From Minisyncoccota bacterium (lineage in GTDB: Bacteria > Patescibacteriota > Minisyncoccia > Phycocordibacterales > VMEP01): a DNA stretch of 64,000 bases. This document shows, one piece after another, positions 1 to 64,000 of this stretch (its first letter is position 1; the number at the start of each line of letters is the position of its first letter). The notes under the pieces are model-generated. The model searched no databases and had not been told where the DNA came from. It saw nothing but the letters and a program-made list of their open reading frames with translations. The translations under genes were made by a program, and so were the position numbers. The DNA is taken from NCBI GenBank assembly GCA_041661305.1, contig JBAZUR010000003.1, positions 5,103 to 69,102 on the forward strand, read 5' to 3'.

Positions 1-4
1 TACC

Positions 5-1960
5 ATGAACAAGAAATTATTAAAAGTGCTTTCTGTAGGAGTTATTGCCCTTATTTGGGGAGTTTTTGCGAGTCCAGTACTGGCCGATAGCGTTAATTTA
101 CGCGGTTACGTAACTTCAAGCGGGACAGCGACAGCAGGGTATTATTTTTCTTACACGGTTAACAACGGAGCATCAATATCAACTCCAACGAGAAGCGTTG
201 TGGTTAGTGGAACCCAAGATGTTTCTGAGACAGTTGATATCCCATGTAACTCTACATTTCAATATAGGTTAGTTTTCTGGGATACAGCAGACCCACAAAA
301 TGTTTTCCAAGGAAATGTTCAGAGTTCTTCAACCTCTTCTTGTTCAACCCAAAATCAATCTTCTCCAACAATAACAACAAACTCTCCAACGAGTGTTTCT
401 GCGACGTCAGCGACATTTCAAGGGGCTGTTAATTCAAACGGCGGAAGTTCTACTAACGTTTGGTTTGAGTGGGGACAGACAAGTTCGTTTGGAAACACCA
501 CTCCACAGGTTAACGTTGGAACAGTTAATACAACTTTCTATTCGGTTAACAACTCTTTGAATCCAAATACGACATATTACTACCGAGCGGTAGGGCAAAA
601 TTCTGGATCAGCAGTTGTTTATGGTGCGATGCAATCGTTTACAACAAGTAGCAATTACAACAATAATAATTGTGGATACGGTAACTATAATTGTAATTAC
701 AATTACGGACAGACTCCTTTCGTTATGACTTATTCAACAGTGCAAACTGGTGATACATTCGCTATTTTGCAGGGGTTTGTTGATCCAAACGGAAACACAA
801 ACACAACACGTTGGTTTGAGTGGGGAACAAATTCTAGCTACTTCAACAACACAACTCTTAAGTTGAACCAAACTTCTTCTGGCACATTTACTCAAACAGT
901 AAACGGATTAAGTTCAAATACAACTTATTACTACAGAGCAGTTGCACAAAATTCAAACGGCACTGTTTACGGCACAGTTATGTCTTTTGCGACAAACAGT
1001 AATAATCTTTACAACTCAACATATAATTATGCGGGAGGTAGTCAGCCAACGGCAGTGACAACACTCGCTACTTCAATCGGGCAAACAACAGCAAGGGTAA
1101 ATGGTCTTGTCTTCATTAACGGCGGTGTTAATACAACTGGTTGGTTTGAATGGGGAACAACAAGCTCTCTAGGAAACACAACGCAAAGTAAAAATATTGG
1201 AAGCGCCGTGACTCTGGCCTTTTCCGAAGATCTCACTGGCCTTGTTAACGGAAGGACTTATTACTACCGCGCAGTAGTTCAAAATCAATACGGAACAGAC
1301 AAGGGAGATATAATGAGCTTTACTACGGGTGGCTCATCTAACACGACTTCGGTTGTTGTTACTTCACCAACTGTTACTTCCTCTAAAACAACGTACGTTG
1401 TAAGTGGTGCTTCTGGTAGCACAAAGACATCAGCAATCACGCTTTCTATTTCTTCAAACAGAGAAGATGTCGCTCGTGGAGACAGAGTAATCTTTACGAT
1501 TAATTATCGAAACACTAAAACGAGCGAGGATTTGCACGATGTGGCTATCCGTGTCGTCTTACCAGGAGAACTTTCCTTTGTTGATGCGTCACGTGGATAC
1601 TACAACGAAAAAGACAGAACACTCACCGTTGATCTAAAAACACTAGAAGCAGGAGAGGCTGGTTCGTTTACCGTTGAAACAAGAGTTGAAAACTCTATTG
1701 AAAGCGGAAAAGTTGTCGTTGTTAGTGTAGGTATGGTTTACACAAGAGAAGACAATACACAAGAAGAAGCTATTGCTTATGTCTTGTTAAGTAGCGACAC
1801 AAACCAGTCTTCAGGAGCTCTCGCCCCACTCTTTGGGTCAAGCTTCTTGCCAGACACTTTGCTCGGGTGGTTACTCTTAATCTTGATTATCTTCTGTCTA
1901 GGAGTGCTTTCTAGGCACGTAGTTGGTACATATAGAGCGTCTAACGTTCCAAGACCATAA
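5..1960 (+). CDS. Large surface/secreted repeat protein: N-terminal signal peptide, four tandem ~100-aa repeats, C-terminal LPDTL-hydrophobic-basic tail
   Basis: N-terminus MNKKLLKVLSVGVIALIWGVFASPVLA looks like a signal peptide. The motif WFEWG...TTYYYRAV(G/A/V)QN recurs four times. The C-terminus LPDTLLGWLLLILIIFCLGVLSRH resembles a sortase/exosortase-type sorting signal. The body is Thr/Ser/Asn-rich. Confidence 0.6.
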   Translation: MNKKLLKVLSVGVIALIWGVFASPVLADSVNLRGYVTSSGTATAGYYFSYTVNNGASISTPTRSVVVSGTQDVSETVDIPCNSTFQYRLVFWDTADPQNVFQGNVQSSSTSSCSTQNQSSPTITTNSPTSVSATSATFQGAVNSNGGSSTNVWFEWGQTSSFGNTTPQVNVGTVNTTFYSVNNSLNPNTTYYYRAVGQNSGSAVVYGAMQSFTTSSNYNNNNCGYGNYNCNYNYGQTPFVMTYSTVQTGDTFAILQGFVDPNGNTNTTRWFEWGTNSSYFNNTTLKLNQTSSGTFTQTVNGLSSNTTYYYRAVAQNSNGTVYGTVMSFATNSNNLYNSTYNYAGGSQPTAVTTLATSIGQTTARVNGLVFINGGVNTTGWFEWGTTSSLGNTTQSKNIGSAVTLAFSEDLTGLVNGRTYYYRAVVQNQYGTDKGDIMSFTTGGSSNTTSVVVTSPTVTSSKTTYVVSGASGSTKTSAITLSISSNREDVARGDRVIFTINYRNTKTSEDLHDVAIRVVLPGELSFVDASRGYYNEKDRTLTVDLKTLEAGEAGSFTVETRVENSIESGKVVVVSVGMVYTREDNTQEEAIAYVLLSSDTNQSSGALAPLFGSSFLPDTLLGWLLLILIIFCLGVLSRHVVGTYRASNVPRP

Positions 1961-1982
1961 AGATTAGTAGGTATGCATAAAA

Positions 1983-2018
1983 GAAACCACTCCCTCTAAA
2001 CAAGGGAGTGGTTTCTTT
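1983..2018 (+). terminator. Rho-independent terminator hairpin (aaaccactccctctaaacaagggagtggttt + T-run)
   Basis: Perfect inverted repeat followed by a T-run, directly after the stop of the 5..1960 ORF. Confidence 0.7.
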
Positions 2019-2042
2019 TATGGTGTGTTAAAATCGACTAAC

Positions 2043-2501
2043 ATGAAAAAGCTGTGTAAAAACATTAGTGATACAAAAGAATTTGCAGGGAAACTTCTTT
2101 CTTTGGCTGAGAAAAAAGGAAAGATAAATTCAAAAAATAATAAAGCAACAATCATTGCACTTTCAGGCGATTTGGGTAGTGGTAAGACAGCAATAACAAA
2201 AATTTTAGGAGCGGAGATGGGGATAAAAGGACGAATACCATCACCAACATTTATTATTGAAAGACGGTACAAGTTACCAAAAGGTCTTGAGTGGGAGAAA
2301 CTTATCCATATTGATGCCTACCGTCTTTCAAAAGAAAGTGAACTTTTGCGATTGGGGTGGGGTGAAAATATTGTTAATAAAAATAATCTTATAATTATTG
2401 AGTGGCCAGAGAATGTTAAAAAAATAATTCCCAAAGAAGCTTTGTGGGTTAAGTTTACACACAAAGGCGAGACAGAGCGCTTAATTGAAACATTGAAGTG
2501 A
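2043..2501 (+). CDS. tsaE: tRNA threonylcarbamoyladenosine (t6A) biosynthesis protein TsaE
   Basis: Walker-A-like ALSGDLGSGKTAITK and an SPTF motif; about 150 aa. An ATG at 2043 is preferred over the upstream GTG. Confidence 0.8.
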   Translation: MKKLCKNISDTKEFAGKLLSLAEKKGKINSKNNKATIIALSGDLGSGKTAITKILGAEMGIKGRIPSPTFIIERRYKLPKGLEWEKLIHIDAYRLSKESELLRLGWGENIVNKNNLIIIEWPENVKKIIPKEALWVKFTHKGETERLIETLK

Positions 2502-4855
2502 AAAACGAAAATAAAAAAACAATAATTCTTCTTGATGCACATGCGATTATTCACCGTGCTTATCACGCACTTCCAGAATTTTCATCAACCAAAGGAGAAC
2601 CAACAGGAGCCCTTTATGGACTTGTGGCGATGCTACTTAAAATTATTAAAGATTTAAAGCCGGATTATATTGCCGCTTGTTTTGATTTACCAGACCCAAC
2701 TTTTCGACACGAGGCTTATGAAGCGTATAAAGCCGGACGACCAAAAACTGAAAGTAATTTAGTGGCACAACTAATTAGAGCACGGGATATTTTTGTTGCG
2801 TTCGGAATTCCTTCTTATGAGCTTGCTGGTTTTGAGGCTGACGATCTTTTGGGGACAATTGTAGAAAAATTAAAAAAAGATAAAAACACAGACATTATTA
2901 TTGCTTCTGGCGATATGGACACGATGCAGTTGGTTGATGGTAAAAAAGTAAGAGTGTTTACTTTAAAGAAAGGAATCAATGACACAATTTTATACGACGA
3001 AGATGCAGTTATTGCTCGTTTTGGTTTTCCTCCAAAACTAATGCCCGATTATAAAGGTCTACGTGGCGATCCATCAGACAACATAATTGGCATTCCGGGC
3101 GTTGGAGAAAAAACAGCGACGATGCTAATCCAGTCTTTTGGAACTATTGAAAATATTTACAAAGCTCTGAAAAAAAACAAATCTGAATTTGAGAAAGCGG
3201 GAATTAAAGAGAGAATGGTTAAACTTTTAGAAGAACACGAAGAAGAAGCCTATTTTTCAAAAACACTTGCGGAAATTAGGAGAGATGCCCCGTTTGAATT
3301 TTCTTTACCAGAAAAAGTATGGAGAGAAAGTGTTGACCCGGCGTTAATTGAAAAATTGTTTGTTGAGTTAGACTTTAGAACCCTAAATGAGAGAGTTAAG
3401 ACTTTGTTGGGTAATGATAAAGCAAAAGAAGTTGTTGAGGACTTAAATGAATCAAAGGAAGATATTGAAGAAACGGCAATCGCTTTGTGGGTTGATAATT
3501 CTGAATATACGAACCCAGATAGAGAGGATATTCTTTCAACAACTGGCGCTACTACAGTTGCAGAGGCAAAGAAAAAAATCTTAGAAAGACTTGAGGCGAA
3601 TGGTCTTTTGGAAATCTATCGTGATATTGAGTTACCGCTTATTCCAATTATAAAAATGGCGGAAGAGAAAGGAGTTGTCATCGATAAAGATTATTTGAAA
3701 ACTCTTTCGAAGGAATATCACAAAGAGCTTGAAATTTTAGAGAAAAAAATATGGAAGCATGCGGGAAAAGAATTTAATATAAATTCCCCAAAACAATTAG
3801 GAGAAATTTTGTTTGATACTCTTAATTTGTCAGTAAAAGGACTTAAAAAAACAGAAGGGGGAGCACGTTCTACAAGGGTTTCGGAACTAGAGAAGCTTCG
3901 GGGAGAACACCCCATAGTTGAGGAAATAATGGCTCATAGAGAGTGGCAAAAGCTTTTGTCGACGTATATTGATGCTATACCGCCACTCGTGGCTAGTGAC
4001 GGAAGGTTACACACACACTTCCTTCAGGCTGGCACCACTACCGGAAGATTTTCTTCGATTAATCCAAACTTACAGAATATTCCAATTAAGAGCGACGCGG
4101 GACGAAAAATAAGAAGAGCTTTTGTTGCAGATAAAGGATGTGTTTTGTTGGCGCTTGATTACTCTCAAATCGAACTCCGAGTTGCCGCAATTCTTTCAGA
4201 AGATAAAGATTTAATAAAAATTTTTAAAGACGGAGACGATGTGCACGCCGCTGTTGCTTCGCGAGTGTTTGGAGTGAAGGAAAAAGATGTGACAAAAGAA
4301 ATGAGGCGTCAGGCCAAGGTCATTAATTTCGGAATTATTTATGGAATGGGTATTAATGCATTAAAAGAAAATCTTGGTGGAACAAGGGTTGAGGCAGAAG
4401 AATTTTATAATCAGTATTTCAAAAAGTTTCCAGGAGTAGCGGAGTATCTTGATGGGGTAAAAACGGAAGTATCAAAACTCGGTTATACCTCAACGCTTTT
4501 TGGAAGACGTCGATATTTTCCGATGATAAAATCTCCGATTCAATACATTAGAGCATCAGCCGAGAGAATGGCTGTGAATGCGCCAATCCAAGGAACGGCA
4601 GCAGATATAATTAAAATCGCCATCAAGCGAGCAGACGAAGCGATAAAAGAAAATAAACTTTCTGATAAAGTTTCACTCTTACTTCAGGTTCATGATGAAT
4701 TGATATATGAAGTTAAAGAGGGGTCTGAAAAAGAAGCTTCAAAAATTATTGGAGATGCTATGGAGGGGGTATTGAAAGATAAAACAAAGAATCCTCACGA
4801 AGTGCCTATTTTGGTTAATGTATCAGTCGGTAAAAATTGGGGAGAGATGAAGTAA
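2498..4855 (+). CDS. polA: DNA polymerase I (5'-3' exonuclease domain plus polymerase domain)
   Basis: N-terminal LLDAHAIIHRAYHA (5'-3' exonuclease). Polymerase motifs DYSQIELRVAAILS and QVHDELIYEV. Confidence 0.9.
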   Translation: MKNENKKTIILLDAHAIIHRAYHALPEFSSTKGEPTGALYGLVAMLLKIIKDLKPDYIAACFDLPDPTFRHEAYEAYKAGRPKTESNLVAQLIRARDIFVAFGIPSYELAGFEADDLLGTIVEKLKKDKNTDIIIASGDMDTMQLVDGKKVRVFTLKKGINDTILYDEDAVIARFGFPPKLMPDYKGLRGDPSDNIIGIPGVGEKTATMLIQSFGTIENIYKALKKNKSEFEKAGIKERMVKLLEEHEEEAYFSKTLAEIRRDAPFEFSLPEKVWRESVDPALIEKLFVELDFRTLNERVKTLLGNDKAKEVVEDLNESKEDIEETAIALWVDNSEYTNPDREDILSTTGATTVAEAKKKILERLEANGLLEIYRDIELPLIPIIKMAEEKGVVIDKDYLKTLSKEYHKELEILEKKIWKHAGKEFNINSPKQLGEILFDTLNLSVKGLKKTEGGARSTRVSELEKLRGEHPIVEEIMAHREWQKLLSTYIDAIPPLVASDGRLHTHFLQAGTTTGRFSSINPNLQNIPIKSDAGRKIRRAFVADKGCVLLALDYSQIELRVAAILSEDKDLIKIFKDGDDVHAAVASRVFGVKEKDVTKEMRRQAKVINFGIIYGMGINALKENLGGTRVEAEEFYNQYFKKFPGVAEYLDGVKTEVSKLGYTSTLFGRRRYFPMIKSPIQYIRASAERMAVNAPIQGTAADIIKIAIKRADEAIKENKLSDKVSLLLQVHDELIYEVKEGSEKEASKIIGDAMEGVLKDKTKNPHEVPILVNVSVGKNWGEMK

Positions 4856-4857
4856 TA

Positions 4858-4881
4858 AACCCCGCACTTAGGCGGGGTTTA
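4858..4881. terminator. Bidirectional hairpin terminator (aaaccccgcacttaggcggggttt)
   Basis: GC-rich inverted repeat between the convergent polA and 4901..5170(-) genes. Confidence 0.7.
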
Positions 4882-4900
4882 CGGCGACAAGAGGTTTGCT

Positions 4901-5170
4901 TTATTGAATGCTCGCGAAAGAGAACATTTCCCTGATCTGACTGATTTGGCAGTACTTGTCTCCGCCGTATACATCGATGGCAGTTTGAAACTTTTGGAGA
5001 AGCTCCAACGGAAAATCGTATGGAAGTGGCGTGTCGCGTGCCTGTTCCTTTTCGACTACAGCCATTACTTCAGGGAGGAACTCTTCCCAAAAGGCCCGTT
5101 CGGTATTGTTCATACCGCGCATGGTTTCCTCGTTTAAAGGGATGTGTCCGTAGGGACCCATTTTTGACAT
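4901..5170 (-). CDS. Hypothetical small protein (89 aa) in a locally GC-richer segment
   Basis: Continuous ORF with an AGGAGA Shine-Dalgarno-like sequence upstream of its ATG (read on the minus strand). The overlapping plus-strand ORFs look like composition artefacts. Confidence 0.35.
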   Translation of the reverse strand: MSKMGPYGHIPLNEETMRGMNNTERAFWEEFLPEVMAVVEKEQARDTPLPYDFPLELLQKFQTAIDVYGGDKYCQISQIREMFSFASIQ

Positions 5171-5293
5171 TTGATTCTCCTTCCGTTAATGAAGAGCGTG
5201 TTTTACCCAGTGTTTCCAAGGACAAATTACAATGTCCTTCGCTTCATGTCAATAAGGGATTTGACGAAAGTTCACTTGTGGTAGAATAAATAC

Positions 5294-5770
5294 ATGAACA
5301 ACGGAAAACACAAAATAAACAAATTAATCGTGTATTCGCCGATGATGTTTTTGATGGCTTTGATTGCGGGAGCACTTGTTGATTATTGGTGGCCACAACA
5401 AATAGTTGCTTTTGAAAATGGTGGAAAGGTTGGTTTTGCCATAATGGTTGTCGCCTCGGCGCTTATTTTGTGGGCAGGAGAAAGTGGAAGGAATTTTCTA
5501 AAAGCTGTTGAAGAAAAAGCGGGTGTTGTAGAAAAGGAAGTTTTTACCTACGGTCCTTATAGTATTTCTAGAAACCCAACCTATCTTGGAATTATTCTTT
5601 TAAGTATTGGTTTTTCTTTTGTGATGAACTCGCTCGCACTTTTAATTGCTTTTATATTATCTTTTATTTTTGTTAACTACGTAATACTCCCAACCGAAGA
5701 AGATTTACTAGAGAAGAAATACGGGGAAGCATATCGCGCTTATAAAAGAACAGTACGTCGCTGGTTTTAA
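5294..5770 (+). CDS. Isoprenylcysteine carboxyl methyltransferase (ICMT/PEMT) family membrane methyltransferase
   Basis: Multiple transmembrane segments, a SRNPTYLG motif, and the C-terminal EE..L...YG..Y..Y signature of the ICMT family. Confidence 0.7.
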   Translation: MNNGKHKINKLIVYSPMMFLMALIAGALVDYWWPQQIVAFENGGKVGFAIMVVASALILWAGESGRNFLKAVEEKAGVVEKEVFTYGPYSISRNPTYLGIILLSIGFSFVMNSLALLIAFILSFIFVNYVILPTEEDLLEKKYGEAYRAYKRTVRRWF

Positions 5771-5823
5771 TCTTTGAAAAAATTCGTTTTGTTTTAAGGG
5801 TATTGGTTAAAAACTAATCTTGC

Positions 5824-6552
5824 ATGTTATATATTTTACACGGAGCCGATTTTAGTAAGCGAAATAAAAAAGTTAACGAACTTGTAGATACACTTCTTGC
5901 TAAAAAACCAGGAACTCTTCTTGTTAAAACTGACACAAGTGAAACTAGTTTTAATGGACTAGACCAATTTATTTCAGGACAAGGGTTGTTTGAGCAAAAA
6001 TTAATTATTGTTTTAAGTGGGCTTTTAGACAACAAGGAAACACGAGAGGAGGTTGTAGAAAAAGCTAAAGAACTCGCAACTTCAGACAATATTTTTATAA
6101 CAACAGATGAAAGTATTACTCCAAAAGCACTACTTGAAATTAGTGGACATGCGCAGAAAGTTCAAGAGTTTTCTTTGCGCGTAGGAACAAAATCTGAGTT
6201 TAATATTTTTTCACTAGGTGATGCGGTTGGTTCTCGTGACAGGATGGGGGCCTGGGTTAATTTTTTAAAAGCAGTTGAAAGTGGAGCAGAACCAGAGGAA
6301 ATCCACGGGGTTATTTTATGGCAGTTAAAAAATATTACGTTGGCAAAAAAGGTTGGAGGGGATGGGGGTAAATTAAAAAGTGCTGGAGTTTCTCCTTTTG
6401 TTGCAGGTAAAGCTGTAAGATATTCAAAAAATTATACTGAAAGTGAACTCAAAAAAGATATGTCCGACTTGCTCGTTCTTTATCACGACAGTCATCGCGG
6501 AATAGTGGAGCTTGGTTCTGGGTTAGAGAAGTTTATTCTTGAGGCGGTTTAA
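5824..6552 (+). CDS. holA: DNA polymerase III delta subunit-like (HolA)
   Basis: N-terminal MLYILHGADF pattern and overall length are typical of HolA. Similarity is weak. Confidence 0.5.
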   Translation: MLYILHGADFSKRNKKVNELVDTLLAKKPGTLLVKTDTSETSFNGLDQFISGQGLFEQKLIIVLSGLLDNKETREEVVEKAKELATSDNIFITTDESITPKALLEISGHAQKVQEFSLRVGTKSEFNIFSLGDAVGSRDRMGAWVNFLKAVESGAEPEEIHGVILWQLKNITLAKKVGGDGGKLKSAGVSPFVAGKAVRYSKNYTESELKKDMSDLLVLYHDSHRGIVELGSGLEKFILEAV

Positions 6553-6576
6553 AAATGTTAAATTTTGGAAAAAAGA

Positions 6577-6605
6577 AAAGCCATGTCCTCGGAACATGGC
6601 TTTTG
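6577..6605 (+). terminator. Rho-independent terminator (aaaagccatgtcctcggaacatggctttt)
   Basis: Inverted repeat plus T-run after the holA stop. Confidence 0.7.
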
Positions 6606-6935
6606 TAGGGTGTGGCCTCAAGCTAGTGAGCGAGGCCGAAGAACGGTGTGCTTCCTTGAGAGGAGAACTCAAGAGAGCAAAAATTGTGTAAAGAACATGT
6701 GTGTGGTAAATCGTTCGAAAGGATTTTTGTAGCCCATAAGCGGAGCCGCTTTCCTTCTTTTGATTTACAACAGCGAATGGCTGGTTCTTAAATGATTTTT
6801 TGACCAACCCTGTATTTAGTGTAGCAACACCACAGAAGTAGGCAAGGATAGATGGGGATAAGAAATGAAAATCGACAGTAAGTGTTCAAAAGCTTAACTT
6901 TTTTCCGTTACATGCTATAGTTTCTTTGTTTTAAT

Positions 6936-7008
6936 CCGCCCATAGCTCAGTTGGTAGAGCAGCTCCCTTTTAAGGAGAGGGTCGCAGGTTCGACTCCTGC
7001 TGGGCGGA
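6936..7008 (+). tRNA. tRNA-Lys (anticodon TTT)
   Basis: Cloverleaf folded by hand. Acceptor stem CCGCCCA/TGGGCGG, D-arm GCTCAGTTGGTAGAGC, anticodon loop CTTTTAA, T-arm GCAGGTTCGACTCCTGC. CCA is not encoded. Confidence 0.85.
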
Positions 7009-7032
7009 CAAGGTTAAACTAAATAGGCTGTT

Positions 7033-7446
7033 TTACAGAGGTAAATCAATAGAGAAAAAACCAGCGCCGGAGAACAAAAGGGATATTGCAATTGCCAACG
7101 CAAAAATGTAAAAATCGGTTGTTTGGCGTAGGAGGCTTGGTTTTCGGAGTTTAATAATTAGTCCCCCGAGAGAAATAATTGCAATCAAGAGAGCGGACAC
7201 CTGAGTCCATAACCCAAGGATAAGAAAGAATCCACAAATGAGTTCTGTGTAAGCAACCAACCACATAAAGAAGAGTGGTTTTGGAAAGTTGGCGGACTTA
7301 AACATAGAGATTGTTGATTCGCGGTGTTTAAAGATTTTTAAATAACCGGCAGAGAGGAAAATACCACCAAGTACTAAACGAAGAATAAGTGGGGCAACTA
7401 ACCCGTATGTTAAAAAAGAAGGAAAGACGCTTAATAGCTGTATCAT
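7033..7446 (-). CDS. DoxX family membrane protein
   Basis: Four transmembrane segments and the LVLRLVLGGIFLSAGYLK pattern typical of DoxX. Confidence 0.7.
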   Translation of the reverse strand: MIQLLSVFPSFLTYGLVAPLILRLVLGGIFLSAGYLKIFKHRESTISMFKSANFPKPLFFMWLVAYTELICGFFLILGLWTQVSALLIAIISLGGLIIKLRKPSLLRQTTDFYIFALAIAISLLFSGAGFFSIDLPL

Positions 7447-7486
7447 GCTGGTATTATATCAGAGGCTACAGTTTACGTGAAAATCT

Positions 7487-7996
7487 ATGAGGAAAAGAAA
7501 TATATATTTAATATTAAACGATATTCGAAGCGCTCATAACGTCGGCTCTATGTTTAGGACGGCTGATACGGTGGGGATTAAAAGAATTTTTTTGACCGGA
7601 TACACACCGCGACCGGTTGATCGCTTCAATAGACCAGTAAAAGAAATTGCAAAAACAGCTCTTGGTGCAGAAAAAACTATTTCATGGGAGCACGAATTAG
7701 ACGTACTAAAAGTAATTCAAAATTTAAAAAAAGAAAAGGTAGAAATTATTGCCTTAGAACAATCACCTAAAGCAGTAGATTATAAAAAAGTTAAAATAAA
7801 AAATGACACAGCTTTTATTGTTGGTAACGAAGTGCTCGGAATTTCGGAAGAAATTATCAAAGTTGTAGATGTTGTCGCCGAAATTCCAATGCAGGGAAAA
7901 CTTGCCAGAGATCGTTCGTCGGACGATAAAGGAAAAGAATCACTTAATGTTTCGGTTGCTTTGGGCGTTGCTCTTTTTAGGATTTTAGATATCTAA
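7487..7996 (+). CDS. SpoU/TrmH family RNA 2'-O-methyltransferase
   Basis: ILNDIRSAHNVGSMFRTADTVGI and the FIVGNEVLGIS motif of the SPOUT class. Confidence 0.75.
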   Translation: MRKRNIYLILNDIRSAHNVGSMFRTADTVGIKRIFLTGYTPRPVDRFNRPVKEIAKTALGAEKTISWEHELDVLKVIQNLKKEKVEIIALEQSPKAVDYKKVKIKNDTAFIVGNEVLGISEEIIKVVDVVAEIPMQGKLARDRSSDDKGKESLNVSVALGVALFRILDI

Positions 7997-8002
7997 AACT
8001 TT

Positions 8003-8890
8003 TTAATTGATTGTTGTAACAGTTTTTCCTTCGCGGTCTAAGATTCGAACAACGTCACCGCTCTTCCAAAGTTCTTGGTTACTACCAAGATAGACCATCC
8101 ATGATGGTTCATAGAAATTAGAATCTGTATTATGGTCGGATACACAACCGTTATAACTAGCGTGTTCTTCAATGAAAGTGTTGCAGTTTGGGCCACCTCC
8201 TTCCGGGATTTGGCTGGCGTTTGTCACAGTTGTGCAAACGGGCAAATTACTTACAAAAGAAATGCAGGCTGGGTGTGGGGCATAGCGAGATAAGTTTTCA
8301 GCGGTAATAATTCCTGGGCAGTTTTTAGAGAGAGGAGGAACAAATTTCTGGAATTGTGCGAGATAGCCACTGCAAATATTTTGACGGAATGAAACTCCGA
8401 CTGGAGATTGTCCACTTATAATGTGTGCTGTTTCTCCTGGTCTTAGAACTATGTTTGATGCCTCGCGCACTTCACCGGAAACAAACAAGCTAACACCACT
8501 ACCTATCGTTGCTGCTGTGCCGTTTTCAGTGACTATGCGCCATCCTGTAATGTTTAGAATAGCATCGCTTTTGTTTGTAATATTCAAATATTCTTTTGAT
8601 GGGGAAAATTCTTTAAGTGATGACCCACTTGTTTTGATTGAAGTGCGATAGTTTGAAGAAACAAAATTTTTAGTTCCAAGGCGGAAATTAAAATCTAATG
8701 CTGGAAGAGTTCCGTATATTTCGCCAGTATCAAGTGGGGAAGGGGCTCTCAGAAAAGGACCTTTGCTAGCTTCCATTCTTGAAGGACCACCAGAAAAAAA
8801 CCACATAAACCATAAGGCCACTATAATCAAAACAATAATCATTGCATCACTCCTTAGTTTCATTTGAAAAGTTTTTGATGAGTAGGACAA
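8003..8890 (-). CDS. Hypothetical exported protein (N-terminal membrane anchor; possible lamin-tail-like beta domain)
   Basis: N-terminal transmembrane segment MIIVLIIVALWFMWFF. No recognisable catalytic motifs. Confidence 0.45.
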   Translation of the reverse strand: MSYSSKTFQMKLRSDAMIIVLIIVALWFMWFFSGGPSRMEASKGPFLRAPSPLDTGEIYGTLPALDFNFRLGTKNFVSSNYRTSIKTSGSSLKEFSPSKEYLNITNKSDAILNITGWRIVTENGTAATIGSGVSLFVSGEVREASNIVLRPGETAHIISGQSPVGVSFRQNICSGYLAQFQKFVPPLSKNCPGIITAENLSRYAPHPACISFVSNLPVCTTVTNASQIPEGGGPNCNTFIEEHASYNGCVSDHNTDSNFYEPSWMVYLGSNQELWKSGDVVRILDREGKTVTTIN

Positions 8891-9777
8891 AAATGGGAAC
8901 TTCTTCCTCCAATCATCTTTCTTTTTATTATACCATCACACTCTTTTTTACTGCACATTTCCCCTGTACGACGATAGGCATTATGCTTTTCTTGAAATTT
9001 TCCTTTTTCGCCAAAGATATTTCTATAATCAGACATAGAGTCTCCACCAAAAGAAATACCGCTTTTTAGAACCCTCTTCATTTCTAGGTATAGCGTGTTT
9101 ATTTTCGGTGCACTGATTTTTGAAACCTGTGATTCTGGGTGGATGCCCGCGCGCCAAAGCATTTCATCTGAGTAAATATTGCCAATACCAGCAACGGTTC
9201 GCTGGTCGAGGAGCACAGGTTTAATTTTCCCACGAGGACGGGTAGCGAGACGTGCAGTAAATTTTTTTAAAGTGAAATTATTCTCCAATGGTTCTGGTCC
9301 TAGATGAGAAAGTTGTGGAGAGTTTTCTATGTTTTTAGAATTTTCTAAATCAAAACGTCCAAATTTTCGCGTATCAGAAAAAACAATTTTATTTCCAGAA
9401 GACAAAGACAAAACGACATGAGCGAATCTGTTGAAAGGGTCATTAAGGGGACTCTTTTTGTCTACAGGTCTCCATTTACCATTTTCTATCTGCCATTTTC
9501 CATACAGAAGGTGACCAGTCATTCTCATATGCACAATAAAAGCTTTTCCGTTTGAAAGAATAAAAATTATGTTTTTACCGCGCCTAGAAACAGAAATAAT
9601 TTTTGCCCCAACGAGAGCTTTTTTAAAATTTAAAAAAGTGGCACCACTTGAGAGAGTGGGACTCGCGGATTGGTGGAACATTTTAGGCCAGTCGGTCCAA
9701 ATATCTTTTATTGTTTGTTTTGGTAATACACGAGAAAGACCAGAAACGGTGGTTTGTACTTCGGGGAGCTCTGGCAT
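8860..9777 (-). CDS. mutM: Formamidopyrimidine-DNA glycosylase (Fpg/MutM/Nei family)
   Basis: The hallmark N-terminus MPELPEVQ and a C-terminal zinc finger (C..C...C..H). Confidence 0.85.
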   Translation of the reverse strand: MPELPEVQTTVSGLSRVLPKQTIKDIWTDWPKMFHQSASPTLSSGATFLNFKKALVGAKIISVSRRGKNIIFILSNGKAFIVHMRMTGHLLYGKWQIENGKWRPVDKKSPLNDPFNRFAHVVLSLSSGNKIVFSDTRKFGRFDLENSKNIENSPQLSHLGPEPLENNFTLKKFTARLATRPRGKIKPVLLDQRTVAGIGNIYSDEMLWRAGIHPESQVSKISAPKINTLYLEMKRVLKSGISFGGDSMSDYRNIFGEKGKFQEKHNAYRRTGEMCSKKECDGIIKRKMIGGRSSHFCPTHQKLFK

Positions 9778-9786
9778 ATGTTTTAT

Positions 9787-11055
9787 TTACGAACGCTTTA
9801 GTGAAACTAATTCTTCTCGCACCACAGAAGCATCATCCCACTCCGTCTTTGTTCCGTTTGGACCCATTAAATATGGATCAGTCCCTTTTCCAGTGATTAA
9901 AACAGCGTCTCCTGTTTTTGCATGTTTAAGACCTTCCCGTATTGCTTCACGGCGGTTTGTCAAAATGATTGGTCTTTTGTTTCTTATACCTACCGCGATG
10001 GCTTCCGTGATTTCTCTTGGGTTTTCGTCATACGAATCATCATCGGTTAAAATTATTTCATCACAATAAGTGTCGGCTACACGTCCCATTTCTGGGCGTT
10101 TCCATTTATCTCTCCCTCCACCCGTTGCTCCGAAGACACAGATTTTTTTATGATTCTGAAATACTTGGTAAACTTTTTCCATAGAATCTGCTGTGTGGGC
10201 ATAATCAACAACAACAACAAAATCTTGCCCCACATCAATTTTTTCTAGGCGCCCCCTAATACCACTAAATTTTTCTAAAGCTCGTTTAATAATCTCTTCG
10301 CTTATGTTTTGTGACTTGGCAAAGTTAATCGCGGCTAAAATATTATAGAGATTAAATTCCCCAGAAAGATGAGAGTGTATTTTCTCTCCACCTAAAGTGA
10401 AGTCCAAACCGTTTTCGTAAAGTTTAAATGGCTCTGCGTCGGCAAGGAAGAACTTAGATTTGCTAGATACTTTAAAGTTTAAAAAATTATCACCATATTT
10501 ATCGTCTCCATTTGCGATAAGAACCTTTTTTTGTTTTGGTGAACTCTCTACCTCTCTTGCTATAGAAAGTTTTGCTTTTAAGTAATTTTCAAACGAGCCA
10601 TGAGACTCAATGTGCTCGGGGGAGAGGTTGGTAAAGATTAGTCCGTCTGGGTAAATAAACTTATGTCTAAAGAAGCGGGCTCCTTCAGAAGTTGTTTCAA
10701 CTAAAGCATAATCACATTTTGCTTTTACTGCTCGACGTAACATTTTTTGGACAAAAAATCTTCCCGGCATTGTCATTTTAAAAAGATTTCGCTCTTCTTT
10801 TTTGCCAACCTTAAAACGAAGAGTAGAGATTATTGCTGTGGAATAACCAGCTTCTTCCAAAATAGCGTTTACAATCTCTACAGTACTCGTCTTTCCTTTG
10901 GTGCCAGTTATGGTTAAGACATAAAGTTTTTTCCCAGGAAATCGATAAATAATTGCACCCAAAAGAGAAAGAGAGAAGTGATATGCAGGCTGGAAAAATC
11001 TATAAATCTTTTTTGGTATAAATTTTTCAATTATGCGAAGAATTTTATCAAGCAT
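9787..11055 (-). CDS. Mur ligase family protein (MurE-like UDP-N-acetylmuramoyl-tripeptide ligase)
   Basis: ATP-binding motif ITGTKGKTST and a DYAHTADSMEKV motif resembling the MurE DYAHTPDAL signature. At 422 aa it is shorter than canonical MurE. Confidence 0.55.
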   Translation of the reverse strand: MLDKILRIIEKFIPKKIYRFFQPAYHFSLSLLGAIIYRFPGKKLYVLTITGTKGKTSTVEIVNAILEEAGYSTAIISTLRFKVGKKEERNLFKMTMPGRFFVQKMLRRAVKAKCDYALVETTSEGARFFRHKFIYPDGLIFTNLSPEHIESHGSFENYLKAKLSIAREVESSPKQKKVLIANGDDKYGDNFLNFKVSSKSKFFLADAEPFKLYENGLDFTLGGEKIHSHLSGEFNLYNILAAINFAKSQNISEEIIKRALEKFSGIRGRLEKIDVGQDFVVVVDYAHTADSMEKVYQVFQNHKKICVFGATGGGRDKWKRPEMGRVADTYCDEIILTDDDSYDENPREITEAIAVGIRNKRPIILTNRREAIREGLKHAKTGDAVLITGKGTDPYLMGPNGTKTEWDDASVVREELVSLKRS

Positions 11056-11057
11056 TT

Positions 11058-11636
11058 TTATTTTATGTTCCCTAAAATTTTTAAGGCTTCCTTTACCCGT
11101 TTTCCAGTGCCAGAAACTTCGTGAGAAACTTTTTTAAGAGCACTTCTAGCTTCGTGTTGTGAATAGCCAAGAGATTGAAGGGCTTCCACAGCATCAGATT
11201 CCTCTTGTAGTTCTGGTGACCCAACATCTGTCCAAGCTCCTAATTTGTCTCGAAGTTCAAGGACAATTTTTTCTGCAGTTTTTCTGCCGATACCTGAGAT
11301 TTTTGTTAGATACGAGGCCTCACCAGTTGAAATAGCTTTACGGATACTTTCAGTCGGAGCAACGTTCATTATGGCGATAGCTGATTTTGGTCCAATACCA
11401 GAAACAGTTAACAAAAGCTCAAAAAACTCAAGTTCACCTTGTTCTTCAAAACCATATAAATCAAGGGCATTTTCTCGTACTGCAAGATATGTCCAAACTC
11501 GGACTGCACTTTTTGATTTACCTATTTTTCTTAATGTTTCCATTGTGGCGTTTACTTTATAGCCAACACCAGAAACATCGATAACAACGTATCGATCTCC
11601 AGAAAAAACCACCATTCCCTCTAGTTGAGAAATCAT
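11058..11636 (-). CDS. ruvA: Holliday junction DNA helicase subunit RuvA
   Basis: N-terminus MISQLEGMVVFSGDRYVVIDVSGVGYKV and HhH motifs (GIGPKSA, GIGRKTAEKI). Confidence 0.85.
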   Translation of the reverse strand: MISQLEGMVVFSGDRYVVIDVSGVGYKVNATMETLRKIGKSKSAVRVWTYLAVRENALDLYGFEEQGELEFFELLLTVSGIGPKSAIAIMNVAPTESIRKAISTGEASYLTKISGIGRKTAEKIVLELRDKLGAWTDVGSPELQEESDAVEALQSLGYSQHEARSALKKVSHEVSGTGKRVKEALKILGNIK

Positions 11637-11637
11637 A

Positions 11638-11982
11638 TTATTTTGGTTCTACAAAAACAGCTGTGCCATAGCAAAGAACTTCTGTTACTCCACCCATTAT
11701 GTCTGTTGCGTCATAGCGCATACCAACAACAGCGTTTGCCCCCAATTCTTCTGCGTGTCGGCACATAAGTTCAAAAGAATCCTTTCTTGTATTTTCACAT
11801 AGAGCCGAAAGCAAAGATATGTTACCACCCCATAATGTTTGGAGTCCGGCGCCTATCGTGCCAACAATAGAGCGGGAGCGCACAATAATCCCGCGACTTA
11901 TGCCCAAATTTTTTATAATTTTATAATTAGTAAGCTCAAATGCGGTTGTAACCATCGCTTTATCTATAGATTGTCTTTCCAT
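11638..11982 (-). CDS. YbjQ/UPF0145 family protein
   Basis: The whole-length pattern ...[11 protein letters not shown]...GTAV is typical of UPF0145. Confidence 0.7.
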
Positions 11983-12114
11983 AAATTTAGTCTATCAGAC
12001 CTATGAGGCACCAGCAAAAGAGCGGTTGCCTTTTTTATACAGACTTGGTAGTATCTCGGAACTAGCTTTGTTTTTGGTACGGACTGGAAACTAACGGCTA
12101 AAACTAAATTATTT

Positions 12115-12375
12115 ATGGCAATTACCAAAGGAGCAAAAAAAGCGATTCGCGTTTCTAAGCGAAAGAAGGTATTTAATGACCGTCGCCAAAGAGCAATGAA
12201 AGATATCGTCAAAGACGTGAAGAAGCTTGTTGTTGTTGGTAAAAAAGAGGAGGCTCTAAGCAAGCTCTCGGCTGCTTATAAAGCTATCGACAAAGCAGCT
12301 AAGCGTGGAGTTATAAAGAAAAATACCGCTGCTCGTAAAAAGTCTCGACTTACAGTCGCAATTCAGAAGAAGTAA
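12115..12375 (+). CDS. rpsT: 30S ribosomal protein S20
   Basis: MAITKGAKKAIRVSKRKKVFNDRRQ...KAIDKAAKRGVIKKNTAARKKSRL. Confidence 0.85.
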   Translation: MAITKGAKKAIRVSKRKKVFNDRRQRAMKDIVKDVKKLVVVGKKEEALSKLSAAYKAIDKAAKRGVIKKNTAARKKSRLTVAIQKK

Positions 12376-12442
12376 CAAAACGGAGACTAAGAGCCGTCTA
12401 CAGGTGCCTGTCATTACCGACAGGCTCCCCGTTTTTTAAAAT

Positions 12443-12739
12443 ATGAAAAATATTAAACCAGAAGAAGTTGCTGAGGTGTTGGCTCAAGGAGCGACGCTTC
12501 TTGACGTACGAACAGAAGATGAGTTTTTAGACGGGCATATTCCTGGAGCAATAAATATCGAGATAGGGGAAATGTCTGATGAGGATATTGAACAATTAGA
12601 TAAAGAAAAAACATACGTTCTTTACTGTCGTTCAGGCGGGCGCTCTTCTCGAGCGGCACAAATGTTAGAGGCACTTGATTTTGGAGATGTTTATAATCTA
12701 GAAGGAGGATATATGGAGTGGGTAAAGACACAGGGGTAG
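12443..12739 (+). CDS. Rhodanese-domain sulfurtransferase
   Basis: Active-site loop YCRSGGRSSRAAQ. Confidence 0.8.
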   Translation: MKNIKPEEVAEVLAQGATLLDVRTEDEFLDGHIPGAINIEIGEMSDEDIEQLDKEKTYVLYCRSGGRSSRAAQMLEALDFGDVYNLEGGYMEWVKTQG

Positions 12740-12956
12740 GGAGGGAGGAAAAAAAGAGGGGGGATCGGTCACGAATAATTTTGAAGACATATTAGTTCAT
12801 CGGTCACGAGTTACTAAATTTTTATTTCGCTTTGTTCGAAGTAGTTTCTCGGACATAATCAGTAATCGCCTCTCGCATTGCTATGCTCGAAACCTACACT
12901 CGCTCTTCGCGAGTTGCGGCCCGCGGTTCGGTTCCTGCCGAGACAAGATAGTAAAA

Positions 12957-12996
12957 ATATAAAGTGGTCACATAAGTATATGTGACCACTTTATAT
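12957..12996. terminator. 17-bp perfect palindrome (atataaagtggtcacat/atgtgaccactttatat) plus T-run; terminator of the minus-strand tRNA-Arg
   Basis: Perfect inverted repeat with a 6-nt loop, immediately 3' of the tRNA on the minus strand and followed by T's. Confidence 0.6.
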
Positions 12997-13003
12997 TTTC
13001 ATG

Positions 13004-13075
13004 TGCCCTCGGCAGGAATCGAACCTGCATCACAAGTACCGCAAACTTGAATCCTATCCATTGAACGACGAGGGC
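13004..13075 (-). tRNA. tRNA-Arg (anticodon read as GCG, unusual)
   Basis: Minus-strand cloverleaf. Acceptor GCCCTCG/CGAGGGC, anticodon stem CAAGT/ACTTG, loop TTGCGGT, T-arm GCAGGTTCGATTCCTGC. Confidence 0.7.
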
Positions 13076-13143
13076 AAACTCTATTTAACACATAAGATAT
13101 AACATACAACAGGCAAAATCGCCATTACTTGTCTAATTTTTAC

Positions 13144-13608
13144 CTAAAAACCAAAATTCTCGAAAATTTTTTGAGCTATCGGTTCATGTAATGTTTTTTC
13201 CTCCAAAAACTCTTTTAGTAAGTTAACTACATTTTCTTGGTTGGTATCCCCAAGTGGAATTACAAGAAGTGGCATAAGAAGGCGCGTTGATTGAAGTAGT
13301 AATTTTTTGTTGATTGAGTCGTCTGAAATACAAAAAGCCTCAAGGTTTTCGTATGGATATAAAACTCCACCAGAACGTACTCCTTTCTCGCTAATTTCAA
13401 AAAGAATCGGCGAAGGTTTTTTGTTTGCGTGTGTTGCTATGGCAAAAGCGGAGAGAAGGATAAGAAATGAAAATAAAACATTTCCATAGATGAAAGCTGC
13501 AACACTTCCTGAAACAGCTACAATCCAAAGAGCCCAAAACCAATCAGGATCTTTATGGTTGTGTTCGTACTCTGTTGCAATCCAAGAAATTTTTTGAGGA
13601 GCAATCAT
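13144..13608 (-). CDS. Hypothetical membrane protein
   Basis: Two N-terminal transmembrane segments. No recognisable motifs. Confidence 0.4.
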   Translation of the reverse strand: MIAPQKISWIATEYEHNHKDPDWFWALWIVAVSGSVAAFIYGNVLFSFLILLSAFAIATHANKKPSPILFEISEKGVRSGGVLYPYENLEAFCISDDSINKKLLLQSTRLLMPLLVIPLGDTNQENVVNLLKEFLEEKTLHEPIAQKIFENFGF

Positions 13609-13761
13609 CTAAATATTATAACAGAAGACAAGGAATTTAGAATTTGCAATGTAACTTTTTGGGGAGTTTTTAGGTTTTAATAAATGAAAGGTCGAAAACG
13701 AAATAAATGGCGGTGGGGCGGACTTCGACTGTCGCGCTCTTCCGTGTTGTATAATACGGAC

Positions 13762-14346
13762 ATGGCATTAAGTGAAGTAGAAGAAATAGAAGGGGTACTT
13801 TCTGATGAAGAAATACTGTATCGGTCTATTGAAAACCCCAGCTATTTTGCAGAAATAGTCGATCGATATCAGACAGCACTACTTCGAAAAGCGAATATGA
13901 TGCTCCGTAACGAAGAAAATGCGGAAGATGCTGTGCAAGAAGCTTTTGTAAAAATATACGCAAACGCATCGCGTTTTAAAGAAGTCCCTGGAGCAACCTT
14001 TAAGTCATGGGCGTATAAAATCCTTGTTAACACCTGCCTCACGCTTTTAAAGAAGAACAAAAGAGAAAAAGAAGTTTTTGTTGCGCTTGACCCAGAACTT
14101 GCCGAAGTGATTGCCGACCCGATAGACCTTTCGTATATTGATAAAAAGCTTTCCACAGACCATTTAATGTCTTTAGTGTCACGACTTTCGGAGACGTTAA
14201 GGCGCACCGTGACATGGCACACTGTTGACGATCTTTCTTATCAAGAGATTGCAGAGAAAGAAGGGGTGACAGAAGGTGTCGTGCGAGCGAGAATGCATCG
14301 AGCCAAAAAAGAACTTAAGAAAATAAATGAATCATTCGAAACGTAG
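13762..14346 (+). CDS. ECF-type RNA polymerase sigma factor (sigma-70 regions 2 and 4)
   Basis: Region 2 AEDAVQEAFVKIY....FKSWAYKILVN and region 4 LSYQEIAEKEGVTEGVVRARMHRAKKEL. Confidence 0.75.
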   Translation: MALSEVEEIEGVLSDEEILYRSIENPSYFAEIVDRYQTALLRKANMMLRNEENAEDAVQEAFVKIYANASRFKEVPGATFKSWAYKILVNTCLTLLKKNKREKEVFVALDPELAEVIADPIDLSYIDKKLSTDHLMSLVSRLSETLRRTVTWHTVDDLSYQEIAEKEGVTEGVVRARMHRAKKELKKINESFET

Positions 14347-14701
14347 TTTAAAAAATATGGAACAAATAAATAAAATTAAAGAAAAGGTAATGTGGAGAGT
14401 TCACTTCATCTACAAAACAAGGAGAATTTTAAACTCACCGCTTTTCCCGTTGGTTTTTCTTGTTGTTTCAGCGGGAGCACTAAGTGTTTTGGTTTCTATC
14501 CAGCATGTGATTGAGAATACCCCAAAGAATTTTGATTTTGTAAGACAATACCAGTTTTGGTTTTCTGCGGTTTCAAACACAGAGCTTGCGGTGAAAGCAA
14601 CATTGCTCGTGGCACTGTTTCTTCTAGTGGTTGAGGTACGCAATATTCTAGGGTCTTTGCAGGTGTTTAAACATTCCCGTCAAACTTTAAGTGTTTCGTA
14701 A
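14327..14701 (+). CDS. Putative membrane anti-sigma factor
   Basis: Overlaps the stop of the sigma-factor gene. Single transmembrane segment. Assignment is by position only. Confidence 0.35.
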   Translation: MNHSKRSLKNMEQINKIKEKVMWRVHFIYKTRRILNSPLFPLVFLVVSAGALSVLVSIQHVIENTPKNFDFVRQYQFWFSAVSNTELAVKATLLVALFLLVVEVRNILGSLQVFKHSRQTLSVS

Positions 14702-14840
14702 CAAATAAATTTATTGCCTAGTTATAATAGGCATGAAGAAGGCACTTTTTGAAAAAATTATAGAAAGACGAACTCCAACGTAAAGGGGAAGCGCCTATTG
14801 GCGCTATGCATAAAAACTTCATAACACACCAGGTTAAAGA

Positions 14841-14869
14841 AAAAGCCACCGCGAAGGTGGCTTTTTTTG
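14841..14869. terminator. Bidirectional terminator (aaaaagccaccgcgaaggtggcttttttt)
   Basis: Inverted repeat flanked by an A-run and a T-run, between convergent genes. Confidence 0.7.
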
Positions 14870-14879
14870 TGGGAGGCTC

Positions 14880-15308
14880 TTACTTATGATCAGCTATCTC
14901 TCTACGAAGAGCGTTGTCATAGTTTTGCATGAGGTCTAGGAACCAAAAACCAAAGAAGAACTCGCAAAACATCAGAAGGAGTCCCCATCCAAAATACGGC
15001 AGAAACACTTCCGTTGCGATGATGGTCGCCGTGAACAGGGTAAGCACAGTCACTTGGGTGTGCCAGTTTCTGTTCGGAAAAATGAAGCGGGAGATTTCCC
15101 AGCACAGCAGAAGGAAAAACAGAGGGAGTACACCAAAATTCACCCACATTTGGTCTAGAACGAACCTTACTTTTGTGGGTAAAAAGAATCCCCAGCGGTA
15201 CAGCGCTCGGGCGTGCTGGTTTTGCCTGATACCGTCGTCAATGATAAACGATAGCTTTTGAAACCAGTTCAGGTCAGGGCGGTTTGCGTATGTCGACAAG
15301 ATATTCAC
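14880..15308 (-). CDS. Hypothetical membrane protein (GC-richer)
   Basis: Three to four transmembrane segments. The overlapping ORFs in other frames are composition artefacts. Confidence 0.4.
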   Translation of the reverse strand: MNILSTYANRPDLNWFQKLSFIIDDGIRQNQHARALYRWGFFLPTKVRFVLDQMWVNFGVLPLFFLLLCWEISRFIFPNRNWHTQVTVLTLFTATIIATEVFLPYFGWGLLLMFCEFFFGFWFLDLMQNYDNALRREIADHK

Positions 15309-15389
15309 GGTTACTCCTTTCGATTTAAGAAGGTACGTTAAGCTAAGGAAAAATTAGCATGAACGGGAGAAGAAAGAAACCTTTGTGGT

Positions 15390-15692
15390 TTAAAATTCAC
15401 GTTTTCCTTCCCATGGGAACGTATGATAGTTGACCGTGAGTTCTTCACCAGACTCTATGTTTTTAGTTGCTATAAAATATATATTTTTACCAGTGACTGC
15501 TAACTGCATATTTGGGGTATTGCTGTGATTAGCGAACTTCCCCAACTCTGTTCGTGCGTAATCATGGTCAGGATTACCAGTATTATTTTGGTGAACAAAA
15601 GAAAGGCCGATACTTTCGTTTTCTAATATTGGTCTGGTGGAGAAGACCCCTTTTCCTGATATTGGCGAAGCTTTAATGTTGTAGTTGTTCAT
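15390..15692 (-). CDS. SET-domain protein (putative protein-lysine methyltransferase)
   Basis: SPISGKGVFSTRPI, the FANHSNTPN (NHSC-like) motif, and the post-SET-like GEELTVNY. Confidence 0.7.
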   Translation of the reverse strand: MNNYNIKASPISGKGVFSTRPILENESIGLSFVHQNNTGNPDHDYARTELGKFANHSNTPNMQLAVTGKNIYFIATKNIESGEELTVNYHTFPWEGKREF

Positions 15693-15885
15693 TGTTGCTA
15701 CTATTTAAGCGAGGGGTGAGATTCGGTCACGAGTAAATTTCCTGGCGGAAATTTCTCTCGACCCCAGCTCGCCATTTTTGCCTTTGCTTCGCAAAACAAA
15801 AATAAGGCTGTGCTTTTCGAATCTCACACGCGAGCAAAGCAGTTTGCTCGCTCCCATCCGCAGCTTTTCGCTGCGCTTCAATTTG

Positions 15886-15970
15886 CGGATGGGGTGAGAT
15901 TCGAACTCACGGTACCTTGCGGTACGCTAGTTTTCAAGACTAGTGCTTTAGACCACTCAGCCACCCATCC
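15886..15970 (-). tRNA. tRNA-Ser (anticodon TGA)
   Basis: Acceptor GGATGGG/CCCATCC, anticodon stem CTAGT/ACTAG with loop CTTGAAA, long variable arm, T-arm GTGAGTTCGAATCTCAC. Confidence 0.85.
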
Positions 15971-16072
15971 GTTAAAATCAGTTATTAAACCGAAGTAGGC
16001 CTATCATAGCAAAAATGCTCAAGCTGGCAATTATCTCTCGGCAGAGTTTGTTTTTTGAAGTAAGATACCTTT

Positions 16073-16489
16073 ATGCGACTTTTAGGAATTGATTATGGTG
16101 GGAAGCGGATTGGTCTGGCTCTTTCCGACGAAACTCACAGCTTAGCTTTTCCTTTTAAGGTTGTTCTTAATGGAAAAACCATAATAGAGGAGTTGAAAAA
16201 AATATGTGACGAAAATAGTGTCTCGGGGGTTGTCATTGGTGAGTCACGCGACGACAAAGGAAAAGAAAATGAAATAATGGTTGCCGTGCGTGAATTTGCT
16301 GGCGTCATTCAAAAAGAAACAGGACTGCCGGTTTTTTTTGAACAAGAGTATCTGACTTCGGTTGAAGCACACAGAATTTCTTTTTTTGAGCAAGGGAGAC
16401 AAAAGGGTAAGGATATTGATGCTGCCGCGGCGACATTAATTTTACAAAGGTATTTGGATAAGAGAAATGCAGGTAATTCCAAATTTTAA
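16073..16489 (+). CDS. ruvX: Holliday junction resolvase-like protein RuvX/YqgF
   Basis: N-terminus MRLLGIDYGGKRIGLALSD. Confidence 0.8.
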   Translation: MRLLGIDYGGKRIGLALSDETHSLAFPFKVVLNGKTIIEELKKICDENSVSGVVIGESRDDKGKENEIMVAVREFAGVIQKETGLPVFFEQEYLTSVEAHRISFFEQGRQKGKDIDAAAATLILQRYLDKRNAGNSKF

Positions 16490-16577
16490 ATTTCAAAATA
16501 AATAATCCAAATGACTTAATTCAAAAAAGACTGCATTAAAACATTGTTTAAAAATTAAAAACTTAGAATTAAAAATT

Positions 16578-16904
16578 ATGATAAATATTGATGATTTCAA
16601 AAAACTAGAAATAAAAATTGGCACAATTCTTTCAGCTGAGAAAGTTCCCGATGCGGATAAACTAATAAAATTCTCCGTTGATTTAGGGGAAGAAGCACCG
16701 CGCACTATTTTGTCGGGTATTGCTTCACATTATTCTGACCCAGCTGTTTTGGTGGGGAAGCAGGTGCCAATACTCTCCAACTTAGAGACACGTACAATCC
16801 GGGGAATTGAGAGCCAAGGAATGATTTTATATGCTGTTGGTGAAGATATGCTTACGACTATAGAACCAGGAGTTAAGGTTACTCCAGGAACAAAGGTTGC
16901 CTAA
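16578..16904 (+). CDS. tRNA-binding domain protein (CsaA/Trbp111/EMAP-like OB fold)
   Basis: FKKLEIKIGTILSAEKVPDADKL...SQGMILYAV. Confidence 0.75.
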   Translation: MINIDDFKKLEIKIGTILSAEKVPDADKLIKFSVDLGEEAPRTILSGIASHYSDPAVLVGKQVPILSNLETRTIRGIESQGMILYAVGEDMLTTIEPGVKVTPGTKVA

Positions 16905-16907
16905 ACC

Positions 16908-17504
16908 ATGAGAGATTTTTTTGATAATACTCGCGATAAGCTTCACAGGTGGACCATGCACCATAGCTCAAAAGAAAGCGCTCCGTGGTGGCTTGCCGGT
17001 ATTTCTTTTGCTGAATCATCTTTTTTCCCTATTCCACCAGATCTTTTTCTTTCCGCGATATTGATTGCAAAAAAAGGCGCAAGTTGGTTTAGGCTCGCAC
17101 TTATCACAACTGGAGCAAGTGTGGTCGGGGGGTTATTTGGGTACTTGATAGGATATTCTTTCTTTAGTTTAATCGGAGCCCCACTAATTTCTTTTTATCA
17201 CGCCGAAGATGCCTTTCATCAAGTTGAACAGCTTTTTTCTGGTAATGCTTTTTTGGCTATATTTCTCGCGGCTTTTACACCGATTCCTTACAAGGTTTTC
17301 ACAATAGCTGCTGGTTTTTTTAAAATAAATTTACTTACGTTTATTGTTGCTTCGTTCATTGGTCGAGGTATGAGATTTTTTGTTGTGGCATATCTATTCA
17401 AAACATTTGGAGAAAAAATCGGAAGTCTTGTTTATCGCTATTTTAATATTGCGGCAATAATTTTTGCTATTCTTTTGGTTGTTCTTGTTATCTACGTTTT
17501 CTAA
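16908..17504 (+). CDS. DedA/YqaA family membrane protein
   Basis: Multi-transmembrane protein with a PDLFLSAILIAKKG...GA..GY.IGY pattern. Confidence 0.6.
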   Translation: MRDFFDNTRDKLHRWTMHHSSKESAPWWLAGISFAESSFFPIPPDLFLSAILIAKKGASWFRLALITTGASVVGGLFGYLIGYSFFSLIGAPLISFYHAEDAFHQVEQLFSGNAFLAIFLAAFTPIPYKVFTIAAGFFKINLLTFIVASFIGRGMRFFVVAYLFKTFGEKIGSLVYRYFNIAAIIFAILLVVLVIYVF

Positions 17505-17533
17505 AAGAAGTTTGTGCCGTATAATATTAACAA

Positions 17534-18616
17534 ATGAACGCACTCGAAAAGTTCTTTCCTGTTCCAGAGTACATGGCTATGCCGGCTATCGGCCTTGATA
17601 TTTCTGATCAATCAATTCGCTTTTTGGAACTAGAAAGAAAAGGTAGTCATTTCTCTATTGGACGCTACGGCGAAAAGAAAGTTCACAAAGGATTAATGGA
17701 GGCAGGGAAGCTTAAAGATATTTCTGGAATGAAAGAAGTGCTCCGTGTCATAGGGACAGAACAAAAATTTTCTTTTACTAATGTTTCACTTTCTGAAGAA
17801 GAAGCTTACTTATTCCGCATGAAAGTACCACGAGTTAGATTGAGAGAATTAAGAGGGAGTATCGATCTTCAACTTGAAAACTATGTTCCACTCAAGGCGA
17901 GCGAAGTTGTTTTTGATTATGAAATAATCAGCGAGGACGAAAGTGGTTATGATATTGAAGTTTCTGTTTTACCAAAAGGAGTGGCTCAAAACTACTTTGA
18001 TTTGTTTGAGGGAACTAATTTAACACCCCTTGTTTTTGAAATTGAAGCGCAAGCTATCGCGAGGGCAGTTATAAAAAGAAAAGACAAAAGAACTTACATG
18101 GTGGTTGATTTTGGCGAAACCAGAACTGGAATATCCGTTGTGAGTGAAGGTGTGCTGATGTTTACTTCAACACTCGATGTTGTGGGGGGGCACTCACTTA
18201 ACGAAGCAATTGAAAAGAGCTTCAAGGTATCTCCCGAAGAAGCAGAGTTAATGAAGAGGGAGAAAGGGATTAGAAAAAGTGCTGGCAAGAATGACCTCTT
18301 TCAGGCTCTTATTGGACCAATCTCTGTTTTGCGCGATGAAATAAATAAACACTATGTCTATTGGCATACATACAAAGAGGGTGGTGGAAAAGACAAAGAG
18401 AAGATTGAAAAAATAATTCTTTGCGGAGGGGATGCTAACTTACTTGGGTTAACAGATTATCTTTCTGCAAGTCTTAAGGTCCCTGTTGAGCGCGCTAATA
18501 TTTGGACTAACGTTGATTATAGAGACGGTTTTATTCCAGAGATAGAATTTAATGACTCACTTCGTTATGCCACCGCAGTTGGCTTGGCCTTGGGTGGTTT
18601 TTGGGGACATGATTAA
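17534..18616 (+). CDS. pilM: Type IV pilus assembly protein PilM
   Basis: Actin-like ATPase fold, IGLDISDQSIRFLELE at the N-terminus, about 360 aa, followed by pilN/pilO-like genes. Confidence 0.75.
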   Translation: MNALEKFFPVPEYMAMPAIGLDISDQSIRFLELERKGSHFSIGRYGEKKVHKGLMEAGKLKDISGMKEVLRVIGTEQKFSFTNVSLSEEEAYLFRMKVPRVRLRELRGSIDLQLENYVPLKASEVVFDYEIISEDESGYDIEVSVLPKGVAQNYFDLFEGTNLTPLVFEIEAQAIARAVIKRKDKRTYMVVDFGETRTGISVVSEGVLMFTSTLDVVGGHSLNEAIEKSFKVSPEEAELMKREKGIRKSAGKNDLFQALIGPISVLRDEINKHYVYWHTYKEGGGKDKEKIEKIILCGGDANLLGLTDYLSASLKVPVERANIWTNVDYRDGFIPEIEFNDSLRYATAVGLALGGFWGHD

Positions 18617-19142
18617 CTTAATTCCAAAAGAAGAAAAAATACAGATTACCGAAGAATATCGACGGAGGCTTTTGGTCGTTTTCTTCCTTCTCTTGTTGTG
18701 TACTGGAGCCATTGCCATTCTGTTGTCTTTGCCAACTTATATTTTATTTGAGAGTAAATATAAAACAGTATTAGATAGTCTTGATGTGGCGAAACATCTT
18801 TCTCTTGAGCGTCGCGACGCTGAGACAGAACTTGCTGTACGAGATTTAAATGACCGTGTTTCGGTAATACTTTCTCCGGTTCAAAAACGTAGTGTTGTGG
18901 AGATTGTTTCAGTTGTTGTTTCAAAAAAAGTTGATGGCGTGTACATACAGAGAATTTCTTACGACGCAGCTCAAAATAGCGGTAACGTTTCAATTAGTGG
19001 TGTCGCCTTGAGTAGAGACAAAGCACTTTCTTTTGTTAAAGCCCTTGAGAGTGCACAAATTTTTTCTAAAATTGATTTACCTGTCGGAAGTTTGGTTAAA
19101 GAAAAAAACTTAGATTTTATAATTTCTGCAACCTTAAAATAA
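18609..19142 (+). CDS. pilN: PilN-like pilus assembly protein
   Basis: Overlaps the pilM stop. Single N-terminal transmembrane segment plus coiled-coil. Confidence 0.5.
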   Translation: MINLIPKEEKIQITEEYRRRLLVVFFLLLLCTGAIAILLSLPTYILFESKYKTVLDSLDVAKHLSLERRDAETELAVRDLNDRVSVILSPVQKRSVVEIVSVVVSKKVDGVYIQRISYDAAQNSGNVSISGVALSRDKALSFVKALESAQIFSKIDLPVGSLVKEKNLDFIISATLK

Positions 19143-19143
19143 A

Positions 19144-19677
19144 ATGATAAAAGGAAGAAAAACCAAACAAATACTAGGATTGATGATTGGGTTGAATATC
19201 TTGGTTTTTTCAGTATGTGGGGCCGTTGTTTATACGATGCAAAATAAAGAAAAAGATATACAAAGAGCAGTTAACGAATTGGCTAAATATTCTGAAGGAC
19301 AAAAAGAAACTTCTTACCTAAAAAGAACTCTCGACAGTCTTTCAAAAGAGAGAGCTAAGCTTGATTTGTATTTTATTACCAACCGCGACATCGTTCGTTT
19401 TATTGAGCAAATAGAAGCGCTTGGGGTTGAAGCAAGCGCGCCCGTAAAAATTTCGACCGTGGAAGTTGAAAGTGTAAGCTCTTTAAAGGTTGATTTCACT
19501 AGTAGTGGAACTTTTTCTCAGCTTTTTCACTTAGCTTCCTTGCTTGAATCTTTACCGTTTGAGGTTGTTATTAATAGATTTAATATTAGTAAAGAAAGTG
19601 TAAAAGATATTTCACCAAAGGAGACAAAATGGAACGCTGAGTTCTCTATAGTTCTAAAAGGGTTTCTTAATAAGTAA
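19144..19677 (+). CDS. pilO: PilO-like pilus assembly protein
   Basis: Position after pilMN. N-terminal transmembrane segment, coiled-coil, then an alpha/beta domain. Confidence 0.45.
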   Translation: MIKGRKTKQILGLMIGLNILVFSVCGAVVYTMQNKEKDIQRAVNELAKYSEGQKETSYLKRTLDSLSKERAKLDLYFITNRDIVRFIEQIEALGVEASAPVKISTVEVESVSSLKVDFTSSGTFSQLFHLASLLESLPFEVVINRFNISKESVKDISPKETKWNAEFSIVLKGFLNK

Positions 19678-19686
19678 AATTTATTT

Positions 19687-20031
19687 ATGGAATTATCAAT
19701 TTACAAACAAAAAACCAAAAACAGACTAGAGAGAATTCTTCGTTGGTTTGACCGTGACCCAGAAAGAATCGAGCTTCGGGCGACCAGAGATTGGAACCTA
19801 ATGCTTATATTTTTTATTCTTATTAATATATTAATATTAATAACGACGACCATTTTCTTTTTTTCTATAAACAAAAGAGAGCTTCTCCCTGTATCTGAAT
19901 TGTCGACTGATTCAATTGCTCGACTTGATAAAGGAAAGGTTGAGAAGGCTGCGGGTGTTATTGAAAAAAGGGAGGCTGGACTTCAGGATCTTTTAAAGTC
20001 ACCACCAAAAATTGTTGACCCTTCTCTTTAG
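19687..20031 (+). CDS. Hypothetical small membrane protein (possibly part of the pilus operon)
   Basis: Single transmembrane segment. No recognisable motifs. Confidence 0.3.
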   Translation: MELSIYKQKTKNRLERILRWFDRDPERIELRATRDWNLMLIFFILINILILITTTIFFFSINKRELLPVSELSTDSIARLDKGKVEKAAGVIEKREAGLQDLLKSPPKIVDPSL

Positions 20032-20055
20032 ACAGGGTAGAGTCGTTGAGTGCTT

Positions 20056-20130
20056 GCCCCTGTAGTTCAATGGATAGAACTGCGGACTTCTAAGCCGTTA
20101 ATGGAGGTTCGATTCCTCCCGGGGGCACCA
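20056..20130 (+). tRNA. tRNA-Arg (anticodon TCT), CCA encoded
   Basis: Acceptor GCCCCTG/CGGGGGC, anticodon loop CTTCTAA, T-arm GGAGGTTCGATTCCTCC, terminal CCA. Confidence 0.85.
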
Positions 20131-20142
20131 AATAAAAATACT

Positions 20143-20296
20143 CGCTTAAGCGAGTGTTTTTATTTGGTGCCAGCCGGAGCGCGACGGCGCGAGGCGGGGT
20201 CGAGCAAATTTCTAGCAAGAAATTATGCGTGACCACCAAAGAGCTTAAGCGAGTGTTTTTATTTGGTGCCAGCTGGAGCGCGACGGCGCGTTAACC
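20143..20296. repeat. Two direct copies of a ~50-bp unit (cttaagcgagtgtttttatttggtgccagcYggagcgcgacggcgcg) at 20143-20192 and 20247-20296. Each contains an inverted copy of the tRNA-Arg(TCT) 3' end.
   Basis: 49 of 50 nt identical between the two copies. The first copy forms a cruciform with the tRNA 3' end (ggcaccaaataaaaa...tttttatttggtgcc). Confidence 0.75.
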
Positions 20297-20324
20297 CGTG
20301 ACCTTCTCGAAGGGCTTAGTTTAT

Positions 20325-20400
20325 TGGTGGGCGGTACAGGACTCGAACCTGTGACCTTCTCGGTGTAAACGAGTTGCTCTACCAACTGAGCTAACCGCCC
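20325..20400 (-). tRNA. tRNA-Val (anticodon TAC), CCA encoded
   Basis: Reverse complement gives GGGCGGTTAGCTCAGTTGGTAGAGC...anticodon loop TTTACAC...ACAGGTTCGAGTCCTGTACCGCCCACCA. Confidence 0.85.
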
Positions 20401-20563
20401 ACCAATAAACGAAACACTTTTTGTAAACGGGAAAAGTGCAACTTTTCCCTCCACCAACTGAGCTAACCGTCCTAAACAAATTTAGGGTACCGTATCTTGC
20501 AAGATAAATCAATTTGCTTAGAGAAAACTTGCTCTGTATTTAATCCCGTCTATAATTTCACAA

Positions 20564-20851
20564 ATGAAAGAACGCTTAGAATGCAGGATTACCGGGCGGG
20601 TCCAGCTCGTAATGTTTCGTGATTTTACGCAAAGGAAAGCATCTGCTTTAGGGTTGGGTGGTACTGTAGAGAACAAAAGAGATGGGTCAGTAGTTGTAGT
20701 AGCTGAGGGGGAACACAGCAAGCTAGAGCAATTATTGCTATTATTAAGAAGTGGCTCAATACTTTCTCGTGTTGATAATGTTGAAGCCAAGTGGTTAGAT
20801 GCGACTGGTGAATTTTCTGATTTCAAGATAGTGTATTACGGAAATGAATAA
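20564..20851 (+). CDS. acyP: Acylphosphatase
   Basis: ITGRVQLVMFRDFT...GLGGTVENKRDGSVVVVAEG. Confidence 0.8.
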   Translation: MKERLECRITGRVQLVMFRDFTQRKASALGLGGTVENKRDGSVVVVAEGEHSKLEQLLLLLRSGSILSRVDNVEAKWLDATGEFSDFKIVYYGNE

Positions 20852-21557
20852 CATTTTTTCAAAAACAAAAGCACCCAAGACCGTTGGTATTATTATGGAC
20901 GGCAATCGCAGATGGGCTAAGGCTAAGAATCTTGCTGTTTACGAAGGGCACCACGCTGGCTATGAGAAGTTGAAGGATTTTGCTAAATGGGCAAGAGAAG
21001 CGGGTGTAAAAAATGTAATCGCCTTTGCTTTTTCAACAGAAAATTGGGAGAGAAAAAAGCACGAAGTTGATTTTCTCCTCGCGCTCTTTAGGAGAATGGT
21101 TATAGAAGAGGCGGAAGAATTAAAAAAAGAAAAAGCACGTATTGTTTTCTTAGGGGACTTAGATAGATTTCCAAGGGATATTGTTATGGCGGCAAGAAAA
21201 CTTGAAGAAGAAACCGCAAAGTTTGCAAAGAACCAAACAATAGGACTTGCGGTTTCGTACAGTGGAAGATCCGAGATAATTTCTGCCATTAAAAAACTTG
21301 TTAAGGAGAAGGGTGTATCAGCGATACAGAAATTGGACGAGAAAATGTTCTCTTCTTTTCTTTTTACAAAAGATATTCCAGATCCAGACCTAATCATTCG
21401 AACAAGTGGTGAGGTTAGGCTTTCTGGTTTCTTGCCTTGGCAAGGTGTTTATAGTGAACTTTTTTTCACTAAAACAAATTGGCCTGCTTTAACGAAAAAA
21501 GAATTTTATAAAATACTAACCGAATATGTTTCCCGCGAAAGGAGACTTGGAAAATAA
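20844..21557 (+). CDS. uppS: Undecaprenyl diphosphate synthase
   Basis: GIIMDGNRRWAK and AFSTENWER motifs. Confidence 0.85.
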   Translation: MNNIFSKTKAPKTVGIIMDGNRRWAKAKNLAVYEGHHAGYEKLKDFAKWAREAGVKNVIAFAFSTENWERKKHEVDFLLALFRRMVIEEAEELKKEKARIVFLGDLDRFPRDIVMAARKLEEETAKFAKNQTIGLAVSYSGRSEIISAIKKLVKEKGVSAIQKLDEKMFSSFLFTKDIPDPDLIIRTSGEVRLSGFLPWQGVYSELFFTKTNWPALTKKEFYKILTEYVSRERRLGK

Positions 21558-22310
21558 ATGGCTGCCCCTAAAATTTTATATGAAGACGAGGATGTTCTGG
21601 TGATAAATAAGCCGGCGGGGATTATGGTGCATGGAGATGGACGAACAAAAGATAAAACCATCTCAGATTGGATTCTAAAAACACGCCCAGAAATGAAAGA
21701 GATTGGTGAGCCAGCACGATTTCACAGTAAAGATGGTTCTATAAAAATAATAAATCGCCCAGGCATCGTTCATCGTTTAGATAAAGACACAACCGGTGTG
21801 CTTATTATCGCTAAAAATACCCACGCTTACAGATTTTTAAAAAAACAGTTTAGAGAGCGAAGTATAAAGAAAACATATATCGCTGTAGTTCATGGTTCTG
21901 TAAAAAACGAACGCGGTGTTATTGATAGACCAATTGGAAGAAGCTCTGCTGATTTTAGAAAGAGGTCTGCCTCGCGTGGAGCTAAGGGTGATTTGCGTCA
22001 GGCTGTGACCACATACAAAACCGTCGGACATATTGAGAAAAAAGTTGGAGGAGAGATAAAAAAATATTCACTACTTGAATTATTTCCAAAAACAGGACGA
22101 ACTCACCAAATTAGGGTGCACCTTAAAGCGATAGGACACCCAATTGTTTGTGACAATTTATATGCAGGGAAGCTAGGGGGAGGGCTTTCTTTTGACAGGC
22201 CAGCTCTACATGCTCGGGACATAAGCTTTTTACTGCCATCCGGGAAAAACAGTACAGTAGAAGCTCCTGTACCGACAGATTTCGAGGGGGCTATTAAATC
22301 TGTTGCATAG
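21558..22310 (+). CDS. RluA-family pseudouridine synthase
   Basis: Catalytic HRLDKDTTGVLIIAK motif. Confidence 0.8.
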   Translation: MAAPKILYEDEDVLVINKPAGIMVHGDGRTKDKTISDWILKTRPEMKEIGEPARFHSKDGSIKIINRPGIVHRLDKDTTGVLIIAKNTHAYRFLKKQFRERSIKKTYIAVVHGSVKNERGVIDRPIGRSSADFRKRSASRGAKGDLRQAVTTYKTVGHIEKKVGGEIKKYSLLELFPKTGRTHQIRVHLKAIGHPIVCDNLYAGKLGGGLSFDRPALHARDISFLLPSGKNSTVEAPVPTDFEGAIKSVA

Positions 22311-22341
22311 TATCATTTCGTGTGTTAGATTACCTTTCGTT

Positions 22342-22767
22342 ATGGCAACTATGAATGTAAAACTTTCTCCAGTAGATGTGGAGGCAAGAAAGAAGCTAGA
22401 TATCCGCGCGGGCGACACTGTTCGTGTGTGGACTAAAATCAAAGAAAAAGATGGCAAGACTCGCCTTCAAGGTTTTGAGGGTATAATTTTATCGCGTAAA
22501 CACGGACTTGAGTCAGGCTCTATGTTTACAGTTCGTCGCGTTGCAAGTGGTGTTGGTGTTGAGAAAATTTTTCCACTTTATTCTCCGTCTATCGATAAGG
22601 TAGAAATCATTCGTCGAGCAAAAGTTAGACGAGCAAAATTGTATTATGTTCGCGAAAAAGCAGCAAAAGAAATTAAGAGAAAAATGAGAAGCGAATTGTA
22701 TAAAGGTATTCCAATTGGAAAAGAAACAGAAGCAGAAGTAGTTGAAACAGAAACTAAGTCAGAGTAA
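22342..22767 (+). CDS. rplS: 50S ribosomal protein L19
   Basis: AGDTVRVWTKI...GFEGIILSRKHG...VGVEKIFPLYSP...RRAKLYYVRE. Confidence 0.85.
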   Translation: MATMNVKLSPVDVEARKKLDIRAGDTVRVWTKIKEKDGKTRLQGFEGIILSRKHGLESGSMFTVRRVASGVGVEKIFPLYSPSIDKVEIIRRAKVRRAKLYYVREKAAKEIKRKMRSELYKGIPIGKETEAEVVETETKSE

Positions 22768-22816
22768 GATGAAGGAGCTCACGAAAGTGAGCTCCTCTCT
22801 TTAATGGGGGAAATAT

Positions 22817-22901
22817 GCCCAGGTGGAGAAATTGGTAGACTTACTACCTTGAGGTGGTAGCGCCGCAAGGCATGGGGGTTCGAGTCCCCCCCTGGGCACC
22901 A
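22817..22901 (+). tRNA. tRNA-Leu (anticodon GAG), class II with long variable arm, CCA encoded
   Basis: Acceptor GCCCAGG/CCTGGGC, anticodon stem CTACC/GGTAG with loop TTGAGGT, T-arm GGGGGTTCGAGTCCCCC, CCA. Confidence 0.85.
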
Positions 22902-22911
22902 AAAATATAAT

Positions 22912-22937
22912 CCGGCTTCGTGCCGGTTTTTATTTTT
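22912..22937 (+). terminator. Terminator (ccggcttcgtgccgg + T-run) after tRNA-Leu
   Basis: Inverted repeat plus T-run. Confidence 0.65.
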
Positions 22938-23040
22938 GGTCTAGGGGAATCGAAAGCCGGAGTGATATTTCAAAAAGTTTTCCTCCTTACTTTTTGAAAT
23001 CACGAGGTGGGGTCGAGAGTACTTATGAGCGAAGCGAATT

Positions 23041-23074
23041 AGTAACTCGTGACCGAGTCCCCCCCCTTGGGCAC
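23041..23074. repeat. Duplicate of the tRNA-Leu 3' end (cgagtccccccccttgggcac) fused to the junction motif ttagtaactcgtgac
   Basis: 19/21 match to tRNA-Leu positions 22875-22898. The adjacent 18-mer is shared with 12797-12825 (reverse complement) and, partially, with 15736-15750. Confidence 0.7.
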
Positions 23075-23283
23075 AAAGCGTTAAGAAAACATGCTAGGGA
23101 TAGCATGTTTTTAGCTTTGTGAGGCGGAGGTCGACGGACCGAGCCGGGCCGTCCACAGGTGTCCATCAACCACCGATGGACTTCGCGAAAATTTTCAGCA
23201 GAAAATTATCTGTGACCCAAAAACACAATAATGGACATGGCTAAGAAATTTTTACGAGAGACGACGAGTAAAAATGTTCTTAG

Positions 23284-23296
23284 TCGAGCCCCCCCC
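23284..23296. repeat. Second degenerate copy of the tRNA-Leu T-arm/acceptor (tcgagcccccccc)
   Basis: Short match to the tRNA-Leu 3' region, followed by a T-run. Confidence 0.4.
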
Positions 23297-23354
23297 TTTT
23301 TTTTATACAAAAAACAAAGGACCCCTTACGGGGTCCTTACTCAAAAGGAACTTC

Positions 23355-23822
23355 TTACTCTCTGCCGATACGGACGTCTGGCGCATGTCGTACGACATTT
23401 GTTCCCATGAAGCAGGAGAGGTGGGCGAACAGTTTTCGTTTATATACCTCTCCTGAAATTGAGGCAGCGAAGACGATGATATCTTCTCCTTTTGTCGAGA
23501 AGCCGCACAAATTACAGCTCCTTTGGAATGATGGCTCGGATACGCCGGTTATCGCCATTGTCGCCATAACAATATCGTAACGAGCCTTGAAGTGCGGATT
23601 TTCGTCCAAGAAACATTTTGTGTGATGCCGTTCGGCGTGAATGTCTTTCGGGTAGAAGACTAGCACTACCTCCTTTCCAGTGGTTGATTCAAGACATTCT
23701 TTGCATGGTAATTCTCCGTGCTCACTGCCCCTAGAGACTCTCCCGTGTTTCGTTCTTTTGATCATTATGCATCTCCTTTTCTTATCGAATGAACCTTTTT
23801 TCAGCTGGCGAAGAGTATACAC
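23355..23822 (-). CDS. Hypothetical CxxC...CxxC zinc-finger-like protein (GC-rich)
   Basis: Cysteine pairs CKEC and CNLC. GC-rich relative to the rest of the window. Confidence 0.35.
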   Translation of the reverse strand: MYTLRQLKKGSFDKKRRCIMIKRTKHGRVSRGSEHGELPCKECLESTTGKEVVLVFYPKDIHAERHHTKCFLDENPHFKARYDIVMATMAITGVSEPSFQRSCNLCGFSTKGEDIIVFAASISGEVYKRKLFAHLSCFMGTNVVRHAPDVRIGRE

Positions 23823-23906
23823 CCATGTTTAATATTTTTCCATTTTATAGCTTTTAGTTAAAAAAACCCTTTGATGTTATCGCAGGGTTTTTTCCACGAG
23901 GCCTAG

Positions 23907-24593
23907 CTAGTGGTGGTGATAGTGGTCGTGCCCACAATGGTCATGACCAGTGCTTGGTTTGACTAGGAGTCGGCGCAGGGCGATGAAGAGAATGAGTCCA
24001 CCCAAAAAGAACGAAAGTATCGGATCAATGATGGTAACCCCAGTCATCCAGATAGCGATACCGCCAAATATGACAAGCACGCTTGCGCCGGTGTCGACAA
24101 CGATATGGAGCTCTTGCCACCAATGCGTTTCGTTTTTATGTTCCTCGTGCGCGTTGATGTGCATGAAGTACATAAAAAGATTCGCAACAAGACCAACAAA
24201 GCCAAGCATGATCATGTACCCCACCTGTATTTCGTGCGGGTTTGCCACTCGGTCCGGAGCTTCGATGACGATGATCCATAGAGCGACGCCGATAAGCAGA
24301 ATTGCACTGAGGTACCCGCCACGCCGGCGAAGCATTTTCTCGTCCGTACTTGTCCTGGCGCGCTTGGACACAATCATGGAAACGAAGCTCTCGGACCCAT
24401 CCACAAGCACGTGGAACGAGTCGGAAATGAGAGCCAAGCTTCCAAAGAAAATGCCACCAAGGAGTTCGACAAGGAAAAGACCAAACGAAATCATTGTGAG
24501 GCTCATGTAGTGCAGAACCTCTTCTTCGCAACGACAGTCGCTTTGCTGTCCCGTTTTAAGGAACTGACAAGCGGCAATATGGTTGTTTTGCAC
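23907..24593 (-). CDS. Cation diffusion facilitator (CDF) family transporter: transmembrane domain only, His-rich C-terminal tail
   Basis: Six transmembrane segments with CDF motifs (HVLVDGSESFVSMI, IEAPDRVANP). Ends in GHDHCGHDHYHHH and has no cytoplasmic C-terminal domain. GC-rich. Confidence 0.65.
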   Translation of the reverse strand: MQNNHIAACQFLKTGQQSDCRCEEEVLHYMSLTMISFGLFLVELLGGIFFGSLALISDSFHVLVDGSESFVSMIVSKRARTSTDEKMLRRRGGYLSAILLIGVALWIIVIEAPDRVANPHEIQVGYMIMLGFVGLVANLFMYFMHINAHEEHKNETHWWQELHIVVDTGASVLVIFGGIAIWMTGVTIIDPILSFFLGGLILFIALRRLLVKPSTGHDHCGHDHYHHH

Positions 24594-24687
24594 GAGACAC
24601 CTACCTTTCTCAAAGAGTTAAACTAGTCGAACTTTACGATTAAATTATTATTTCGTCAACCTATCTCTAAGATGATACGATTGTCTT

Positions 24688-25218
24688 ATGTTGTACACAC
24701 GAAAAGGAGACAAAGGGATGACTGGAACATTTGGCTGTGACCAAAAAATGTCTAAGAGTTCGGCTATCGCTGAGGCTCTCGGAACGCTTGATGAAATTAA
24801 TTCTTTTCTTGGTGTTTGCAAGGTGCTTTCGAGGGATTTAAAAACCGAGGAAATAATAAATAGAGTCCAACAAAATCTTTTTATCGTACAGGCAGAACTT
24901 GCTGGGTCAGACAAAACAATTGACGAAGAAAAAGTAAAAGAAGTTGAGGAGATTATTGACGGGATTGAAAAAGAACTACCTCCAATAAAAACTTTTTTTG
25001 TTTCAGGAGGGACAGAGCTTGCCTCTAGTTTTGACTTTGCGCGTACCTTATCAAGGAGAGCTGAGAGGAGAGTGGTGGCGGTTGTTGAAGAGGGAGAGGT
25101 AAAAGTTGGAGAACAAACACTCGCTTATTTAAATCGGTTATCCTCACTTCTTTACGCGCTCGCTAGACTTTCGAACAAAAATTCTGGTATAACTGAGCAG
25201 TCGCCTACATATAAATAA
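24688..25218 (+). CDS. PduO-type ATP:cob(I)alamin adenosyltransferase family protein
   Basis: YTRKGDKGMTG...IAEALGTLDEINSFLG, characteristic of the PduO/MMAB family. Confidence 0.75.
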   Translation: MLYTRKGDKGMTGTFGCDQKMSKSSAIAEALGTLDEINSFLGVCKVLSRDLKTEEIINRVQQNLFIVQAELAGSDKTIDEEKVKEVEEIIDGIEKELPPIKTFFVSGGTELASSFDFARTLSRRAERRVVAVVEEGEVKVGEQTLAYLNRLSSLLYALARLSNKNSGITEQSPTYK

Positions 25219-25232
25219 AGCGACTGATATAT

Positions 25233-25308
25233 GGTGCCTATAGTGTAATGGTTAGCACTAGAGTTTGTGGAACTCTCAGTTCGGGTTCAAATCCCGATAG
25301 GCACCCCA
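25233..25308 (+). tRNA. tRNA-His (anticodon GTG) with encoded G-1 and CCA
   Basis: G-1 + GTGCCTA acceptor pairing with TAGGCAC, discriminator C, anticodon loop TTGTGGA, T-arm TCGGGTTCAAATCCCGA. Confidence 0.85.
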
Positions 25309-25354
25309 AAATAACGAGACGAACGCGTATGCGTTCGGTGACTATATTTAGGGA

Positions 25355-25372
25355 GTGCCTATCGGGATTTGA
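25355..25372. repeat. Inverted 18-nt copy of the tRNA-His 3' end (gtgcctatcgggatttga)
   Basis: Perfect reverse complement of tRNA-His 25287-25304. Confidence 0.75.
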
Positions 25373-25469
25373 AAGACGGAGCCAGTACACAAGACGAGCG
25401 AAGCGAGTGCTTGTCGGCGAGTCCGGGGAGAAAGTTCTTAGCGAGTCTGCGAGCTTAGAAACTTGACCC

Positions 25470-25490
25470 CAAATCCCGATAGGCACCCCA
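25470..25490. repeat. Direct 21-nt copy of the tRNA-His 3' end including CCA (caaatcccgataggcacccca)
   Basis: Identical to 25288-25308. Together with the tRNA it brackets a ~165-bp GC-rich insert. Confidence 0.8.
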
Positions 25491-25540
25491 AATTCAATCC
25501 ATAACTTGACGGTTTTTGTGTTTATGGCGACACTGGGTTA

Positions 25541-26377
25541 ATGGTTAAGATCTTAGACGGTAAAATTGTGCGCGATGAAATAGTGGATTTTTTGTCGCGC
25601 GAAGTAAAAAGATTTAAAACAAAACCACAGTTGGTGATTATTCAGATTGGCAGTCGCGCTGATTCTGACTCATACATAAAACAAAAAAAGATTTTTGGGG
25701 AACGAATTGGTGCGAAAGTGACACATCTGAAATTTAAAGAAAATATTACAGAAAAGAAACTACTCTCTGTTGTTTTGAAATGTAATATTGATAAAAAAGT
25801 TTCTGGAATTATTGTTCAATTACCATTACCGAAGCAATTAAACTCGTTTAATATTATTGAATCCATTTCTCCCAAAAAAGATGTTGACGGTTTAACTTCA
25901 GTAAATTTAAAGAAACTAATTACAAACGACGAAAGTGGTTTTCTTCCAGCAACACCAAAAGGGATTGTTTCGCTTTTTGAATATTACAAAGTCTCTATTC
26001 GTGGAAAAAAGATAGTTGTTGTTGGTCGTTCTCCTTGGCTAGGAAAACCATTGGCGCTTCTTTTGATAAACAATGGCGCGACGGTGACCGTCTGCCATTC
26101 GGGAACCAAAAACTTGGCAACTGAAACAAAAAATACCGAGATATTAATTGTTGCCACAGGAAAGCCGAAACTCATCGGCAAAAAACACGTTTCATCCGGG
26201 CAGGTAGTTATTGATGTCGGGATAAACAAAGTGGATGGTAAACTTGTTGGTGATGTAGATTTTGAGGCGGTCAAAAATATAGTTAAGGCTATAACGCCAG
26301 TGCCAGGCGGGGTGGGGCCATTGACCGTCGCTTCGCTTTTCCAAAATTTAGTTTTGAGTGTGAAAAATAAAAATTAA
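25541..26377 (+). CDS. folD: Bifunctional methylenetetrahydrofolate dehydrogenase / cyclohydrolase
   Basis: KILDGK start, VGRSPWLGKPLALLL..NGATVTVCHSGT, PVPGGVGPLTVA. Confidence 0.85.
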   Translation: MVKILDGKIVRDEIVDFLSREVKRFKTKPQLVIIQIGSRADSDSYIKQKKIFGERIGAKVTHLKFKENITEKKLLSVVLKCNIDKKVSGIIVQLPLPKQLNSFNIIESISPKKDVDGLTSVNLKKLITNDESGFLPATPKGIVSLFEYYKVSIRGKKIVVVGRSPWLGKPLALLLINNGATVTVCHSGTKNLATETKNTEILIVATGKPKLIGKKHVSSGQVVIDVGINKVDGKLVGDVDFEAVKNIVKAITPVPGGVGPLTVASLFQNLVLSVKNKN

Positions 26378-26400
26378 TAGATAATTTATATATTTTTAAT

Positions 26401-26853
26401 ATGCACGGGAACGACACAGAAAAACAAATATTTTTTTACGAACACGAGTTTTACGTGTTTTCCAATTTTTCATCTTTCGCCATAGAGTGGAAAGGGAAAC
26501 TTTATCCAACCTCGGAACATGCATATCATTCGGAAAAATTTGAAAACGAGGAAATGAAGGATCAAGTAAGAAACACACGTTCGGCGCATGAGGCTCTTAA
26601 ATTTACGAAAACCAATAATGACAAGCGCCGAAAAGATTGGAGTGAAGTTAAACTTTCAATCATGAAAGATATTTTGAGAGCAAAAGTCGAACAGCATCCG
26701 TACGTAAAGAAGAAATTATTGGAATCAGGGGACAAAGAGCTTATTGAGGATTCGTGGCGTGATGCATATTGGGGTTGGGGACCAAATAAGGATGGAGAAA
26801 ATCATCTCGGTAAACTTTGGATGGAGGTTAGGGAGGAGTTTAAGGGAAACTAA
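26401..26853 (+). CDS. NADAR (YbiA/DUF1768) domain protein
   Basis: FYEHEFYVFSNFS....YPTSEHAYHSEKF...DAYWGWGPNKDGENHLGKL. Confidence 0.7.
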   Translation: MHGNDTEKQIFFYEHEFYVFSNFSSFAIEWKGKLYPTSEHAYHSEKFENEEMKDQVRNTRSAHEALKFTKTNNDKRRKDWSEVKLSIMKDILRAKVEQHPYVKKKLLESGDKELIEDSWRDAYWGWGPNKDGENHLGKLWMEVREEFKGN

Positions 26854-26897
26854 AGTTGTATCAGGCAATACAAAGCGTTCTGTTATAATCTGTTTCT

Positions 26898-28616
26898 ATG
26901 ACTCAAGACGAGGCGCTTAATATTTTGAAGACCGGAGCGAATGTTTTCTTGACTGGTGAGCCTGGGAGCGGTAAGACTCACACTGTGAATGAATACGTGA
27001 ACTATTTACACTCATATAATATTGAGCCGGCGATTACTGCCTCAACCGGAATCGCTGCCACACATATCGGAGGAATGACTATCCACTCATGGAGCGGTAT
27101 TGGAATAAAAAACAAACTTGATAAATATGATTTGGATAAAATTGCAGGGAGTGAATATGTAAGTAAGCGTCTTCGTCGAACAAAGATTTTGATTATCGAC
27201 GAAGTTTCGATGCTTTCGGCTGAGACATTAACAATGGTTGATGCAGTCTGTCGTGAAGTTAAACAAAACGCAGAACCGTTTGGCGGTTTACAGGTTGTTT
27301 TTGTCGGAGATTTTTTTCAGCTTCCACCAATAGTTAAAACAGAGAGGGGAGATAATTATCAAGATACGCTTATGGAGTCCCCAGTCGCACGCTTTGCTTG
27401 TGACTCTTCGGCGTGGGAACGGGCGAAGCCGATTGTTTGCTACCTCACGGAACAACACAGACAGGACGACAAAATTTTTCTTTCTATTTTATCTTCCATT
27501 CGAACAAATGATTTTAATGAGGACCATATGGTTCATATTGAAAAAAGAAAAATTGCACATACCTCTGCCCCAGCGGGTATCCCAAAACTTTTTTCACATA
27601 ACGCTGATGTTGATCGTGTGAACGATGACACTCTTTCGAAAATAGAAAGTGAAATACGGGTTTTTGAAATGGCGTCGCAAGGAGCGCCAGCATTAGTCGC
27701 CGGTCTCATAAAAGGATGCTTATCTCCAGAAAAATTAACCCTTAAGGTTGGCGCTTCTGTAATGTTCACAAAAAATAATCCAAGAGAAGGATTTGTTAAT
27801 GGCACGCTTGGTACGGTTGTTGGGTTTGGAAGTACGAGTGGACACCCTCTTGTTAAAACTGTAAACGGGGCAACCATTGAAACAGCGCCACTTGAATGGG
27901 CTGTTGAAGAAAACGGGGTTATAAGAGCAAGGATTACACAAGTGCCACTTAGGCTCGCTTGGGCGATTACAGTGCACAAAAGCCAAGGAATGAGCTTAGA
28001 CGCGGCTGTAATGGACTTATCTTCTGTTTTCGAGTTTGGGCAAGGATATGTTGCTCTTTCTCGAGTGAGAAGACTTTCCGGGCTACACCTTATTGGTTGG
28101 AATGCCCGTACTTTTCAGGTGCACCCTGAAATTTTGGATAAAGATGAATCGTTTAGATTTTTGTCAGACGAGGCTGTTGATGGTTTTGAAAAAATTCCAA
28201 AAGATGAGCTTTTAAAGATGCATAAAAATTTTATTGACGCTTGTGGGGGAAAATTTGTCGGAGCTGTAAAAAGGGAGAGCGCCATTTTCGGCGGTAAGGC
28301 GCGGAAAAAGAAAGGACCATCAACGTATGAAGAAACACTCGAGTGTTTTAAAAAAGGAGAGAGTCTCAAAGAAATTGCAAAAAAACGCAAATTAACAGAA
28401 GCGACAATTCTTTCTCACGTTGAAAAATTACATGGAGAAAAAAAGATTTTAAATAAAGATATTGAAGGAATTCTTTCTTCGTTGGTGAGGAAAAATTTAT
28501 CTGAAATAAAAAAAGAGTTTAAAAAAAGCGACGACTGGAAACTAACTCCCGTCTTTGAAAAGTTTAAAGGTAAATATTCTTTTGAAGACCTCCGTTTAGT
28601 GAGAATGCTTTTGTAA
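26898..28616 (+). CDS. PIF1/RecD-like superfamily-1 DNA helicase with ~120-aa C-terminal extension
   Basis: Walker A TGEPGSGKTHTV, ILIIDEVSM, FVGDFFQLPPI, ITVHKSQGMSLD. Confidence 0.75.
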   Translation: MTQDEALNILKTGANVFLTGEPGSGKTHTVNEYVNYLHSYNIEPAITASTGIAATHIGGMTIHSWSGIGIKNKLDKYDLDKIAGSEYVSKRLRRTKILIIDEVSMLSAETLTMVDAVCREVKQNAEPFGGLQVVFVGDFFQLPPIVKTERGDNYQDTLMESPVARFACDSSAWERAKPIVCYLTEQHRQDDKIFLSILSSIRTNDFNEDHMVHIEKRKIAHTSAPAGIPKLFSHNADVDRVNDDTLSKIESEIRVFEMASQGAPALVAGLIKGCLSPEKLTLKVGASVMFTKNNPREGFVNGTLGTVVGFGSTSGHPLVKTVNGATIETAPLEWAVEENGVIRARITQVPLRLAWAITVHKSQGMSLDAAVMDLSSVFEFGQGYVALSRVRRLSGLHLIGWNARTFQVHPEILDKDESFRFLSDEAVDGFEKIPKDELLKMHKNFIDACGGKFVGAVKRESAIFGGKARKKKGPSTYEETLECFKKGESLKEIAKKRKLTEATILSHVEKLHGEKKILNKDIEGILSSLVRKNLSEIKKEFKKSDDWKLTPVFEKFKGKYSFEDLRLVRMLL

Positions 28617-28705
28617 AATGGTGCCTACTTATATGTGGCGCTGTTTTTTCGCTCTTGGTATAATATCCCTTGAAACAAATTAATAATTAGTAATTAAACA
28701 AACAT

Positions 28706-29158
28706 ATGATGGAAGGAAAATGTGAAGGTATGTGTGGAAAAGGGCACTGTTTCTGTAAGGTTGCGATTCGTGTATTTATCGCAGCGCTATTTATTTACGC
28801 CGGTTACGGGAAGTTGACTGGTATTGAAGGTACAGCAGGTTACATCGCAAGTGCCGGACTACCATACCCATTATTTTTGGCATGGGCAGCTGGCTTGCTT
28901 GAAGTGATTGCTGGAGTCCTTCTTGTTATTGGCTCTTGGGGTAAGCGCTGTGCAGCCTGGGCTTTAATAGGTTTTACGGTTGTTGCAACTTATTTCTTCC
29001 ATCTTAAGGGATGGTTTGCTGGTGACGCTGGTCAGATGGTTTCAGTTTTGAAAAACTTGGCAATCGTTGGCGGACTTCTAATGCTTTCTGGATGTCCACG
29101 TTGTGAGTCATCTCGCTGTGAAGCATGCGCAGGTGGAAAGTGTGATGTTCATAACTAA
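28706..29158 (+). CDS. DoxX family membrane protein with Cys-rich N- and C-terminal tails
   Basis: DoxX core (YAGYGKL, four transmembrane segments). N-terminus CEGMCGKGHCFC and C-terminus CPRCESSRCEACAGGKC. Confidence 0.6.
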   Translation: MMEGKCEGMCGKGHCFCKVAIRVFIAALFIYAGYGKLTGIEGTAGYIASAGLPYPLFLAWAAGLLEVIAGVLLVIGSWGKRCAAWALIGFTVVATYFFHLKGWFAGDAGQMVSVLKNLAIVGGLLMLSGCPRCESSRCEACAGGKCDVHN

Positions 29159-29237
29159 TTCAAGATAAACAAATAAACAAAAACACCACAAATGTGGTGT
29201 TTTTGTTTTTATCTCTGATTTTGCTATTATTGCAAAT

Positions 29238-29990
29238 ATGAATGAAGAAAATATCGGTAGTGTTCCGACTAAAACACGAAAAGAAGAACGCCGTGAGGCC
29301 GATAAGGCGAAAGAAAATAGTAGGATTATTAGACAAGTGATTACTTGGGGTATTACGGTGTTTGTAATTATTGGAGCAACTGCGGGAATTGTTTGGTCTG
29401 TAAAAAATGGTGGAGCGGGAACTGGTGGGGCAGAAACTACAAGCGCAATTACTGCTAATGATTGGGTTAGGGGAAGCGAAACAGCGACATTAGAGCTAGT
29501 TGAGTATAGCGATTTCCAATGTCCAGCATGTGCGCTATATCATCCAATCGTCAAAAAACTAGTTGAAGAAGACTTTAAAGGTAAAGTTAAGTTCTCCTAT
29601 CGCCATTTTCCTTTGATTGAAATTCATCCAACCTCTGTTCTTTCGGCTGTTGCCTCTGAAGCAGCAGGAAAGCAGGGTAAATTTTGGCAGATGCACGATA
29701 AGCTTTTTGAAAACCAAACAACTTGGGGGAGTAATCCAAAAGCACGTGAGATATTTATCGATTATGCAGAAGAGCTTGGTTTAGATGTTGCGAAGTTTAC
29801 TGCTGACCTAGACTCAAAAGAACTAAAGGACAAGATAGTCGATGCTTACAAGAGTTCTATTAGAATGGGATTGAATTCGACTCCAACATTTTTTATTAAT
29901 GGTAAAAAAATACAAAACCCACAAAGTTATGAAGCTTTTAGAGATCTTCTCAATCAAACAATCACAGCTACAACAACAAGTAATTCCTAA
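29238..29990 (+). CDS. DsbA-family thiol:disulfide oxidoreductase (membrane-anchored)
   Basis: CxxC motif FQCPACALYHP within a thioredoxin fold. N-terminal transmembrane anchor. Confidence 0.75.
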   Translation: MNEENIGSVPTKTRKEERREADKAKENSRIIRQVITWGITVFVIIGATAGIVWSVKNGGAGTGGAETTSAITANDWVRGSETATLELVEYSDFQCPACALYHPIVKKLVEEDFKGKVKFSYRHFPLIEIHPTSVLSAVASEAAGKQGKFWQMHDKLFENQTTWGSNPKAREIFIDYAEELGLDVAKFTADLDSKELKDKIVDAYKSSIRMGLNSTPTFFINGKKIQNPQSYEAFRDLLNQTITATTTSNS

Positions 29991-30420
29991 TATTTTTCTT
30001 TTAGGTATTGGTCTTGTTGGTTTTATCGGCTTTTTAGATTCGGTATACCTTACGGCGAAGCGTTTTCTTGGCGGACCAATTCCATGTTTTGTTTTTACTG
30101 GGTGCGATACTGTTGCTCAAAGCCCGTACGCAGTAATTTTGGGTGTTCCACTTTCGGTTATAGGGATACTTTATTACCTCACCATTATTCTAATCGCTTT
30201 GTTTTATTTTGAGACTAAAAAAGTAGAGTTAATTAAATTATTTTCTGCTTTATCTGTAGTTGGGTTTATTGCTTCTATTTATTTTCTTTACCTTCAAGCC
30301 TTTGTTATTAACGCTTTTTGCTTCTACTGCATCCTTTCGGCGATTACATCAACGACACTTTTTGCTTTTGGCGTTATAATGTGGAAACGTTATCTTTCGG
30401 GTAGCGGAGAAACAGCTTAA
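29929..30420 (+). CDS. Vitamin K epoxide reductase (VKOR) family protein
   Basis: TGCDTVAQSPYA and CFYC motifs. Forms a disulfide-bond formation module with the upstream DsbA. Start is uncertain and overlaps the dsbA end. Confidence 0.65.
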   Translation: MKLLEIFSIKQSQLQQQVIPNIFLLGIGLVGFIGFLDSVYLTAKRFLGGPIPCFVFTGCDTVAQSPYAVILGVPLSVIGILYYLTIILIALFYFETKKVELIKLFSALSVVGFIASIYFLYLQAFVINAFCFYCILSAITSTTLFAFGVIMWKRYLSGSGETA

Positions 30421-30453
30421 TAATTTTAATTTAATAATCTAACAAAAATTACT

Positions 30454-31278
30454 ATGGATAACACAAATGAGGTTGAGATGATGAAAAAAATAAAAACACG
30501 TCTATTTTCAATAGGGCAAATAGCAGGTGTTTTAGTTGTTGTTTACTTAATGGGTCAGACAATGTCGGTTTTTAAGGAGTACAAATACATTGGTGCTGGA
30601 GTTCAGCCAGGAAGCGTAATTTCAGTATCAGGAAACGGAGAAGTTTTTGCAGTTCCAGATATTGCTACTATTACTTTTTCTGCAACCAAGGAAGCAAAGA
30701 CAATGGATGTTGCTCAAAAAGACGTCACTACTCGCATAAGTGCAGCAGTTGATTTCTTGAAAAAATCAGGTGTTCAAGATAAGGATATAAAGACAACCAA
30801 CTATAACGCCTATCCTAAATACGATTACCAGAGACCTTCAGCAGAAATGTGTGTTGCTGGAAACTGTCAGCCAGGGAAACAAGTTCTTATTGGATACGAA
30901 GTTTCAGAAACAATAAGTGTCAAAATACGAAACACAGATGATACGGGGAAGATTGTTGAAGGTTTGGGTAAATTATCAGTAAGTGATATTTCTGGACCAA
31001 ACTTTGCAATTGATGACGAAGACGCTCTAAAAGCAGAAGCTCGAAAGAAAGCCATCGATGACGCGAAGACAAAAGCGGACATTTTGGCAAAAGAGCTCGG
31101 GGTTAGATTGGTAAGAGTTGTTAGCTTTAATGAAAACAATGGTGGGTACCCAATTTATTACGCTAAGGCTACGATGGGTATGGGTGGTGCTTTAGAGTCA
31201 GATGCCGTTGCTCCTAGAATAGAAAAGGGAGAAAACAAAATTTCGGTTGACGTAAACATCTCATACGAGATTAGGTAA
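30454..31278 (+). CDS. SIMPL/DUF541 (BP26-like) periplasmic protein
   Basis: ISVSGNGEVFAVPDIATITFSA....TTNYNAYPKYDY. Confidence 0.65.
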   Translation: MDNTNEVEMMKKIKTRLFSIGQIAGVLVVVYLMGQTMSVFKEYKYIGAGVQPGSVISVSGNGEVFAVPDIATITFSATKEAKTMDVAQKDVTTRISAAVDFLKKSGVQDKDIKTTNYNAYPKYDYQRPSAEMCVAGNCQPGKQVLIGYEVSETISVKIRNTDDTGKIVEGLGKLSVSDISGPNFAIDDEDALKAEARKKAIDDAKTKADILAKELGVRLVRVVSFNENNGGYPIYYAKATMGMGGALESDAVAPRIEKGENKISVDVNISYEIR

Positions 31279-31300
31279 AAAATTAAAAAAGCCGACAAAA

Positions 31301-31326
31301 AACCAAGGAAATCTCCTTGGTTTTTT
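31301..31326 (+). terminator. Terminator (aaccaaggaaatctccttggtt + T-run)
   Basis: Inverted repeat plus T-run. Confidence 0.7.
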
Positions 31327-31355
31327 GTTTTCTTGCCCCTATATCCACATTTTGC

Positions 31356-31469
31356 TCTTAAAAACATTGCGCAGGCTGGCGAGCCGAGCATATGATTTAG
31401 GCGAAATCATGTCGCGCGCCCGTCCATTAACGCGCGACTCTTTCAGTAGGCGGATATGCGCGTTTTTAA
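31356..31469. repeat. Copy 1 of a two-copy GC-rich intergenic element with 8-bp terminal inverted repeats TTAAAAAC/GTTTTTAA (miniature inverted-repeat-like, or a small structured RNA)
   Basis: The 5' ~38 nt and the 3' 22 nt (aggcggatatgcgcgtttttaa) are shared with 63808-63878. The internal part has hairpins (atgattt/aaatcat and gtcgcgcg/cgcgcgac). Confidence 0.55.
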
Positions 31470-31488
31470 GGGCAAAATAAAAGAGACA

Positions 31489-31517
31489 TTGACCTTCTGG
31501 GTGATAAGCGGTAGAGT
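31489..31517 (+). promoter_or_regulatory. Sigma-70-like promoter (TTGACC - 17 nt - TAGAGT) upstream of secE, followed by a short GC hairpin plus T-run in the leader
   Basis: Near-consensus -35 and -10 hexamers with a 17-nt spacer. A gcccgagggggc + ttttt hairpin lies at 31527-31544. Confidence 0.45.
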
Positions 31518-31555
31518 AGTGCAAATGCCCGAGGGGGCGTTTTTAACTAAAAGCT

Positions 31556-31738
31556 ATGAAATTATTTGATTACTTAAAGGAAACACAAGGTGAAATGAAG
31601 CATGTTAATTGGCCAACCAAGTCTCAGACTGTTGCTTTTACTATTGTTGTTATCCTAATCTCGGTTGCTGTCGGGTATGGTCTTGGAGCGTTTGATTTTG
31701 GTTTCACTTTTTTGTTAAAGACTTTTATTCTCCAATAA
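31556..31738 (+). CDS. secE: Preprotein translocase subunit SecE
   Basis: 60 aa with a single C-terminal transmembrane segment, immediately upstream of nusG. Confidence 0.75.
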
Positions 31739-31739
31739 C

Positions 31740-32285
31740 ATGGCCAAGCAAGAAATAAATCTAGATAGAAGTTGGTACGCAATACACACGTACGCAGGAT
31801 ATGAAAACGCAGTGATGCGTAACTTAAAGCAACGCGTGGAATCGCTTGGAATGGAAGACAAGATTTTTAATATCATTGTTCCTATTGAAAAGAAAATAAA
31901 AATAAAAGGAGGGAAGCGTGTTGAGACAGAAGAAAAAATATACCCCGGATATGTTCTCGTGGACATGGTTGTAACAGATGATTCTTGGTATGTAGTGCGT
32001 AACACTCCGCGAGTGACAGGATTCGTTGGTGCAGGAACAACTCCAGTGCCACTTGATAAGGCAGAAGTTGATGGGTTGTTTGCTCGCATGAAATCTGATA
32101 CGGTGAAGCACACGATTACCTTAACCCAAGGGGAAATGGTCATTATCACCGACGGACCATTTAAAGAGCTCGAAGGGCGTGTTTCAGAGGTTGACGGTGA
32201 GCGCGGTAAGGTTAAGGTTCTTGTTTCAATGTTCGGTCGCGAAACCCCAGTAGAACTTGATTTCCTTCAGGTAAAGAAAATATAA
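31740..32285 (+). CDS. nusG: Transcription termination/antitermination factor NusG
   Basis: [17 protein letters not shown] domain and C-terminal KOW ([22 protein letters not shown]). Confidence 0.85.
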
Positions 32286-32295
32286 ATAAAATTGT

Positions 32296-32718
32296 ATGGC
32301 AAAAAAAATAACAAAAAAAATAAAGTTACAAATTGCAGCTGGTAAAGCAACCCCAGCGCCACCACTTGGACCCGCCTTGGGACAGGCTGGAGTTAATATT
32401 GGAGATTTCGTTAATAAATTTAACGACGCAACCAAAGCAAACGTAGGAGAAAAAGTTTCAGTTGTCGTACGTGTTTACGAAGACCGAACATTCGATTTCG
32501 TTGTTAAGACTCCTCCTGCAACAGGACTTATCTTAAGCGCAGCTGGTGTTGAAAAAGGTTCCGGCAAGCAGGCAGTAACAAAAGCTGGAAAGATTACAAA
32601 ACAGCAATTGCGTGAAATCGCCGAGAAAAAGATGTCAGATTTGACTGCAAACGATATCGAGGCAGCAATGAAGATAATCGAAGGTTCAGCACGTTCTGCT
32701 GGAATCGAAGTTAAGTAA
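32296..32718 (+). CDS. rplK: 50S ribosomal protein L11
   Basis: [34 protein letters not shown]. Confidence 0.9.
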
Positions 32719-32734
32719 TAATAGATTTTTAAGT

Positions 32735-32768
32735 AAAGACCGCTAAAAATAGCGGTCTTTACTTTTTG
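32735..32768 (+). terminator. Terminator (aaagaccgctaaaaatagcggtcttt + T-run)
   Basis: Inverted repeat plus T-run. Confidence 0.75.
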
Positions 32769-32836
32769 TTTCAAAGAGTATAGTTTTGTCGTAGAAGGTT
32801 CCTGTAATTTTTCAATTTTTCGAGGAGGTATATCAA

Positions 32837-33661
32837 ATGGCAAAGAGTTTTGATGAGATTTCAGTCCGCGTTCTCGCGAGCACCAAGGTTGACCGTGAAG
32901 CGGTTCGTGCATGGCTTGACGAGATGGGGGCCGATGAATTTGAAATCCCCACCGAAGATGCCGTTTCTGAGCCGGCGCTTCTTGTGGCACTTGCCGCTAA
33001 GCAATGCTACATGGCTTTCCAGCCCGGGCTCAACCCGAACGTCAACAAGGTTCGCAAGGATATGGTCGAGTATCTCGACAACGTTCTTGCGCAACGGCAC
33101 GGATCTGTACTTGAGCACTGTGTTTTCACTTTCGGTATCAACGGCTGTTCCAGGGTTTTCACTGGCGAGATGAATCGCCATCGCGCCGGTGTCGGTATTT
33201 CGGAACGGAGCATGCGATACATCCGTTATACCAACGTCCGTTTTTGGATGCCCGAGTGTTTTCGCGATGAGTCGGAAGACACGGAGAAGCTCCTTCGCAA
33301 GAAGCTGCTGAGCCGCGAGCTTCTCACCAAGGCTTTCGAGGGCGACGAGGAGATGATGGCAACGTTCGCCGACATCTGGAAGGAAGAGTTGTCGCCCGAG
33401 AGTACGTTCCATGCGAAGAAGGTTCTCACCTCGGCGTTTCGGCGTGGTATTGGCATGGGGATTGCCACTGGCGGTGTTTGGTCGCTTAACTTGCGCGCCC
33501 TTCGGCACGTGATCGCTTTGCGTACCGATGCTGGCGCCGAAGAAGAGATCGTCCACGTCTTCAAGAAAGTGGGCAAGATCATGATCGCCCAGGTGCCGGA
33601 ACTCTTCGGTGACTTCAAGGAAGTTGATGGGTCTCTCGTTCCGGAATACTGGAAGGTGTGA
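32837..33661 (+). CDS. thyX: FAD-dependent thymidylate synthase ThyX (GC-rich gene)
   Basis: ThyX signature RHRAGVGISERSMRY (RHR...S.RY) and VLEHCVFTFGINGCSRVFTGE. GC content is visibly higher than in flanking genes. Confidence 0.75.
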   Translation: MAKSFDEISVRVLASTKVDREAVRAWLDEMGADEFEIPTEDAVSEPALLVALAAKQCYMAFQPGLNPNVNKVRKDMVEYLDNVLAQRHGSVLEHCVFTFGINGCSRVFTGEMNRHRAGVGISERSMRYIRYTNVRFWMPECFRDESEDTEKLLRKKLLSRELLTKAFEGDEEMMATFADIWKEELSPESTFHAKKVLTSAFRRGIGMGIATGGVWSLNLRALRHVIALRTDAGAEEEIVHVFKKVGKIMIAQVPELFGDFKEVDGSLVPEYWKV

Positions 33662-33677
33662 TTTCGCTTGTTTGATC

Positions 33678-33711
33678 AAAAGCGGTGGCATTTGCCACCG
33701 CTTTCTTTTTT
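33678..33711 (+). terminator. Terminator (aaagcggtggcatttgccaccgcttt + T-run)
   Basis: Inverted repeat plus T-run. Confidence 0.75.
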
Positions 33712-33765
33712 ATGCACTACATGGTAAAAGTTTATTAGTTCAATTACACAGAGGGGTTCTTTCCA

Positions 33766-34871
33766 TGAATAAGGCTCAAGGCGCGCTTCCGCGCCAAAAG
33801 ATTCGCGAAATGATTGATTCCGGGATGATCACCTCTGTCACGAGAGAAGAGTTGATAAACCCAGCGTCACTTGATTTAACGCTGTCCGAAGAGGCGTTCA
33901 GGGTGACTGGTGTTTTTTTGCCGAGGCCAGGAGAAAAAGTTCGTGACCTGATAAGTCATCTGAATGTTTCGGTTCACGATCTTTCTAACCCAATGGAATG
34001 CGGAGTCTTATATCTTGTCCGCCTTGAACAGTATTTTCATTTGCCGACAATGGTCTACTCGTACTGCAACCCAAAGTCGACCACCGGCAGAAACGACCTG
34101 CATGTCAGGGTCATGGCCGATGGGGTTCCAAGTTTTGACGCAATGGCACCAGGTGGTTTTTGTGGTGAAGCCTGGGTACTCATCACTCCGAAATCTTTCC
34201 CGGTGATTCTTCCGGCGGGGGAGGCGGTTTGTCAGGCGCGTTTCTTTTTTTCCGACACACGCCTTTCGGAGTTTGAGCTCCAGAATCAGTTTGCGAGGCA
34301 TCAGCTACTTTATCATTTGGACGGCCGGCCGTATGAGTATAGCGAGATGCAAGTTCGCTACAACGACGGCTCAATCGTTCTAACACTCGATCTTTCCCAA
34401 GAAGTTGTTGGGTACGTGTGTCGTGGGTCAGGCAGTATTCTCGATTTCTCGAAAGGGAAAGCCTCGCATGATTCGGCAGATTTTTTTGAGCCAATTTATA
34501 GGCCAAAAAACGGCTATCTGCATTTGCGGCAGGGGTCTTTTCTTATCCTCTCAACCGCAGAGGCAATACACGTTCCGCCAGAGTTTGCTTGCGAAATGCG
34601 CGACATGGATTCACGAAACGGTGATTTCCGTGCGCACTACGCGGGGTACATCGATTGCGGATGGGGGCACGGAAAAGATGGCGAAGGAAAAGGGCGACCG
34701 CTTACTTTGGAAGTTCGTCCGTTTGAAGACCTCTTCGTTCGGCACGGACAACCGATAGCCAGAATCCGTTTCGAGCAAATGGCAGAAATGCCCGACCAGC
34801 ATTACGACAGCAAGCCGGTTTCAAATTACACAGTGCAGTCTGGGCCTAAACTCTCCAAGCACTTTAAATAA
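33766..34871 (+). CDS. dCTP deaminase/dUTPase-superfamily protein, apparently double-length (GC-rich)
   Basis: GYIDCGWGHG resembles the G.IDPGY.G motif of the trimeric dCTP deaminase/dUTPase fold. At about 368 aa it is roughly twice the normal length. Confidence 0.5.
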
Positions 34872-34880
34872 TAGTGATTC

Positions 34881-34915
34881 ACCACCGCACCCTAAAGGTG
34901 CGGTGGCTTTCTTTT
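34881..34915 (+). terminator. Terminator (accaccgcaccctaaaggtgcggtggc + T-run)
   Basis: Inverted repeat plus T-run. Confidence 0.75.
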
Positions 34916-34978
34916 ATATTTTGAAAGTGTTAGTTTTGTAATAGAAATTTTGTTTTTTCAATCAGGAGGAGTGCAAAA

Positions 34979-35641
34979 ATGAATCCTATTTATTGCGTTT
35001 TTGATGGACTGGATGGTTCAGGCAAGGGTCTTCAGCTGGATCTCCTCAGGGAACGTCTTGATCGCCACGGTATTCATAATGGCGAGCGGGTTGTTTTTAC
35101 TCGAGAACCTGGGGGAACGCCACTTGCGGAGGTAATTCGCGAGGTAATTCTCGGCCCACTCGCGAAGGAATCAACACCATTCAACAACATGCTCCTCTTT
35201 CTTGCCGCTCGTGAAGAGCTCATGAGAAAACTGGTGTTTCCGGCAATTTTGGCCGGAAAGTCAGTAATTTCTGACCGTGGTGATTCTTCCACTTTCGCTT
35301 TCCAGATTTACGGCGAGGAGAGGTTTGCACTGGAGGAGAGGTTTTGGCGGTTGCGCGAAGATATTTTTCGCCATTCGCCACTGCGCTCTAACGGTCCCGA
35401 CATTTACGTGTTTTTTGACCTTCCGCCCCTGGTTGCATATCAACGGATGGCGGGCGATTCGGCTCGCACGAAGACCCATTTCGACCTACGTCCGATTGAA
35501 TATCATGAGCGTGTTCGTGATGGGTTTAGTGATTTTGCGAGGCAATGTAGTACGGCAGTTATTGTCGACGCCAACCGAAAACCCGAAGAAGTTCACGAAG
35601 AGGTCTGGAGTATTGTTTCGGAAGAGCTTGGTTTGGCCTAG
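34979..35641 (+). CDS. tmk: Thymidylate kinase (GC-rich)
   Basis: P-loop FDGLDGSGKG, REPGGTPLAE, lid region. Confidence 0.8.
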   Translation: MNPIYCVFDGLDGSGKGLQLDLLRERLDRHGIHNGERVVFTREPGGTPLAEVIREVILGPLAKESTPFNNMLLFLAAREELMRKLVFPAILAGKSVISDRGDSSTFAFQIYGEERFALEERFWRLREDIFRHSPLRSNGPDIYVFFDLPPLVAYQRMAGDSARTKTHFDLRPIEYHERVRDGFSDFARQCSTAVIVDANRKPEEVHEEVWSIVSEELGLA

Positions 35642-35654
35642 AAGACAACCAAGT

Positions 35655-35692
35655 AAAAATCCGTGTTTGCCAGCTGGCGACACGGATTTTTT
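35655..35692 (+). terminator. Terminator (aaaaatccgtgt...acacggatttttt)
   Basis: Inverted repeat plus T-run. Confidence 0.7.
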
Positions 35693-35776
35693 CATGAAAT
35701 ATAATAATGTTTTGAATACACGTAAACAAAAAAAACACCGATTCTTAAAAACAATTAGTCATGCTAGAATCGCCTT

Positions 35777-37351
35777 ATGGTGATTCATTTTTTGAGAGAA
35801 AAATTAAACTATGTACTCAAAGATACTTTTCCAGAGAGTGGAGAAATTTCTTTTAATATTTCAGCAGATAATCGCTATGGTGACTACACGACCAATATTG
35901 CGATGGTGGCAAAAGCTGAAAATAAAACCTCTAAAGAAGTAGCGGAGATTTTTATTGGAAAATTAAAAGAAGATAAAGATTTTAATGAAGTCGTAAGTGA
36001 AATAAACATAGCCGGCCCTGGGTTTATAAATTTCACTCTTTCGTCTGAGGCAATATTGAAAGAACTCTCAAAAACTATAGAGGCGACAGAAAAAGGTTTT
36101 GATTTTATAAAAGACAAAAAAATAAATATTGAGTTTATTTCTGCTAATCCAACTGGTGCTTTGCATTTAGGTCATGGGCGCGGGGCTTTTTATGGAGATA
36201 GCTTGGCAAATATTTTCTCTCTCGCAGGAGGAGATGTTGTCCGTGAATATTATGTGAATGATTCTCGTGAGAGTAATCAAATCAAGGAGCTTGGCAAATT
36301 GGCTCTAGGAGTAGGGGAACAATACAAAACCGAAAAGACAATTGCGCTTATTGAGCAAAATGATTTTTTGCAGATGAGTGAAGTGGACGCTGGTTTTAAA
36401 TTAGCCACATTAATACAAAGAGAGAACAGAGATTTTGTTGAAGAAAAACTTGGAGTTCGTTTTGATGAATGGTATTCCGAAGACGGGAAACTAAGAGCTA
36501 GTGGCTCAAATCAAAAGATGTTCGATGAGCTAAAAGAGAAAAATTTTGTTTATGAAAAAGAAGGAGCTTGGTGGGCAAAAACAACTGAGTATGGCGACGA
36601 TGAAGACAGAGTCGTGCTCCGAAGTGACGGGACATTTTCTTATTTTCTTTCAGATATTTCTTATCACGCAGATAAGTTTTCTCGAAAGCACAAAGAGGTA
36701 ATTGATGTTTGGGGGGCGGATCATCACGGTCACGTAATGAGAATGATGGCTATTAAAAAAATGCTCGGTTGGGAGGGGGATTTTAAGGTTTTCATTACCC
36801 AGTTAGTTTCGCTTAAAGAAAATGGGGAAGTGGCAAAGATGTCCAAACGTGCAGGCAATGTTGTTCTGCTTGAAGATTTGGTAAATGAAATAGGCCTAGA
36901 TGTTGTGCGCTGGTTTTACAATGAGCGCGCGCTCAATACCCACATGGAGTTTGATGTCGCACTAGCGAAAGAACGCTCAGAAAAAAATCCTGTATTTTAT
37001 GTGCAATATGCGCACGCAAGAATGGCTTCCATTGTTGTAAATTGTTCCGCGCTCACTGAAAACGATACATCACTCTCTGCTGTTTTGGAGAATAAATCAG
37101 CACGTGTGCTTGCGACGAAACTGATTCAGTTTTCGGAAATGGTTGAATCAACTACAGAGGATTGTCAGGTTAACCATCTGACGACATATGCTTACGAGTT
37201 GGCCTCATTATTCTCTCAGTTTTATCGCGATGTTCGTGTTATAGAGGAAGATAAATATAATAAAGGAGCATTAGAACTTGTGCAGTCGACACGGACAGTT
37301 TTGGCAAAAACATTGGCACTTTTGGGAATCTCTGCTCCCGAGAAGATGTAA
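35777..37351 (+). CDS. argS: Arginine--tRNA ligase
   Basis: ISANPTGALHLGHGRGA (HIGH region), KMSKRAGNVV (KMSKS), C-terminal DALR anticodon-binding region. Confidence 0.9.
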   Translation: MVIHFLREKLNYVLKDTFPESGEISFNISADNRYGDYTTNIAMVAKAENKTSKEVAEIFIGKLKEDKDFNEVVSEINIAGPGFINFTLSSEAILKELSKTIEATEKGFDFIKDKKINIEFISANPTGALHLGHGRGAFYGDSLANIFSLAGGDVVREYYVNDSRESNQIKELGKLALGVGEQYKTEKTIALIEQNDFLQMSEVDAGFKLATLIQRENRDFVEEKLGVRFDEWYSEDGKLRASGSNQKMFDELKEKNFVYEKEGAWWAKTTEYGDDEDRVVLRSDGTFSYFLSDISYHADKFSRKHKEVIDVWGADHHGHVMRMMAIKKMLGWEGDFKVFITQLVSLKENGEVAKMSKRAGNVVLLEDLVNEIGLDVVRWFYNERALNTHMEFDVALAKERSEKNPVFYVQYAHARMASIVVNCSALTENDTSLSAVLENKSARVLATKLIQFSEMVESTTEDCQVNHLTTYAYELASLFSQFYRDVRVIEEDKYNKGALELVQSTRTVLAKTLALLGISAPEKM

Positions 37352-37369
37352 TGCTAATATAAGAAAGAT

Positions 37370-40300
37370 ATGGAAGAAGAAAAGAAAGAAACACAAGTTT
37401 CCCTAAACGAAAAAAGAATTCTTAAGTTTTGGAAAGAAAACCAAATTTTCGAGAAAACTTTAGAGAAAAAAACTAATGATAAGTTTGTTTTTTACGATGG
37501 GCCACCTTTTGCGACAGGGGAGCCACACTACGGACATGTTTTAGCTGGAACAATAAAAGATGCTATTCCGCGCTACCAAACAATGCGTGGTAATTATGTT
37601 CGTAGGCAATGGGGTTGGGATTGCCACGGTCTTCCAATAGAAAACTTGATTGAGCAGGAATTAAATCTTGGTCATAAAAAAGATATTGAAGAATATGGTA
37701 TCGATAAGTTTAATGGGGCGGCACAGAATGCGGTTCTTCGTTTTGATTCCAATTGGAAAGAGGTTGTTCCAAGACTCGGTCGTTTTGTGGACATGGAGCA
37801 CGCTTATAAAACAATGGATGCGACCTACACAGAATCTATTTGGTGGGCGTTTAAGACACTTCACGATAAAGGTTTTGTTTATGAGGGACATAAAATTATG
37901 TATGTTTGTCCACGTTGCGAAACACCGCTTGCTCAGTCAGAGGTAGCCGATGGCTATACAGATGTGACAGATATTTCTGTAACTGCGAAGTTTGAGTTAG
38001 TCGATGAGCCAGGGACTTATCTTTTGGCGTGGACAACGACACCATGGACATTGCCAGGGAACGTCGCGATTGCGGTGAATAAAGATATTGATTATGTAAA
38101 AGTTGAGAACGAAGGTGTGAATTATATTGTTGCGAAAGAGAGATTAGATTTTGTTTTTAAAACTACTTATAAAATAGAAAAAGAATTCAAGGGCTCTGAA
38201 CTAGTTGGCAAATCATACGTTCCAGTTTTTGATTATTATTACAACGATAAGACAATAAAAAATCACGAGAACGGCTGGAAGGTTTACCATGCTGATTTTG
38301 TGACAGCAGATAGTGGTACTGGTATTGCTCACGAAGCCCCAGCTTTTGGTGCGGAAGATATGGAGCTTGGAATTAAAGAGAAGCTTCCTTTTGTTCAGCA
38401 CATTTCAATGAACGGACAGTTTAAGTCTGAGGTAAAAGATTTTGCTGGTAGCTATGTTAAACAAAAAGGGGATACTCAATCTGCTGATATAGAGATAATT
38501 AAACACCTTGCTCAAAAAGGAACCCTATTTTCAAAAGAAAAAATTGTTCACTCGTACCCACTTTGTTGGCGATGCGAAACTCCGCTTTTGAACTACGCTT
38601 CTAGTTCGTGGTTTATTGAAGTGACTAAATTTAAAGATAAACTCGTTCTAGAAAATAAAAAAGTTCATTGGGTGCCTGAGGCAATCGGCGCAAATCGTTT
38701 TGGTAAGTGGCTTGAATCAGCACGGGATTGGGCGGTATCCCGCGCTCGCTTTTGGGGAGCGCCAATTCCAGTGTGGAAATGTGAGAAATGCGAGAAGCCG
38801 GTTGTGGTCGGCTCTCTTTCGGATATTAAAAAAATGTCTCCACTCTCGCAAAATAAATATTTTGTAATAAGGCACGGGCAGGCAGAGAGCAATGTGAGTG
38901 GAACGCCAAAAACGAAAGAAAGTGATGTTGATAATCTAACCGAGAAGGGAATAAGTCAGGTTAAAGAAAGTGCGCATTCTTTAGAGAAAGAAAATATTGA
39001 TTTGATTATCTCGTCTCCACTTATGCGCACTCGGCAAACTGCTACGGTTCTTGCCGAAGAGCTTGGTTTGAAAAACGAAGATGTTGTTTTTGATCCACGA
39101 TTGGCTGAAATTAACGTCGGCGCGTTTAATGGAAAAACCACCGCAGAGTATCATGGATATTTTTCTTCTTTGGAAGAGAAGTTTATTAAAAAAGCACCAG
39201 AAGGTGAGAGTTTGCAGGATTTAAAGAAAAGAGTTTTTGAGGCTGTTTCAGAAGCGGAGGAAAAATATGAAGGAAAAAATATTTTGATTGTTACCCATGA
39301 ATATACAGCGTGGATGCTTTTCACAATGGCAAAGGGGTTGTCGATTAGTGAGTCAGTTAAAATGAAACAAGAAAGAGGAGATGACTTCTTAAAAAATGCA
39401 GGAGTAGAAGAAATGGTTTTTGAGTCTATACCACGAAACAAAGAAGGTGATCTTGATTTTCATCGACCGTATATTGATGAAGTAAAACTAAATTGTGAAT
39501 GTGGTGGAAAAATGAATCGAGTGCTCGAAGTTTTCGATTGCTGGTTTGAGTCTGGTTCAATGCCATACGCTCAGTTTCATTATCCTTTTGAAAATAAGGA
39601 TGAGTTTAAGAATAATTTTCCTGCGGATTTTATCGCTGAAGGTTTGGATCAAACACGAGGGTGGTTTTACACACTATTGGTTTTAAGCACAGCTCTTTTT
39701 GGAAAAGCGCCGTTTAAGAACGTGATTGTGAATGGGATGGTGATGGCCGAAGACGGCAAGAAAATATCTAAGCGCCTAAAAAATTATCCTGACCCAATTG
39801 CTGTTGTAGAAAAATATGGAGCAGACGCACTTCGATATTATTTGCTTTCCTCTCCGATTATGCGCGCTGAGGATTTGAATCTTTCCGAAGCTGGTATTTC
39901 TGAGATATATAGAAAGATTATTGTTCGCCTTGAAAATGTTTATTCTTTTTATGCGTTGTATGCCGATGAAACTATTGAAGCAAGCGATAGAAGTAAGAAT
40001 GTTTTGGATTTGTGGATTCTCGCGAGATTAAACGAACTTAAAAACGAAGTGACCGAAGGGATGGATAAATATGAGATTGATAGGGCAACAAGACCGATTA
40101 ACGACTTCATAGAAGATTTGTCGACTTGGTATATTCGCCGTTCTCGCGAACGCTTTAAGAATGATGAAAACCCTGATGATAAAAAGGTTGCTTTAGAAAC
40201 AACCCTGTTTGTGTTGAAAGAATTGTCTAAAGTTCTTGCCCCATTTACACCTTTTGTGGCGGAAGATTTATATCAAAAAATTAAAACCGATAAAGACAAA

Positions 40301-40831
40301 GAAAGTGTTCATTTGGAGAAATGGCCAGAAGGGGGGTCTGTTGATAAAAATCTGATTGAGAAAATGCTCAATACAAGAAGAATTGTTGAACAAGCACTTG
40401 CTCTACGTGCTTCGTATGCGATTAAAGTTAGACAACCGCTATCTTTACTTGAAGTATCATCTCAGGATGGTGAATTTTTTGATGAATTAATTAAAGATGA
40501 AGTAAACGTTAAGGAGGTTGTTGTTAAAGAATCACACGAAAAAGGTTCTATGATGCTTAGTAATGAGATCACCCCCGAACTAAAAGAAGAGGGGCAGATG
40601 CGTGAATTTATTCGTGCGGTACAAGAGCTAAGGAAGAAGGAAAAACTAAACCCCAAAGATATTGTTATCTTGCAAATTGTGACAGAGGAAATGGGTAAAA
40701 ATCTTGTGAATAAGTGGCTGAACCAAATTAAGCAAACAGCAACAGTAAAAGAAGTTGAGTTTTTGGCTGATGTCGATGGTGAAAAAGTTTCTTTTGATGA
40801 GATGTCTTTTGTCTTAAGGTTGGTTAGATAA
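37370..40831 (+). CDS. ileS: Isoleucine--tRNA ligase (type 2) with an internal histidine-phosphatase-like domain insertion
   Basis: PPFATGEPHYGHVLAGT (HIGH), WDCHGLP, KISKRLKN (KMSKS-like), zinc knuckles. A RHGQAESN...IVTHEY segment is embedded at about nt 38851-39450. Confidence 0.9.
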   Translation: MEEEKKETQVSLNEKRILKFWKENQIFEKTLEKKTNDKFVFYDGPPFATGEPHYGHVLAGTIKDAIPRYQTMRGNYVRRQWGWDCHGLPIENLIEQELNLGHKKDIEEYGIDKFNGAAQNAVLRFDSNWKEVVPRLGRFVDMEHAYKTMDATYTESIWWAFKTLHDKGFVYEGHKIMYVCPRCETPLAQSEVADGYTDVTDISVTAKFELVDEPGTYLLAWTTTPWTLPGNVAIAVNKDIDYVKVENEGVNYIVAKERLDFVFKTTYKIEKEFKGSELVGKSYVPVFDYYYNDKTIKNHENGWKVYHADFVTADSGTGIAHEAPAFGAEDMELGIKEKLPFVQHISMNGQFKSEVKDFAGSYVKQKGDTQSADIEIIKHLAQKGTLFSKEKIVHSYPLCWRCETPLLNYASSSWFIEVTKFKDKLVLENKKVHWVPEAIGANRFGKWLESARDWAVSRARFWGAPIPVWKCEKCEKPVVVGSLSDIKKMSPLSQNKYFVIRHGQAESNVSGTPKTKESDVDNLTEKGISQVKESAHSLEKENIDLIISSPLMRTRQTATVLAEELGLKNEDVVFDPRLAEINVGAFNGKTTAEYHGYFSSLEEKFIKKAPEGESLQDLKKRVFEAVSEAEEKYEGKNILIVTHEYTAWMLFTMAKGLSISESVKMKQERGDDFLKNAGVEEMVFESIPRNKEGDLDFHRPYIDEVKLNCECGGKMNRVLEVFDCWFESGSMPYAQFHYPFENKDEFKNNFPADFIAEGLDQTRGWFYTLLVLSTALFGKAPFKNVIVNGMVMAEDGKKISKRLKNYPDPIAVVEKYGADALRYYLLSSPIMRAEDLNLSEAGISEIYRKIIVRLENVYSFYALYADETIEASDRSKNVLDLWILARLNELKNEVTEGMDKYEIDRATRPINDFIEDLSTWYIRRSRERFKNDENPDDKKVALETTLFVLKELSKVLAPFTPFVAEDLYQKIKTDKDKESVHLEKWPEGGSVDKNLIEKMLNTRRIVEQALALRASYAIKVRQPLSLLEVSSQDGEFFDELIKDEVNVKEVVVKESHEKGSMMLSNEITPELKEEGQMREFIRAVQELRKKEKLNPKDIVILQIVTEEMGKNLVNKWLNQIKQTATVKEVEFLADVDGEKVSFDEMSFVLRLVR

Positions 40832-40832
40832 C

Positions 40833-41423
40833 ATGTCTTATCACAGATACACAACGGAAAGTATTGTTTTAGGGGGAATGAATTTAGGAGAAGCGAATAG
40901 GTTGTTTTATCTTTTAACAAAAGATTTTGGATTGATTTTCGCGACAGCACAAGGAGTTAGGTTAGATAAATCAAAACTGAGATATCGCTTGCAGGATTTT
41001 TCTAGATGCAATGTTGATTTGGTTTTTGGGAAGAATACTTGGAGGGTGGTAGACGCTCTTCCTGTTTCAGAGAAATTTTCATTCCTTGAATATGGGGCAT
41101 TAAAGACAAAAGTTCTTGCGCGTATTTTCTCACTTACGCGCAGGCTTTTGCACGGGGAAGAACGCAACTTGCCGTTGTTTGAAGAAATTAATAGATTCGT
41201 TGATTTGATAAAAGAAAAAAACTTTAATCTTAGTGACTTACTTTTACTTGAAGGAGTTATGGCTGGGCGTATTCTTAAACACCTTGGTTACTGGGGTAAA
41301 GAAAGTGTTCCCGCTGAAATATTTGAAGGGGTTATAGATGAAGAAAAGATTAAATTGGCGTCGCTTTCAAAAAATAAGTTATTCAAAGAAATCAATAAGT
41401 CTCTCAAGGAGACGCATTTGTAG
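40833..41423 (+). CDS. recO: DNA repair protein RecO-like
   Basis: N-terminal OB-fold pattern (ESIVLGGMNLGEANRLFYLLTKDFGLIFATAQG). Weak. Confidence 0.45.
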   Translation: MSYHRYTTESIVLGGMNLGEANRLFYLLTKDFGLIFATAQGVRLDKSKLRYRLQDFSRCNVDLVFGKNTWRVVDALPVSEKFSFLEYGALKTKVLARIFSLTRRLLHGEERNLPLFEEINRFVDLIKEKNFNLSDLLLLEGVMAGRILKHLGYWGKESVPAEIFEGVIDEEKIKLASLSKNKLFKEINKSLKETHL

Positions 41424-41442
41424 GGCGTGATATAATATTCCG

Positions 41443-43365
41443 ATGTCAGAAAATAAGGATTTTAGTACTATTGATCGTATCGCAAAGAAGCTTTACAGCC
41501 CCTCGGCCCAAGGGAAAAGTTTTATTCGCCCAGGGGTTCTCAAAGAGAAAAGTTATGGAATAAATAATGAGTGGGCAGAGGAAGAGGTTGGAGTAGAAGA
41601 GACCGCTGTTGTAGAAGATAAAAAACCACCATCTATGTTTAAAAGAATATTTTTAGGGTCATTAATTTTTTTTGTAATTTCCGCTGTTTACGCCGGTTAC
41701 ACTTTTTTTGTTGGAGGAAATATTGTTTCTTCAAAAAATATCGATATTGAAATTGCAGGACCGTCATTTGTTGCTGGGGGAGAAGAGCTTGCACTTCAGG
41801 TCGTTGTTCGAAATGGAAATGCCACTCCGCTTGAGCTTGCGGATTTGCTCATTGAGTATCCAAAAGGTGCTGGGGCGGGAGATACAGAAGACGTTGAGCG
41901 CCTTAGAGATACACTTGGAGAAATAAGGTCTGGTGGATCAATCGAAAGAATAGAACGATTTAAGCTTTTTGGAGAAGAAGGTGGAGATAAAGAAATAAAA
42001 TTTACTCTTGAATACAGAATCGCTGGTTCTAACGCAGTGTTCACAAAAGAAACTAGTTACAAGGTCCGCATAAGCACGGCTCCCGTTAGTCTTTTGGTTG
42101 ATGCTCCAGAGGAAGGAAGCGATAACCAGGATTTTAAGTTTAGCGTAAAAGCATCTTCAAATTCGGAAGAGGGGGTAAGTAATCTTTTATTGAGAATTGA
42201 ATATCCAGCCGGGTTTGATTATAAGAGCGCTGAACCAAAACCAACTTTTGGTAATAATGTCTGGCGTATCGGAGATCTCAATAAAGGGGGCTCCAAAGAA
42301 ATATCAGTACTTGGCGTTATTCGTGGACAGGACGGGGAAGAAAGAACATTTCGTATTTATACTGGAGAGCAAGACACTAGAGATGAACAAAAAATAGGAG
42401 TAGTTTATAATTCCGCATTTCAATCAGTTCTAATTAAGCGCCCGTTTTTAAGCGCACAGCTTTTGGTGAATGGTAAAGAGGGAAGCACTATCTCTGTGTC
42501 ACCGCGCAATGTGGTGCAGAGCGAGATTATTTGGAAAAACAATCTTCCAACTAAAATTATGAATGCTCGCGTTGAAGTCGTGTTTACTGGTGATTCAGTA
42601 GATTCATCGACAATTATTGCTGACCGTGGATTTTATAATTCAGGAAACAATACTATTAGTTGGGATAGAAATAGCTTAAACGAACTTAGAGAAATACAGC
42701 CTGGTGATGGCGGTCGCATGAGTTTCTCTTTTTCTCCAAAATCAATATCTTCTGGTGATTATTCTCCAAATAAAGAAATCACTGTTTCAGTAAATGTTTA
42801 CGGGGAGTTTTTCGATACCTCTATGGGTGGTGGACAAACTGTTTCATCTCAAGCAAAAACTATAATTAAGATTAGTTCTGATTTTCAAGTTACGCCAAGG
42901 GCTTTGTATTACGGAGCTCCATTTAGTAACGAAGGGAAGCTACCCCCACAAGTTGGAGAAGAAACAACCTACGCTATTGTTCTGACTGCGGTGAATTCAA
43001 CCAATAGAATTTCTCGTGCGGTTGTTAAGACAACATTACCCTCATATATTCGTTTTGTTGGCGTGGTGTATCCAGAGAGCGAACAAGTGACGTTTAACGA
43101 CAAAACTGGAGAGGTTGTTTGGAATATCGGTTCAATAGAATCAGGTGTTGGTTTTACGAAACCGGTGAAGGAGGTTTCCTTTAAGATTGGATTCCGACCA
43201 TCGCTTGGGCAAGTCGGAAGAAATGCTCCTTTGACTGGGGTTGTAACCTATAGTGGCAATGATGAGTTTACTGGAAATGATGTGTCTGGTTCGATTCCAG
43301 CCCTAACTACTACCCTAAATAGCGACCAAGCATTTAAGCGGGGAGATGATATAATCGTCAAATAA
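41443..43365 (+). CDS. Large hypothetical membrane-anchored extracellular protein (possible CARDB/DUF11-like beta-sandwich repeats)
   Basis: N-terminal transmembrane segment FKRIFLGSLIFFVISAVYAGYTFF. Repeated beta-rich segments. Confidence 0.45.
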   Translation: MSENKDFSTIDRIAKKLYSPSAQGKSFIRPGVLKEKSYGINNEWAEEEVGVEETAVVEDKKPPSMFKRIFLGSLIFFVISAVYAGYTFFVGGNIVSSKNIDIEIAGPSFVAGGEELALQVVVRNGNATPLELADLLIEYPKGAGAGDTEDVERLRDTLGEIRSGGSIERIERFKLFGEEGGDKEIKFTLEYRIAGSNAVFTKETSYKVRISTAPVSLLVDAPEEGSDNQDFKFSVKASSNSEEGVSNLLLRIEYPAGFDYKSAEPKPTFGNNVWRIGDLNKGGSKEISVLGVIRGQDGEERTFRIYTGEQDTRDEQKIGVVYNSAFQSVLIKRPFLSAQLLVNGKEGSTISVSPRNVVQSEIIWKNNLPTKIMNARVEVVFTGDSVDSSTIIADRGFYNSGNNTISWDRNSLNELREIQPGDGGRMSFSFSPKSISSGDYSPNKEITVSVNVYGEFFDTSMGGGQTVSSQAKTIIKISSDFQVTPRALYYGAPFSNEGKLPPQVGEETTYAIVLTAVNSTNRISRAVVKTTLPSYIRFVGVVYPESEQVTFNDKTGEVVWNIGSIESGVGFTKPVKEVSFKIGFRPSLGQVGRNAPLTGVVTYSGNDEFTGNDVSGSIPALTTTLNSDQAFKRGDDIIVK

Positions 43366-43366
43366 T

Positions 43367-44689
43367 ATGGCAGACAACAAGAAAGAAGATGGTCTCATGG
43401 AAAAAATTGTGTCGCTTTGTAAGCGACGCGGTTTTATATATCAAGGCTCAGAAATATACGGAGGCCTTGCGGGGACTTGGGATTACGGCCCACTTGGTGT
43501 CGCTCTAAAACGAAATATTACGAATTTGTGGTGGAAGAGGTTTGTTGAGGAAAAGGAAAATATGTACGGTATTGATGCAGCCATTTTGATGAACCCCAAA
43601 GCATGGGAATCCTCCGGACATTTATCTGGTTTTTCTGACCCGCTTGTTGAGTGTGAGAAATGTAAAAAAAGATTTCGTGCAGATACTTTGGAGGATAGGG
43701 AAAAGTGTCCAGAATGCAGTGGAAAGCTTGGTGGAGAAAGGCAATTTAATATGATGTTTAAGACAAACATCGGAGCAACAGAGGACGAATCTTCCGCAGT
43801 TTATCTTCGCCCAGAAACTGCTGGCGGAATGTTTGTTAATTTTAAGAATGTTGTTGATAGTTTCCACCCAAGACTTCCTTTTGGAACAGCGCAAATCGGG
43901 AAGGCATTTCGAAACGAAATTGCTCCTAGAGATTTTATTTTTCGTGTGAGGGAGTTGGAGCAAATGGAGATTGAATATTTTGTTAAGCCAGACGAATGGA
44001 AAGATTCGTTTGAAAAGTTTCGTCTAGAGATGAAAGATTGGATTAGGGAAGTTGGTATAAAAGAAGATAGTGTCCACGAGCTTGAGGTGGGCGATGGTGA
44101 CCGTGCACATTATTCAAAAAGAACAATTGATTTTGAATTTGATTTTCCTTTTGGTAGAAAAGAGCTTTATGGTTTAGCCTATCGCACTGACTTTGATTTG
44201 AGTGCACATACAAAGGGTAGTGGTACTGATTTGTCATATTATGATGAAGAAACAAAAGAAAGATTTACCCCACACGTTATTGAGCCTTCGTTTGGTGTCG
44301 AGCGTACGGTACTTGCGGTTCTTTCAAGTGCTTATACAGAAGATGAGCTTGGCGGTGAGACACGCGCTTATTTAAAGTTGCCTCCAAATATCTCCCCGAC
44401 CTTAGTTGCAGTATTTCCACTCTTGAAAAACAAACCAGAGCTTGTTAAAAAAGCGGAGGAGGTTTACATGATGCTTAAAAAAGATTTTTCTCGTGTTTCT
44501 TTTGACGACAACGGTAATATTGGTAAACGTTATCGCAGACAAGATGAAATCGGCACTCCTTTTTGTGTGACTATAGATTTTGACACTTTAGAGGATGATA
44601 CCGTGACAATTCGTAATCGTGATACTGGAGAACAAGAGCGTGTTTTAATCACGGAATTAGTAAGCAAAATCGGAAGCTCGATTAATTAA
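43367..44689 (+). CDS. glyQS: Glycine--tRNA ligase (alpha2 dimeric type)
   Basis: YQGSEIYGGLAGTWDYGPLGV, class II motifs, C-terminal anticodon-binding domain. Confidence 0.85.
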   Translation: MADNKKEDGLMEKIVSLCKRRGFIYQGSEIYGGLAGTWDYGPLGVALKRNITNLWWKRFVEEKENMYGIDAAILMNPKAWESSGHLSGFSDPLVECEKCKKRFRADTLEDREKCPECSGKLGGERQFNMMFKTNIGATEDESSAVYLRPETAGGMFVNFKNVVDSFHPRLPFGTAQIGKAFRNEIAPRDFIFRVRELEQMEIEYFVKPDEWKDSFEKFRLEMKDWIREVGIKEDSVHELEVGDGDRAHYSKRTIDFEFDFPFGRKELYGLAYRTDFDLSAHTKGSGTDLSYYDEETKERFTPHVIEPSFGVERTVLAVLSSAYTEDELGGETRAYLKLPPNISPTLVAVFPLLKNKPELVKKAEEVYMMLKKDFSRVSFDDNGNIGKRYRRQDEIGTPFCVTIDFDTLEDDTVTIRNRDTGEQERVLITELVSKIGSSIN

Positions 44690-44695
44690 AGTTAT

Positions 44696-46345
44696 CTATT
44701 CAGGCTTTTTGTTTTTAGAAAGACAATATATTTCATTAGCAAAAGTTGGCAGAAATATTCTACCTGTTGTTTTGTTGAATGCTATTTTATCTGTAATTCT
44801 TTCTGTGGCCTGGAAAAATGCTGTGTTTTTTCCTGTTTTAAGATCGAGTTCATAAAGTCTTCCATCGTTTGATCCGATGTAAACACTGTCGTCGATTATT
44901 TCTGGGGAAGAAAAAATTCTGGCATTTGTTTTGAATTTCCAAACAACCACTCCTTTATCTAAGTCTATGCAGTACAGACTTTTATCAAGAGAGGATACAT
45001 AAGCAAAGCCGTCATTAACTGTAGGGGTAGAAAATATTGCCTCATCCGTTTTTATTTTATGAATTAGCTTGCCGGTCTTAGTTTCTAAAACGTATACACA
45101 TGAATCAAATGAACCAAAGACAACAACCCCAAGTTTTTCATCGAAGGAAAATGACCCCTTTATTTCACCCTCCGTCTTAAATGTCCAAAGAAGTTTTCCT
45201 GTTTTAACATCAAGACCATATACCGAAAAATCATTACACCCACAAATCACTATTCCTAGTTTAGAAGAATAAGCAGGTGAAGATTGAGTAAAATCAGACA
45301 TTGAGAACTCCCACATTTTTTCCCCCGAAGAAGAATCTAGGGCAACAAGGGCTCCTTGTTTTTTCCATAAACCAAACTCAAGACCGACAAAAATTGCACC
45401 GATGTCCTCTGCAATACAAGGAGATGACCCAATCCAGTCTGCTTCTAAGAAAACCCATTTTCTTTTGCCAGTAGAGGAATTAAGTGCGTAAAAATTACCA
45501 TCATTAGCCCCAAAATAAACAACATCTTTATAAACAACAGGGGAAGAGAAGGCCTTTCTTTTCTGAGCCCCTAATAAAATTTTATAATCCCAAACAGCCT
45601 TTCCGTCTATTTGGTTTAACGCCCAAAATACTCCATTGTCTCCGCCGAAATAAATTTTTTCTTTATCAACAGCTGGCGCTGATTTTGCGGTAACTAGGAA
45701 ATAGTTTGGTTTTTCACTTTTAAAATACCAGTCAATCTTAAAAGGAGTAGGAACGGGAAGCTCGGTCTTATCAATCAAATTAGAAACACCAAGCGAGCCC
45801 CCAAAGTCTTCAAGGGTAAAAAGGGAAATAATTTTTATTCCTCGTTCCGTGAGATAGGAGTAATATGGTAAATCTCGAAACCTTAAAATAACAAAAACAG
45901 CGCTTACTTTTTTACCAAGTGATTCAATAACCTCAATTTGCCGAATAAAACTTTTGCCACTATTAATAATATCGTCAACCAAAATAATTTTATCGTTGGA
46001 AATTTCACCCTCAATCATTCGAAGAAGGCCACTTTTTTTACGAGACTTTCGTATAAAAAATCCATTAGATATTTTATTTTTTTCCCTTACTTTTAAAACA
46101 AACGCTGTTATGAGAGGGATTGAAGCAACCTCGATACCGCCAATTTGAAAGGGATGTTCGTTTTTAAATTTTTCCCAAAATAATTCACTTACTATATTGA
46201 GAATTTCCGCACCAAGAAGTACTTTTCTAAAATCAAAAATCCAATCAGTTTCTGTGCCGTTTTGATCAACACTCCTTGCTTCTTTTTTTGTTATGAAGAC
46301 CTCTTTTTCTATTACTTCTTTAAGTTTTAATTGTGACGATTCCAT
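44696..46345 (-). CDS. Fusion protein: N-terminal type I phosphoribosyltransferase domain plus C-terminal PQQ-like beta-propeller
   Basis: PRTase PRPP-binding motif ILVDDIINSGKSF. The C-terminal half has repeated YxGxxDGxxYALxxxTGKxxW blades (BamB/PQQ-like). Confidence 0.6.
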   Translation of the reverse strand: MESSQLKLKEVIEKEVFITKKEARSVDQNGTETDWIFDFRKVLLGAEILNIVSELFWEKFKNEHPFQIGGIEVASIPLITAFVLKVREKNKISNGFFIRKSRKKSGLLRMIEGEISNDKIILVDDIINSGKSFIRQIEVIESLGKKVSAVFVILRFRDLPYYSYLTERGIKIISLFTLEDFGGSLGVSNLIDKTELPVPTPFKIDWYFKSEKPNYFLVTAKSAPAVDKEKIYFGGDNGVFWALNQIDGKAVWDYKILLGAQKRKAFSSPVVYKDVVYFGANDGNFYALNSSTGKRKWVFLEADWIGSSPCIAEDIGAIFVGLEFGLWKKQGALVALDSSSGEKMWEFSMSDFTQSSPAYSSKLGIVICGCNDFSVYGLDVKTGKLLWTFKTEGEIKGSFSFDEKLGVVVFGSFDSCVYVLETKTGKLIHKIKTDEAIFSTPTVNDGFAYVSSLDKSLYCIDLDKGVVVWKFKTNARIFSSPEIIDDSVYIGSNDGRLYELDLKTGKNTAFFQATERITDKIAFNKTTGRIFLPTFANEIYCLSKNKKPE

Positions 46346-46415
46346 TTTCTGTGTTTTTTATGCAAATTTACAATAAATGTCCTGATATATACAATTATAC
46401 TCAATTCACGAAAAT

Positions 46416-48323
46416 ATGTTTTTAACCAACTTTAGCATACTGGAAAAGCTCTATGAGGTTTATTACTTCAAACAAATCAACTCTTTTTCTACGTGGCTTG
46501 TAAAAAATTCATTAGAAGATAGAAGTGTTTTTATTGACTTACCACATCAGGAAAGATTTTTGAAAGACAATTTTTCTAAAAATAAAGAAAAAAAGATCTC
46601 CTTTATTTTTTGTAAACCAAAAGGACTTCAAGGAGCACTTGAAAAAAATAATTTAAGTAACACAGATTCATGGAAGGATATTTTTTTGTCGAACGAGTTT
46701 GAGGTTTGGGAAAATAAAGAAATGTACCATGGTAGTAGTTTTCCAATCAGGTTTGGTTTAAATGAAGACGAGAAAAAAGAAGCACTTGGTTATGCAAGAA
46801 AAACCCTTGAAGTTTTTTTAAAAACAGGGAATCGAGAAAAAGTTTTATCTAAAAATTTATCAGAAAGATTTTTGGATAATGCGAGTGTTGATGTTGCGCT
46901 ATGGGTTAATGGGGAATTGCGTGGGTCACGCATTGTTGAAAACTTGCCACTTAGTGAGGCGATTGAGGAAGCTTCGATTCGTGCTTGTCGCGACGAGAGA
47001 TTCAAGCCTCTTTCTTTGGAAGAATTAGATAATACAACGATTGAAGTTGCGATACTTTCTAGTTTGCGCTTACCGCTTATGGAAAAAGAGAAAAGGGATA
47101 ATGATATCTACACGGAAAAAGGGTATGTGATGTCTGTGAAAGGAAAAACTGGTTGGTTTTTGCCAGCTGTTTTTAACTGCCTGACATTTAATGGGCTGGA
47201 TGATTTTTTAATAAACCTTATTGAAAAAAAGATTGGATTTCCAAAAGTTTACTTACCAGAAGCTTCAGTCGAAATATTTGAGGTTGATAATTTTGTTGAG
47301 TCAGTAGAAAAGACCCCGCTAGCACTTAAGGGGCCAGTTGTTTTAAGAAGTAGTTTGACTGAGGTGGGAGACAAAAAGCTTCTAGACTATTTTTATGAAG
47401 GTGCAGACAAGAGTGCAGATTTTCTTTGTAGAATACAAGAAAAAGATGGCAATATTCCCCCGGTTATAAACCCACTTACAGGAAAGGCAACTCAGGTAGA
47501 TTGGGTTCGCCTCGCCTTGTCGTCTTGGGCTCTTTTTGAATGGGGGAGGAAACAAGGAAATAGTGCCTACGAGGAATCAGCAAAGAAAAGTTTTTTGTAC
47601 CTTAGGGACAATTTATACAGCCACTCTTGTCTACCTGCATATTCTCGTTGTCTTTCGTTTATATACTATAGAAGGTTGGCGCTCTCTTTAGGGGAAATAG
47701 AAGAAGTCCAAAAGAGCAATAAAGTTATTGCTAGTATTATTTTAAATTTGGAATACGAGCCAATTTTATATTCGCAAATCGCCCATCATTTAATCGATAT
47801 TTCAAAAGGGAATGACGTTTCTTTAATGAAAGCAAAAGAGTTTACAGAAATTGTTTTAGCTGATTATCAAAAAAAGATTAAAGAAAATAACTCGAGCTTA
47901 GAATTGGCGAGATACCCCGAACTAATATACTTGCTTCGCGAAATTGGGGAGAGGGCAGGAAACACTGAACTTATAAAAAAATCGGAAGAAATTGAAAGTT
48001 GGTTTATTTCGAAGCAGTTTAGTGACGGGAGTTTCCCAAGCAAAGTTAATACAACATTTTCGTATGTAAGGGGTACGGGGAAAATATTTGAAGTGTTGTG
48101 TTTGAATCAAAAGAAAAATATAGATGTAATTGAAAAAGTTATAACGTGGATTATTGATATGCAATACATAGAAGATAACACTTTTTTTGTGAAAAATGAC
48201 ATAAAGGAACAAATCCTAGGAGGATTTCGCCATGATTACTTAAATCAAGCTGTTTGGATTGACGCCACAGCTCATGTGTTAATTGGAGCAACAAGACTTA
48301 AAAAGTCACGTAATCTCTTGTAG
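46416..48323 (+). CDS. AMMECR1-domain protein with a large C-terminal extension
   Basis: AMMECR1-like segment VALWVNGELRGSRI....ASIRACRDERFKPLS...IEVAILSSL, followed by about 400 aa of unknown alpha-helical region. Confidence 0.5.
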   Translation: MFLTNFSILEKLYEVYYFKQINSFSTWLVKNSLEDRSVFIDLPHQERFLKDNFSKNKEKKISFIFCKPKGLQGALEKNNLSNTDSWKDIFLSNEFEVWENKEMYHGSSFPIRFGLNEDEKKEALGYARKTLEVFLKTGNREKVLSKNLSERFLDNASVDVALWVNGELRGSRIVENLPLSEAIEEASIRACRDERFKPLSLEELDNTTIEVAILSSLRLPLMEKEKRDNDIYTEKGYVMSVKGKTGWFLPAVFNCLTFNGLDDFLINLIEKKIGFPKVYLPEASVEIFEVDNFVESVEKTPLALKGPVVLRSSLTEVGDKKLLDYFYEGADKSADFLCRIQEKDGNIPPVINPLTGKATQVDWVRLALSSWALFEWGRKQGNSAYEESAKKSFLYLRDNLYSHSCLPAYSRCLSFIYYRRLALSLGEIEEVQKSNKVIASIILNLEYEPILYSQIAHHLIDISKGNDVSLMKAKEFTEIVLADYQKKIKENNSSLELARYPELIYLLREIGERAGNTELIKKSEEIESWFISKQFSDGSFPSKVNTTFSYVRGTGKIFEVLCLNQKKNIDVIEKVITWIIDMQYIEDNTFFVKNDIKEQILGGFRHDYLNQAVWIDATAHVLIGATRLKKSRNLL

Positions 48324-48367
48324 TTATCCACACAGCAAGTGATTTTTAGTGGTACAATTAGAAAATT

Positions 48368-48871
48368 ATGAATATCTCAATAAAAGAAATAGTAATTGCA
48401 CTTTCGTCTGTGGTGGTAACCATATTGGTTGTTTACTTAACACCATTAAAAAATCTAAATATTGTTGAGCCAACGATAAAAGACGTTGATCCAAAAGCTT
48501 TTTATACAGAGTTTCTTAAGAATAAGGACGGTTTCGTTTTTGTTGATGTAAGGCCGAGAGAGGCGTACAACGCCGTTCATGCTGAGGGTTCTATAAATAT
48601 CCCACTACACACTCTTTATGACGAAAGGCACAACCTTCCAAAGAGAGGTAAGCAAATAGTTCTTATTTGTAGTGGTGGGCGAGCCTCTGGTGTAGCTTAT
48701 GGATATTTGGAACATCATGGATTCCTTAACCTTCAAAGAATTGATGGGGGAATAGAAAAATGGTTGGCGGATGGCTTACCTATTGTTTCTAGTCGTGCAT
48801 TAGACGAAATTAAAGATATTCTTGATAAAGAGAAGGTTTCGTCGGTAGTTATCCCATGTGAGGTTTCGTAA
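48368..48871 (+). CDS. Membrane-anchored rhodanese-domain protein
   Basis: N-terminal transmembrane segment. Active-site loop ICSGGRASGVAYG. Confidence 0.7.
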   Translation: MNISIKEIVIALSSVVVTILVVYLTPLKNLNIVEPTIKDVDPKAFYTEFLKNKDGFVFVDVRPREAYNAVHAEGSINIPLHTLYDERHNLPKRGKQIVLICSGGRASGVAYGYLEHHGFLNLQRIDGGIEKWLADGLPIVSSRALDEIKDILDKEKVSSVVIPCEVS

Positions 48872-48891
48872 ATTTAATACTACATAACAAC

Positions 48892-49182
48892 ATGATTCAG
48901 AAAGCAAAAAAAAGAACATCATTTTTTTTAGGCATCTTGGTTACAAGCATTTTGGGAACTATTGGTGGTTATGTAAATTCTAATTACTCAAAAGACGGTT
49001 CTTTCCTTGTATCTGTTGCTAAGGCAGATGTTCCTTCGCCGTTTGGTGGTACTGGTTTTGAAGGTGGTAGCGCTGGGGAAAGTGCTCTTGGTGTTGATGC
49101 TGGTAGTGGCGGTGGTAGTGGTTGCGATGGTGGTAGCGGTGGTAGTGGTGACGGTGGTGGTAGCGGAGGTGATTGCGGTTAA
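48892..49182 (+). CDS. Candidate RiPP (TOMM/LAP-type) precursor A: conserved N-terminal region plus Gly/Ser/Cys/Asp-rich C-terminal core
   Basis: N-terminus MIQKAKKRTSFFLGILVTSILGTIGGYVNSNYSK, then AKADVP, then a core ...GSGGGSGCDGGSGGSGDGGGSGGDCG. A paralog lies at 51335. A YcaO / SagB-dehydrogenase pair is 4.4 kb downstream. Confidence 0.5.
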   Translation: MIQKAKKRTSFFLGILVTSILGTIGGYVNSNYSKDGSFLVSVAKADVPSPFGGTGFEGGSAGESALGVDAGSGGGSGCDGGSGGSGDGGGSGGDCG

Positions 49183-49224
49183 CCTCTAAACAAGTATAGA
49201 AGTAGATAATATATTTAATTTATA

Positions 49225-50367
49225 ATGATAAATAAAAAGTTAGCTTTTTTGATTTACTTACTTCTTGGTGCACTTGTTGTTCTTTCTGGTTATCTTTTTT
49301 ACTATTTTTTTTATAAAGATATTGGGAAAGAGTCAAAGTTTTCTAATGAATTTCTAACCGAGGAATTAAATAAGAATAAAAACATTTCTTTAAAGAGAGA
49401 TGTTCTAGTAAAAGAAAATGAATTTTGGGCTAACGCTGACAAGCTTAGAAATGAAGGAAACAATGAGCTTGCCATCTTGGAGTACGAGAAAGCTATAGGA
49501 GTTGCTGGTACAGCAGAAGAACAAGGAATAATAAAAATTAGTCTCGGGCGTTTGTATTATAGATTGGGGAAATTTGACTTAGGGTCAAAAATATTTAAAG
49601 AGGTAGTAGGGAATCCTGATTATTCGAATATAACTAGAGCCTACGCTGTTGAGGCTATGGGTAATGAATATTATTCAAAATATGATCAGGAATTATTTAG
49701 TTCTATTTTTAACGAGGAACCATACCAAAGCTTTCTGGTGGCGAAAGATAAAGAACTTTCTATGAGGAAGTTGTTTGAGTATGGCACCACTTTTTACCCA
49801 TTACCACTATCAGAGGCTAGAATTGCTCAGTGGTACGCTAGTGAGTTAGTGAGAATAAAGAATAGTGGTTTAGAGGACCAAGAAACAAAAGCAAAAATAG
49901 ATTCTATGAAAGTGGTTATTAGAGAAAAATTAAATCTTGCCAATAAAGGCATAAAGGACATAGAAAATACTACGAATGCTCCAAGAATTCCAGTTGTTTT
50001 AAATAGGCTAGGTATTATTTCCATGAAAATGTATTTGTTTGGAGATGAGTCTTTTGGAAACCCGGCAGATTTGTTTGAAAGATCATTAGTATATTCGAAG
50101 CTATATAACTTAACTTCAACTGAAGGTTTTACTTATTATAATTACGCAGTTTTTTTGGCGAGGGTTTACGGCAAAGGAAAGACTAGTGAGATAGGTACCT
50201 TGTTGGGAAACCTTTATAATACCGATAAGTATAAAAATACCGATGTGTTTGTTTTTTTGAAAAACCAGAAAAATATCGAAGGAACAGTCAAAGATGACAT
50301 CTTGCTTTTAGCGTCTTTTGATCCAAAATTTAAGAAGCTACTATCCGAGCTAGGGTGGAGCTTTTGA
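49225..50367 (+). CDS. Hypothetical membrane-anchored protein (TPR-like helical repeats), partner of precursor A
   Basis: N-terminal transmembrane segment LAFLIYLLLGALVVLSGYLFYYFFY. Same architecture as 51681-52883. Confidence 0.45.
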   Translation: MINKKLAFLIYLLLGALVVLSGYLFYYFFYKDIGKESKFSNEFLTEELNKNKNISLKRDVLVKENEFWANADKLRNEGNNELAILEYEKAIGVAGTAEEQGIIKISLGRLYYRLGKFDLGSKIFKEVVGNPDYSNITRAYAVEAMGNEYYSKYDQELFSSIFNEEPYQSFLVAKDKELSMRKLFEYGTTFYPLPLSEARIAQWYASELVRIKNSGLEDQETKAKIDSMKVVIREKLNLANKGIKDIENTTNAPRIPVVLNRLGIISMKMYLFGDESFGNPADLFERSLVYSKLYNLTSTEGFTYYNYAVFLARVYGKGKTSEIGTLLGNLYNTDKYKNTDVFVFLKNQKNIEGTVKDDILLLASFDPKFKKLLSELGWSF

Positions 50368-50395
50368 TGGTAAAAGACTATCGGTAATAAAAAGA

Positions 50396-50426
50396 ATTGC
50401 CCAGGGTTATTAGCCTTGGGCAATTT
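50396..50426. terminator. Bidirectional terminator (aattgcccagggttattagccttgggcaatt)
   Basis: Inverted repeat between convergent genes. Confidence 0.65.
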
Positions 50427-50447
50427 GTTTCTTGCTGACGGTGGTGG

Positions 50448-51059
50448 TCAGTTCGTCTTGCGTACTTCAACCACGACCTGGTAGAGGTCAAATTCCGGCG
50501 ATTCGTACGAACAAATCATCGCCAGCTCCGGACAGTAGAAGTATTTCTCCATCGCCGGACGGAACGCTTCAGCTAGTTGGTTTGTGGCACGAATTTCGTA
50601 GGCCTTGAATACCCCGCCAGGCAGCTTGATGTCGCCGTATCCTACAACCTCTGCACTTCGCGTGCGTTTCTGAACCCGCCCGTTTGAGCTTTCTTGCTCA
50701 AACGATCCCTTCCAGCTATTTCCGTTTTTCATAGGAAACTGCAAGAAGTAGGAGTGCGGTTTGTAGGTTGCGTACGGGAACGGGCGAACCTTCGTGCCGA
50801 GGTCCTTGTTGAAGATGGTTTCCTTCTTTTCTTTGCCACCTTCTTCTTGGACCAAAAAAACAAAGTCCTCGCCTCGGCGTTCAAGAAACTCCGTTGTAAG
50901 ACATTCCGGCTTTTCGCGCACGTAGTAGCCGGTTTTGCACGTTTTTACCACGAGCCCCTTGGTCGGTTCCGGGTTTAAAGTGGCCGGCACTTCCTCCGCA
51001 GACACAAAAAGCGGAAAAATAAAAGCGCCGAAGGCACACACGAGCTTGATGATATTCAT
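50448..51059 (-). CDS. Hypothetical secreted protein (signal peptide; GC-rich gene)
   Basis: Signal peptide MNIIKLVCAFGAFIFPLFVSA. GC visibly above the window background. Confidence 0.5.
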   Translation of the reverse strand: MNIIKLVCAFGAFIFPLFVSAEEVPATLNPEPTKGLVVKTCKTGYYVREKPECLTTEFLERRGEDFVFLVQEEGGKEKKETIFNKDLGTKVRPFPYATYKPHSYFLQFPMKNGNSWKGSFEQESSNGRVQKRTRSAEVVGYGDIKLPGGVFKAYEIRATNQLAEAFRPAMEKYFYCPELAMICSYESPEFDLYQVVVEVRKTN

Positions 51060-51334
51060 GACGAACCTCCTTGTGTTGTATTGAAATACTAGATTTACAA
51101 TAGATCGAAGCTTCTTTCATGGTACAACAACCGACATTAAAAGTCAATACCGCTTTATAATATTCATGTTATTAGTTAAATTATTAGGAATTAAAATTAG
51201 AGAGGAAAATTAATGGGCGAGAGTCACAAAAATAAATAAACAGGTAACATTTATATACGAGGATTAGGGAAACCAACAGGAAGACATAGTTATCCACACG
51301 ATAGGTGTATTTTAGTGATATCATTGTCTGTAGC

Positions 51335-51616
51335 ATGATTCAGAAAGCAAAAAAGAAAACATCATTTTTATTAAGTATTCTTATTACTGGAATACTCGGG
51401 ACTATTGGTGGTTATGTAAACTCAAATTACTCAAAAAACAGTTCCTTGCTTGCTCCGATCGCTAAGGCTGATATACCTGCGACAAGCGCGGATATTTTTG
51501 GCGGCAGTAGCGCGGGGGACGCTGGTAGCGGTGACGGTGGCGGCAGTGGTGGTGATGGTGGCGGCAGTGGTGGTGATTGTAGTAGTAGCGGTGGTGACGG
51601 TGGTAGTGGATTCTAG
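51335..51616 (+). CDS. Candidate RiPP precursor B (paralog of 48892-49182)
   Basis: First ~120 nt nearly identical to precursor A at nucleotide level (atgattcagaaagcaaaaaa...). The core is GGSSAGDAGSGDGGGSGGDGGGSGGDCSSSGGDGGSGF. Confidence 0.5.
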   Translation: MIQKAKKKTSFLLSILITGILGTIGGYVNSNYSKNSSLLAPIAKADIPATSADIFGGSSAGDAGSGDGGGSGGDGGGSGGDCSSSGGDGGSGF

Positions 51617-51680
51617 TAAATAATGACGCAGGCTGGTGCGGTGATTAATATTTAGATTTGCAGTTTTTATTCTTTAAATT

Positions 51681-52883
51681 ATGGACGAAAAAGAAGAAAT
51701 TATAATTACCGAAGAAGATAATTTACCTAATAAGGTTTCTTATAGAAAAGTATCAATTTACGTACTTACTTTCATTGTATTTTTTATGGCTTCTTATGAA
51801 GGTTTTTATCGCGTTAAGATGATATCTGAAAAAAGAGAAGCAGGTAAGATTTTGGAAAGGGATAAAGCTTACTATGATAGCTTGCTCCAAAAAGATAAGG
51901 ATTATTATGAGAGTTTGCTTAAAAATAACCCTTCAGGGCTTCAGAACTCATTCGTAGAAGATATTAAGAGTGGCGTTAATAGTGGGGAGACAAAATCTGC
52001 CATATATTTTATAACGCATCGTTTTTTTGATAATGGTGGGAATATCTATGAAATTTATGATTACATAGAAAGTCACCCGGAACTATCTTTTCTTAAAGAG
52101 GCCGAAGGTATTTATCCAGATGTATTTGAACAGATAAAAGAAAAGAAGTTGCCATCAATATATACTTATTCCGCTTTTTATGCGTACCTTGCATACGTTG
52201 AAGTACTAAATAAATACGGTTATGCAGATGTTGCTACTTTAGCAACGGCGGCTAATCAGTATGCTGGAAATCTATACTTTAAAACAGTACTAACAAAAGA
52301 AATGGAGGAAAATGGCGAGGCTAGTCGCCTCAAAGATGTGTCCCGTGATTTAAAAAAATCATTAGATTTTCTAAACATGTCTGGTGGTGATGTGGAAAAA
52401 ATACTTGATGGTAAATTAACCTCAGACGATATGCCGTCCAGGGATATTTTGGTTGGTCTAAATCAGTATGCTTCAGCCTTAAGATACCTTGAAGCACTTG
52501 GAGTTAAAGCAACCTCAACAAAAACCTCACGAGAAGTTTTTGATTTTGCTATGGATTACTCTGCTCGTTTTGTGTTGGAATTAAATATTTTTACTTCTCT
52601 TGTTAATGCCTCAACACTAGCAATACTCGATTCAAGTACTTCTGAGGAAATAAAAATAGCACTGCTTCCAATTCTTAATTTCGATACAAAAAAACCCAAT
52701 TCTTACAAGGGGAGTGTTATTAGAAAAATTATACAATCAAGATTTGAACAAAAACCAAAAGAAATTAGTTACACAAGGTTGGATCTTTATAGTAAAAGAA
52801 ATGCCTTATTACTTGCAAGTAAGGTTCCAGATTTTAAGGCTTGGTTGATGTATAACGGGTGGGTAGAAGCTGATTTTAAGTAA
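51681..52883 (+). CDS. Hypothetical membrane-anchored protein, partner of precursor B
   Basis: N-terminal transmembrane segment VSIYVLTFIVFFMASY, about 400 aa, helical. Same gene order as the 49225 protein. Confidence 0.45.
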   Translation: MDEKEEIIITEEDNLPNKVSYRKVSIYVLTFIVFFMASYEGFYRVKMISEKREAGKILERDKAYYDSLLQKDKDYYESLLKNNPSGLQNSFVEDIKSGVNSGETKSAIYFITHRFFDNGGNIYEIYDYIESHPELSFLKEAEGIYPDVFEQIKEKKLPSIYTYSAFYAYLAYVEVLNKYGYADVATLATAANQYAGNLYFKTVLTKEMEENGEASRLKDVSRDLKKSLDFLNMSGGDVEKILDGKLTSDDMPSRDILVGLNQYASALRYLEALGVKATSTKTSREVFDFAMDYSARFVLELNIFTSLVNASTLAILDSSTSEEIKIALLPILNFDTKKPNSYKGSVIRKIIQSRFEQKPKEISYTRLDLYSKRNALLLASKVPDFKAWLMYNGWVEADFK

Positions 52884-53017
52884 ATACAGACTAATATAGA
52901 ACACGAAGCTAATAGTGATATTAGTTGGTTTGCATTATTTTTACTAATATGGTGTAATTAAAAGAGGTAGCAGAACATCGCGCACCAGGATTAATCTCAA
53001 ACTTACAGGAGGGTGCC

Positions 53018-53458
53018 ATGAAGATCTTCAAAAAAACTGTTTTTACTCTGATCGCCTTGCTCTTCGTTTTCGTCGGCGCTTCGTTTGCACAAACGAAGCT
53101 GGCGGCAGACGCGAGTGACGCAGGTAAGTCGGATGTAGCGGCAAATATTCCGGCCAACTGCGCCGCCTTTCTTGGGGCTTGGGTAGGTCGCTGGGAATAT
53201 GGCAATTACGGCGAAATGCGCCTGCAGGTTCTTGAAGTTGATACAAATTGTGTCGCCAAGGGTGCCTACGGAGGAAATACGGGGAAAGCATGGCCATACG
53301 AAGGTGCAGAAATCAAGGCCGACAAGATGTCCTGGCTTTGTAGCAAAGCCAGGACGGGGACATGTGTCTTCGAAAATCACGGCGATACGCTTTGGGCAAA
53401 CTACCACGATCCTTCCGGTGGCAAGAACAACGGCGTTTTCAAGAAAGTTGCCCAGTAA
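53018..53458 (+). CDS. Small secreted protein (signal peptide; strongly GC-rich gene)
   Basis: MKIFKKTVFTLIALLFVFVGASFAQT signal peptide. Followed by a strong terminator. The overlapping ORFs on other frames look like GC artefacts. Confidence 0.45.
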   Translation: MKIFKKTVFTLIALLFVFVGASFAQTKLAADASDAGKSDVAANIPANCAAFLGAWVGRWEYGNYGEMRLQVLEVDTNCVAKGAYGGNTGKAWPYEGAEIKADKMSWLCSKARTGTCVFENHGDTLWANYHDPSGGKNNGVFKKVAQ

Positions 53459-53494
53459 CAGACGAGGGTCTATGTTTTTTAGGAGAGACGAGAG

Positions 53495-53527
53495 AGGGGG
53501 GGCGTTAACGCCCCCCCCTTTTTTTAT
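53495..53527 (+). terminator. Terminator (gggggggcgttaacgccccccc + T-run)
   Basis: Perfect GC-rich hairpin plus T-run. Confidence 0.8.
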
Positions 53528-53604
53528 TGTAGATAATCACAATTTTTGTGGTCACAAAAACCAAATTGTGTGGCTGTATAATTCTATAGTACTATAAGCA
53601 CGAA

Positions 53605-54336
53605 ATGAGACCATTTTTATATAAATTTTTTCACAGGTTAACTAAAGATAAAACAGAGGGTGGTTTAATAAAAATTCCTGCTGATATGGCAATGTGGCCA
53701 GAAAGTTGGAAAATTGTGGAGTACAAAAAAATTTCTTTTTTTGATCCAATAAAACTTGCGGATAACGTAGACACAAAACTTTTTGAAATTCTGCAAAAAA
53801 GAACATCTGACCGTAAGTCACTATCTAGTAATGTTGTTACGTTAGAAAAAATATCAAAAATATTAAAGTGTGCTTGTGGAGAAATAAAAAGGAAAGATGG
53901 ATCCACGCACAGAACGGCCCCGTCTGGTGGTGGCAGGTATTCAATTGAATTGTATTTTTTGCTATTTAAAGAGGCTGAAGGGTTAAAGACCGGTGTGTAT
54001 CATTATGGTGTAGAGAATCATCAGCTTGAATTGATTGAACAAAAAAATTTTTCAGAAGAAGACATACTTTCTTACCAAAGCGACAAATGGGCGACTGTTG
54101 GTAGTGGTATGATGTGCATGACCAGTGTTTTTGATCGTTTTGCGCGCAAATATGGCAGTCGGGGGTATCGTTATATGTTATTAGAAGCCGGGCACATTGG
54201 TCAGAATATATTGCTCTCTGGTGTAGAAAATGATTTGGTTTTTGTACCAATTGGGTCGTCTAATGATGTAAGAGTAGAATCACTACTTAAAATAGACGGC
54301 AATAGCGAGAGCCTGGTCTACGCGATGTCTTTTTAA
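53605..54336 (+). CDS. SagB-type dehydrogenase (nitroreductase-family, McbC-like) of TOMM biosynthesis
   Basis: RTSDRKS, APSGGGRYSIELY, YRYMLLEAGHIGQNILL. These are typical of FMN-dependent SagB/McbC dehydrogenases. Confidence 0.75.
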   Translation: MRPFLYKFFHRLTKDKTEGGLIKIPADMAMWPESWKIVEYKKISFFDPIKLADNVDTKLFEILQKRTSDRKSLSSNVVTLEKISKILKCACGEIKRKDGSTHRTAPSGGGRYSIELYFLLFKEAEGLKTGVYHYGVENHQLELIEQKNFSEEDILSYQSDKWATVGSGMMCMTSVFDRFARKYGSRGYRYMLLEAGHIGQNILLSGVENDLVFVPIGSSNDVRVESLLKIDGNSESLVYAMSF

Positions 54337-54340
54337 TTTT

Positions 54341-55798
54341 ATGGAAAATAATTTATTTAATTCACCTGGGTATATTTTGGCAAAAGATTACGTTAATGAT
54401 ATTCGCCAAATGCAAAAGAACGGACCATGGAAGTTACCACTTGGTGTTGGTGACAGATTTCATATTTTTTTACTATCATTGTTTTTAAAATTTTCTTGGT
54501 TTAAGGATATTTATATTAAATATCCGCATGACCATAGTCCCGCATATGACATAATTATTAATTTCTTGAAAAGAAATAAAATATTGTCGGGGGTTATTAA
54601 GTTAAGCTCTGCTTCTTACTGGGGTATTAATATATACGTTTCGCACCTTTTTAACGGAGAGGTACTTTTGGTAAAAAGTACAGGACATCATAAAGAAAGC
54701 GATATAGCACTTTCTAAAACCATAGGAGAATTAATAGAAAGGGCTGTTTCTGGTGTTCGCGATGAAAATAATAATTTTATTTTTGGTTCGTTTAATGAGT
54801 TAAAAACAAAATATAAAAATATTTTTTACCCGCCTGTATACCATAGGTTTTTACCACAACAAAAGGATTTATTTAAAGATTTGAGAGTAGATGATGACCA
54901 AGAAATGGAGTGGGTTAAGGGCTTTAATTTTTTAACCAGTGAAGTTGCTTTGATCCCAAAAAACATTACCTCATGGAGACGCAAAAGAAACATAATAACC
55001 ATGAACCCGACTACAAGCGGTTCTGCGGGCGGGTTTTCAAAAGAGGATGTTATTAAGAATTCGATATTAGAATATATAGAAAGAGATTCATTTTTAATAC
55101 ATTGGTTAACGCAAATAGCCCCAAAAGTTATATCAAATGAATCATTACCAGAAGATTTATTTTTATATATTAAAGGTTTTAACAGTATTGGTATTAGTGC
55201 TTATGTTTTAGACACAACAACCAACGTGGGAATACCCTCGGCTTGTGTGGTTGTGAGAAAAAATAATTTGAATAAGAAGTCAGTTGCTGTCTCTGGTGGC
55301 GCTGGTATTGATTTACATACTGCAATCAAGAGAGCACTAGAAGAGGCTCAGCAGTGTGTTTTTAATCTTGATAAAAATGAAAGTGGTACTAAGGTTAGTG
55401 ATGTTAAGCCTTTTATAAGCGAAATAGACAGAGAAGAGAGAATAAGGATGTGGCAAGGAGAGGAATGGGTCAAACTTTTTGAATGGTTTATATCTGGTGA
55501 TGTTATTGAGTATAAAAATGACAATAACCTTGTATTAGAAACTAAAGATGAAATAACTTTTCTCAAAAATGTTTTCTCTAAGTTGGGAAGTGAATATACT
55601 CCGTTTATATATTTCCCTAAAAATAAAGCAATGGAGAAGCTTGGTTTTCAAGTGGCCCAAGCGTTTATCCCTTTTTGTTTCCCTCTGTTTTTGGTGGAAA
55701 AATATGGAACCTTCGATAGCGATAGGCTGAAACAATTCGCTAAATATAAAGGCGTTGATAATTTTAAATTAAATCCATACCCACATCCGTTCCCATAG
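54341..55798 (+). CDS. YcaO-domain protein (ATP-dependent cyclodehydratase)
   Basis: SKTIGELIERA, NPTTSGSAGGFSKEDVIKNSILEYIERD (YcaO S.G.A.G....E..ERD signature), SGGAGIDLHTAIKRALEEAQQ. Confidence 0.8.
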   Translation: MENNLFNSPGYILAKDYVNDIRQMQKNGPWKLPLGVGDRFHIFLLSLFLKFSWFKDIYIKYPHDHSPAYDIIINFLKRNKILSGVIKLSSASYWGINIYVSHLFNGEVLLVKSTGHHKESDIALSKTIGELIERAVSGVRDENNNFIFGSFNELKTKYKNIFYPPVYHRFLPQQKDLFKDLRVDDDQEMEWVKGFNFLTSEVALIPKNITSWRRKRNIITMNPTTSGSAGGFSKEDVIKNSILEYIERDSFLIHWLTQIAPKVISNESLPEDLFLYIKGFNSIGISAYVLDTTTNVGIPSACVVVRKNNLNKKSVAVSGGAGIDLHTAIKRALEEAQQCVFNLDKNESGTKVSDVKPFISEIDREERIRMWQGEEWVKLFEWFISGDVIEYKNDNNLVLETKDEITFLKNVFSKLGSEYTPFIYFPKNKAMEKLGFQVAQAFIPFCFPLFLVEKYGTFDSDRLKQFAKYKGVDNFKLNPYPHPFP

Positions 55799-55844
55799 TT
55801 ATTAAATTTGTTTTCATTTTTGCCTAAAAAATAAAAGTAACTTC

Positions 55845-56651
55845 GTGGTATTATTTATCAAAGTGAATAAAAATATAAAAAATAATTTTTATATTTCAGC
55901 GACTATTCTGGCAATAAGTGCTTTTGTTTTGTTTGTCTCTGTTTTTAATAATAAGTCTGCGTGGTTGATATGGAACAATTTTCATTGTGAACGCATTGCA
56001 AGTGCACTGGAGCAAAATGACCCCAAGCTATTTTTTGATATCGGTAATTATTATTTTGGAAAAGGTGCCTACGATTTAAAAAAAGTTGAAAGTTACTACA
56101 AGAAGGCGTTATTTCTAGAGCCTTCTTTGGAGGGGCTACATTACCAGTTGGCGCGAGTTTATTTTATAAAAAATGAGCTCTCTTTAGCGAGATATGAAAT
56201 CAATAAAGAGCTAGAATTACATCCAGATCTTAAGCGTTCATATTATGTTCGGGGGCTTATTAATGGGTACGATAATAATTTAGATGGGGCGATAGAAGAT
56301 TTTACAGAATTTCTTAAATGGAGTCCGGAGAGTTGGGCTGGTCACAATGATTTGGCTTGGATTTATTTTAAAAAAGGGAATTATGAAAAATCTCTTGCGA
56401 CCAGCGAAGAAGGTTTGAAGTATTATGCGGGTAGTGTCTGGCTTCTAAACTCAAAAGGGGTGGCACTAATTAATCTTGGGCGAAAAGAGGAAGCGAAAAT
56501 TGTTTTATCTCAGGCTTTATTGATTGCAGAAGGGATGAGCGCAGAAGATTGGGGTAAGTCATATCCAGGAAATAATCCGGATGTTTACATCGACGGCTTA
56601 GAGGCAATGAAAATATCAATAAAAAGAAATCTCGCTCTCGCGGGGAACTGA
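55845..56651 (+). CDS. Membrane-anchored TPR-repeat protein
   Basis: N-terminal transmembrane segment, then TPR-like repeats (YYKKALFLEP, ARYEINKELELHP, AIEDFTEFLKWSP). Confidence 0.55.
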   Translation: MVLFIKVNKNIKNNFYISATILAISAFVLFVSVFNNKSAWLIWNNFHCERIASALEQNDPKLFFDIGNYYFGKGAYDLKKVESYYKKALFLEPSLEGLHYQLARVYFIKNELSLARYEINKELELHPDLKRSYYVRGLINGYDNNLDGAIEDFTEFLKWSPESWAGHNDLAWIYFKKGNYEKSLATSEEGLKYYAGSVWLLNSKGVALINLGRKEEAKIVLSQALLIAEGMSAEDWGKSYPGNNPDVYIDGLEAMKISIKRNLALAGN

Positions 56652-56723
56652 AATACATAAAGAGTGGATAAGTGTGTTGTTACTTAACACACTTCATCGT
56701 GGTACTATATAAGAAATACAATT

Positions 56724-57797
56724 ATGTTAAATCGAATTATTTCGCCTAAAGGGAAAAGAAGTTTACTTTCATTACTGACGCTTTCCACTGTTTTTTTTAT
56801 TGTCGGTTTTAGTAGCGGAGAGGTATCTATAAAAAATATTGCACTTAATGAATCTCCAGAGATTGGGTTTACTTCACTTTCACCGAACGGTCTTTTGGGT
56901 GGAGAAATTATTCCCGCATCATGTGAGTCTGGAAATTATCATGATGCACCGGATTTTGGAACAGCATGTACCGCATCAAGTGTTTGCGGGCAGGCTTACG
57001 GCACAATTGGGTGTGGTGGTGTTTGTAGTGTGGCTGCTCCGTCAGTGCCAATTAATTATGGCCAATCCTGTTCCTCATCAAATATCTGCGGTTCAAACCA
57101 AGGAACAATAGTGTGTGATGGGTCCTGCAGTGCCATAGCCCCAGCCGTCCCCAGCAATTACGGTAGAGTCTGTCTCGTCTCAAATGTCTGTGGTCAATCA
57201 AACCAAGGAACAATAGGTTGTGATGGCACATGTACTGTCAAAGAAGCACCAGCGCTTCCATCAGGATACGGAACACCATGTCAATCGGGAACTAATAGCT
57301 GTGGTCAAAAAGCTACAGGAATAATCGGTTGTGGTGGATCATGTACAGCAGTTACCCCGTCTGATTCAAACTGCACCACATGTCCACTACCAAATGGTAA
57401 CGGAGTTTGTAACACAGCGGAAAATAACTCAAATTGTCCAGCCGACTGTCCATATGTCGCTCCAGCAACACCAACAGCACCTGCAGGAGAAGGGGCAATC
57501 TGGACACCGGCTACAGAATGGACACTAACAGCTTCACCAAACCCAATATTCGCCAACACAAGAACAACGGTAAGTTGGTCAGTTAGTGGAGCAACAGGAT
57601 GTACTCTTGTTGGAGTCGGGGCTGTTAGTGGAAAAGAAACAGATAGATTTGTCGGTGGCCCTGCTCTTGATTATCAATCAAGTAAACTACAAGAAAACAC
57701 AGACTTCACCCTAACTTGTTCCAATGCCTACAGTGGTAGAAAAGACTCGAAGACTGTTCGTGTTAATGTGCGTACGATTAAAGTACAGGAGTTCTAG
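56724..57797 (+). CDS. Secreted Cys/Gly/Ser-rich repeat protein (five C-x-CGQ-x-GTIGCxGxC modules)
   Basis: Signal peptide or transmembrane segment LLSLLTLSTVFFIVGF. About 40 Cys in repeats such as SSVCGQAYGTIGCGGVCSVAAP. Confidence 0.55.
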   Translation: MLNRIISPKGKRSLLSLLTLSTVFFIVGFSSGEVSIKNIALNESPEIGFTSLSPNGLLGGEIIPASCESGNYHDAPDFGTACTASSVCGQAYGTIGCGGVCSVAAPSVPINYGQSCSSSNICGSNQGTIVCDGSCSAIAPAVPSNYGRVCLVSNVCGQSNQGTIGCDGTCTVKEAPALPSGYGTPCQSGTNSCGQKATGIIGCGGSCTAVTPSDSNCTTCPLPNGNGVCNTAENNSNCPADCPYVAPATPTAPAGEGAIWTPATEWTLTASPNPIFANTRTTVSWSVSGATGCTLVGVGAVSGKETDRFVGGPALDYQSSKLQENTDFTLTCSNAYSGRKDSKTVRVNVRTIKVQEF

Positions 57798-57877
57798 TTA
57801 GAGCCTTTGGGAGGCGAGTGGTTATGTGTGTCTGAACCTCTTTGCAGGGATGAACTTTATCAGCTAATATTGCTTAT

Positions 57878-58963
57878 ATGATTGATAATGATCGCCCAAT
57901 AGCAGTTACAATAAGTTCAGGGACTATTTTGAAGGCTGTGCTTATTCTTGTTTTGTTTGCCGGGCTGTATTTTTTACAAGACGTTGTTTTGGTAATACTT
58001 ACTTCGGTTGTTATCGCTTCTTCTGTTGAACCTGCAACAAGATGGTTTGCGAAGTACCACATAGCTCGCGTTCCAGCAGTTCTTTTTACATACATTACTT
58101 TTTTCGCTTTTCTTGTTGGGGTATCATATTTTTTTATCCCACCACTTTTAGATGATATGTCTGGGTTTGCTGCTTCTGCTCCTGAATATCTAAACTCAGT
58201 GAATATTTTTTCCGAGACCGGTGTCAGAAGTTTTGTTGGTTCTTCTCGTGACGTAGTTTCTTCTTTGAATGATAGTGGCTTCCAAACGCAAGAAATAATT
58301 TCCAATTTAAGAGACGCTTTCTCAAGTTTTTCTGGCGGAATTACAAAAGGGGCGAGTATGGTCTTTGGTGGAATTTTTAGTTTTATTCTTATTATTGTAA
58401 TTTCATTTTATTTAGCAGTTCAAGAAAGAGGAATAGAAACTTTTTTGCGTAGCTTAACTCCTCTTAGATACGAATCGTATATTACAGGCTTGTGGGCTAG
58501 GGCCCAGAATAAAATAGGTTTATGGATGCAGGGGCAACTTCTCCTCGGATTTTTTATTGGAATCCTGGTTTATTTAGGTCTTGCAATCATGGGTATTCCT
58601 TATGCACTTCTCCTTGCTGTTGTTGCTGCGACCCTTGAGCTCATCCCACTTTTCGGCCCGATAATTGCAGCTGTACCAGCTGTTGCCCTTGGTTTTTCGC
58701 ACGGAGGAGTAGCTCTCGGGCTTATGGTTATTGGTTTTTACATAATCATTCAGCAGTTTGAAAATCATTTGATTTATCCACTTATTGTGAGAAAAATAAT
58801 AGGAGTGCCACCAATTTTAGTGATTCTATCTCTTATTGTTTGCGCAAAACTTTTTGGATTCCTAGGACTTATTCTTGCAGTCCCGTTCATTTCAGTAGTA
58901 CTTGAGATGGTGGACGATTTTGAAAAAGAGAAAAAACAAACAGGAGTGAACATGATTTCTTAA
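57878..58963 (+). CDS. AI-2E family transporter (UPF0118/PerM-like)
   Basis: Eight transmembrane segments with the conserved LELIPLFGPIIAAVPAV region. Confidence 0.7.
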   Translation: MIDNDRPIAVTISSGTILKAVLILVLFAGLYFLQDVVLVILTSVVIASSVEPATRWFAKYHIARVPAVLFTYITFFAFLVGVSYFFIPPLLDDMSGFAASAPEYLNSVNIFSETGVRSFVGSSRDVVSSLNDSGFQTQEIISNLRDAFSSFSGGITKGASMVFGGIFSFILIIVISFYLAVQERGIETFLRSLTPLRYESYITGLWARAQNKIGLWMQGQLLLGFFIGILVYLGLAIMGIPYALLLAVVAATLELIPLFGPIIAAVPAVALGFSHGGVALGLMVIGFYIIIQQFENHLIYPLIVRKIIGVPPILVILSLIVCAKLFGFLGLILAVPFISVVLEMVDDFEKEKKQTGVNMIS

Positions 58964-58988
58964 TAGATTTATTTTTTACTGTTTATTT

Positions 58989-60575
58989 ATGGATAAAAAT
59001 AAATCACTTTTAGGGGGCGAATCAAAGGATAAACCTTTTTACATTACAACTTCAATTGCATACACCAATGCAAAGCCACATGTTGGACATGCATACGAGG
59101 CTATTTTGACGGATGTAATCGCTCGATACCAGAGATCAGCAGGGAGAGAGGTTTTTTTTCTAACCGGTACGGACGAGCACGGTTCTAAAATTTTGCGTAA
59201 AGCAAAAGAGGAGGGTGTAAGCACTCAGGCATTTGTAAATGAGATATCAGATTTTTTTAAAGAGTTATATAAAAAACTTTTGATTTCAAATGATGGTTTT
59301 ATTAGAACTTCGGATAAAAAAAACCATTGGCCGGGAGCGCAAAAACTTTGGGAGAAGATTGTAGAGTCTGGCGATTTGTATAAAAAGAATTACAAGGGCC
59401 TCTATTGTGTTGGTTGTGAAGGTTTTATTACTGAAAAAGAATTAGTTAATGGGCTCTGTTCTTTACATGGAAAAGCCCCAGAGGTTGTTGAGGAAGAAAA
59501 TTATTTTTTTCGTCTATCAAAGTACGCTAAAATTCTCGAAGAAAAAATTTCCTCCGGGGAATTAACTGTTTTACCTGAGTCTAGAAAAAACGAGGCACTT
59601 TCTTTTATAAAAGACGGACTAGAAGACATTAGTTTTTCTCGTCCCGAAGCCAGTGTTCCGTGGGGCGTACCAGTTCCGGGAGACTCCTCTCACATGATGT
59701 ATGTTTGGTGTGATGCACTCTCTAACTATATTTCTGCGGTTGGGTACGGACGAGATGATAAGCAGTTTGAGTCTATTTGGCCAGCAGATGCGCATGTTGT
59801 AGGGAAAGACATTTTGCGTTTCCACGCTGTTTTTTGGCCAGCAATGTTACTTTCTGCTGGGGTACCTTTACCTAAAAGAATCTTGGTCCACGGATTTATT
59901 CTTTCAGAAGGGAAGAAGATGTCTAAGTCAGTTGGTAATGTTATTGATCCAGAAGAATATATAAATGAATACGGAGAAGAGGCGTTTCGTTTTTTTATGG
60001 CAAAAGAAATACCACCATTTGAAGACGGTGACTTCACAAAACAAAAATTTATCGATAGCTACAACGGGAATTTAGCAAATGGTTTAGGAAACCTGCTTTC
60101 GCGTACTGTAGCGATGGCGGAAAAATATTTTGAAGGGAATGTTGTTCCGCACAATCCAGAGTCTGTTCCGTTGGTTAAAAAATTCAAGAGTCCTATTGGT
60201 GGAGAAGTGGTGGAAGGGTATGGAGTTTCTTATGCAATTGAGCAGGAGATAATTCCTAAATATACAGAATGTATGGAGGAGTTTCGTATTCACCACGCTC
60301 TCGATATTGTTTTTTCTTTAATTAAAGAATTGGATGGGTATATTTCTGACTATGAGCCATTTAAATTAATAAAAGAGGATAAGGAAAAAGCAGAAGACGT
60401 TATTTGGAATGTCCTTTATGGATTACTTGTTGTAGGCGATCTCATTGCTCCGGTTATGCCGGAAACAAGCCTTGTTATTAAAGAGACGATTACCGGCGAT
60501 ATTAAAAGCGACGCCCCAGTAGCGTTTTCTGTAAAACCATTAGCTAAACCACTTTTCGCTAGAATCCTGAAGTAG
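58989..60575 (+). CDS. metG: Methionine--tRNA ligase
   Basis: TTSIAYTNAKPHVGHAYE (HIGH), zinc knuckle CVGCEGF...CSLHG, KMSKSVGN. Confidence 0.9.
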   Translation: MDKNKSLLGGESKDKPFYITTSIAYTNAKPHVGHAYEAILTDVIARYQRSAGREVFFLTGTDEHGSKILRKAKEEGVSTQAFVNEISDFFKELYKKLLISNDGFIRTSDKKNHWPGAQKLWEKIVESGDLYKKNYKGLYCVGCEGFITEKELVNGLCSLHGKAPEVVEEENYFFRLSKYAKILEEKISSGELTVLPESRKNEALSFIKDGLEDISFSRPEASVPWGVPVPGDSSHMMYVWCDALSNYISAVGYGRDDKQFESIWPADAHVVGKDILRFHAVFWPAMLLSAGVPLPKRILVHGFILSEGKKMSKSVGNVIDPEEYINEYGEEAFRFFMAKEIPPFEDGDFTKQKFIDSYNGNLANGLGNLLSRTVAMAEKYFEGNVVPHNPESVPLVKKFKSPIGGEVVEGYGVSYAIEQEIIPKYTECMEEFRIHHALDIVFSLIKELDGYISDYEPFKLIKEDKEKAEDVIWNVLYGLLVVGDLIAPVMPETSLVIKETITGDIKSDAPVAFSVKPLAKPLFARILK

Positions 60576-60584
60576 CTATTCCTT

Positions 60585-61361
60585 ATGAAATTAATTGACG
60601 CCCACTCACATATAAATTCTAAAGAGTTTGACGCTGATCGCGCAGATGTTATCGAGCGGATGCGTAAAGAAGAAATTGGTACGATAATTGTTGGTACAGA
60701 CTATGAATCATCAAAGCAGATAGTTGAAATAACAAAAAACGAACCAGGATTTTTTGCTTCAATTGGACTACACCCCGAAGATAACAAAAAAGAAGTTTTT
60801 AACGAGGAGTTATATACAAAACTTGCAGAAGACAAATCCGTAGTGGCAATAGGGGAATGTGGACTAGATTATTATTGGGAAAAGAATGAAGAAGCTCGTG
60901 CGCGACAGCGTGATATTTTTCGAGCACAAATAAAATTGGCACTTTCTCTTGATTTGCCTCTAATGATTCACTGTCGTAATGCGTACGAAGATACGCTGAC
61001 AATTCTAAATGAGTATTCCAAAGAGGCGCGCGCGCGACTTAGGGGCAACATACATTTTTTTGCCGGGGATGTTTCTGTGGCGAAAAAGTTTCTCGACATC
61101 GGCTTCACAATGTCATTTACCGGTGTAGTTACTTTTGCTTCAGATTACGACGAGGTAATAAAGTATATTCCGCTTGAGTCGATTTTAGCTGAAACAGATT
61201 GTCCTTATGTGACCCCTGTTCCAAATCGTGGAAAACGTAACGAACCTATTTTTGTAAAATATGTAGTGGCCAAGTTGGCAGAACTAAAAGGGGTTAGTCC
61301 TGAGAAGATGGCTGAAATCACGCTTAGCAACACTTCTCGCGTCTTTGGGTTGAATTTGTAG
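60585..61361 (+). CDS. tatD: TatD-family metal-dependent hydrolase (DNase)
   Basis: LIDAHSHIN, GECGLDYY, HCRNA, ETDCPY. Confidence 0.85.
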   Translation: MKLIDAHSHINSKEFDADRADVIERMRKEEIGTIIVGTDYESSKQIVEITKNEPGFFASIGLHPEDNKKEVFNEELYTKLAEDKSVVAIGECGLDYYWEKNEEARARQRDIFRAQIKLALSLDLPLMIHCRNAYEDTLTILNEYSKEARARLRGNIHFFAGDVSVAKKFLDIGFTMSFTGVVTFASDYDEVIKYIPLESILAETDCPYVTPVPNRGKRNEPIFVKYVVAKLAELKGVSPEKMAEITLSNTSRVFGLNL

Positions 61362-61495
61362 GGAACACAGCGCAAAGGTGTGGTTTTAAGAGGGTAAGTT
61401 GCATTTTAGGGGTTGTTTTGTTAACATAACGCAACTGTGTTTTAAGTCTCAGTTTTTTGAAGAGACGCTTTATAAGCACGGAAATTCTTAATTTT

Positions 61496-61951
61496 ATGGA
61501 TGATAAAGACCTAACAATATATGAAGTTGGATACCTTCTCGTTCCGGAACTCTCCGAAGGGGATGTTTCTGTTGAAACAGGGAATCTAAAAGATGTTATC
61601 GCCTCATTAGGCGGTCTTATGGTTAGTGACGGATATCCAAAGCAGATTGAACTTGCTTATCCTATGAGAAAGTCCGTTGCAAACGTTTGGCACACCTACA
61701 CTAAGGGATACTTCGGATGGTTGAAGTTTGAGATGACTAGCGACCAAACAGCTGCCCTAAAGGAAAAGTTAGATCAAAATAAAAAAGTAATTCGTTTTCT
61801 TTTAATAAAAACTTCCCGCGAAGACACAATGTCTCAGAAACGAGTATCAACGAGACCAACCAAGTCTAAAGTTCCTGCAGAAGGAGAGGTGGTTGCTGAA
61901 GTTTCAGAAGTTGAGCTTGAGTCAGCTCTTAAAGACTTAGTTAAGGAATAA
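61496..61951 (+). CDS. rpsF: 30S ribosomal protein S6
   Basis: YEVGYLLVPE...LGGLMVSDGYPKQIELAYPM...VIRFLLIK, followed by ssb and rpsR. Start is uncertain (a TTG at 61457 is possible). Confidence 0.7.
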   Translation: MDDKDLTIYEVGYLLVPELSEGDVSVETGNLKDVIASLGGLMVSDGYPKQIELAYPMRKSVANVWHTYTKGYFGWLKFEMTSDQTAALKEKLDQNKKVIRFLLIKTSREDTMSQKRVSTRPTKSKVPAEGEVVAEVSEVELESALKDLVKE

Positions 61952-61964
61952 TTAAAAAGCGAGT

Positions 61965-62414
61965 ATGTATGTAAACAAAGCAATTATTTACGGAAATCTC
62001 ACCCGCGACCCAGAGTTACGTTCCTTACCTACGGGCAATAAAGTAACAAGTTTTTCTGTTGCAACCAATAGAACATGGAAAGGACAAGACGGAACAAGAC
62101 AAGAAGCGGTTGATTTTCATAATGTTGTTGTCTTTGGAAGACAAGCAGAAACTGTTGCTCAGTATTTGAAAAAAGGATCAGGTGTTTTTGTTGAAGGACG
62201 AATGCAAACAAGAAGCTGGGATGCTGGTGATGGTGTGAAGAAATACCGAACTGAAGTGATTGCCGATCGCGTTCAGTTTGGCCCAAGAAGTGCAGGTGCC
62301 GGCACAGGCAATACTGGCTACGACCAAGCACCAACAGCACCAATTGAAACAGGGGCTGACGAATCAATTGAGTATCCTGAAGGCGACATTAATCCAAACG
62401 ACATTCCGTTTTAA
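61965..62414 (+). CDS. ssb: Single-stranded DNA-binding protein
   Basis: OB-fold NKAIIYGNLTRDPELR....FHNVVVFG and the acidic C-terminal tail ending DIPF. Confidence 0.85.
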   Translation: MYVNKAIIYGNLTRDPELRSLPTGNKVTSFSVATNRTWKGQDGTRQEAVDFHNVVVFGRQAETVAQYLKKGSGVFVEGRMQTRSWDAGDGVKKYRTEVIADRVQFGPRSAGAGTGNTGYDQAPTAPIETGADESIEYPEGDINPNDIPF

Positions 62415-62433
62415 CAAAATTTAAAAAAATATT

Positions 62434-62643
62434 ATGACAGATAAAAAAAAGTGCTACTTTGCTTCCAATAACATCAAACACATCGACTACAAAGACATCG
62501 ATGTTTTAAAGAAATTCTTAAACCCACACGCACGTATGGTTTCTAAGAAGTTTTCTGGTGTTAGCTCAAAGAGCCAGAGAAAGCTCGCTACTGCAATAAA
62601 GCGTGCTAGATTTATGGGACTCATTCCATTCGTTGCTAAATAA
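62434..62643 (+). CDS. rpsR: 30S ribosomal protein S18
   Basis: IDYKDIDVLKKFLNPHARMVSKKFSGVSSKSQRKLATAIKRARFMGLIPF. Confidence 0.85.
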   Translation: MTDKKKCYFASNNIKHIDYKDIDVLKKFLNPHARMVSKKFSGVSSKSQRKLATAIKRARFMGLIPFVAK

Positions 62644-62660
62644 AATAAAACATATTCTAA

Positions 62661-62687
62661 AAAAACTGCCATACTGGCAGTTTTTTT
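62661..62687 (+). terminator. Terminator (aaaaactgccatactggcagttttttt)
   Basis: Inverted repeat plus T-run. Confidence 0.75.
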
Positions 62688-62735
62688 GTACATGCGCTAA
62701 TATCTTTTTGGGAAAACAAGAAAAGGGGTCTTTAT

Positions 62736-63059
62736 ATGAACAGGATGGTTTTCGTTGTCTGTGGTGCTTCATTTCCTCAGATACGTGAGCTAGAGGAGCG
62801 TTTCAATATGGTTTCAGCCCCTATCCTTATTTTGGGAACAACTGGCGGGCAGTTTCTCCGTGACCTTTTGAGTATTGGGAAAATTATTCGCAATATCCCA
62901 AACGTTGAGGTATTCGCGCTTCGCGAGTTCGAAAAAGAAATGAGGGCGCTCACTGAAAGAAGGTGGGGTGGCAGAACAACTTTTCACCAAAACAAAGGCA
63001 ACTTTGCCGAAGACAGAAGAAGGAAGGTTCCTTGGCGACGAAATGCGAGAAATCGATAA
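62736..63059 (+). CDS. Hypothetical protein (uncertain; Arg-rich C-terminus)
   Basis: ORF with GGGG Shine-Dalgarno-like sequence upstream. A competing antisense ORF exists. No motif support. Confidence 0.25.
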   Translation: MNRMVFVVCGASFPQIRELEERFNMVSAPILILGTTGGQFLRDLLSIGKIIRNIPNVEVFALREFEKEMRALTERRWGGRTTFHQNKGNFAEDRRRKVPWRRNARNR

Positions 63060-63075
63060 TCGCGCCCATAAAACA

Positions 63076-63105
63076 AAAACGGAAGGCACTGCCTTCCGTT
63101 TTTTT
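63076..63105. terminator. Bidirectional terminator (aaaacggaaggcactgccttccgttttttt)
   Basis: Inverted repeat with A- and T-runs on both sides, between convergent genes. Confidence 0.7.
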
Positions 63106-63121
63106 AAATTAGTTTGTTTTT

Positions 63122-63706
63122 TTAATTTTTCTCTACTCTTTCTGTATACAACCCAGTATCAGTATTGATACGAATAACGTCTCCTACGTTAATAAAAAGG
63201 GGAGCTGTGACTGTTGCGCCTGTCTCAAGAACAACCGCCTTACCTCCACCAGATGCGGTGTCGCCCTTTATGGATGGTGGAGCTTCTTTAACAACGAAAT
63301 CCATTTTTATTGGTAGCTTTAATCCAATAATTTTCTCTTCGTCGTCATCGTCTGTGAAGATTAAAGCGTCAACTTCTACGTTCGCCTTTAAAAATTTAAC
63401 CTGGTCACCAACGATTGCTTCATCTAAAAAGAATCGCTCGCTTGGGTTTTTTATTTCAGAAAAACATAGTTGCCCCTTACCACCATAAATAAATTTAATA
63501 AGACGCTTAGAAATGTCTGCTTCCGAAACCTTGTCCGTAGCGTGGAAAGTTGCGGGGACTAATCGTCCTGAAATTAGGTTTCGGAGCTTAGTTTGATTTT
63601 GTGGCTTGCGCTGTTGTGTTCTAGCCACGTGCGACTCTAGGACCTCATACGGTTCATCTTGCCAAACAATATATTTCCCTGGTTTAATTTCGTTGTATTC
63701 AAGCAT
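63122..63706 (-). CDS. efp: Elongation factor P
   Basis: IKPGKYIVWQDEPYEV..., three OB/KOW domains, ...FINVGDVIRINTDTGLYTERV. Confidence 0.85.
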   Translation of the reverse strand: MLEYNEIKPGKYIVWQDEPYEVLESHVARTQQRKPQNQTKLRNLISGRLVPATFHATDKVSEADISKRLIKFIYGGKGQLCFSEIKNPSERFFLDEAIVGDQVKFLKANVEVDALIFTDDDDEEKIIGLKLPIKMDFVVKEAPPSIKGDTASGGGKAVVLETGATVTAPLFINVGDVIRINTDTGLYTERVEKN

Positions 63707-63807
63707 ATCGGGCTATTGTAAGAAAAAAAGCCGTTATGTCAACGTTTAGGATAATTATGGAATGCAGAATTAAGGAATTTTGCATTTTGATATCTCCGGC
63801 TTTTATT

Positions 63808-63878
63808 TTTTAAAACATTACGGAGCCTGGCGAGGCGAGTATAGCAATCCGCCAGCAGGCGGATATGCGCGTTTTTAA
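63808..63878. repeat. Copy 2 of the TTAAAAAC...GTTTTTAA GC-rich element (short form)
   Basis: The 5' tttaaaacattacggagcctggcgaggcgagtata and the 3' 22-mer aggcggatatgcgcgtttttaa match copy 1 (31356-31469). Confidence 0.55.
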
Positions 63879-63903
63879 AAACAAAGGCCAAAAAGAAAGA
63901 TTA

Positions 63904-64000
63904 TTACGACTCTAAAAACTTTTTTTCGATTTGTTTAACTATCTCGTTTGCAATCTTTGGATTTTCCTTAAGGAATGTTCTTGTGGCGTCATATCCACGG
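63904..64000 (-). CDS. C-terminal fragment of an unidentified gene running off the window edge
   Basis: Minus-strand frame reads ...RGYDATRTFLKENPKIANEIVKQIEKKFLES* with a TAA stop at 63904-63906. Confidence 0.3.
   Translation of the reverse strand, partial: RGYDATRTFLKENPKIANEIVKQIEKKFLES

Follow-up and report, generated by a model that had tools for sequence, protein, structure and literature searches.

The thyX, dcd2 and tmk genes that lie between rplK and argS in a 64-kb stretch of DNA (referred to here as the window) from a member of the Patescibacteria, class Paceibacteria, are best understood as a resident and essential dTTP locus that has been laterally replaced or recombined within the phylum from GC-richer relatives, a reading to which we attach a probability of about 0.6. 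The trio does not appear to be an inserted accessory island, because the rplK-adjacent gene order is conserved across class Paceibacteria. The order secE-nusG-rplK-thyX-(dcd)-tmk-argS-ileS is shared by about 20 Patescibacteria genomes of this class, and the 3' end of rplK lies 2 kb or less from thyX in 23 of 23 related genomes having sufficient flank, a count based on loci that were picked by ThyX similarity and that leaves out genomes lacking thyX. Downstream of thyX, tmk, argS and ileS are found in most of these 23 genomes, and either Dcd2 or a short Dcd adjoins thyX in about 15 of them. The closest relatives of the window locus are L060 and L004, which form a small clade with it, and spacers of about 100 nt bearing hairpins also separate the genes in L005, L006, L008, L011 and L022.

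The proteins encoded by the trio

The preliminary description of this DNA had named the products as ThyX, a double-length dCTP-deaminase-like protein and Tmk, and these identities were borne out by Pfam and NCBIfam, with the second protein falling under the equivalog cut-off. The thyX gene (32837..33661; all features described here are on the forward strand) encodes a FAD-dependent thymidylate synthase of 274 residues that scores above the cut-offs of both PF02511 (117.9 bits, 6e-34; cut-off 24.8) and TIGR02170 (106.6 bits; cut-off 87.9). Its residues 114-128, RHRAGVGISERSMRY, conform to the pattern RHRx8SxRY and match what we take to be the ThyX signature, RHRx7-8S(xRY). The tmk gene (34979..35641) encodes a dTMP kinase of 220 residues, with above-cut-off matches to PF02223 (116 bits) and TIGR00041 (117.7 bits; cut-off 83.25) and a P-loop, GLDGSGKG, at residue 10.

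Between them, dcd2 (33765..34871) encodes a double-length, tandem-domain protein of the dCTP-deaminase family with 368 residues, in which PF06559 (DCD_N, 126.5 bits), PF22569 (DCD_C, 133.5 bits) and two stretches of PF22769 were recognized, and of which residues 29-368 are matched by PDB 2R9Q (E = 1e-58). The open reading frame listed for this gene starts at 33609 and overlaps thyX; this start was rejected in favor of the ATG at 33765, which is preceded by the Shine-Dalgarno sequence AGAGGGG and is kept in L004. Against NF005734 (PRK07559), Dcd2 scores 268.6 bits, just below the equivalog cut-off of 283, and given this near miss it is classed, on sequence grounds, as a divergent member of the PRK07559 family. 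The C-terminal half contains IDCGWG at 296 and LTLEV at 313, and the N-terminal half contains KSTTGR at 105, without the Glu. By analogy to E. coli Dcd, the Glu of the TLE motif is presumably catalytic, and the Ser and Arg residues presumably bind the nucleotide. We know of no biochemical characterization of the double-length dCTP deaminase family. The best Dcd2 match outside its own clade (75%) is found on a contig where it lies beside thyA and DHFR.

Transcription signals and the loss of dut

Each gene of the trio was said to be bounded by strong hairpin terminators, and four stable hairpins, each with a U tract on its 3' side, were indeed found, with energies in the range of -20 to -22 kcal/mol and z between -5.1 and -7.2. 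The intrinsic terminator that follows rplK (32731..32764) has a perfect 15-bp stem and a T tract (-22.2 kcal/mol, z = -7.2) and marks the left edge of the GC-rich block, the right edge being the terminator after tmk (35650..35696; -22 kcal/mol, z = -5.1). The remaining two follow thyX (33679..33704; -20.1 kcal/mol, z = -5.8) and dcd2 (34882..34906; -20.7 kcal/mol, z = -6.3). Three of the four hairpins, those after rplK, thyX and dcd2, show compensatory double substitutions with respect to L004 (a T>G / A>C pair in the thyX terminator and an A>G / T>C pair in that of dcd2), and the tmk terminator is conserved in L060. AT-rich spacers precede thyX (32765..32836, with a putative -10-like TAGAAG at 32792-32797 and the Shine-Dalgarno sequence GAGGAGG at 32822-32828) and tmk (34907..34978, with TAGAAA at 34942-34947 and AGGAGG at 34964-34969); they are 87% and 91% identical, respectively, to their L004 counterparts, and we infer that they act as promoters. 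By eye, the two spacers resemble each other, sharing the arrangement TAGTTTTGTnnTAGAA ... TTTTTCAAT ... AGGAGG. In Rfam scans of the region from 30 to 38 kb, no hit passed the threshold, the E values being from 0.5 to 1.

Downstream of tmk, alignment with L060, which carries dut at this place, showed that about 440 bp have been cleanly deleted; the resulting scar spans 35697..35776. The dut promoter TATAAT is kept at 35700-35705, the former dut start reads ACG at 35720 instead of ATG, and the argS -10 box TGCTAGAAT follows the dut scar at 35762-35770. A search for dut throughout the 64-kb window found none, and the gene was recently lost from this site. Because this recent loss took place at the neighboring site, Dcd2 is regarded as a candidate bifunctional dCTP deaminase/dUTPase.

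Base composition

The preliminary observation that the trio is GC-richer than its flanks was confirmed by windowed GC, which placed the top 3-kb stretch of the window here, beginning at 32651 (0.495, z about 3.8; runner-up, 0.451; overall GC of the window, 0.39). The GC of thyX, dcd2 and tmk is 0.549, 0.500 and 0.502, compared to 0.398 +/- 0.041 for the 63 other open reading frames, and their GC3 is 0.655, 0.520 and 0.471, compared to 0.332 +/- 0.082, which corresponds to z values of 3.9, 2.3 and 1.7 and to ranks 1, 6 and 8 of 66, the background in all cases being these 64 kb of the genome. The proportion of Arg, expressed as R/(R+K), is likewise 0.54, 0.64 and 0.79, versus 0.37 elsewhere. The excess is confined to the coding parts, the spacers being AT-rich, and is common to the window, L060 and L004; composition switches abruptly at the gene boundaries. 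About five further small GC-rich islets of open reading frames occur within the window, of which the trio is the extreme and not the unique case.

The GC-richness is not a property of thyX as such, because in 16 other genomes, among them the AT-rich L016, L024, L008 and L019, its GC3 stays within about +/-0.14 of the host value; an intrinsically GC-rich thyX was rejected on the basis of these four. A GC3 of thyX at least 0.27 above that of the host was found only in the window and L004, in L021, in L023 and in L026/27. GC-rich thyX genes inside AT-rich hosts are thus a feature of several lineages, and not of all.

Divergence of the trio and of its hosts

The divergence of the trio is discordant with that of its host. 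For the pairs defined by (WIN,L060),L004, the dS of the host ArgS is 0.37/1.86/2.03; for the same pairs it is 1.24/1.00/0.72 for thyX, 0.63/0.62/0.67 for dcd2 and 0.47/0.63/0.83 for tmk. Divergence of the cassette therefore fails to track that of the host, and the lineage-specific substitution counts are unequal among genes (chi-square p = 2e-20). Part of the contrast in dS may be gene-specific, as the values for nusG, rplK and secE between the window and L004 are also lowish (0.8-0.96). This discordance, together with the anomaly in composition, upholds the earlier suggestion that the atypical composition points to a lateral history.

ThyX is 73-90% identical across Paceibacteria hosts whose L11 proteins are only 50-90% identical, although this flat level of identity could be partly due to strong among-site rate heterogeneity. 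In L023 and L025-27, the site beside rplK is taken by a second type of ThyX (51-56% identity), and the hosts of type-A ThyX and those of the second type are interleaved: L020 and L026/27 share 86% identity in NusG and only 53% in ThyX. The ThyX tree, in which NJ bootstrap values for the backbone are below 50%, does not recover a host clade that has 100% bootstrap. Outside the clade formed by the window, L060 and L004, the best match of ThyX is 87% identical, and that of Tmk, outside its own clade, 63%. Since the best outside-clade matches of ThyX, Dcd2 and Tmk sit in three different genomes, transfer as one block is not demonstrated. All homologs of the three proteins that have a source name are patescibacterial or carry a generic label only.

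Alternative origins of the GC-rich trio

The preliminary description took the trio for an auxiliary nucleotide-metabolism module of phage or plasmid origin, inserted between rplK and argS, as its atypical composition and self-contained transcription units might suggest. Further support could be drawn from an NJ tree of ThyX built only from the retrieved genome and IMG/VR loci, in which the sister of the type-A clade lies on an IMG/VR contig (ThyX 63% identical) that carries the phage-typical PolA, UDG, DUF3987 and dUTPase_2, and in which type-B ThyX groups with two other viral contigs. However, 63% is the upper limit of identity between ThyX and any IMG/VR copy (40% in the case of cultured phages), to be compared to 74-89% among Paceibacteria, and neither Dcd2 nor Tmk is next to thyX in any viral locus. 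Dcd2 had no match among cultured phages and just two relatives, at 26% identity, in IMG/VR, where no close Tmk was found, and a plasmid search yielded no match to the three proteins. Neither an integrase or transposase nor a tRNA or flanking repeat was found at the locus. It is bordered by rplK and argS, with over 7 kb to the nearest tRNA, and the repeat matches are at chance level, the rplK and tmk terminators sharing AAGTAAA.A.CCG at 10 of 13 bases. A suppressor tRNA called by ARAGORN ('tRNA-Stop') was rejected on reading its sequence. Above all, the locus and its gene order are conserved class-wide: the comparison of synteny in relatives, with thyX adjacent to rplK in every one of the genomes counted and the same flanking frame, contradicts a mobile module and largely refutes a phage or plasmid origin, which we consider very unlikely. 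Of the two results that had been proposed as speaking against a foreign origin, the phylogeny does place the trio with the host class, but its composition lies outside the range in which most of the window falls. The abrupt change in composition at the gene boundaries might also be expected if a GC-rich fragment of another organism had been chimerically joined to an AT-rich contig during assembly or binning. This can practically be dismissed, since assemblies made independently from separate samples (L001, taken from ENA, and L002 and L003, taken from Logan) contain identical rplK-thyX and tmk-argS junctions, which recur in the diverged L004 and L060, and since the spacers within the block are host-like, AT-rich and co-evolving with the flanks.

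A more serious contender, albeit an unlikely one, is vertical inheritance with no GC-rich donor, the composition being maintained by codon or GC selection, or by GC-biased gene conversion, the locus being prone to recombination. Under this explanation, the cassette would have been present in the clade before its radiation, near a GC-rich steady state, and several observations agree with it. Lineage-specific changes in the cassette, polarized by parsimony, which is noisy here, amount to 227 GC->AT versus 190 AT->GC (176:143 at third positions). The third-position ratio of 1.23 (approximate 95% CI 1.0-1.5) is near that expected at equilibrium (about 1.1) and below the 1.9-2.6 predicted by a simulation in which GC3 decays neutrally to the host level of 0.31, so that it looks to lean against simple neutral decay and the composition seems nearer to a steady state than to a decaying import. 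All three members of the clade hold GC3 at 0.47-0.66 despite dS of 0.5-1.2, discordant branch lengths speak for recombination at the locus, and the searches found no donor: a metagenome scan with Dcd2 recovered no more than a 1.3-kb piece of the same organism, and no hit came from viral scans in which Dcd2 and Tmk were used as single queries. On the other hand, the noise of parsimony polarization at such divergence weakens the substitution argument, and the host-like GC3 of thyX, dcd2 and tmk in the AT-rich L016, L024, L008 and L019 argues against any general GC selection on these genes. Moreover, the bias for Arg over Lys points to a long stay in a GC-rich background, and an excess of 0.14-0.33 in GC3 seems large by the standards of biased gene conversion in bacteria.

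A model for the locus and its implications

In the model that we favor, that of lateral replacement within the phylum, each gene of the trio would form a separate transcription unit, in which an AT-rich spacer carrying a -10-like box is combined with a Shine-Dalgarno sequence and an intrinsic terminator. The two dUTPase-fold domains of Dcd2 lie in one chain, in which the C-terminal domain alone retains the catalytic glutamate of LTLE. The protein would deaminate dCTP to dUTP or might instead take dCTP straight to dUMP; ThyX is predicted to methylate dUMP to dTMP by means of methylene-tetrahydrofolate and reduced flavin, and Tmk to phosphorylate dTMP to dTDP. The GC- and Arg-rich coding sequences would have arisen by in-place lateral replacement from presumed donors among GC-richer relatives of the same phylum, in one or more transfer events probably placed around the time when the window, L060 and L004 diverged or later, and would have been followed by homologous exchange of cassette segments between members of the clade.

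A bolder, and rather doubtful, extension is that the rplK-adjacent thymidylate locus of Paceibacteria is a class-wide hotspot of gene flow. This notion derives from the near-uniformity of ThyX relative to L11, from the replacement, at least once, by a second ThyX type related to phage copies, and from the occurrence of a GC-rich thyX allele in several AT-rich lineages without measurable decay to host composition. If true, it would imply that the allele is imported again and again from a common GC-rich gene pool, perhaps with phages as vectors, or else that GC-biased conversion or selection is exceptionally strong at this one locus.

Little is at stake here beyond the right annotation: the three proteins are standard enzymes of dTTP synthesis and are so named in public records, and thymidylate synthases are a textbook case of lateral transfer, all of which is ordinary biology. 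The case nevertheless serves as a caution that, in the streamlined Patescibacteria, an island of atypical GC with its own terminators can be a conserved core locus and not a mobile element. Specialists may also find of interest that such a core locus bears evidence of intra-phylum recombination or replacement, and that a recent loss of dut has occurred beside a double-length Dcd that is a candidate dCTP deaminase/dUTPase.

Comparison with known systems

Each of the three proteins has the hallmarks of its family, with some departures. The window ThyX agrees with the ThyX/Thy1 family in its full-length domain, the RHR-x8-S-x-RY motif and the dCTP deaminase and dTMP kinase genes alongside; it differs in belonging to a Patescibacteria-specific subclade of unusual uniformity and in being GC-rich in this host. 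Dcd2 shares with the double-length dCTP deaminases (PRK07559; 2R9Q) the two-domain architecture, the length (368 versus 370 residues) and the C-terminal IDxGWG...LTLE, the difference being its score under the equivalog cut-off. Tmk shows the full-length, above-cut-off match and the P-loop of thymidylate kinases (PF02223/TIGR00041), but it is Arg-rich and only 34-63% identical to Patescibacteria Tmk proteins outside its own small clade.

As a unit, the trio resembles a classical genomic island, or a cassette of phage auxiliary metabolic genes, in its atypical GC and self-contained transcription units, and differs from both in having no mobility genes, tRNA or repeat boundaries, sporadic distribution or close viral or plasmid homologs. 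A parallel is provided by the displacement of thymidylate synthases, for which lateral transfer and non-orthologous or xenologous displacement have been described (Stern et al. 2010, PMC2826268), as has the acquisition of thyA by Patescibacteria (PMC12455944). As in those cases, the history of the gene departs from the host tree; here, two types of ThyX are found at one locus, and a close relative of Dcd2 lies beside thyA and DHFR. The exchange in the window differs in that it appears to have occurred within the phylum, in place beside rplK, and seemingly to have included dcd2 and tmk.

Gene identities and transcription units

The window, with a mean GC of 0.395, is a piece of an AT-rich Patescibacteria genome of Paceibacteria type, and public records hold identical ThyX and Tmk proteins labelled 'MAG: Candidatus Paceibacterota bacterium'. 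The genes here run in the order DsbA-like, VKOR, SIMPL, secE, nusG, rplK, thyX, dcd2, tmk, argS, ileS and recO. The product of thyX (32837-33661) matches PF02511 and TIGR02170, both above cut-off, and carries RHRAGVGISERSMRY, while that of tmk (34979-35641), which has a P-loop, matches PF02223 and TIGR00041. The product of dcd2, a double-length member of the dCTP-deaminase family, comprises two domains (DCD_N and DCD_C), shows homology to PDB 2R9Q (E = 1e-58) along its whole length and scores 268.6 bits against the PRK07559 equivalog, slightly below the cut-off of 283; the IDxGWG ... LTLE catalytic motif is kept in its C-terminal half only. Translation of dcd2 begins at the ATG in position 33765; the GTG farther upstream, at 33609, overlaps thyX and was rejected as the start. 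The identities proposed in the preliminary description thus agree with the family matches, and the three proteins are already correctly annotated in public records.

The same description gave each gene its own terminator, and this was confirmed. Four hairpins, one each 3' of rplK, thyX, dcd2 and tmk (-20 to -22 kcal/mol, z -5 to -7), are each followed by a U tract, and three of the four show compensatory double substitutions relative to L004, which, together with L060, is the closest relative of the window; the hairpins are therefore functional structures, most simply read as intrinsic terminators. Since each trio gene also has a Shine-Dalgarno sequence of its own and, upstream, a TAGAA(G/A) box as putative promoter, the trio can be read as three monocistronic units. 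In five other genomes (L005, L006, L008, L011 and L022), too, thyX, dcd2 and tmk are separated by spacers of some 100 nt that contain strong hairpins, so this layout is normal for the locus across the class. In the GC-rich clade, the thyX-dcd2 spacers contain, 3' of the terminator, a second conserved, hairpin-forming element, TTGCTTTTTACGC...GCGCGTACAGT.TGCCCGGGCTGTAC (L005 10826-10981, L006 10826-10966, L011 10826-10949, L022 571-702), which is absent from the window and may regulate dcd2 from the 5' UTR. Downstream of the trio, an extended -10-like box, TGCTAGAAT (35762-35770), identical in L060, ends 6 nt (35771-35776) ahead of the argS ATG (35777), suggesting a leaderless argS mRNA or one with a very short leader.

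A resident locus

A ThyX scan over one genome per GTDB species yielded 31 loci. In all 23 Paceibacteria-type loci with enough flank, thyX is no more than 2 kb from the rplK 3' end, co-directional or inverted, inside a shared frame, secE-nusG-rplK ... tmk-(glyA/dut)-argS-ileS. The gene that follows it encodes a double-length Dcd in about 11 of the genomes and a short Dcd in at least four. The source-named homologues of ThyX, Dcd2 and Tmk all come from Patescibacteria or bear the generic label 'bacterium'. No integrase, transposase, tRNA or flanking repeat was found at the trio locus. Cultured phages offered ThyX at no more than 40% identity and no Dcd2 match; IMG/VR viral contigs offered ThyX at up to 63%, two Dcd2 relatives at 26% and no close Tmk, and in no viral locus retrieved does Dcd2 or Tmk adjoin thyX. 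A plasmid search with the whole cassette as DNA returned no match for any of the three genes. An assembly artefact was ruled out by the same junctions in independent assemblies (L001-L003) and in the diverged L004 and L060. The trio is not an inserted island, and its earlier description as a phage- or plasmid-derived module is not supported.

Two very different ArgS types occupy the position downstream of the thymidylate genes: that of the window (35777-37351) recurs at 48-95% identity in L004, L060, L009, L012 and L059, and the second, at no more than 21-25% identity, is that of most other Paceibacteria loci (comparison with L005-L027), which suggests that argS was displaced too. In L059, a GC-rich relative, a 454-aa Thy1-domain protein (822-2186) replaces the 274-aa type of the window beside rplK. 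The thyX of L021 (9993-10838), GC-rich in an AT-rich host, is apparently frameshifted near its 5' end, which may mark a pseudogene or reflect an assembly error.

Composition and lateral history

The GC-richness of the trio was borne out. The GC of thyX, dcd2 and tmk is 0.549, 0.500 and 0.502, against 0.398 +/- 0.041 in the remaining 63 ORFs of the window, and their GC at third codon positions (GC3) is 0.655, 0.520 and 0.471, against 0.332 +/- 0.082. The GC-richest 3-kb stretch of the 64 kb begins at 32651 (0.495; second best, 0.451). Only coding sequence carries the excess, the spacers being AT-rich, and the proteins are high in Arg and low in FYMINK residues. Further small GC-rich ORF islets (GC3 0.44-0.62 versus 0.33 in the host), at 14880-15308(-), 23355-23822(-), 23907-24593(-), 50448-51059(-), 53018-53458(+) and 62736-63059(+), may be lateral acquisitions or spurious ORFs; one encodes a cation-efflux family protein and the others have no Pfam match.

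Intrinsic GC-richness of these genes was rejected: thyX GC3 lies within about +/-0.14 of host GC3 in 16 of 23 genomes, including the AT-rich L016, L024, L008 and L019, and exceeds it by 0.27-0.33 in the window and L004, L021, L023 and L026/27. Two ThyX types, 51-56% identical, sit at the same rplK-adjacent site in interleaved hosts, which implies replacement in place; L020 and L026/27 share NusG at 86% identity and ThyX at only 53%. Within the small clade of the window, cassette divergence departs from that of the host. Pairwise dS (window-L060, window-L004 and L060-L004, respectively) is 0.37, 1.86 and 2.03 for the host gene ArgS, 1.24, 1.00 and 0.72 for thyX, 0.63, 0.62 and 0.67 for dcd2, and 0.47, 0.63 and 0.83 for tmk. 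Lineage-specific substitutions (window/L060/L004) number 63/34/27 in thyX, 53/56/59 in dcd2, 26/40/59 in tmk and 35/30/157 in ArgS, and differ between genes (chi-square p = 2e-20). The discordance increases from tmk to thyX, suggesting that recombination breakpoints lie inside the cassette. ThyX does not recover a host clade with 100% bootstrap, its backbone lacks resolution, and its identity is flat (73-90%) regardless of host distance (Spearman about 0.2), to which rate heterogeneity among sites may contribute. The lateral history read from composition is likely, but within the phylum; a phage or plasmid source is not supported.

How the cassette has stayed GC-rich admits more than one explanation. 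Polarised lineage-specific GC->AT and AT->GC changes in the cassette number 227:190 in all, with a ratio of 1.23:1 at third positions, only a slight GC->AT excess, whereas simulated neutral decay to host equilibrium predicts 1.9-2.6:1; in ArgS they are balanced (109:113). This shortfall leaves room for recombination-linked GC-biased conversion or selection holding the cassette GC-rich, and also for its repeated re-import. No donor appeared among the retrieved homologues. Outside the clade, the closest Dcd2 (75% identical; L058, 78-2860) has thyA and DHFR, not thyX, as neighbours on a contig with a GC of 0.47, Tmk comes closest in L059 (63%) and the best ThyX reaches 87%, so a single block transfer is unproven. 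A neighbour-joining tree restricted to the retrieved genome and IMG/VR loci places the ThyX of an IMG/VR contig with phage-typical replication genes (PolA, UDG and DUF3987) as sister to the Paceibacteria ThyX clade, and the second ThyX type (L023 and L025-27) clusters there with two other viral contigs; thyX may have been vectored by phages at some depth, in either direction.

The dTTP pathway and other features of the window

From family knowledge, Dcd2 would convert dCTP to dUTP or dUMP, ThyX would methylate dUMP to dTMP with methylene-THF and reduced FAD, and Tmk would phosphorylate dTMP to dTDP. The window carries folD (25541-26377) and no dut, glyA or DHFR within its 64 kb. L060, L004 and L059 have a dut of host-like GC between tmk and argS; comparison with L060 (2628-3200; ArgS 95% identical) reveals that some 440 bp have been cleanly deleted at 35697-35776, leaving the dut promoter TATAAT and a start codon changed from ATG to ACG at 35720. 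Should the genome lack dut altogether, a bifunctional Dcd2 would be required.

Elsewhere, ARAGORN called a 'tRNA-Stop' with anticodon TTA at 6936-7009 (+). Read by hand, the cloverleaf (7-bp acceptor stem CCGCCCA/TGGGCGG, D arm GCTC/GAGC, anticodon loop CTTTTAA) places the anticodon one base earlier, as TTT; a suppressor was therefore rejected, and the gene most likely encodes an ordinary tRNA-Lys(UUU). Paralogous small ORFs at 48892-49182 and 51305-51616, with near-identical N-termini (MIQKAKK(R/K)TSF...), are each followed by an ORF of 380-400 aa, and the GC-rich ORF 50448-51059 lies between the copies; the arrangement looks like a tandemly duplicated module.

Comparison with known thymidylate synthase transfers

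That ThyA and ThyX undergo lateral transfer and displacement is well documented (PMC2826268), and horizontal acquisition of thymidylate synthase has been reported in Patescibacteria (PMC12455944). The trio is ordinary biology.

What the first reader, a model, noticed from the sequence alone, without database searches (positions are those of the whole stretch)
38851..39450. Histidine-phosphatase (PGAM-like, RHG motif) domain inserted inside isoleucyl-tRNA synthetase
The 1153-aa IleS has normal HIGH and KMSKS regions and zinc knuckles. Between the WKCEKCEKPVV zinc motif and the ...DLDFHRPYIDEVKLNCECGGKM segment it carries a ~200-aa insertion. The insertion begins YFVIRHGQAESNVSG and contains ...NILIVTHEYTAWMLF. 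These are the catalytic RHG and downstream His motifs of the phosphoglycerate-mutase / histidine-phosphatase superfamily. An intact phosphatase fold embedded in an aminoacyl-tRNA synthetase is not a standard architecture. It could act on a nucleotide or sugar-phosphate, or provide a moonlighting or regulatory activity.
Basis: seen in the sequence. Interest (0 to 1): 0.65.

Follow-up and report, generated by a model that had tools for sequence, protein, structure and literature searches.

The report
Active phosphatase domain nested inside IleRS
The isoleucyl-tRNA synthetase of this Parcubacteria-type bacterium carries a complete, apparently active histidine-phosphatase enzyme looped out of one of its surface subdomains; relatives encode the same phosphatase as a separate gene just upstream of ileS, and I found no paper describing this pairing.

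Summary
ORF 37370-40831 (+) encodes one 1153-aa type-2 IleRS with intact HIGH, KMSKS and editing motifs. Residues ~491-694 form a complete His_Phos_1 domain (Pfam E=1.8e-37) inserted in the CP3 subdomain, where canonical IleRS has a loop of about 7-10 residues. AlphaFold models are confident (full length pLDDT 91; insert alone 95). The insert resembles small phosphomonoesterases (PspA, GpgP, PhoE).

It is not an artefact. At least 80 species-level Patescibacteria genomes and all 120 best database hits have the same single ORF. The catalytic residues R501, H502, R553, E613, R621 and H643 are invariant, and E580 is conserved apart from two Asp. dN/dS is 0.04-0.14.

New here: insert-less relatives encode the closest free-standing phosphatase (about 190 aa) between argS and ileS, in the same gene order as the window. 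The free and embedded states never co-occur. Embedded lineages are polyphyletic. Other IleRS carry active-looking copies at three further sites, and one ValRS-like fragment carries four.

The substrate is unknown. The domain fails the dPGM, CobC, PspA and SixA thresholds. No paper describing this was found. Verdict: a new variant of a known kind, interest 0.7.

The parts
37370..40831 (+). ileS: single 1153-aa ORF, a type-2 (eukaryote/archaeal-like) isoleucyl-tRNA synthetase with a nested phosphatase domain
   Evidence: ORF; TIGR00392 896.8 bits (cut-off 621.4); best matches IleRS2 8c8u/8c8v, yeast and human IleRS, 1ile; AF2 pLDDT 91.1, pTM 0.85
37526..37537 (+). HIGH signature (HYGH, aa 53-56)
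   Evidence: H53, G55 and H56 invariant in 120 sequences
37952..38569 (+). CP1 editing domain (aa ~195-400) with WTTTPWT (221) and GTGIAH (316) motifs
   Evidence: PDB editing-domain hits 1wk8/1ue0
38765..38839 (+). N-terminal half of CP3: beta-hairpin with the CxxC zinc knuckle (C471, C474) and helix 483-489
   Evidence: CP3 definition; Tth CP3 carries a Zn motif. The cysteines are kept in only ~65% of 81 homologues
38840..39451 (+). Nested histidine-phosphatase (His_Phos_1) domain plus short linkers, aa ~491-694; Pfam core aa 498-667 = nt 38861-39370
38870..38878 (+). R501-H502-G503 (RHG; H502 is the predicted phospho-accepting nucleophile)
   Evidence: R and H 81/81, G 80/81; kept in free homologues too
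39026..39028 (+). R553, second phosphate-pocket arginine
   Evidence: 81/81
39107..39109 (+). E580, predicted general acid (RLxE...G motif)
   Evidence: 79 E + 2 D of 81. The role is assigned from established knowledge of the His_Phos_1 family
39296..39298 (+). H643, second catalytic histidine
   Evidence: 81/81
39452..39529 (+). C-terminal half of CP3: DLDFHRPYID and the CxC half of the zinc knuckle (C709, C711)
39761..39775 (+). KMSKS-type loop (KISKR, aa 798-802)
   Evidence: K798 and K801 invariant
40007..40447 (+). Anticodon-binding domain (aa 880-1026)
   Evidence: PF08264 E=2.1e-32
40550..40819 (+). C-terminal DUF5915-type domain of type-2 IleRS (aa 1061-1150)
   Evidence: PF19302 E=1.6e-12
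35777..37351 (+). argS, ending 18 nt upstream of ileS. In relatives the free phosphatase gene sits in this gap
40833..41423 (+). recO-like gene, conserved downstream neighbour
41443..43365 (+). DUF11/CLIPPER-type 640-aa protein, conserved downstream neighbour

Best explanation
The gene encodes one bifunctional polypeptide. The host is an ordinary, functional type-2 IleRS. A complete histidine-phosphatase domain (about 200 aa, PhoE/PspA/GpgP-like small phosphomonoesterase fold) is looped out of the variable CP3 subdomain, between the two halves of its zinc knuckle.

Shown: the domain is intact, folds on its own, keeps every catalytic residue, and is under purifying selection as strong as that on the synthetase core. 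It is the counterpart of a free ~190-aa phosphatase that insert-less relatives encode in the argS-[phosphatase]-ileS-recO operon. A locus has either the free gene or the nested domain, never both.

Inferred: IleRS charges tRNA-Ile as usual. The nested domain hydrolyses a phosphomonoester through a phospho-His502 intermediate, with R501, R553, N508 and H643 forming the phosphate pocket and E580 acting as the acid. Nesting fixes a 1:1 ratio and co-localisation of a phosphatase that was already co-expressed with IleRS.

The substrate is not identified. A small metabolite (sugar-, glycerate-, amino-acid- or nucleotide-phosphate) is the most likely class, because the nearest solved relatives are all small-molecule phosphatases.
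For: Domain identity and boundaries:
- define the domain and its boundaries.
- Autonomous fold: insert-only model pLDDT 95.3, pTM 0.92. Within the full-length model the insert has pLDDT 90-97.
- Foldseek best hits are PspA 4ij5/4ij6, mycobacterial hydrolase 6s2q, GpgP 4pz9, riboflavin HFP 9mmh and PhoE 1h2e, TM 0.70-0.76.

Selection:
- R501, H502, S549, R553, E613, R621 and H643 are 81/81; G503 80/81; N508 79/81; E580 79 E + 2 D.
- dN/dS of the insert is 0.04-0.14 in unsaturated pairs, against 0.05-0.08 for the core.
- Mean pairwise identity is 0.42, between the anticodon domain (0.48) and the C-terminal domain (0.32).

Not an artefact:
- One ORF in 80/80 species-level genomes.
- All 120 best full-length hits carry PF00300.

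Host intact:
- HIGH, KISKR and editing motifs are present.
- IleS equivalog score 897 vs cut-off 621.
- Foldseek TM 0.79-0.84, normalised by target length, to IleRS2.

Origin and linkage:
- A free phosphatase 36-43% identical to the insert lies between argS and an insert-less ileS in L082, L083 and L139.
- The same holds in 41 of 47 free-form metagenome loci. The other six contigs end within 0.65 kb of the phosphatase gene.
- The 80 embedded loci keep ArgS>IleS>RecO>CLIPPER and never have an extra free copy.

Insertion site:
- The site is CP3, a subdomain with variable topology that carries a zinc motif in T. thermophilus.
Against: - No biochemical data exist and no substrate can be named.
Whether the phosphatase active site faces the synthetase active site, the tRNA or bulk solvent is therefore unknown.
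- The repeated appearance of the domain at four different internal sites of IleRS, and in a ValRS-like protein, suggests more than passive co-expression. A simple N-terminal fusion would be mechanically far easier but was not seen.
- Conserved gene order could partly reflect shared ancestry within one class rather than functional coupling.
Confidence: 0.75

Rival explanations
1. The nested or adjacent domain is the 'missing' phosphoglycerate mutase, or another core-metabolic phosphatase, of Parcubacteria. It does housekeeping carbon metabolism and merely rides on an abundant essential protein, with no chemical link to translation.
For: Jaffe et al. [quoted passage not shown] The insert's top NCBIfam hit is the short archaeal dPGM model NF038349. 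One free homologue is labelled 'probable phosphoglycerate mutase' by JGI. Extra copies per polypeptide would fit a dosage need. No PGM gene lies in the 64-kb window, which is weak evidence because the window is only part of the genome.
Against: The insert scores far below the dPGM thresholds: NF038349 91.6 vs 225, and TIGR01258 32.9 vs 81.7 with only the N-terminal 100 model positions aligned. At about 200 aa it lacks the C-terminal half and tail of canonical dPGM. By my reading, from memory of E. coli GpmA, the residues after the catalytic Glu (E-I-N-V-G) lack the R/H-Y substrate-binding motif. The nearest solved structures are phosphatases rather than mutases. A UGA-recoded genome also keeps the domain. 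That recoding is typical of Gracilibacteria and Absconditabacteria (from memory), and one complete Gracilibacteria genome is reported to lack glycolysis entirely, but the lineage of this genome was not established.
Confidence: 0.17
2. The phosphatase is a dedicated accessory of class Ia synthetases. It acts on something produced or bound by the enzyme: a 2'/3'- or 5'-phosphate on tRNA, AMP or PPi, or a phosphorylated by-product or inhibitor. Tethering places it next to its substrate.
For: The free and nested states are mutually exclusive and both stay attached to ileS. Embedded lineages are polyphyletic. Catalytically complete copies sit at three further sites of IleRS (P0339, P0295, P0275), and a protein scoring best as ValS has four. 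The domain always occupies internal surface loops and never the N-terminus, even though the free gene ends only ~12-90 nt before the ileS start.
Against: No member of this superfamily branch is known (from memory) to act on tRNA ends, adenylates or PPi. The yeast IleRS-tRNA paper mentions CP3 only in its domain list and describes no tRNA contact for it. The four sites are spread over the enzyme, so they cannot all reach one substrate site. The ValS-like example is a 2x-coverage contig with an in-frame stop.
Confidence: 0.2
3. The insert is a catalytically dead relic that now serves only as a structural or regulatory (ligand-sensing) module of IleRS.
For: Nested domains in synthetases are often non-catalytic. 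In P0295 the CP3 copy has RHA instead of RHG, and P0275_a has Q at the E613 and R621 positions, so some copies do drift.
Against: In the window and in 80 homologues the nucleophile His, both Arg, the acid Glu and the second His are all invariant or nearly so. dN/dS is low. Free-standing orthologues keep the same set.
Confidence: 0.04
4. The feature is an assembly chimera or a frameshift artefact: really two or three genes.
For: Fragmented versions exist in databases: L081 is in four ORFs, and L086 is in pieces under table 11.
Against: The window ORF is uninterrupted. All 80 independent genomes give one ORF. L086 becomes one 1197-aa ORF when UGA is read as sense. L081 lies on a long contig with the pieces in order, which I read as indel errors, not verified. 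The AF2 model is confident across both junctions.
Confidence: 0.01

Closest known systems
Type-2 (eukaryote/archaeal-like) bacterial IleRS, e.g. Priestia megaterium IleRS2 (8c8u) and Thermus thermophilus IleRS (1ile)
   Same: Same domain order, HIGH/KMSKS motifs, CP1 editing motifs, CP3 zinc knuckle (as in Tth) and DUF5915-type C-terminus. Sequence E=1e-226 and Foldseek TM up to 0.84, normalised by target length.
   Different: About 200 extra residues forming a whole enzyme domain sit inside CP3, where these enzymes have a loop of about 7-10 residues.
Small histidine phosphatases of His_Phos_1: H. thermophilus PspA (4ij5), M. tuberculosis GpgP Rv2419c (4pz9), G. stearothermophilus PhoE (1h2e), riboflavin-pathway HFP (9mmh), CobC
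   Same: Same fold, size and catalytic set (RHG, second Arg, Glu, second His). TM 0.70-0.76 at 20-28% identity.
   Different: The insert is below every equivalog threshold. The segment after RHGxxxN differs from the usual R-x-Q-G pattern (my reading against the family consensus). It is nested in, or operon-linked to, a synthetase. Substrate unknown.
IleRS with a nested GNAT acetyltransferase (NCBIfam NF040702 ileS_w_GNAT)
   Same: This is precedent that Patescibacteria-type IleRS hosts a foreign enzyme domain in a connective-peptide region. One protein (P0131) has both a GNAT in CP1 and the phosphatase in CP3.
   Different: Different guest domain and different site. The window protein has no GNAT and scores 315 vs the 1999 cut-off.
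M. tuberculosis Rv2228c-type bifunctional RNase H / acid phosphatase (NF005567)
   Same: A CobC-like His_Phos_1 domain is fused to a nucleic-acid enzyme. The insert scores 89 bits to its phosphatase half.
   Different: That is an end-to-end fusion, not a nested one, with a different partner. The score is below its cut-off of 326.
Appended domains of eukaryotic aminoacyl-tRNA synthetases (e.g. UNE-I of IleRS)
   Same: Lineage-specific accretion of extra modules on a synthetase without loss of charging function.
   Different: Those are mostly terminal, non-catalytic interaction modules. This one is internal, bacterial and retains a full catalytic site.

Membership tests
His_Phos_1 (PF00300), histidine phosphatase superfamily branch 1 | Profile score above the Pfam gathering threshold | tested here: met
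   129.4 bits vs 21.7, E=1.8e-37, profile positions 2-171 of 194
His_Phos_1 (PF00300), histidine phosphatase superfamily branch 1 | Catalytic set: RHG nucleophile motif, second Arg, Glu acid, second His | tested here: met
   R501, H502, G503, R553, E580 and H643 are present and invariant or nearly so in 81 sequences and in 47 free homologues
His_Phos_1 (PF00300), histidine phosphatase superfamily branch 1 | Alpha/beta phosphoglycerate-mutase-like fold | tested here: met
   AF2 pLDDT 95.3; Foldseek probability 1.00 to many solved members
His_Phos_1 (PF00300), histidine phosphatase superfamily branch 1 | Phosphatase or mutase activity via a phospho-histidine intermediate | not testable with these tools
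   Needs an enzyme assay
Cofactor-dependent phosphoglycerate mutase (TIGR01258 pgm_1; NF038349 dPGM_arch) | Score above the curated cut-off over the full model length | tested here: not met
   32.9 vs 81.7 with only model positions 3-100 of 245 aligned; 91.6 vs 225
Alpha-ribazole phosphatase CobC (TIGR03162) | Equivalog cut-off | tested here: not met
   90.9 vs 162.9
Phosphoserine phosphatase PspA (NF045917) | Equivalog cut-off | tested here: not met
   72.4 vs 350, although PspA is the closest solved structure
Phosphohistidine phosphatase SixA (TIGR00249) | Equivalog cut-off | tested here: not met
   35.7 vs 74.5, N-terminal part only
Isoleucine--tRNA ligase (TIGR00392) | Equivalog cut-off | tested here: met
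   896.8 vs 621.4 in two stretches on either side of the insert
Isoleucine--tRNA ligase (TIGR00392) | HIGH and KMSKS signatures and CP1 editing motifs | tested here: met
   HYGH 53-56, KISKR 798-802, WTTTPWT 221, GTGIAH 316; invariant in the family
Type-2 IleRS | Closest to eukaryote/archaeal-like IleRS; C-terminal DUF5915 domain instead of the bacterial Zn-binding domain | tested here: met
   Type-2 hits score 703-760 bits; type-1 hits (1ffy, 8c9e) score 305-318 bits. PF19302 is present. Domain description
Mupirocin-resistance IleRS MupA/MupB (NF000257/NF000258) | Exception-model cut-off of 1900 | tested here: not met
   714.5 and 765.7 bits
IleRS with nested GNAT (NF040702) | Cut-off of 1999 and presence of a GNAT domain | tested here: not met
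   315.5 bits; no acetyltransferase Pfam hit
Intein or mobile insertion | Hint or homing-endonuclease domains, or splice-junction residues | tested here: not met
   The only Pfam hit in the insert is His_Phos_1. The insert is homologous over its whole length to a free cellular enzyme

The most novel reading that the evidence does not exclude
Histidine-phosphatase domains are a recurrently recruited catalytic accessory of class Ia synthetases in Patescibacteria: IleRS at four different sites, and possibly ValRS. Under this reading they act on a translation-linked phosphorylated substrate such as a tRNA terminal phosphate or an adenylate-derived product. That would be a previously unrecognised kind of synthetase-associated activity, first encoded as a trans-acting operon partner and then captured in cis.
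Probability: 0.2. Interest if true: 0.9.

Novelty: new variant of a known kind. Interest (0 to 1): 0.7.

Why it matters
Aminoacyl-tRNA synthetases with extra domains are mainly a eukaryotic theme, and the extra parts are usually terminal and non-catalytic. This case differs in several ways:
- A bacterial IleRS carries a whole second enzyme inside its catalytic-domain insertion, conserved across a very large uncultivated clade.
- There is a visible evolutionary series: free operon partner, nested domain, then multiple nested copies at other sites.
- The series links this phosphatase family to IleRS, even though its substrate is unknown.

It also gives a concrete candidate for the phosphoglycerate mutase reported as missing from some Parcubacteria. 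Finally, it flags an annotation problem: PGAP names these proteins only 'class I tRNA ligase family protein', and pathway surveys would not see an enzyme hidden inside ileS.

Tried and rejected
- **Frameshift or two ORFs:** rejected.
- **Fragmented database versions (P0014, P0016, P0019):** these are not natural split genes. L081 is probably indel errors, and L086 is a UGA-recoded genome that reads as one ORF under table 25.
- **Intein or mobile element:** no supporting domain.
- **Membership in dPGM, CobC, PspA, SixA, MupA/B or ileS_w_GNAT:** all below cut-offs.
- **Literature:** searches on IleRS or aaRS with histidine phosphatase, His_Phos_1, CPR, or Parcubacteria with phosphoglycerate mutase found no description. 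One search led to the missing-PGM remark.
- **Polarising free versus nested state with NJ trees:** these gave clear polyphyly but no unique history. The shared C-side linker in all nested lineages conflicts with simple independent capture (note 7). No ML tree program was available.
- **Scanning the whole window for a PGM or glycolytic gene:** none found, which is uninformative for the whole genome.
Full report
**Observation.** The window holds one uninterrupted 1153-aa ORF at 37370-40831 (+).
- Pfam finds tRNA-synt_1 split in two, His_Phos_1 at aa 498-667 (E=1.8e-37, 129 bits against a cut-off of 21.7), Anticodon_1 and DUF5915.
- NCBIfam's IleS equivalog is passed (897 vs 621 bits) in two stretches on either side of the insert.
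- Against solved type-2 IleRS, query residues 490->694 correspond to 477->485 of P. megaterium IleRS2 and 492->498 of human IleRS.
- Insert-less relatives give the same junctions...GSxxELxxx | DLHRPYID....
- The insert is therefore aa ~491-694, nt 38840-39451.

**Where it sits.** The literature defines CP3 as the subdomain that links CP2 to the second half of the Rossmann fold. Its topology varies between IleRSs, and it carries a zinc motif in T. thermophilus.
- The window's C471/C474 and C709/C711 form that knuckle, and the phosphatase is looped out between its two halves.
- These cysteines are kept in only ~65% of homologues, so the zinc site itself is dispensable in the family.

**Structure.**
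- The full-length AlphaFold2 model, built from a 120-sequence alignment, has pLDDT 91.1 and pTM 0.85, with the insert at 90-97. It matches IleRS2 8c8u/8c8v and yeast IleRS.
- The insert alone has pLDDT 95.3 and pTM 0.92.
- The insert matches small histidine phosphatases at TM 0.70-0.76: PspA 4ij5/4ij6, mycobacterial hydrolase 6s2q, GpgP 4pz9, riboflavin HFP 9mmh and PhoE 1h2e.
- It is therefore an autonomous, complete domain.

**Not an artefact, and lineage-wide.**
All 80 are Patescibacteria/Parcubacteria-type MAGs, at 38-52% identity.
- In all 80 the gene is a single ORF.
- All 120 best full-length database hits (54-94% identity) carry PF00300. The nearest named one is Parcubacteria LiPW_30.
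- Fragmented versions are explained by likely indel errors in L081 or by UGA recoding. L086 becomes one 1197-aa ORF under table 25.

**Selection.**
- Across the window plus 80 homologues, R501, H502, S549, R553, E613, R621 and H643 are invariant. G503 is 80/81, N508 is 79/81, and E580 is 79 E plus 2 D.
- Mean pairwise identity of the insert is 0.42. This is lower than the Rossmann parts (0.63-0.69) but comparable to the anticodon domain (0.48) and above the C-terminal domain (0.32).
- In pairs that are not saturated, dN/dS of the insert is 0.04-0.14, against 0.05-0.08 for the core.
- A catalytically dead relic is therefore very unlikely.

**Origin: an operon neighbour.**
- The closest free-standing proteins (P0013, P0017, P0018; ~190 aa; 36-43% identical to the insert over its whole length) are encoded directly between argS and an insert-less ileS. 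The order argS-phosphatase-ileS-recO-CLIPPER-class II aaRS reproduces the window's gene order (window neighbours).
- A metagenome scan with this free family returned 51 loci: three nested, one too short, and 47 free.
- In 41 of the 47 free loci, ileS follows on the same strand. The other six contigs end within 0.65 kb of the phosphatase gene. ArgS precedes wherever upstream sequence exists.
- The downstream IleS is 33-55% identical to the window's, so the linkage spans deep divergence.
- Conversely, all 80 nested loci keep ArgS>IleS(N)>HP>IleS(C)>RecO>CLIPPER and none has a second, free copy.
- The free family is large: 1189 proteins at E<1e-10 among the candidates scored.

**One event or several?**
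- NJ trees of the IleS core (919 columns) never recover the nested forms as one clade (0 of 200 bootstraps). L071 groups with the free-form lineages L132/L134 (99%), and L126/L130 group with L117/L119/L122.
- The phosphatase tree agrees. The nested domain of L071 is 51% identical to the free protein of L132 but at most 41% to the main nested clade. L126 is 51% identical to L111 against at most 43%.
- Lineage-specific motifs and an indel are shared across the two states.
- This points to at least three separate free<->nested transitions at the same CP3 loop.
- Against simple independent capture, all nested lineages share a C-side linker (F-x-x-L/F-P-x-N...LD-L/F-HRP) that their insert-less relatives lack.
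- That linker may be an ancestral CP3 loop, because 1ILE aligns over nearly the same length as the HP-deleted window CP3. Recombination or gene conversion may also be involved. I leave this open (note 7).

**Recurrence at other sites.** Independent evidence comes from other proteins in the 1.84-billion-representative search.
- P0339, a complete ORF in L141, has no CP3 copy. It has one domain in the HYPFEN...FPADF loop (window-equivalent aa 740/750) and one in the linker before the anticodon domain (aa 866/874).
- P0295, a complete ORF in L142, has a CP3 copy and a copy at the aa 866/874 site.
- P0275 has a CP3 copy and a copy at the ~aa 745 site.
- P0209 scores best as ValS (411 bits against 199 for IleS) and has four copies. 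It comes from a 2x-coverage contig with an in-frame TAA, so it needs confirmation.
- Nearly all these copies keep the full catalytic set.

**What it is not.** The insert falls below the curated cut-offs of dPGM (TIGR01258 32.9 vs 81.7 with only the N-terminal 100 positions aligned; NF038349 91.6 vs 225), CobC (90.9 vs 162.9), PspA (72 vs 350) and SixA (36 vs 74.5). It is a member of the superfamily but of no characterised subfamily.

**Mechanism.**
- Shown: a functional-looking IleRS, a functional-looking phosphomonoesterase domain, and genetic coupling in cis or in the operon.
- Inferred from the established chemistry of His_Phos_1: H502 is transiently phosphorylated. R501, R553, N508 and H643 bind the phosphate. 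E580 protonates the leaving group.
- Most likely (0.75, covering anatomy and evolution): the domain is a small-molecule phosphatase that was already co-expressed with IleRS and is now carried on CP3, a permissive surface subdomain.
- Rival 1 (0.17): it is the phosphoglycerate mutase that Jaffe et al. reported missing in some Parcubacteria.
- Rival 2 (0.2): it acts on a synthetase-linked substrate. This is suggested by the recurrent internal insertions and the ValRS-like case. However, CP3 is mentioned only in the domain list of the yeast IleRS-tRNA paper, with no tRNA contact described.
- Dead-relic and artefact readings are effectively excluded.

**Novelty.** Seven literature searches aimed at this architecture found no description of it. 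The sequences have long been public, with PF00300 precomputed on them, but PGAP names them only 'class I tRNA ligase family protein'. NCBIfam already recognises a different nested enzyme in IleRS (ileS_w_GNAT), and one protein has both guests. I rate this a new variant of a known kind, with interest 0.7.

Noticed in passing
L141:4034-8173 (P0339), L142:1932-6191 (P0295), P0275: Other IleRS carry catalytically complete His_Phos domains at different sites: the HYPFEN..FPADF loop (window-equivalent aa 740/750) and the linker before the anticodon domain (aa 866/874). These occur with or without a CP3 copy, giving two copies per protein.
   Followed up: partly
L143/L144:366-3851 (P0209): A protein that scores best as valine-tRNA ligase (411 bits vs 199 for IleS) contains four His_Phos domains. 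The contig has 2x coverage and an in-frame TAA inside the fourth domain, so this needs confirmation.
   Followed up: partly
P0131 (1325 aa): An IleRS with two guest enzymes: a GNAT acetyltransferase at aa 285-415 inside the CP1 editing domain, and the His_Phos domain in CP3. NCBIfam has a dedicated model, ileS_w_GNAT (NF040702).
   Followed up: partly
L086:4423-8013 (GCA_027024305.1) and L087: All genes look fragmented under table 11, but IleS plus the phosphatase reads as one 1197-aa ORF with UGA as sense (table 25 or 4). The architecture therefore also occurs in a recoded Patescibacteria genome. This copy lacks the CP3 cysteines and has a deletion around the GES motif.
   Followed up: partly
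L081:4337-7857: On a 733-kb contig the same IleS plus phosphatase is split into four consecutive ORFs. This is probably long-read indel error rather than a natural split gene.
   Followed up: no
L132, L134, L122 (insert-less IleS, CP3 region): A 20-30-aa low-complexity insertion (K/S/N-rich) lies between the two cysteines of the CP3 CxxC knuckle. This is further evidence that CP3 tolerates insertions.
   Followed up: no
window 53605-56651: A nitroreductase-family gene, a YcaO cyclodehydratase and a TPR protein lie in a row, followed by ORFs with no Pfam hit. This could be an azoline/RiPP-type cluster.
   Followed up: no
window 44696-46345 (-): A 549-aa protein combines a phosphoribosyltransferase domain with a PQQ/BamB-like beta-propeller, an unusual fusion.
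   Followed up: no
window 32001-36000: GC content is 0.46-0.475, against ~0.39 for the rest of the window. The stretch covers thyX, a dCTP-deaminase-like gene and thymidylate kinase, just upstream of argS, and may be a laterally acquired block.
   Followed up: no
window 35777-37351, 37370-40831, 43367-44689, 58989-60575: Four aminoacyl-tRNA synthetase genes lie within 25 kb: ArgS, IleS, a class II enzyme with an HGTP anticodon domain, and MetS. Six tRNA genes lie elsewhere in the window.
   Followed up: no

Follow-up and report, generated by a model that had tools for sequence, protein, structure and literature searches.

The locus studied here lies in a 64,000-nucleotide window, i.e., the whole stretch of DNA that was analysed, from an uncultured Paceibacterota (CPR) bacterium, and it encodes a real, divergent YcaO and SagB peptide-modification system. 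All features claimed for positions 48892-57797 in the original prediction are found there at their predicted coordinates, but the extent was underestimated, as the conserved unit is larger and begins at 44696. The genes and features of the locus and its edges are:

44696-46345, minus strand: PRT-PQQ, a fusion of a phosphoribosyltransferase-like domain and a PQQ-type beta-propeller, 549 aa (PF13570, PQQ_2)
46416-48323, plus strand: AMMECR1-domain fusion protein, 635 aa (PF01871, 51.7 bits)
48368-48871, plus strand: rhodanese, N-terminal TM helix, CSGGRAS loop (PF00581, 54.9 bits)
48892-49026, plus strand: A1 leader, aa 1-45 (leader HMM, E=1e-26)
49027-49182, plus strand: A1 core, 51 aa, plus stop codon (composition)
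49225-50367, plus strand: B380, N-terminally membrane-anchored helical-repeat protein, partner of A1 (TM helix, hhalign)
50448-51059, minus strand: S203, secreted, with a classical signal peptide, ..FVSA↓EE (sequence, GC3 0.62)
51335-51469, plus strand: A2 leader, aa 1-45 (leader HMM, E=3e-26)
51470-51616, plus strand: A2 core, 48 aa, plus stop codon (composition)
51681-52883, plus strand: B400, membrane-anchored all-alpha TPR-like protein, partner of A2
53018-53458, plus strand: S146, small secreted Cys-containing protein (sequence, GC3 0.56)
53605-54336, plus strand: SagB-type FMN dehydrogenase, azoline oxidase (TIGR03605)
54341-55798, plus strand: YcaO cyclodehydratase with a single YcaO domain (PF02624)
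55845-56651, plus strand: TPR268, N-terminally anchored TPR protein (TPR_2, 51.5 bits)
56724-57797, plus strand: Cys357, secreted or anchored, with four Cys-rich repeats of ~34 aa (sequence)
57878-58963: AI-2E transporter (PF01594, 200 bits)

The AI-2E transporter is thus present as predicted, but it is not a component of the system, being outside the conserved set and adjoining it only in close relatives. The two GC-rich secreted genes, S203 and S146, are likewise real, and their GC excess falls at synonymous sites (the GC3 of neighbouring genes is 0.25-0.33). A strong terminator-like hairpin is present 3' of S146 (53496-53517), and strong terminators in the window split the precursors and the enzymes into separate transcription units, an arrangement that counts against the interpretation favoured below.

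Profile searches bear out both enzyme assignments. The YcaO protein (485 aa) matches PF02624 with 118 bits against a cutoff of 25.7, and the signature expected of it is present as GELIER and TSGSAGG..E..ERD, the ATP/Mg-binding motifs GE..ER and E..ERD being intact and invariant in the family alignment. Its C-terminus reads NPYPHPFP, i.e., the P-x-P-x-P motif canonical for azoline-forming YcaOs (PMC12338566), of which P481 and H482 are invariant in the same alignment. The AF2 model (pLDDT 82) forms one domain, and its best fold matches are LynD, MusD and TruD over ~460 columns (Foldseek E ~3e-18, TMq 0.66), which are also the best matches to the YcaO domain by sequence; Mj1094 and Methanopyrus YcaO are among the good structural matches. 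The score against TIGR03604 (SagD family), 142 bits, is below the curated cutoff of 219 and has to be counted against our interpretation. The SagB protein matches TIGR03605 with 115.6 bits (cutoff 78.4), and its PDB matches are BmdC, McbC and CyaGox/ThcOx-type oxidases, with which the motif RKYGSRGYRY..EAGH aligns. Its gene lies directly upstream of YcaO as proposed, with 4 nt between the SagB stop codon and the YcaO start.

The small genes at 48892-49182 (96 aa) and 51335-51616 (93 aa) are paralogues (E=3e-26) with 36 of 49 N-terminal residues identical (73%), and both carry the Gly/Ser/Asp/Cys-rich tails noticed earlier. They belong to a conserved family of precursors whose 45-aa leader resembles a signal-anchor and consists of a basic N-terminus, a 19-aa hydrophobic helix, the stretch SNYSK..S.L.P and A-x-A↓D; in A1, MIQKAKKR and the helix are followed by NSNYSKDGSFLVSV and then AKA. 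The Kyte-Doolittle hydropathy of the helix over 19 aa is 1.74 in A1 and 1.74-1.81 overall, it is flanked by five K/R N-terminally and one C-terminally, and A/V/T-x-A-D is an invariant motif, distant type-2 loci included. These features (KAKKR, the 19-aa helix and A/V/T-x-A↓D) might form a Sec-type signal, but the spacer of ~17 aa between helix and AxA is long for a signal-peptidase I site and counts against our interpretation.

The cores evolve by repeat expansion while the leader is conserved, and across the family they are variable, acidic and of low complexity, with 33% Gly. Every one of the 40 cores examined contains Cys and none contains K or R, with 'CS' in 35, 'GCS' in 28 and 'CGGC' in 18 of them. 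The 51-aa core of A1 has nine Ser/Thr and a GGDCG end, and A1 carries a 27-nt tandem repeat at 49101-49170; the 48-aa core of A2 holds its Cys within GGDCSSSGG and has Phe as the final residue, with a 21-nt tandem repeat at 51530-51603. The window's cores are thus Cys-poor (two in A1, one in A2) and A1 is without a 'CS' site, which again counts against our interpretation. In some relatives (L010-12, L015, L018, L020, L045-46, L050 and P0344), a PT-HINT domain (PF07591) is found directly after or before the Cys/Gly core of the A protein. No such fusion occurs in the window, and no paper in the searchable literature mentions YcaO and the Hint domain together.

A B gene directly follows each A gene, and the two are paired 1:1. 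Comparison of B380 with the B400 family using hhalign (probability 97.9%, E=4.6e-13) indicates that B380 and B400 are remote homologues belonging to one superfamily, and the C-terminal motif LGW is common to both; the fold is a helical repeat of the ligand/peptide-binding type. B380 has a TM helix spanning residues 6-24, and its identity to the L001 and L006 proteins is 79-90%. Judged by charge bias, just 25 of the 42 members of the B400 family would have a domain facing outward, and the window's B400 is not one of these, a further point against our interpretation. The membrane and secreted genes lying between precursors and enzymes, earlier regarded as extraneous interruptions, turn out to be conserved components of the system. 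Almost every related locus encodes a homologue of TPR268 (TM helix, residues 15-33), and in most loci it is flanked by homologues of Cys357, which has no Pfam match. Homologues of S146 are seen in L003-L009, L014, L016, L018 and L020-L022, and orthologues of S203 in L001, L002 and L006; a secreted L033 protein of 202 aa matches S203 weakly. The rhodanese (TM helix at residues 8-26) accompanies cassettes of the A1/B380 type in L001, L006, L024, L026, L034, L040, L043-46, L048 and L057. Among genomes with YcaO ~80% identical (L001, L005, L006 and the window), the cassettes A2-B400-S146 and rhodanese-A1-B380-S203 have been gained, lost and reordered.

The neighbourhood is conserved well beyond these genomes. 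A homologue of the small genes adjoins YcaO in more than 20 related Patescibacteria loci; in 15 fetched loci, with YcaO sharing 35-45% identity with that of the window, the A gene comes immediately after YcaO, and in close relatives it lies within 6 kb. The proposal that A1 and A2 are the substrates is therefore very probably correct, given these YcaO-adjacent homologues with a conserved leader and a variable Cys/Ser/Gly core. The conserved neighbourhood also holds PRT-PQQ, a TPR protein and several secreted proteins. PRT-PQQ scores 198 bits with PF13570 and 121 bits with PQQ_2, whereas its Pribosyltran score of 25.3 is just below the cutoff; the VDD..N.GKS loop is invariant and the protein has no signal peptide. 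In many loci it adjoins or overlaps SagB-YcaO, and its family, numbering at least 1225 homologues, has a much wider distribution than the close YcaO family. Homologues of the AMMECR1 fusion adjoin PRT-PQQ or YcaO in L001, L005, L006, L027, L032, L035 and L036, this protein being a neighbour both within the window's clade and at type-2 YcaO loci.

The absence of an E1-like or C-protein partner, remarked upon in the original prediction, is confirmed by Pfam and NCBIfam for every locus gene: no E1-like/Ocin-ThiF-like partner or fused RRE is found among the 15 locus genes, and the YcaO model is single-domain, though a partner may be encoded outside the locus. Most azole-forming YcaOs need an E1-like/RRE partner, and its absence at the locus counts against an azole-forming role. 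Nor does any conserved neighbourhood contain an ABC exporter, transporter or peptidase.

Taking these observations together, we propose, with a probability of roughly 0.6, that A1 and A2 belong to an azol(in)e-peptide family specific to Patescibacteria, as ribosomally made precursors that are modified, exported via Sec and received by the B proteins. All chemistry of the locus is what we infer; the most likely route would lead from azol(in)e formation in the cytoplasm through Sec export to cleavage at AxA↓D. By analogy with their enzyme families, YcaO would use ATP in the cytoplasm to cyclodehydrate the core Cys, and probably the adjacent Ser, and the SagB-type flavoprotein would oxidize the resulting azolines to azoles. 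The target site in most family members would be the conserved G-C-S or C-G-G-C-S, giving thiazole or thiazole-oxazole units; in the window, A1 would be modified at GSGC and GGDCG, and A2 at GGDCSSS. The 45-aa leader plausibly has a dual role, its basic N-terminus and 19-aa helix acting as a Sec signal-anchor and the SNYSK..S.L.P stretch likely being an enzyme-recognition element; a cut after A/V-x-A and before Asp+1 would then leave an acidic 48-51-aa peptide outside the membrane. Export by the general pathway with AxA cleavage would account for the absence of a dedicated exporter and leader peptidase. The gene pairing suggests that a membrane-anchored, TPR-like B protein receives the peptide, B380 for A1 and B400 for A2, and TPR268, S146/S203 and Cys357, which are co-conserved and extracytoplasmic, would also participate. 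Leader recognition would have to proceed without an E1-like protein or RRE, and the best candidate for an accessory protein is perhaps the cytoplasmic PRT-PQQ.

Certain features of the family also bring to mind a diffusible antibacterial azole peptide, like microcin B17 or phazolicin, that would target competitors or hosts while the B proteins conferred self-immunity. The motif GDGCGGCS in family cores resembles the stretch GGCGGCSNGCSGG of McbA, each A gene has a variable partner gene as in a toxin/immunity pair, the cassettes turn over among close relatives, and some relatives have a domain of the pretoxin-HINT type. The same analogy was made by Sharrar et al. (PMC7298704). We nevertheless consider it rather unlikely, as the locus lacks McbB, McbEFG, an ABC exporter and a leader peptidase, the cores are strongly acidic and of low complexity, and the envelope-protein neighbourhood is conserved over deep divergence and lies among housekeeping genes, which looks like vertical, physiological retention and not like a sporadic antibiotic cluster.

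It is still less probable that A1 and A2 are ordinary, unmodified, membrane-anchored Gly-rich envelope proteins, linked to the enzymes via the PRT-PQQ/envelope neighbourhood while YcaO/SagB act on some other substrate. The gene right after YcaO is an A gene in 15 divergent loci, Cys is universal in the cores and occurs as GCS (28/40) or CS (35/40) amid Gly/Asp repeats, and no other Cys/Ser-rich small ORF is conserved beside the enzymes; these outweigh, in our view, the signal-anchor on the A proteins, the few Cys in the window's cores, the wider spread of PRT-PQQ than of YcaO, and the A, B, TPR and Cys-rich genes that flank PRT-PQQ in L033/L037 and L040, where no YcaO lies within 10 kb, the last of which we count against our own interpretation. 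We regard as very unlikely that YcaO carries out other backbone chemistry (thioamidation, amidine formation) with the adjacent rhodanese relaying sulfur. Rhodanese genes do accompany the A1/B380-type cassettes, three of them lie beside YcaO in L024 with no SagB gene detected nearby, L032 has YcaO but no SagB, and the thioamide-forming Mj1094 and Methanopyrus YcaO are good structural matches; however, TfuA is absent, the SagB gene is translationally coupled to that of YcaO in the window, the YcaO C-terminus is P-x-P-x-P, and the rhodanese may face outward given its N-terminal TM helix.

Within the azol(in)e-peptide interpretation that we prefer, there are slight indications that the product is a cell-associated, cation-/metal-binding or envelope peptide rather than a diffusible antibiotic. 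A bolder version, possible though tentative, is that the family constitutes a distinct, Patescibacteria-wide class of azole peptides combining a Sec signal-anchor leader, a substrate presented by PRT-PQQ and a product held at the surface on a TPR-like receptor. In such a class, PRT-PQQ would present the substrate to a stand-alone YcaO in place of the E1-like/RRE partner, the acidic thiazole/oxazole product would be a cation/metal binder or an envelope/host-contact element, and the HINT domain would release or C-terminally activate the core in some lineages.

CPR/Patescibacteria have tiny genomes with few recognisable specialised-metabolite genes, and here a YcaO/SagB system with a fixed set of envelope proteins has persisted in families with as little as 35-45% identity between their YcaOs. 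If true, our proposal would provide a second, independent case of RiPPs routed through Sec, the bufferins being the first, an azole-forming YcaO functioning without the canonical E1/RRE partner, the PRTase-beta-propeller fusion as a candidate for a new accessory protein, and the first RiPP precursor-HINT autoprocessing fusions found in the searchable literature, as well as a handle on surface decoration or defence by episymbiotic CPR cells.

The earlier description of the locus as microcin-B17-like does not hold as membership, and we reject the microcin B17 system as an assignment. The resemblance lies in the core, which is rich in Gly/Ser/Cys and in most members of the present family bears a CGGCS-type site, and in the predicted YcaO (McbD) and FMN dehydrogenase (McbC) chemistry. 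In contrast, McbB (E1-like/RRE), the McbEF exporter, McbG immunity and an McbA-type leader are not detected in the locus, the leader being an unrelated, hydrophobic signal-anchor and the cores strongly acidic, and McbC and McbD are only distant matches, the latter with E=5.9e-5 by sequence and ranking by fold below LynD, MusD, TruD and archaeal YcaOs. LynD, TruD and MusD are themselves cyanobactin heterocyclases with a fused N-terminal E1-like and RRE half, whereas the 485-aa protein is the YcaO domain only. Assignment to the YcaO-TfuA thioamidation systems also fails, as Pfam and NCBIfam find no TfuA in the locus and SagB is present. The PT-HINT domain beside the Cys/Gly core in relatives recalls the pretoxin-HINT (PF07591) of polymorphic toxins, but the flanking segment is a low-complexity core of 20-60 aa and not a folded toxin domain.

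Nor is the system previously undescribed, since a 2020 paper already reported predicted LAP clusters in CPR (Sharrar et al., PMC7298704), namely 110 clusters from 93 CPR genomes (51 being Parcubacteria), with a nitroreductase gene adjoining YcaO in 89 clusters. These clusters, from Parcubacteria and Microgenomates, likewise have YcaO by a nitroreductase-family dehydrogenase and a small Cys/Ser-rich ORF (PMC7298704), and our locus almost certainly belongs to that antiSMASH call set. The account given there is a count with one Microgenomates example that has a peptidase; the leader family and the signal-anchor/AxA↓D site are absent from this account, as are the B partners, PRT-PQQ, the HINT fusions and the envelope genes (PMC7298704). 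CPR clusters of this kind have thus been flagged earlier by genome mining but never dissected. The bufferins differ in using MNIO/DUF2063 enzymes instead of YcaO/SagB, and their precursors are unrelated too. Nevertheless, an N-terminal Sec-type signal replaces the classical leader in bufferin precursors, whose Cys are modified in the cytoplasm before export by the general pathway and whose heterocycles serve metal binding (PMC11626156), so that they offer a precedent, in logic only, for a RiPP precursor with a Sec signal that would be modified before export.

The YcaO and SagB genes, their putative precursors (the A family) and the surrounding genes constitute a real, conserved and uncharacterised YcaO/SagB RiPP system of Paceibacteria. 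Every element named in the original prediction is present in the ORF listing and profile searches. The genes discussed here are:

44696-46345 (-), PRT-PQQ, a phosphoribosyltransferase-like/beta-propeller fusion
48892-49182, A1, putative precursor of 96 aa
49225-50367, B380, membrane-anchored helical-repeat partner of A1
50448-51059 (-), S203, anchored/secreted neighbour
51335-51616, A2, putative precursor of 93 aa
51681-52883, B400, membrane-anchored helical-repeat partner of A2
53018-53458 (+), S146, anchored/secreted neighbour
53605-54336, SagB-family dehydrogenase
54341-55798, YcaO, 485 aa
55845-56651, TPR268, anchored/secreted neighbour
56724-57797 (+), Cys357, anchored/secreted neighbour

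Both enzyme calls stand, with the YcaO protein matching PF02624 at 118 bits and the dehydrogenase, whose gene stops 4 nt short of that for YcaO, scoring 115.6 bits with TIGR03605 against a curated cutoff of 78.4. In SagB, a ..RKYGSRGYRY..EAGH.. motif is present, and the protein has matches in the azoline oxidases BmdC, McbC and CyaGox. The score of YcaO with the SagD-family model TIGR03604 (142 bits) falls below the cutoff of 219, and the protein is thus a divergent member. The GE..ER and (T)SGSAGG...E..ERD motifs are invariant across the family alignment, and the family C-terminus reads N-P-x-P-H-x-F (NPYPHPFP in the window); PxPxP is described as canonical for azoline-forming YcaOs (PMC12338566). 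Alignment of this C-terminus to solved structures gave no match, so the assignment of the motif draws on the sequence and on that report. Over ~460 columns, the AlphaFold model of YcaO (pLDDT 82, pTM 0.87) aligns to the YcaO portions of LynD, MusD and TruD (E-values of ~1e-17 to 3e-18), which rank ahead of archaeal YcaOs, E. coli YcaO and McbD. The N-terminal 116 aa were considered as an extra domain, but in the model they form part of the extended YcaO fold, as in LynD, so that no RRE or E1 domain is fused to the protein. A separate RRE/E1 partner was likewise rejected: none of the genes in the locus matches an E1-like, Ocin-ThiF, PqqD/RRE, TfuA, peptidase or ABC-transporter model in Pfam or NCBIfam, in agreement with the original remark that no E1-like or 'C-protein' partner is obvious.

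A1 and A2 share 36 of their 49 N-terminal residues (E=3e-26) and have Gly/Ser/Asp-rich tails with two Cys in A1 and one in A2, encoded by tandem repeats of 27 nt and 21 nt, respectively. The conserved leader begins with M-(I/V)-Q-K-x-K-K-(R/K), followed by a hydrophobic helix of ~19 aa and then by (R/N)-S-N-Y-S-K-x-x-S-(L/F)-x-x-P, ending in (A/V/T)-x-A-D. Searching 1.84 billion representative proteins with the leader alone (phmmer) gave 33 hits, 26 of them A-type proteins of 70-212 aa. The long hits (P0314 and P0324) were rejected as A proteins: they are unrelated repeat proteins in which WD40-like strands resemble NYSKDGSFLVS by chance. This leader segment (encoded within 48892-49038) is close enough to 'YSPDGKxIVS', a strand motif in WD40-type propeller repeats, for the search to draw in repeat proteins. 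The likeness is probably fortuitous and deserves mention only for the beta-propeller in the conserved cytoplasmic neighbour. Gly makes up 33% of the residues in 40 cores, Asp 15%, Ser 14% and Cys 8.6%, and Lys and Arg are absent; Cys is present in all 40, 'CS' in 35, 'GCS' in 28 and 'CGGC' in 18, often as GDGCGGCS, and the C-terminal residue is aromatic in 18. McbA also contains CGGCS. The original description of the locus as microcin-B17-like holds for this likeness in core composition and for nothing beyond it. In the window, A2 retains a 'DCSSS' site, and A1 has GSGC and a C-terminal GGDCG, the latter in common with the A gene of a distant locus (L034) of the second YcaO type described below. 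Judged from sequence, a conserved leader joined to a variable Cys/Ser core is the pattern of a RiPP precursor.

The linkage of A genes to YcaO extends well beyond the window and is the chief piece of new evidence. A word-indexed search recovered 25 YcaOs that are 37-89% identical to that of the window, and scanning 185,579 species genomes gave 27 loci, most of them in MAGs named as Patescibacteria/CPR and a few in bins labelled Bdellovibrionales, Myxococcales or plain 'bacterium'; the nearest genome locus is that of 'Parcubacteria group bacterium LiPW_30'. The window itself comes from a Paceibacterota (Parcubacteria) MAG, the name under which NCBI lists a protein 100% identical to PRT-PQQ. A homologues were located by BLASTP of the window genes against all ORFs of the loci and with a leader HMM. 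Wherever the flank suffices, each locus of this YcaO type (at least 35% identical) carries one or more A genes. In L001, L005 and L006, all close relatives, the A gene lies within 6 kb upstream of YcaO, as in the window, and in 15 fetched loci with YcaO only 35-45% identical, it lies directly downstream:

L003, L004, L009
L008
L010 to L018
L021, L023

This placement in divergent loci, along with the conserved leader and variable core, upholds the precursor call. A second YcaO type, 27-32% identical, is found in Patescibacteria (L024, L026, L027, L032, L034, L043-L048), where B380-type partners, rhodanese genes (three in L024) and AMMECR1-fusion proteins accompany it. The A-like peptides of these loci have different leaders and the same A-H-A-D site, and SagB was not detected in the fetched stretch of L024, L027 and L032.

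Some relatives have longer A proteins, of 210-300 aa, that include a pretoxin-HINT domain (PF07591 at 34.2 and 48.9 bits, cutoff 27.7). The HINT-fused A proteins are found in:

L010, 9509-10414
L011
L012, 3771-4619
L015, 1939-2757
L018, 5474-6277 and 6366-7064 (two copies)
L020, 3760-4548 (-)
L045, 7282-8106 (-)
L046, 5942-6793 (-)
L050, 250-1068 (-)
P0344, a protein from the leader search

The domain either lies directly C-terminal to the Cys-rich core (..GGCACGGCSGG followed by CFPAGT...VHNKE) or comes after the leader and is itself followed by a second 'IPTASAD' motif and then the core. These fusions suggest a self-cleavage that may release or activate the peptide, with the core as the released payload. 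A literature search found no paper mentioning YcaO and a Hint domain together.

The extra membrane and secreted genes, treated in the original prediction as an interruption between precursors and enzymes, are 'not filler' and form a conserved neighbourhood of Cys357-like, TPR268, S146-like, PRT-PQQ, SagB, YcaO, A and B genes across loci. A B gene directly follows each A gene. No Pfam domain is recognised in B400, for which 138 homologues were found; its model (pLDDT 87.8) shows an all-alpha superhelix preceded by an N-terminal TM helix. Direct BLASTP between B380 and B400 was insignificant, and profile-profile comparison identifies them as homologous (97.9%, E=4.6e-13). The cassettes A2-B400-S146 and rhodanese-A1-B380-S203 occur singly, together or in swapped order among L005, L001, L006 and the window, whose YcaOs are ~80% identical. 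Cys357 has four tandem Cys-rich modules of ~34 aa (P..YG..C.S.N.CGQ..GTI.C.G.C) followed by a C-terminal domain, with no Pfam match; homologues of 300-710 aa are found together with TPR268 in the majority of related loci. The AI-2E transporter, listed in the original prediction among the contents of the locus, was rejected as an exporter or core component because it adjoins the locus only in the close relatives L001, L005 and L007 and is absent from distant loci. PRT-PQQ overlaps the SagB start in L003 and is near YcaO in 17 of ~20 loci with adequate flank. Its family is much larger than the close YcaO family, with at least 1225 homologues. Of 14 long-flank loci anchored on PRT-PQQ, ~9 have a YcaO gene no more than 10 kb away; L033, L039, L040, L041 and L051 do not, although L033 and L040 still carry A- and B-like genes. 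The link is strong but not exclusive, and PRT-PQQ was rejected as a dedicated component.

S203 and S146 have GC3 values of 0.62 and 0.56, respectively, against 0.25-0.33 in all neighbouring genes; the excess lies at synonymous sites and so cannot be put down to amino-acid composition. Their orthologues (L001, L005, L006, L007, L018) keep a GC3 of 0.55-0.75 in low-GC relatives, and in the distant L018 the YcaO gene has a GC3 of 0.39 while the small secreted orthologue stays GC3-rich. A single recent transfer does not readily account for this persistence across lineages. Other GC3-rich islands of the window (14.9-15.3, 23.4-24.6 and 32.8-35.6 kb; 0.5-0.66 against a window median of 0.33) include genes that from their N-terminal sequences are CDF-transporter-like, ThyX-like and thymidylate-kinase-like, and may have been horizontally acquired. 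A suppressor tRNA at 6936-7009 (+), called 'tRNA-Stop(tta)' by ARAGORN, was rejected as a one-base register artefact, the anticodon loop CTTTTAA being the canonical one of tRNA-Lys(UUU); most long ORFs end in TAA (44 of 68), so stop codons are not reassigned.

Terminator-like hairpins are present at 53496-53517, after S146 (9-bp all-GC stem), and at 50394-50426, between the convergent B380 and S203 (15-bp stem). These two strong hairpins divide the locus into at least four transcription units, and precursors and enzymes are thus not co-transcribed in this genome. The A leader has five K/R on the N-terminal side and one on the C-terminal side of a 19-aa segment with Kyte-Doolittle hydropathy of 1.74-1.81, a bias that predicts an N-in/C-out orientation; that of the window's own B400 points the opposite way. 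B380, TPR268, Cys357, S146 and S203 each begin with an anchor or a classical signal peptide; SagB, YcaO, PRT-PQQ and the AMMECR1 protein do not. Given that no conserved exporter or peptidase is found, the simplest reading is that the peptide is modified in the cytoplasm, then exported by Sec and cleaved at A-x-A|D, with the caveat that the helix-to-AxA spacer is ~17 aa. Gene content, conservation and sequence features are what has been observed at the locus, and from these we infer throughout the mechanism that we favour: azoles would be formed in the cytoplasm on the signal-anchored A precursor, the modified precursor would be exported by Sec and cleaved at AxA|D, and the released peptide would be captured by its cognate TPR-like B protein.

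Complete novelty, as originally proposed, was an overstatement. An antiSMASH-predicted LAP cluster has been reported in a Microgenomates MAG, along with a count of 110 clusters of this kind among 93 other CPR genomes (51 of them Parcubacteria); in 89 clusters a nitroreductase gene adjoins YcaO (Sharrar et al., mBio 2020, PMC7298704); the kind of cluster and its presence in CPR are thus known. The features worked out here were not found described in that report or elsewhere in the literature searched. For a RiPP precursor bearing a Sec signal, the only precedent found is that of the bufferins, which are described as 'rare' in this respect (PMC11626156).
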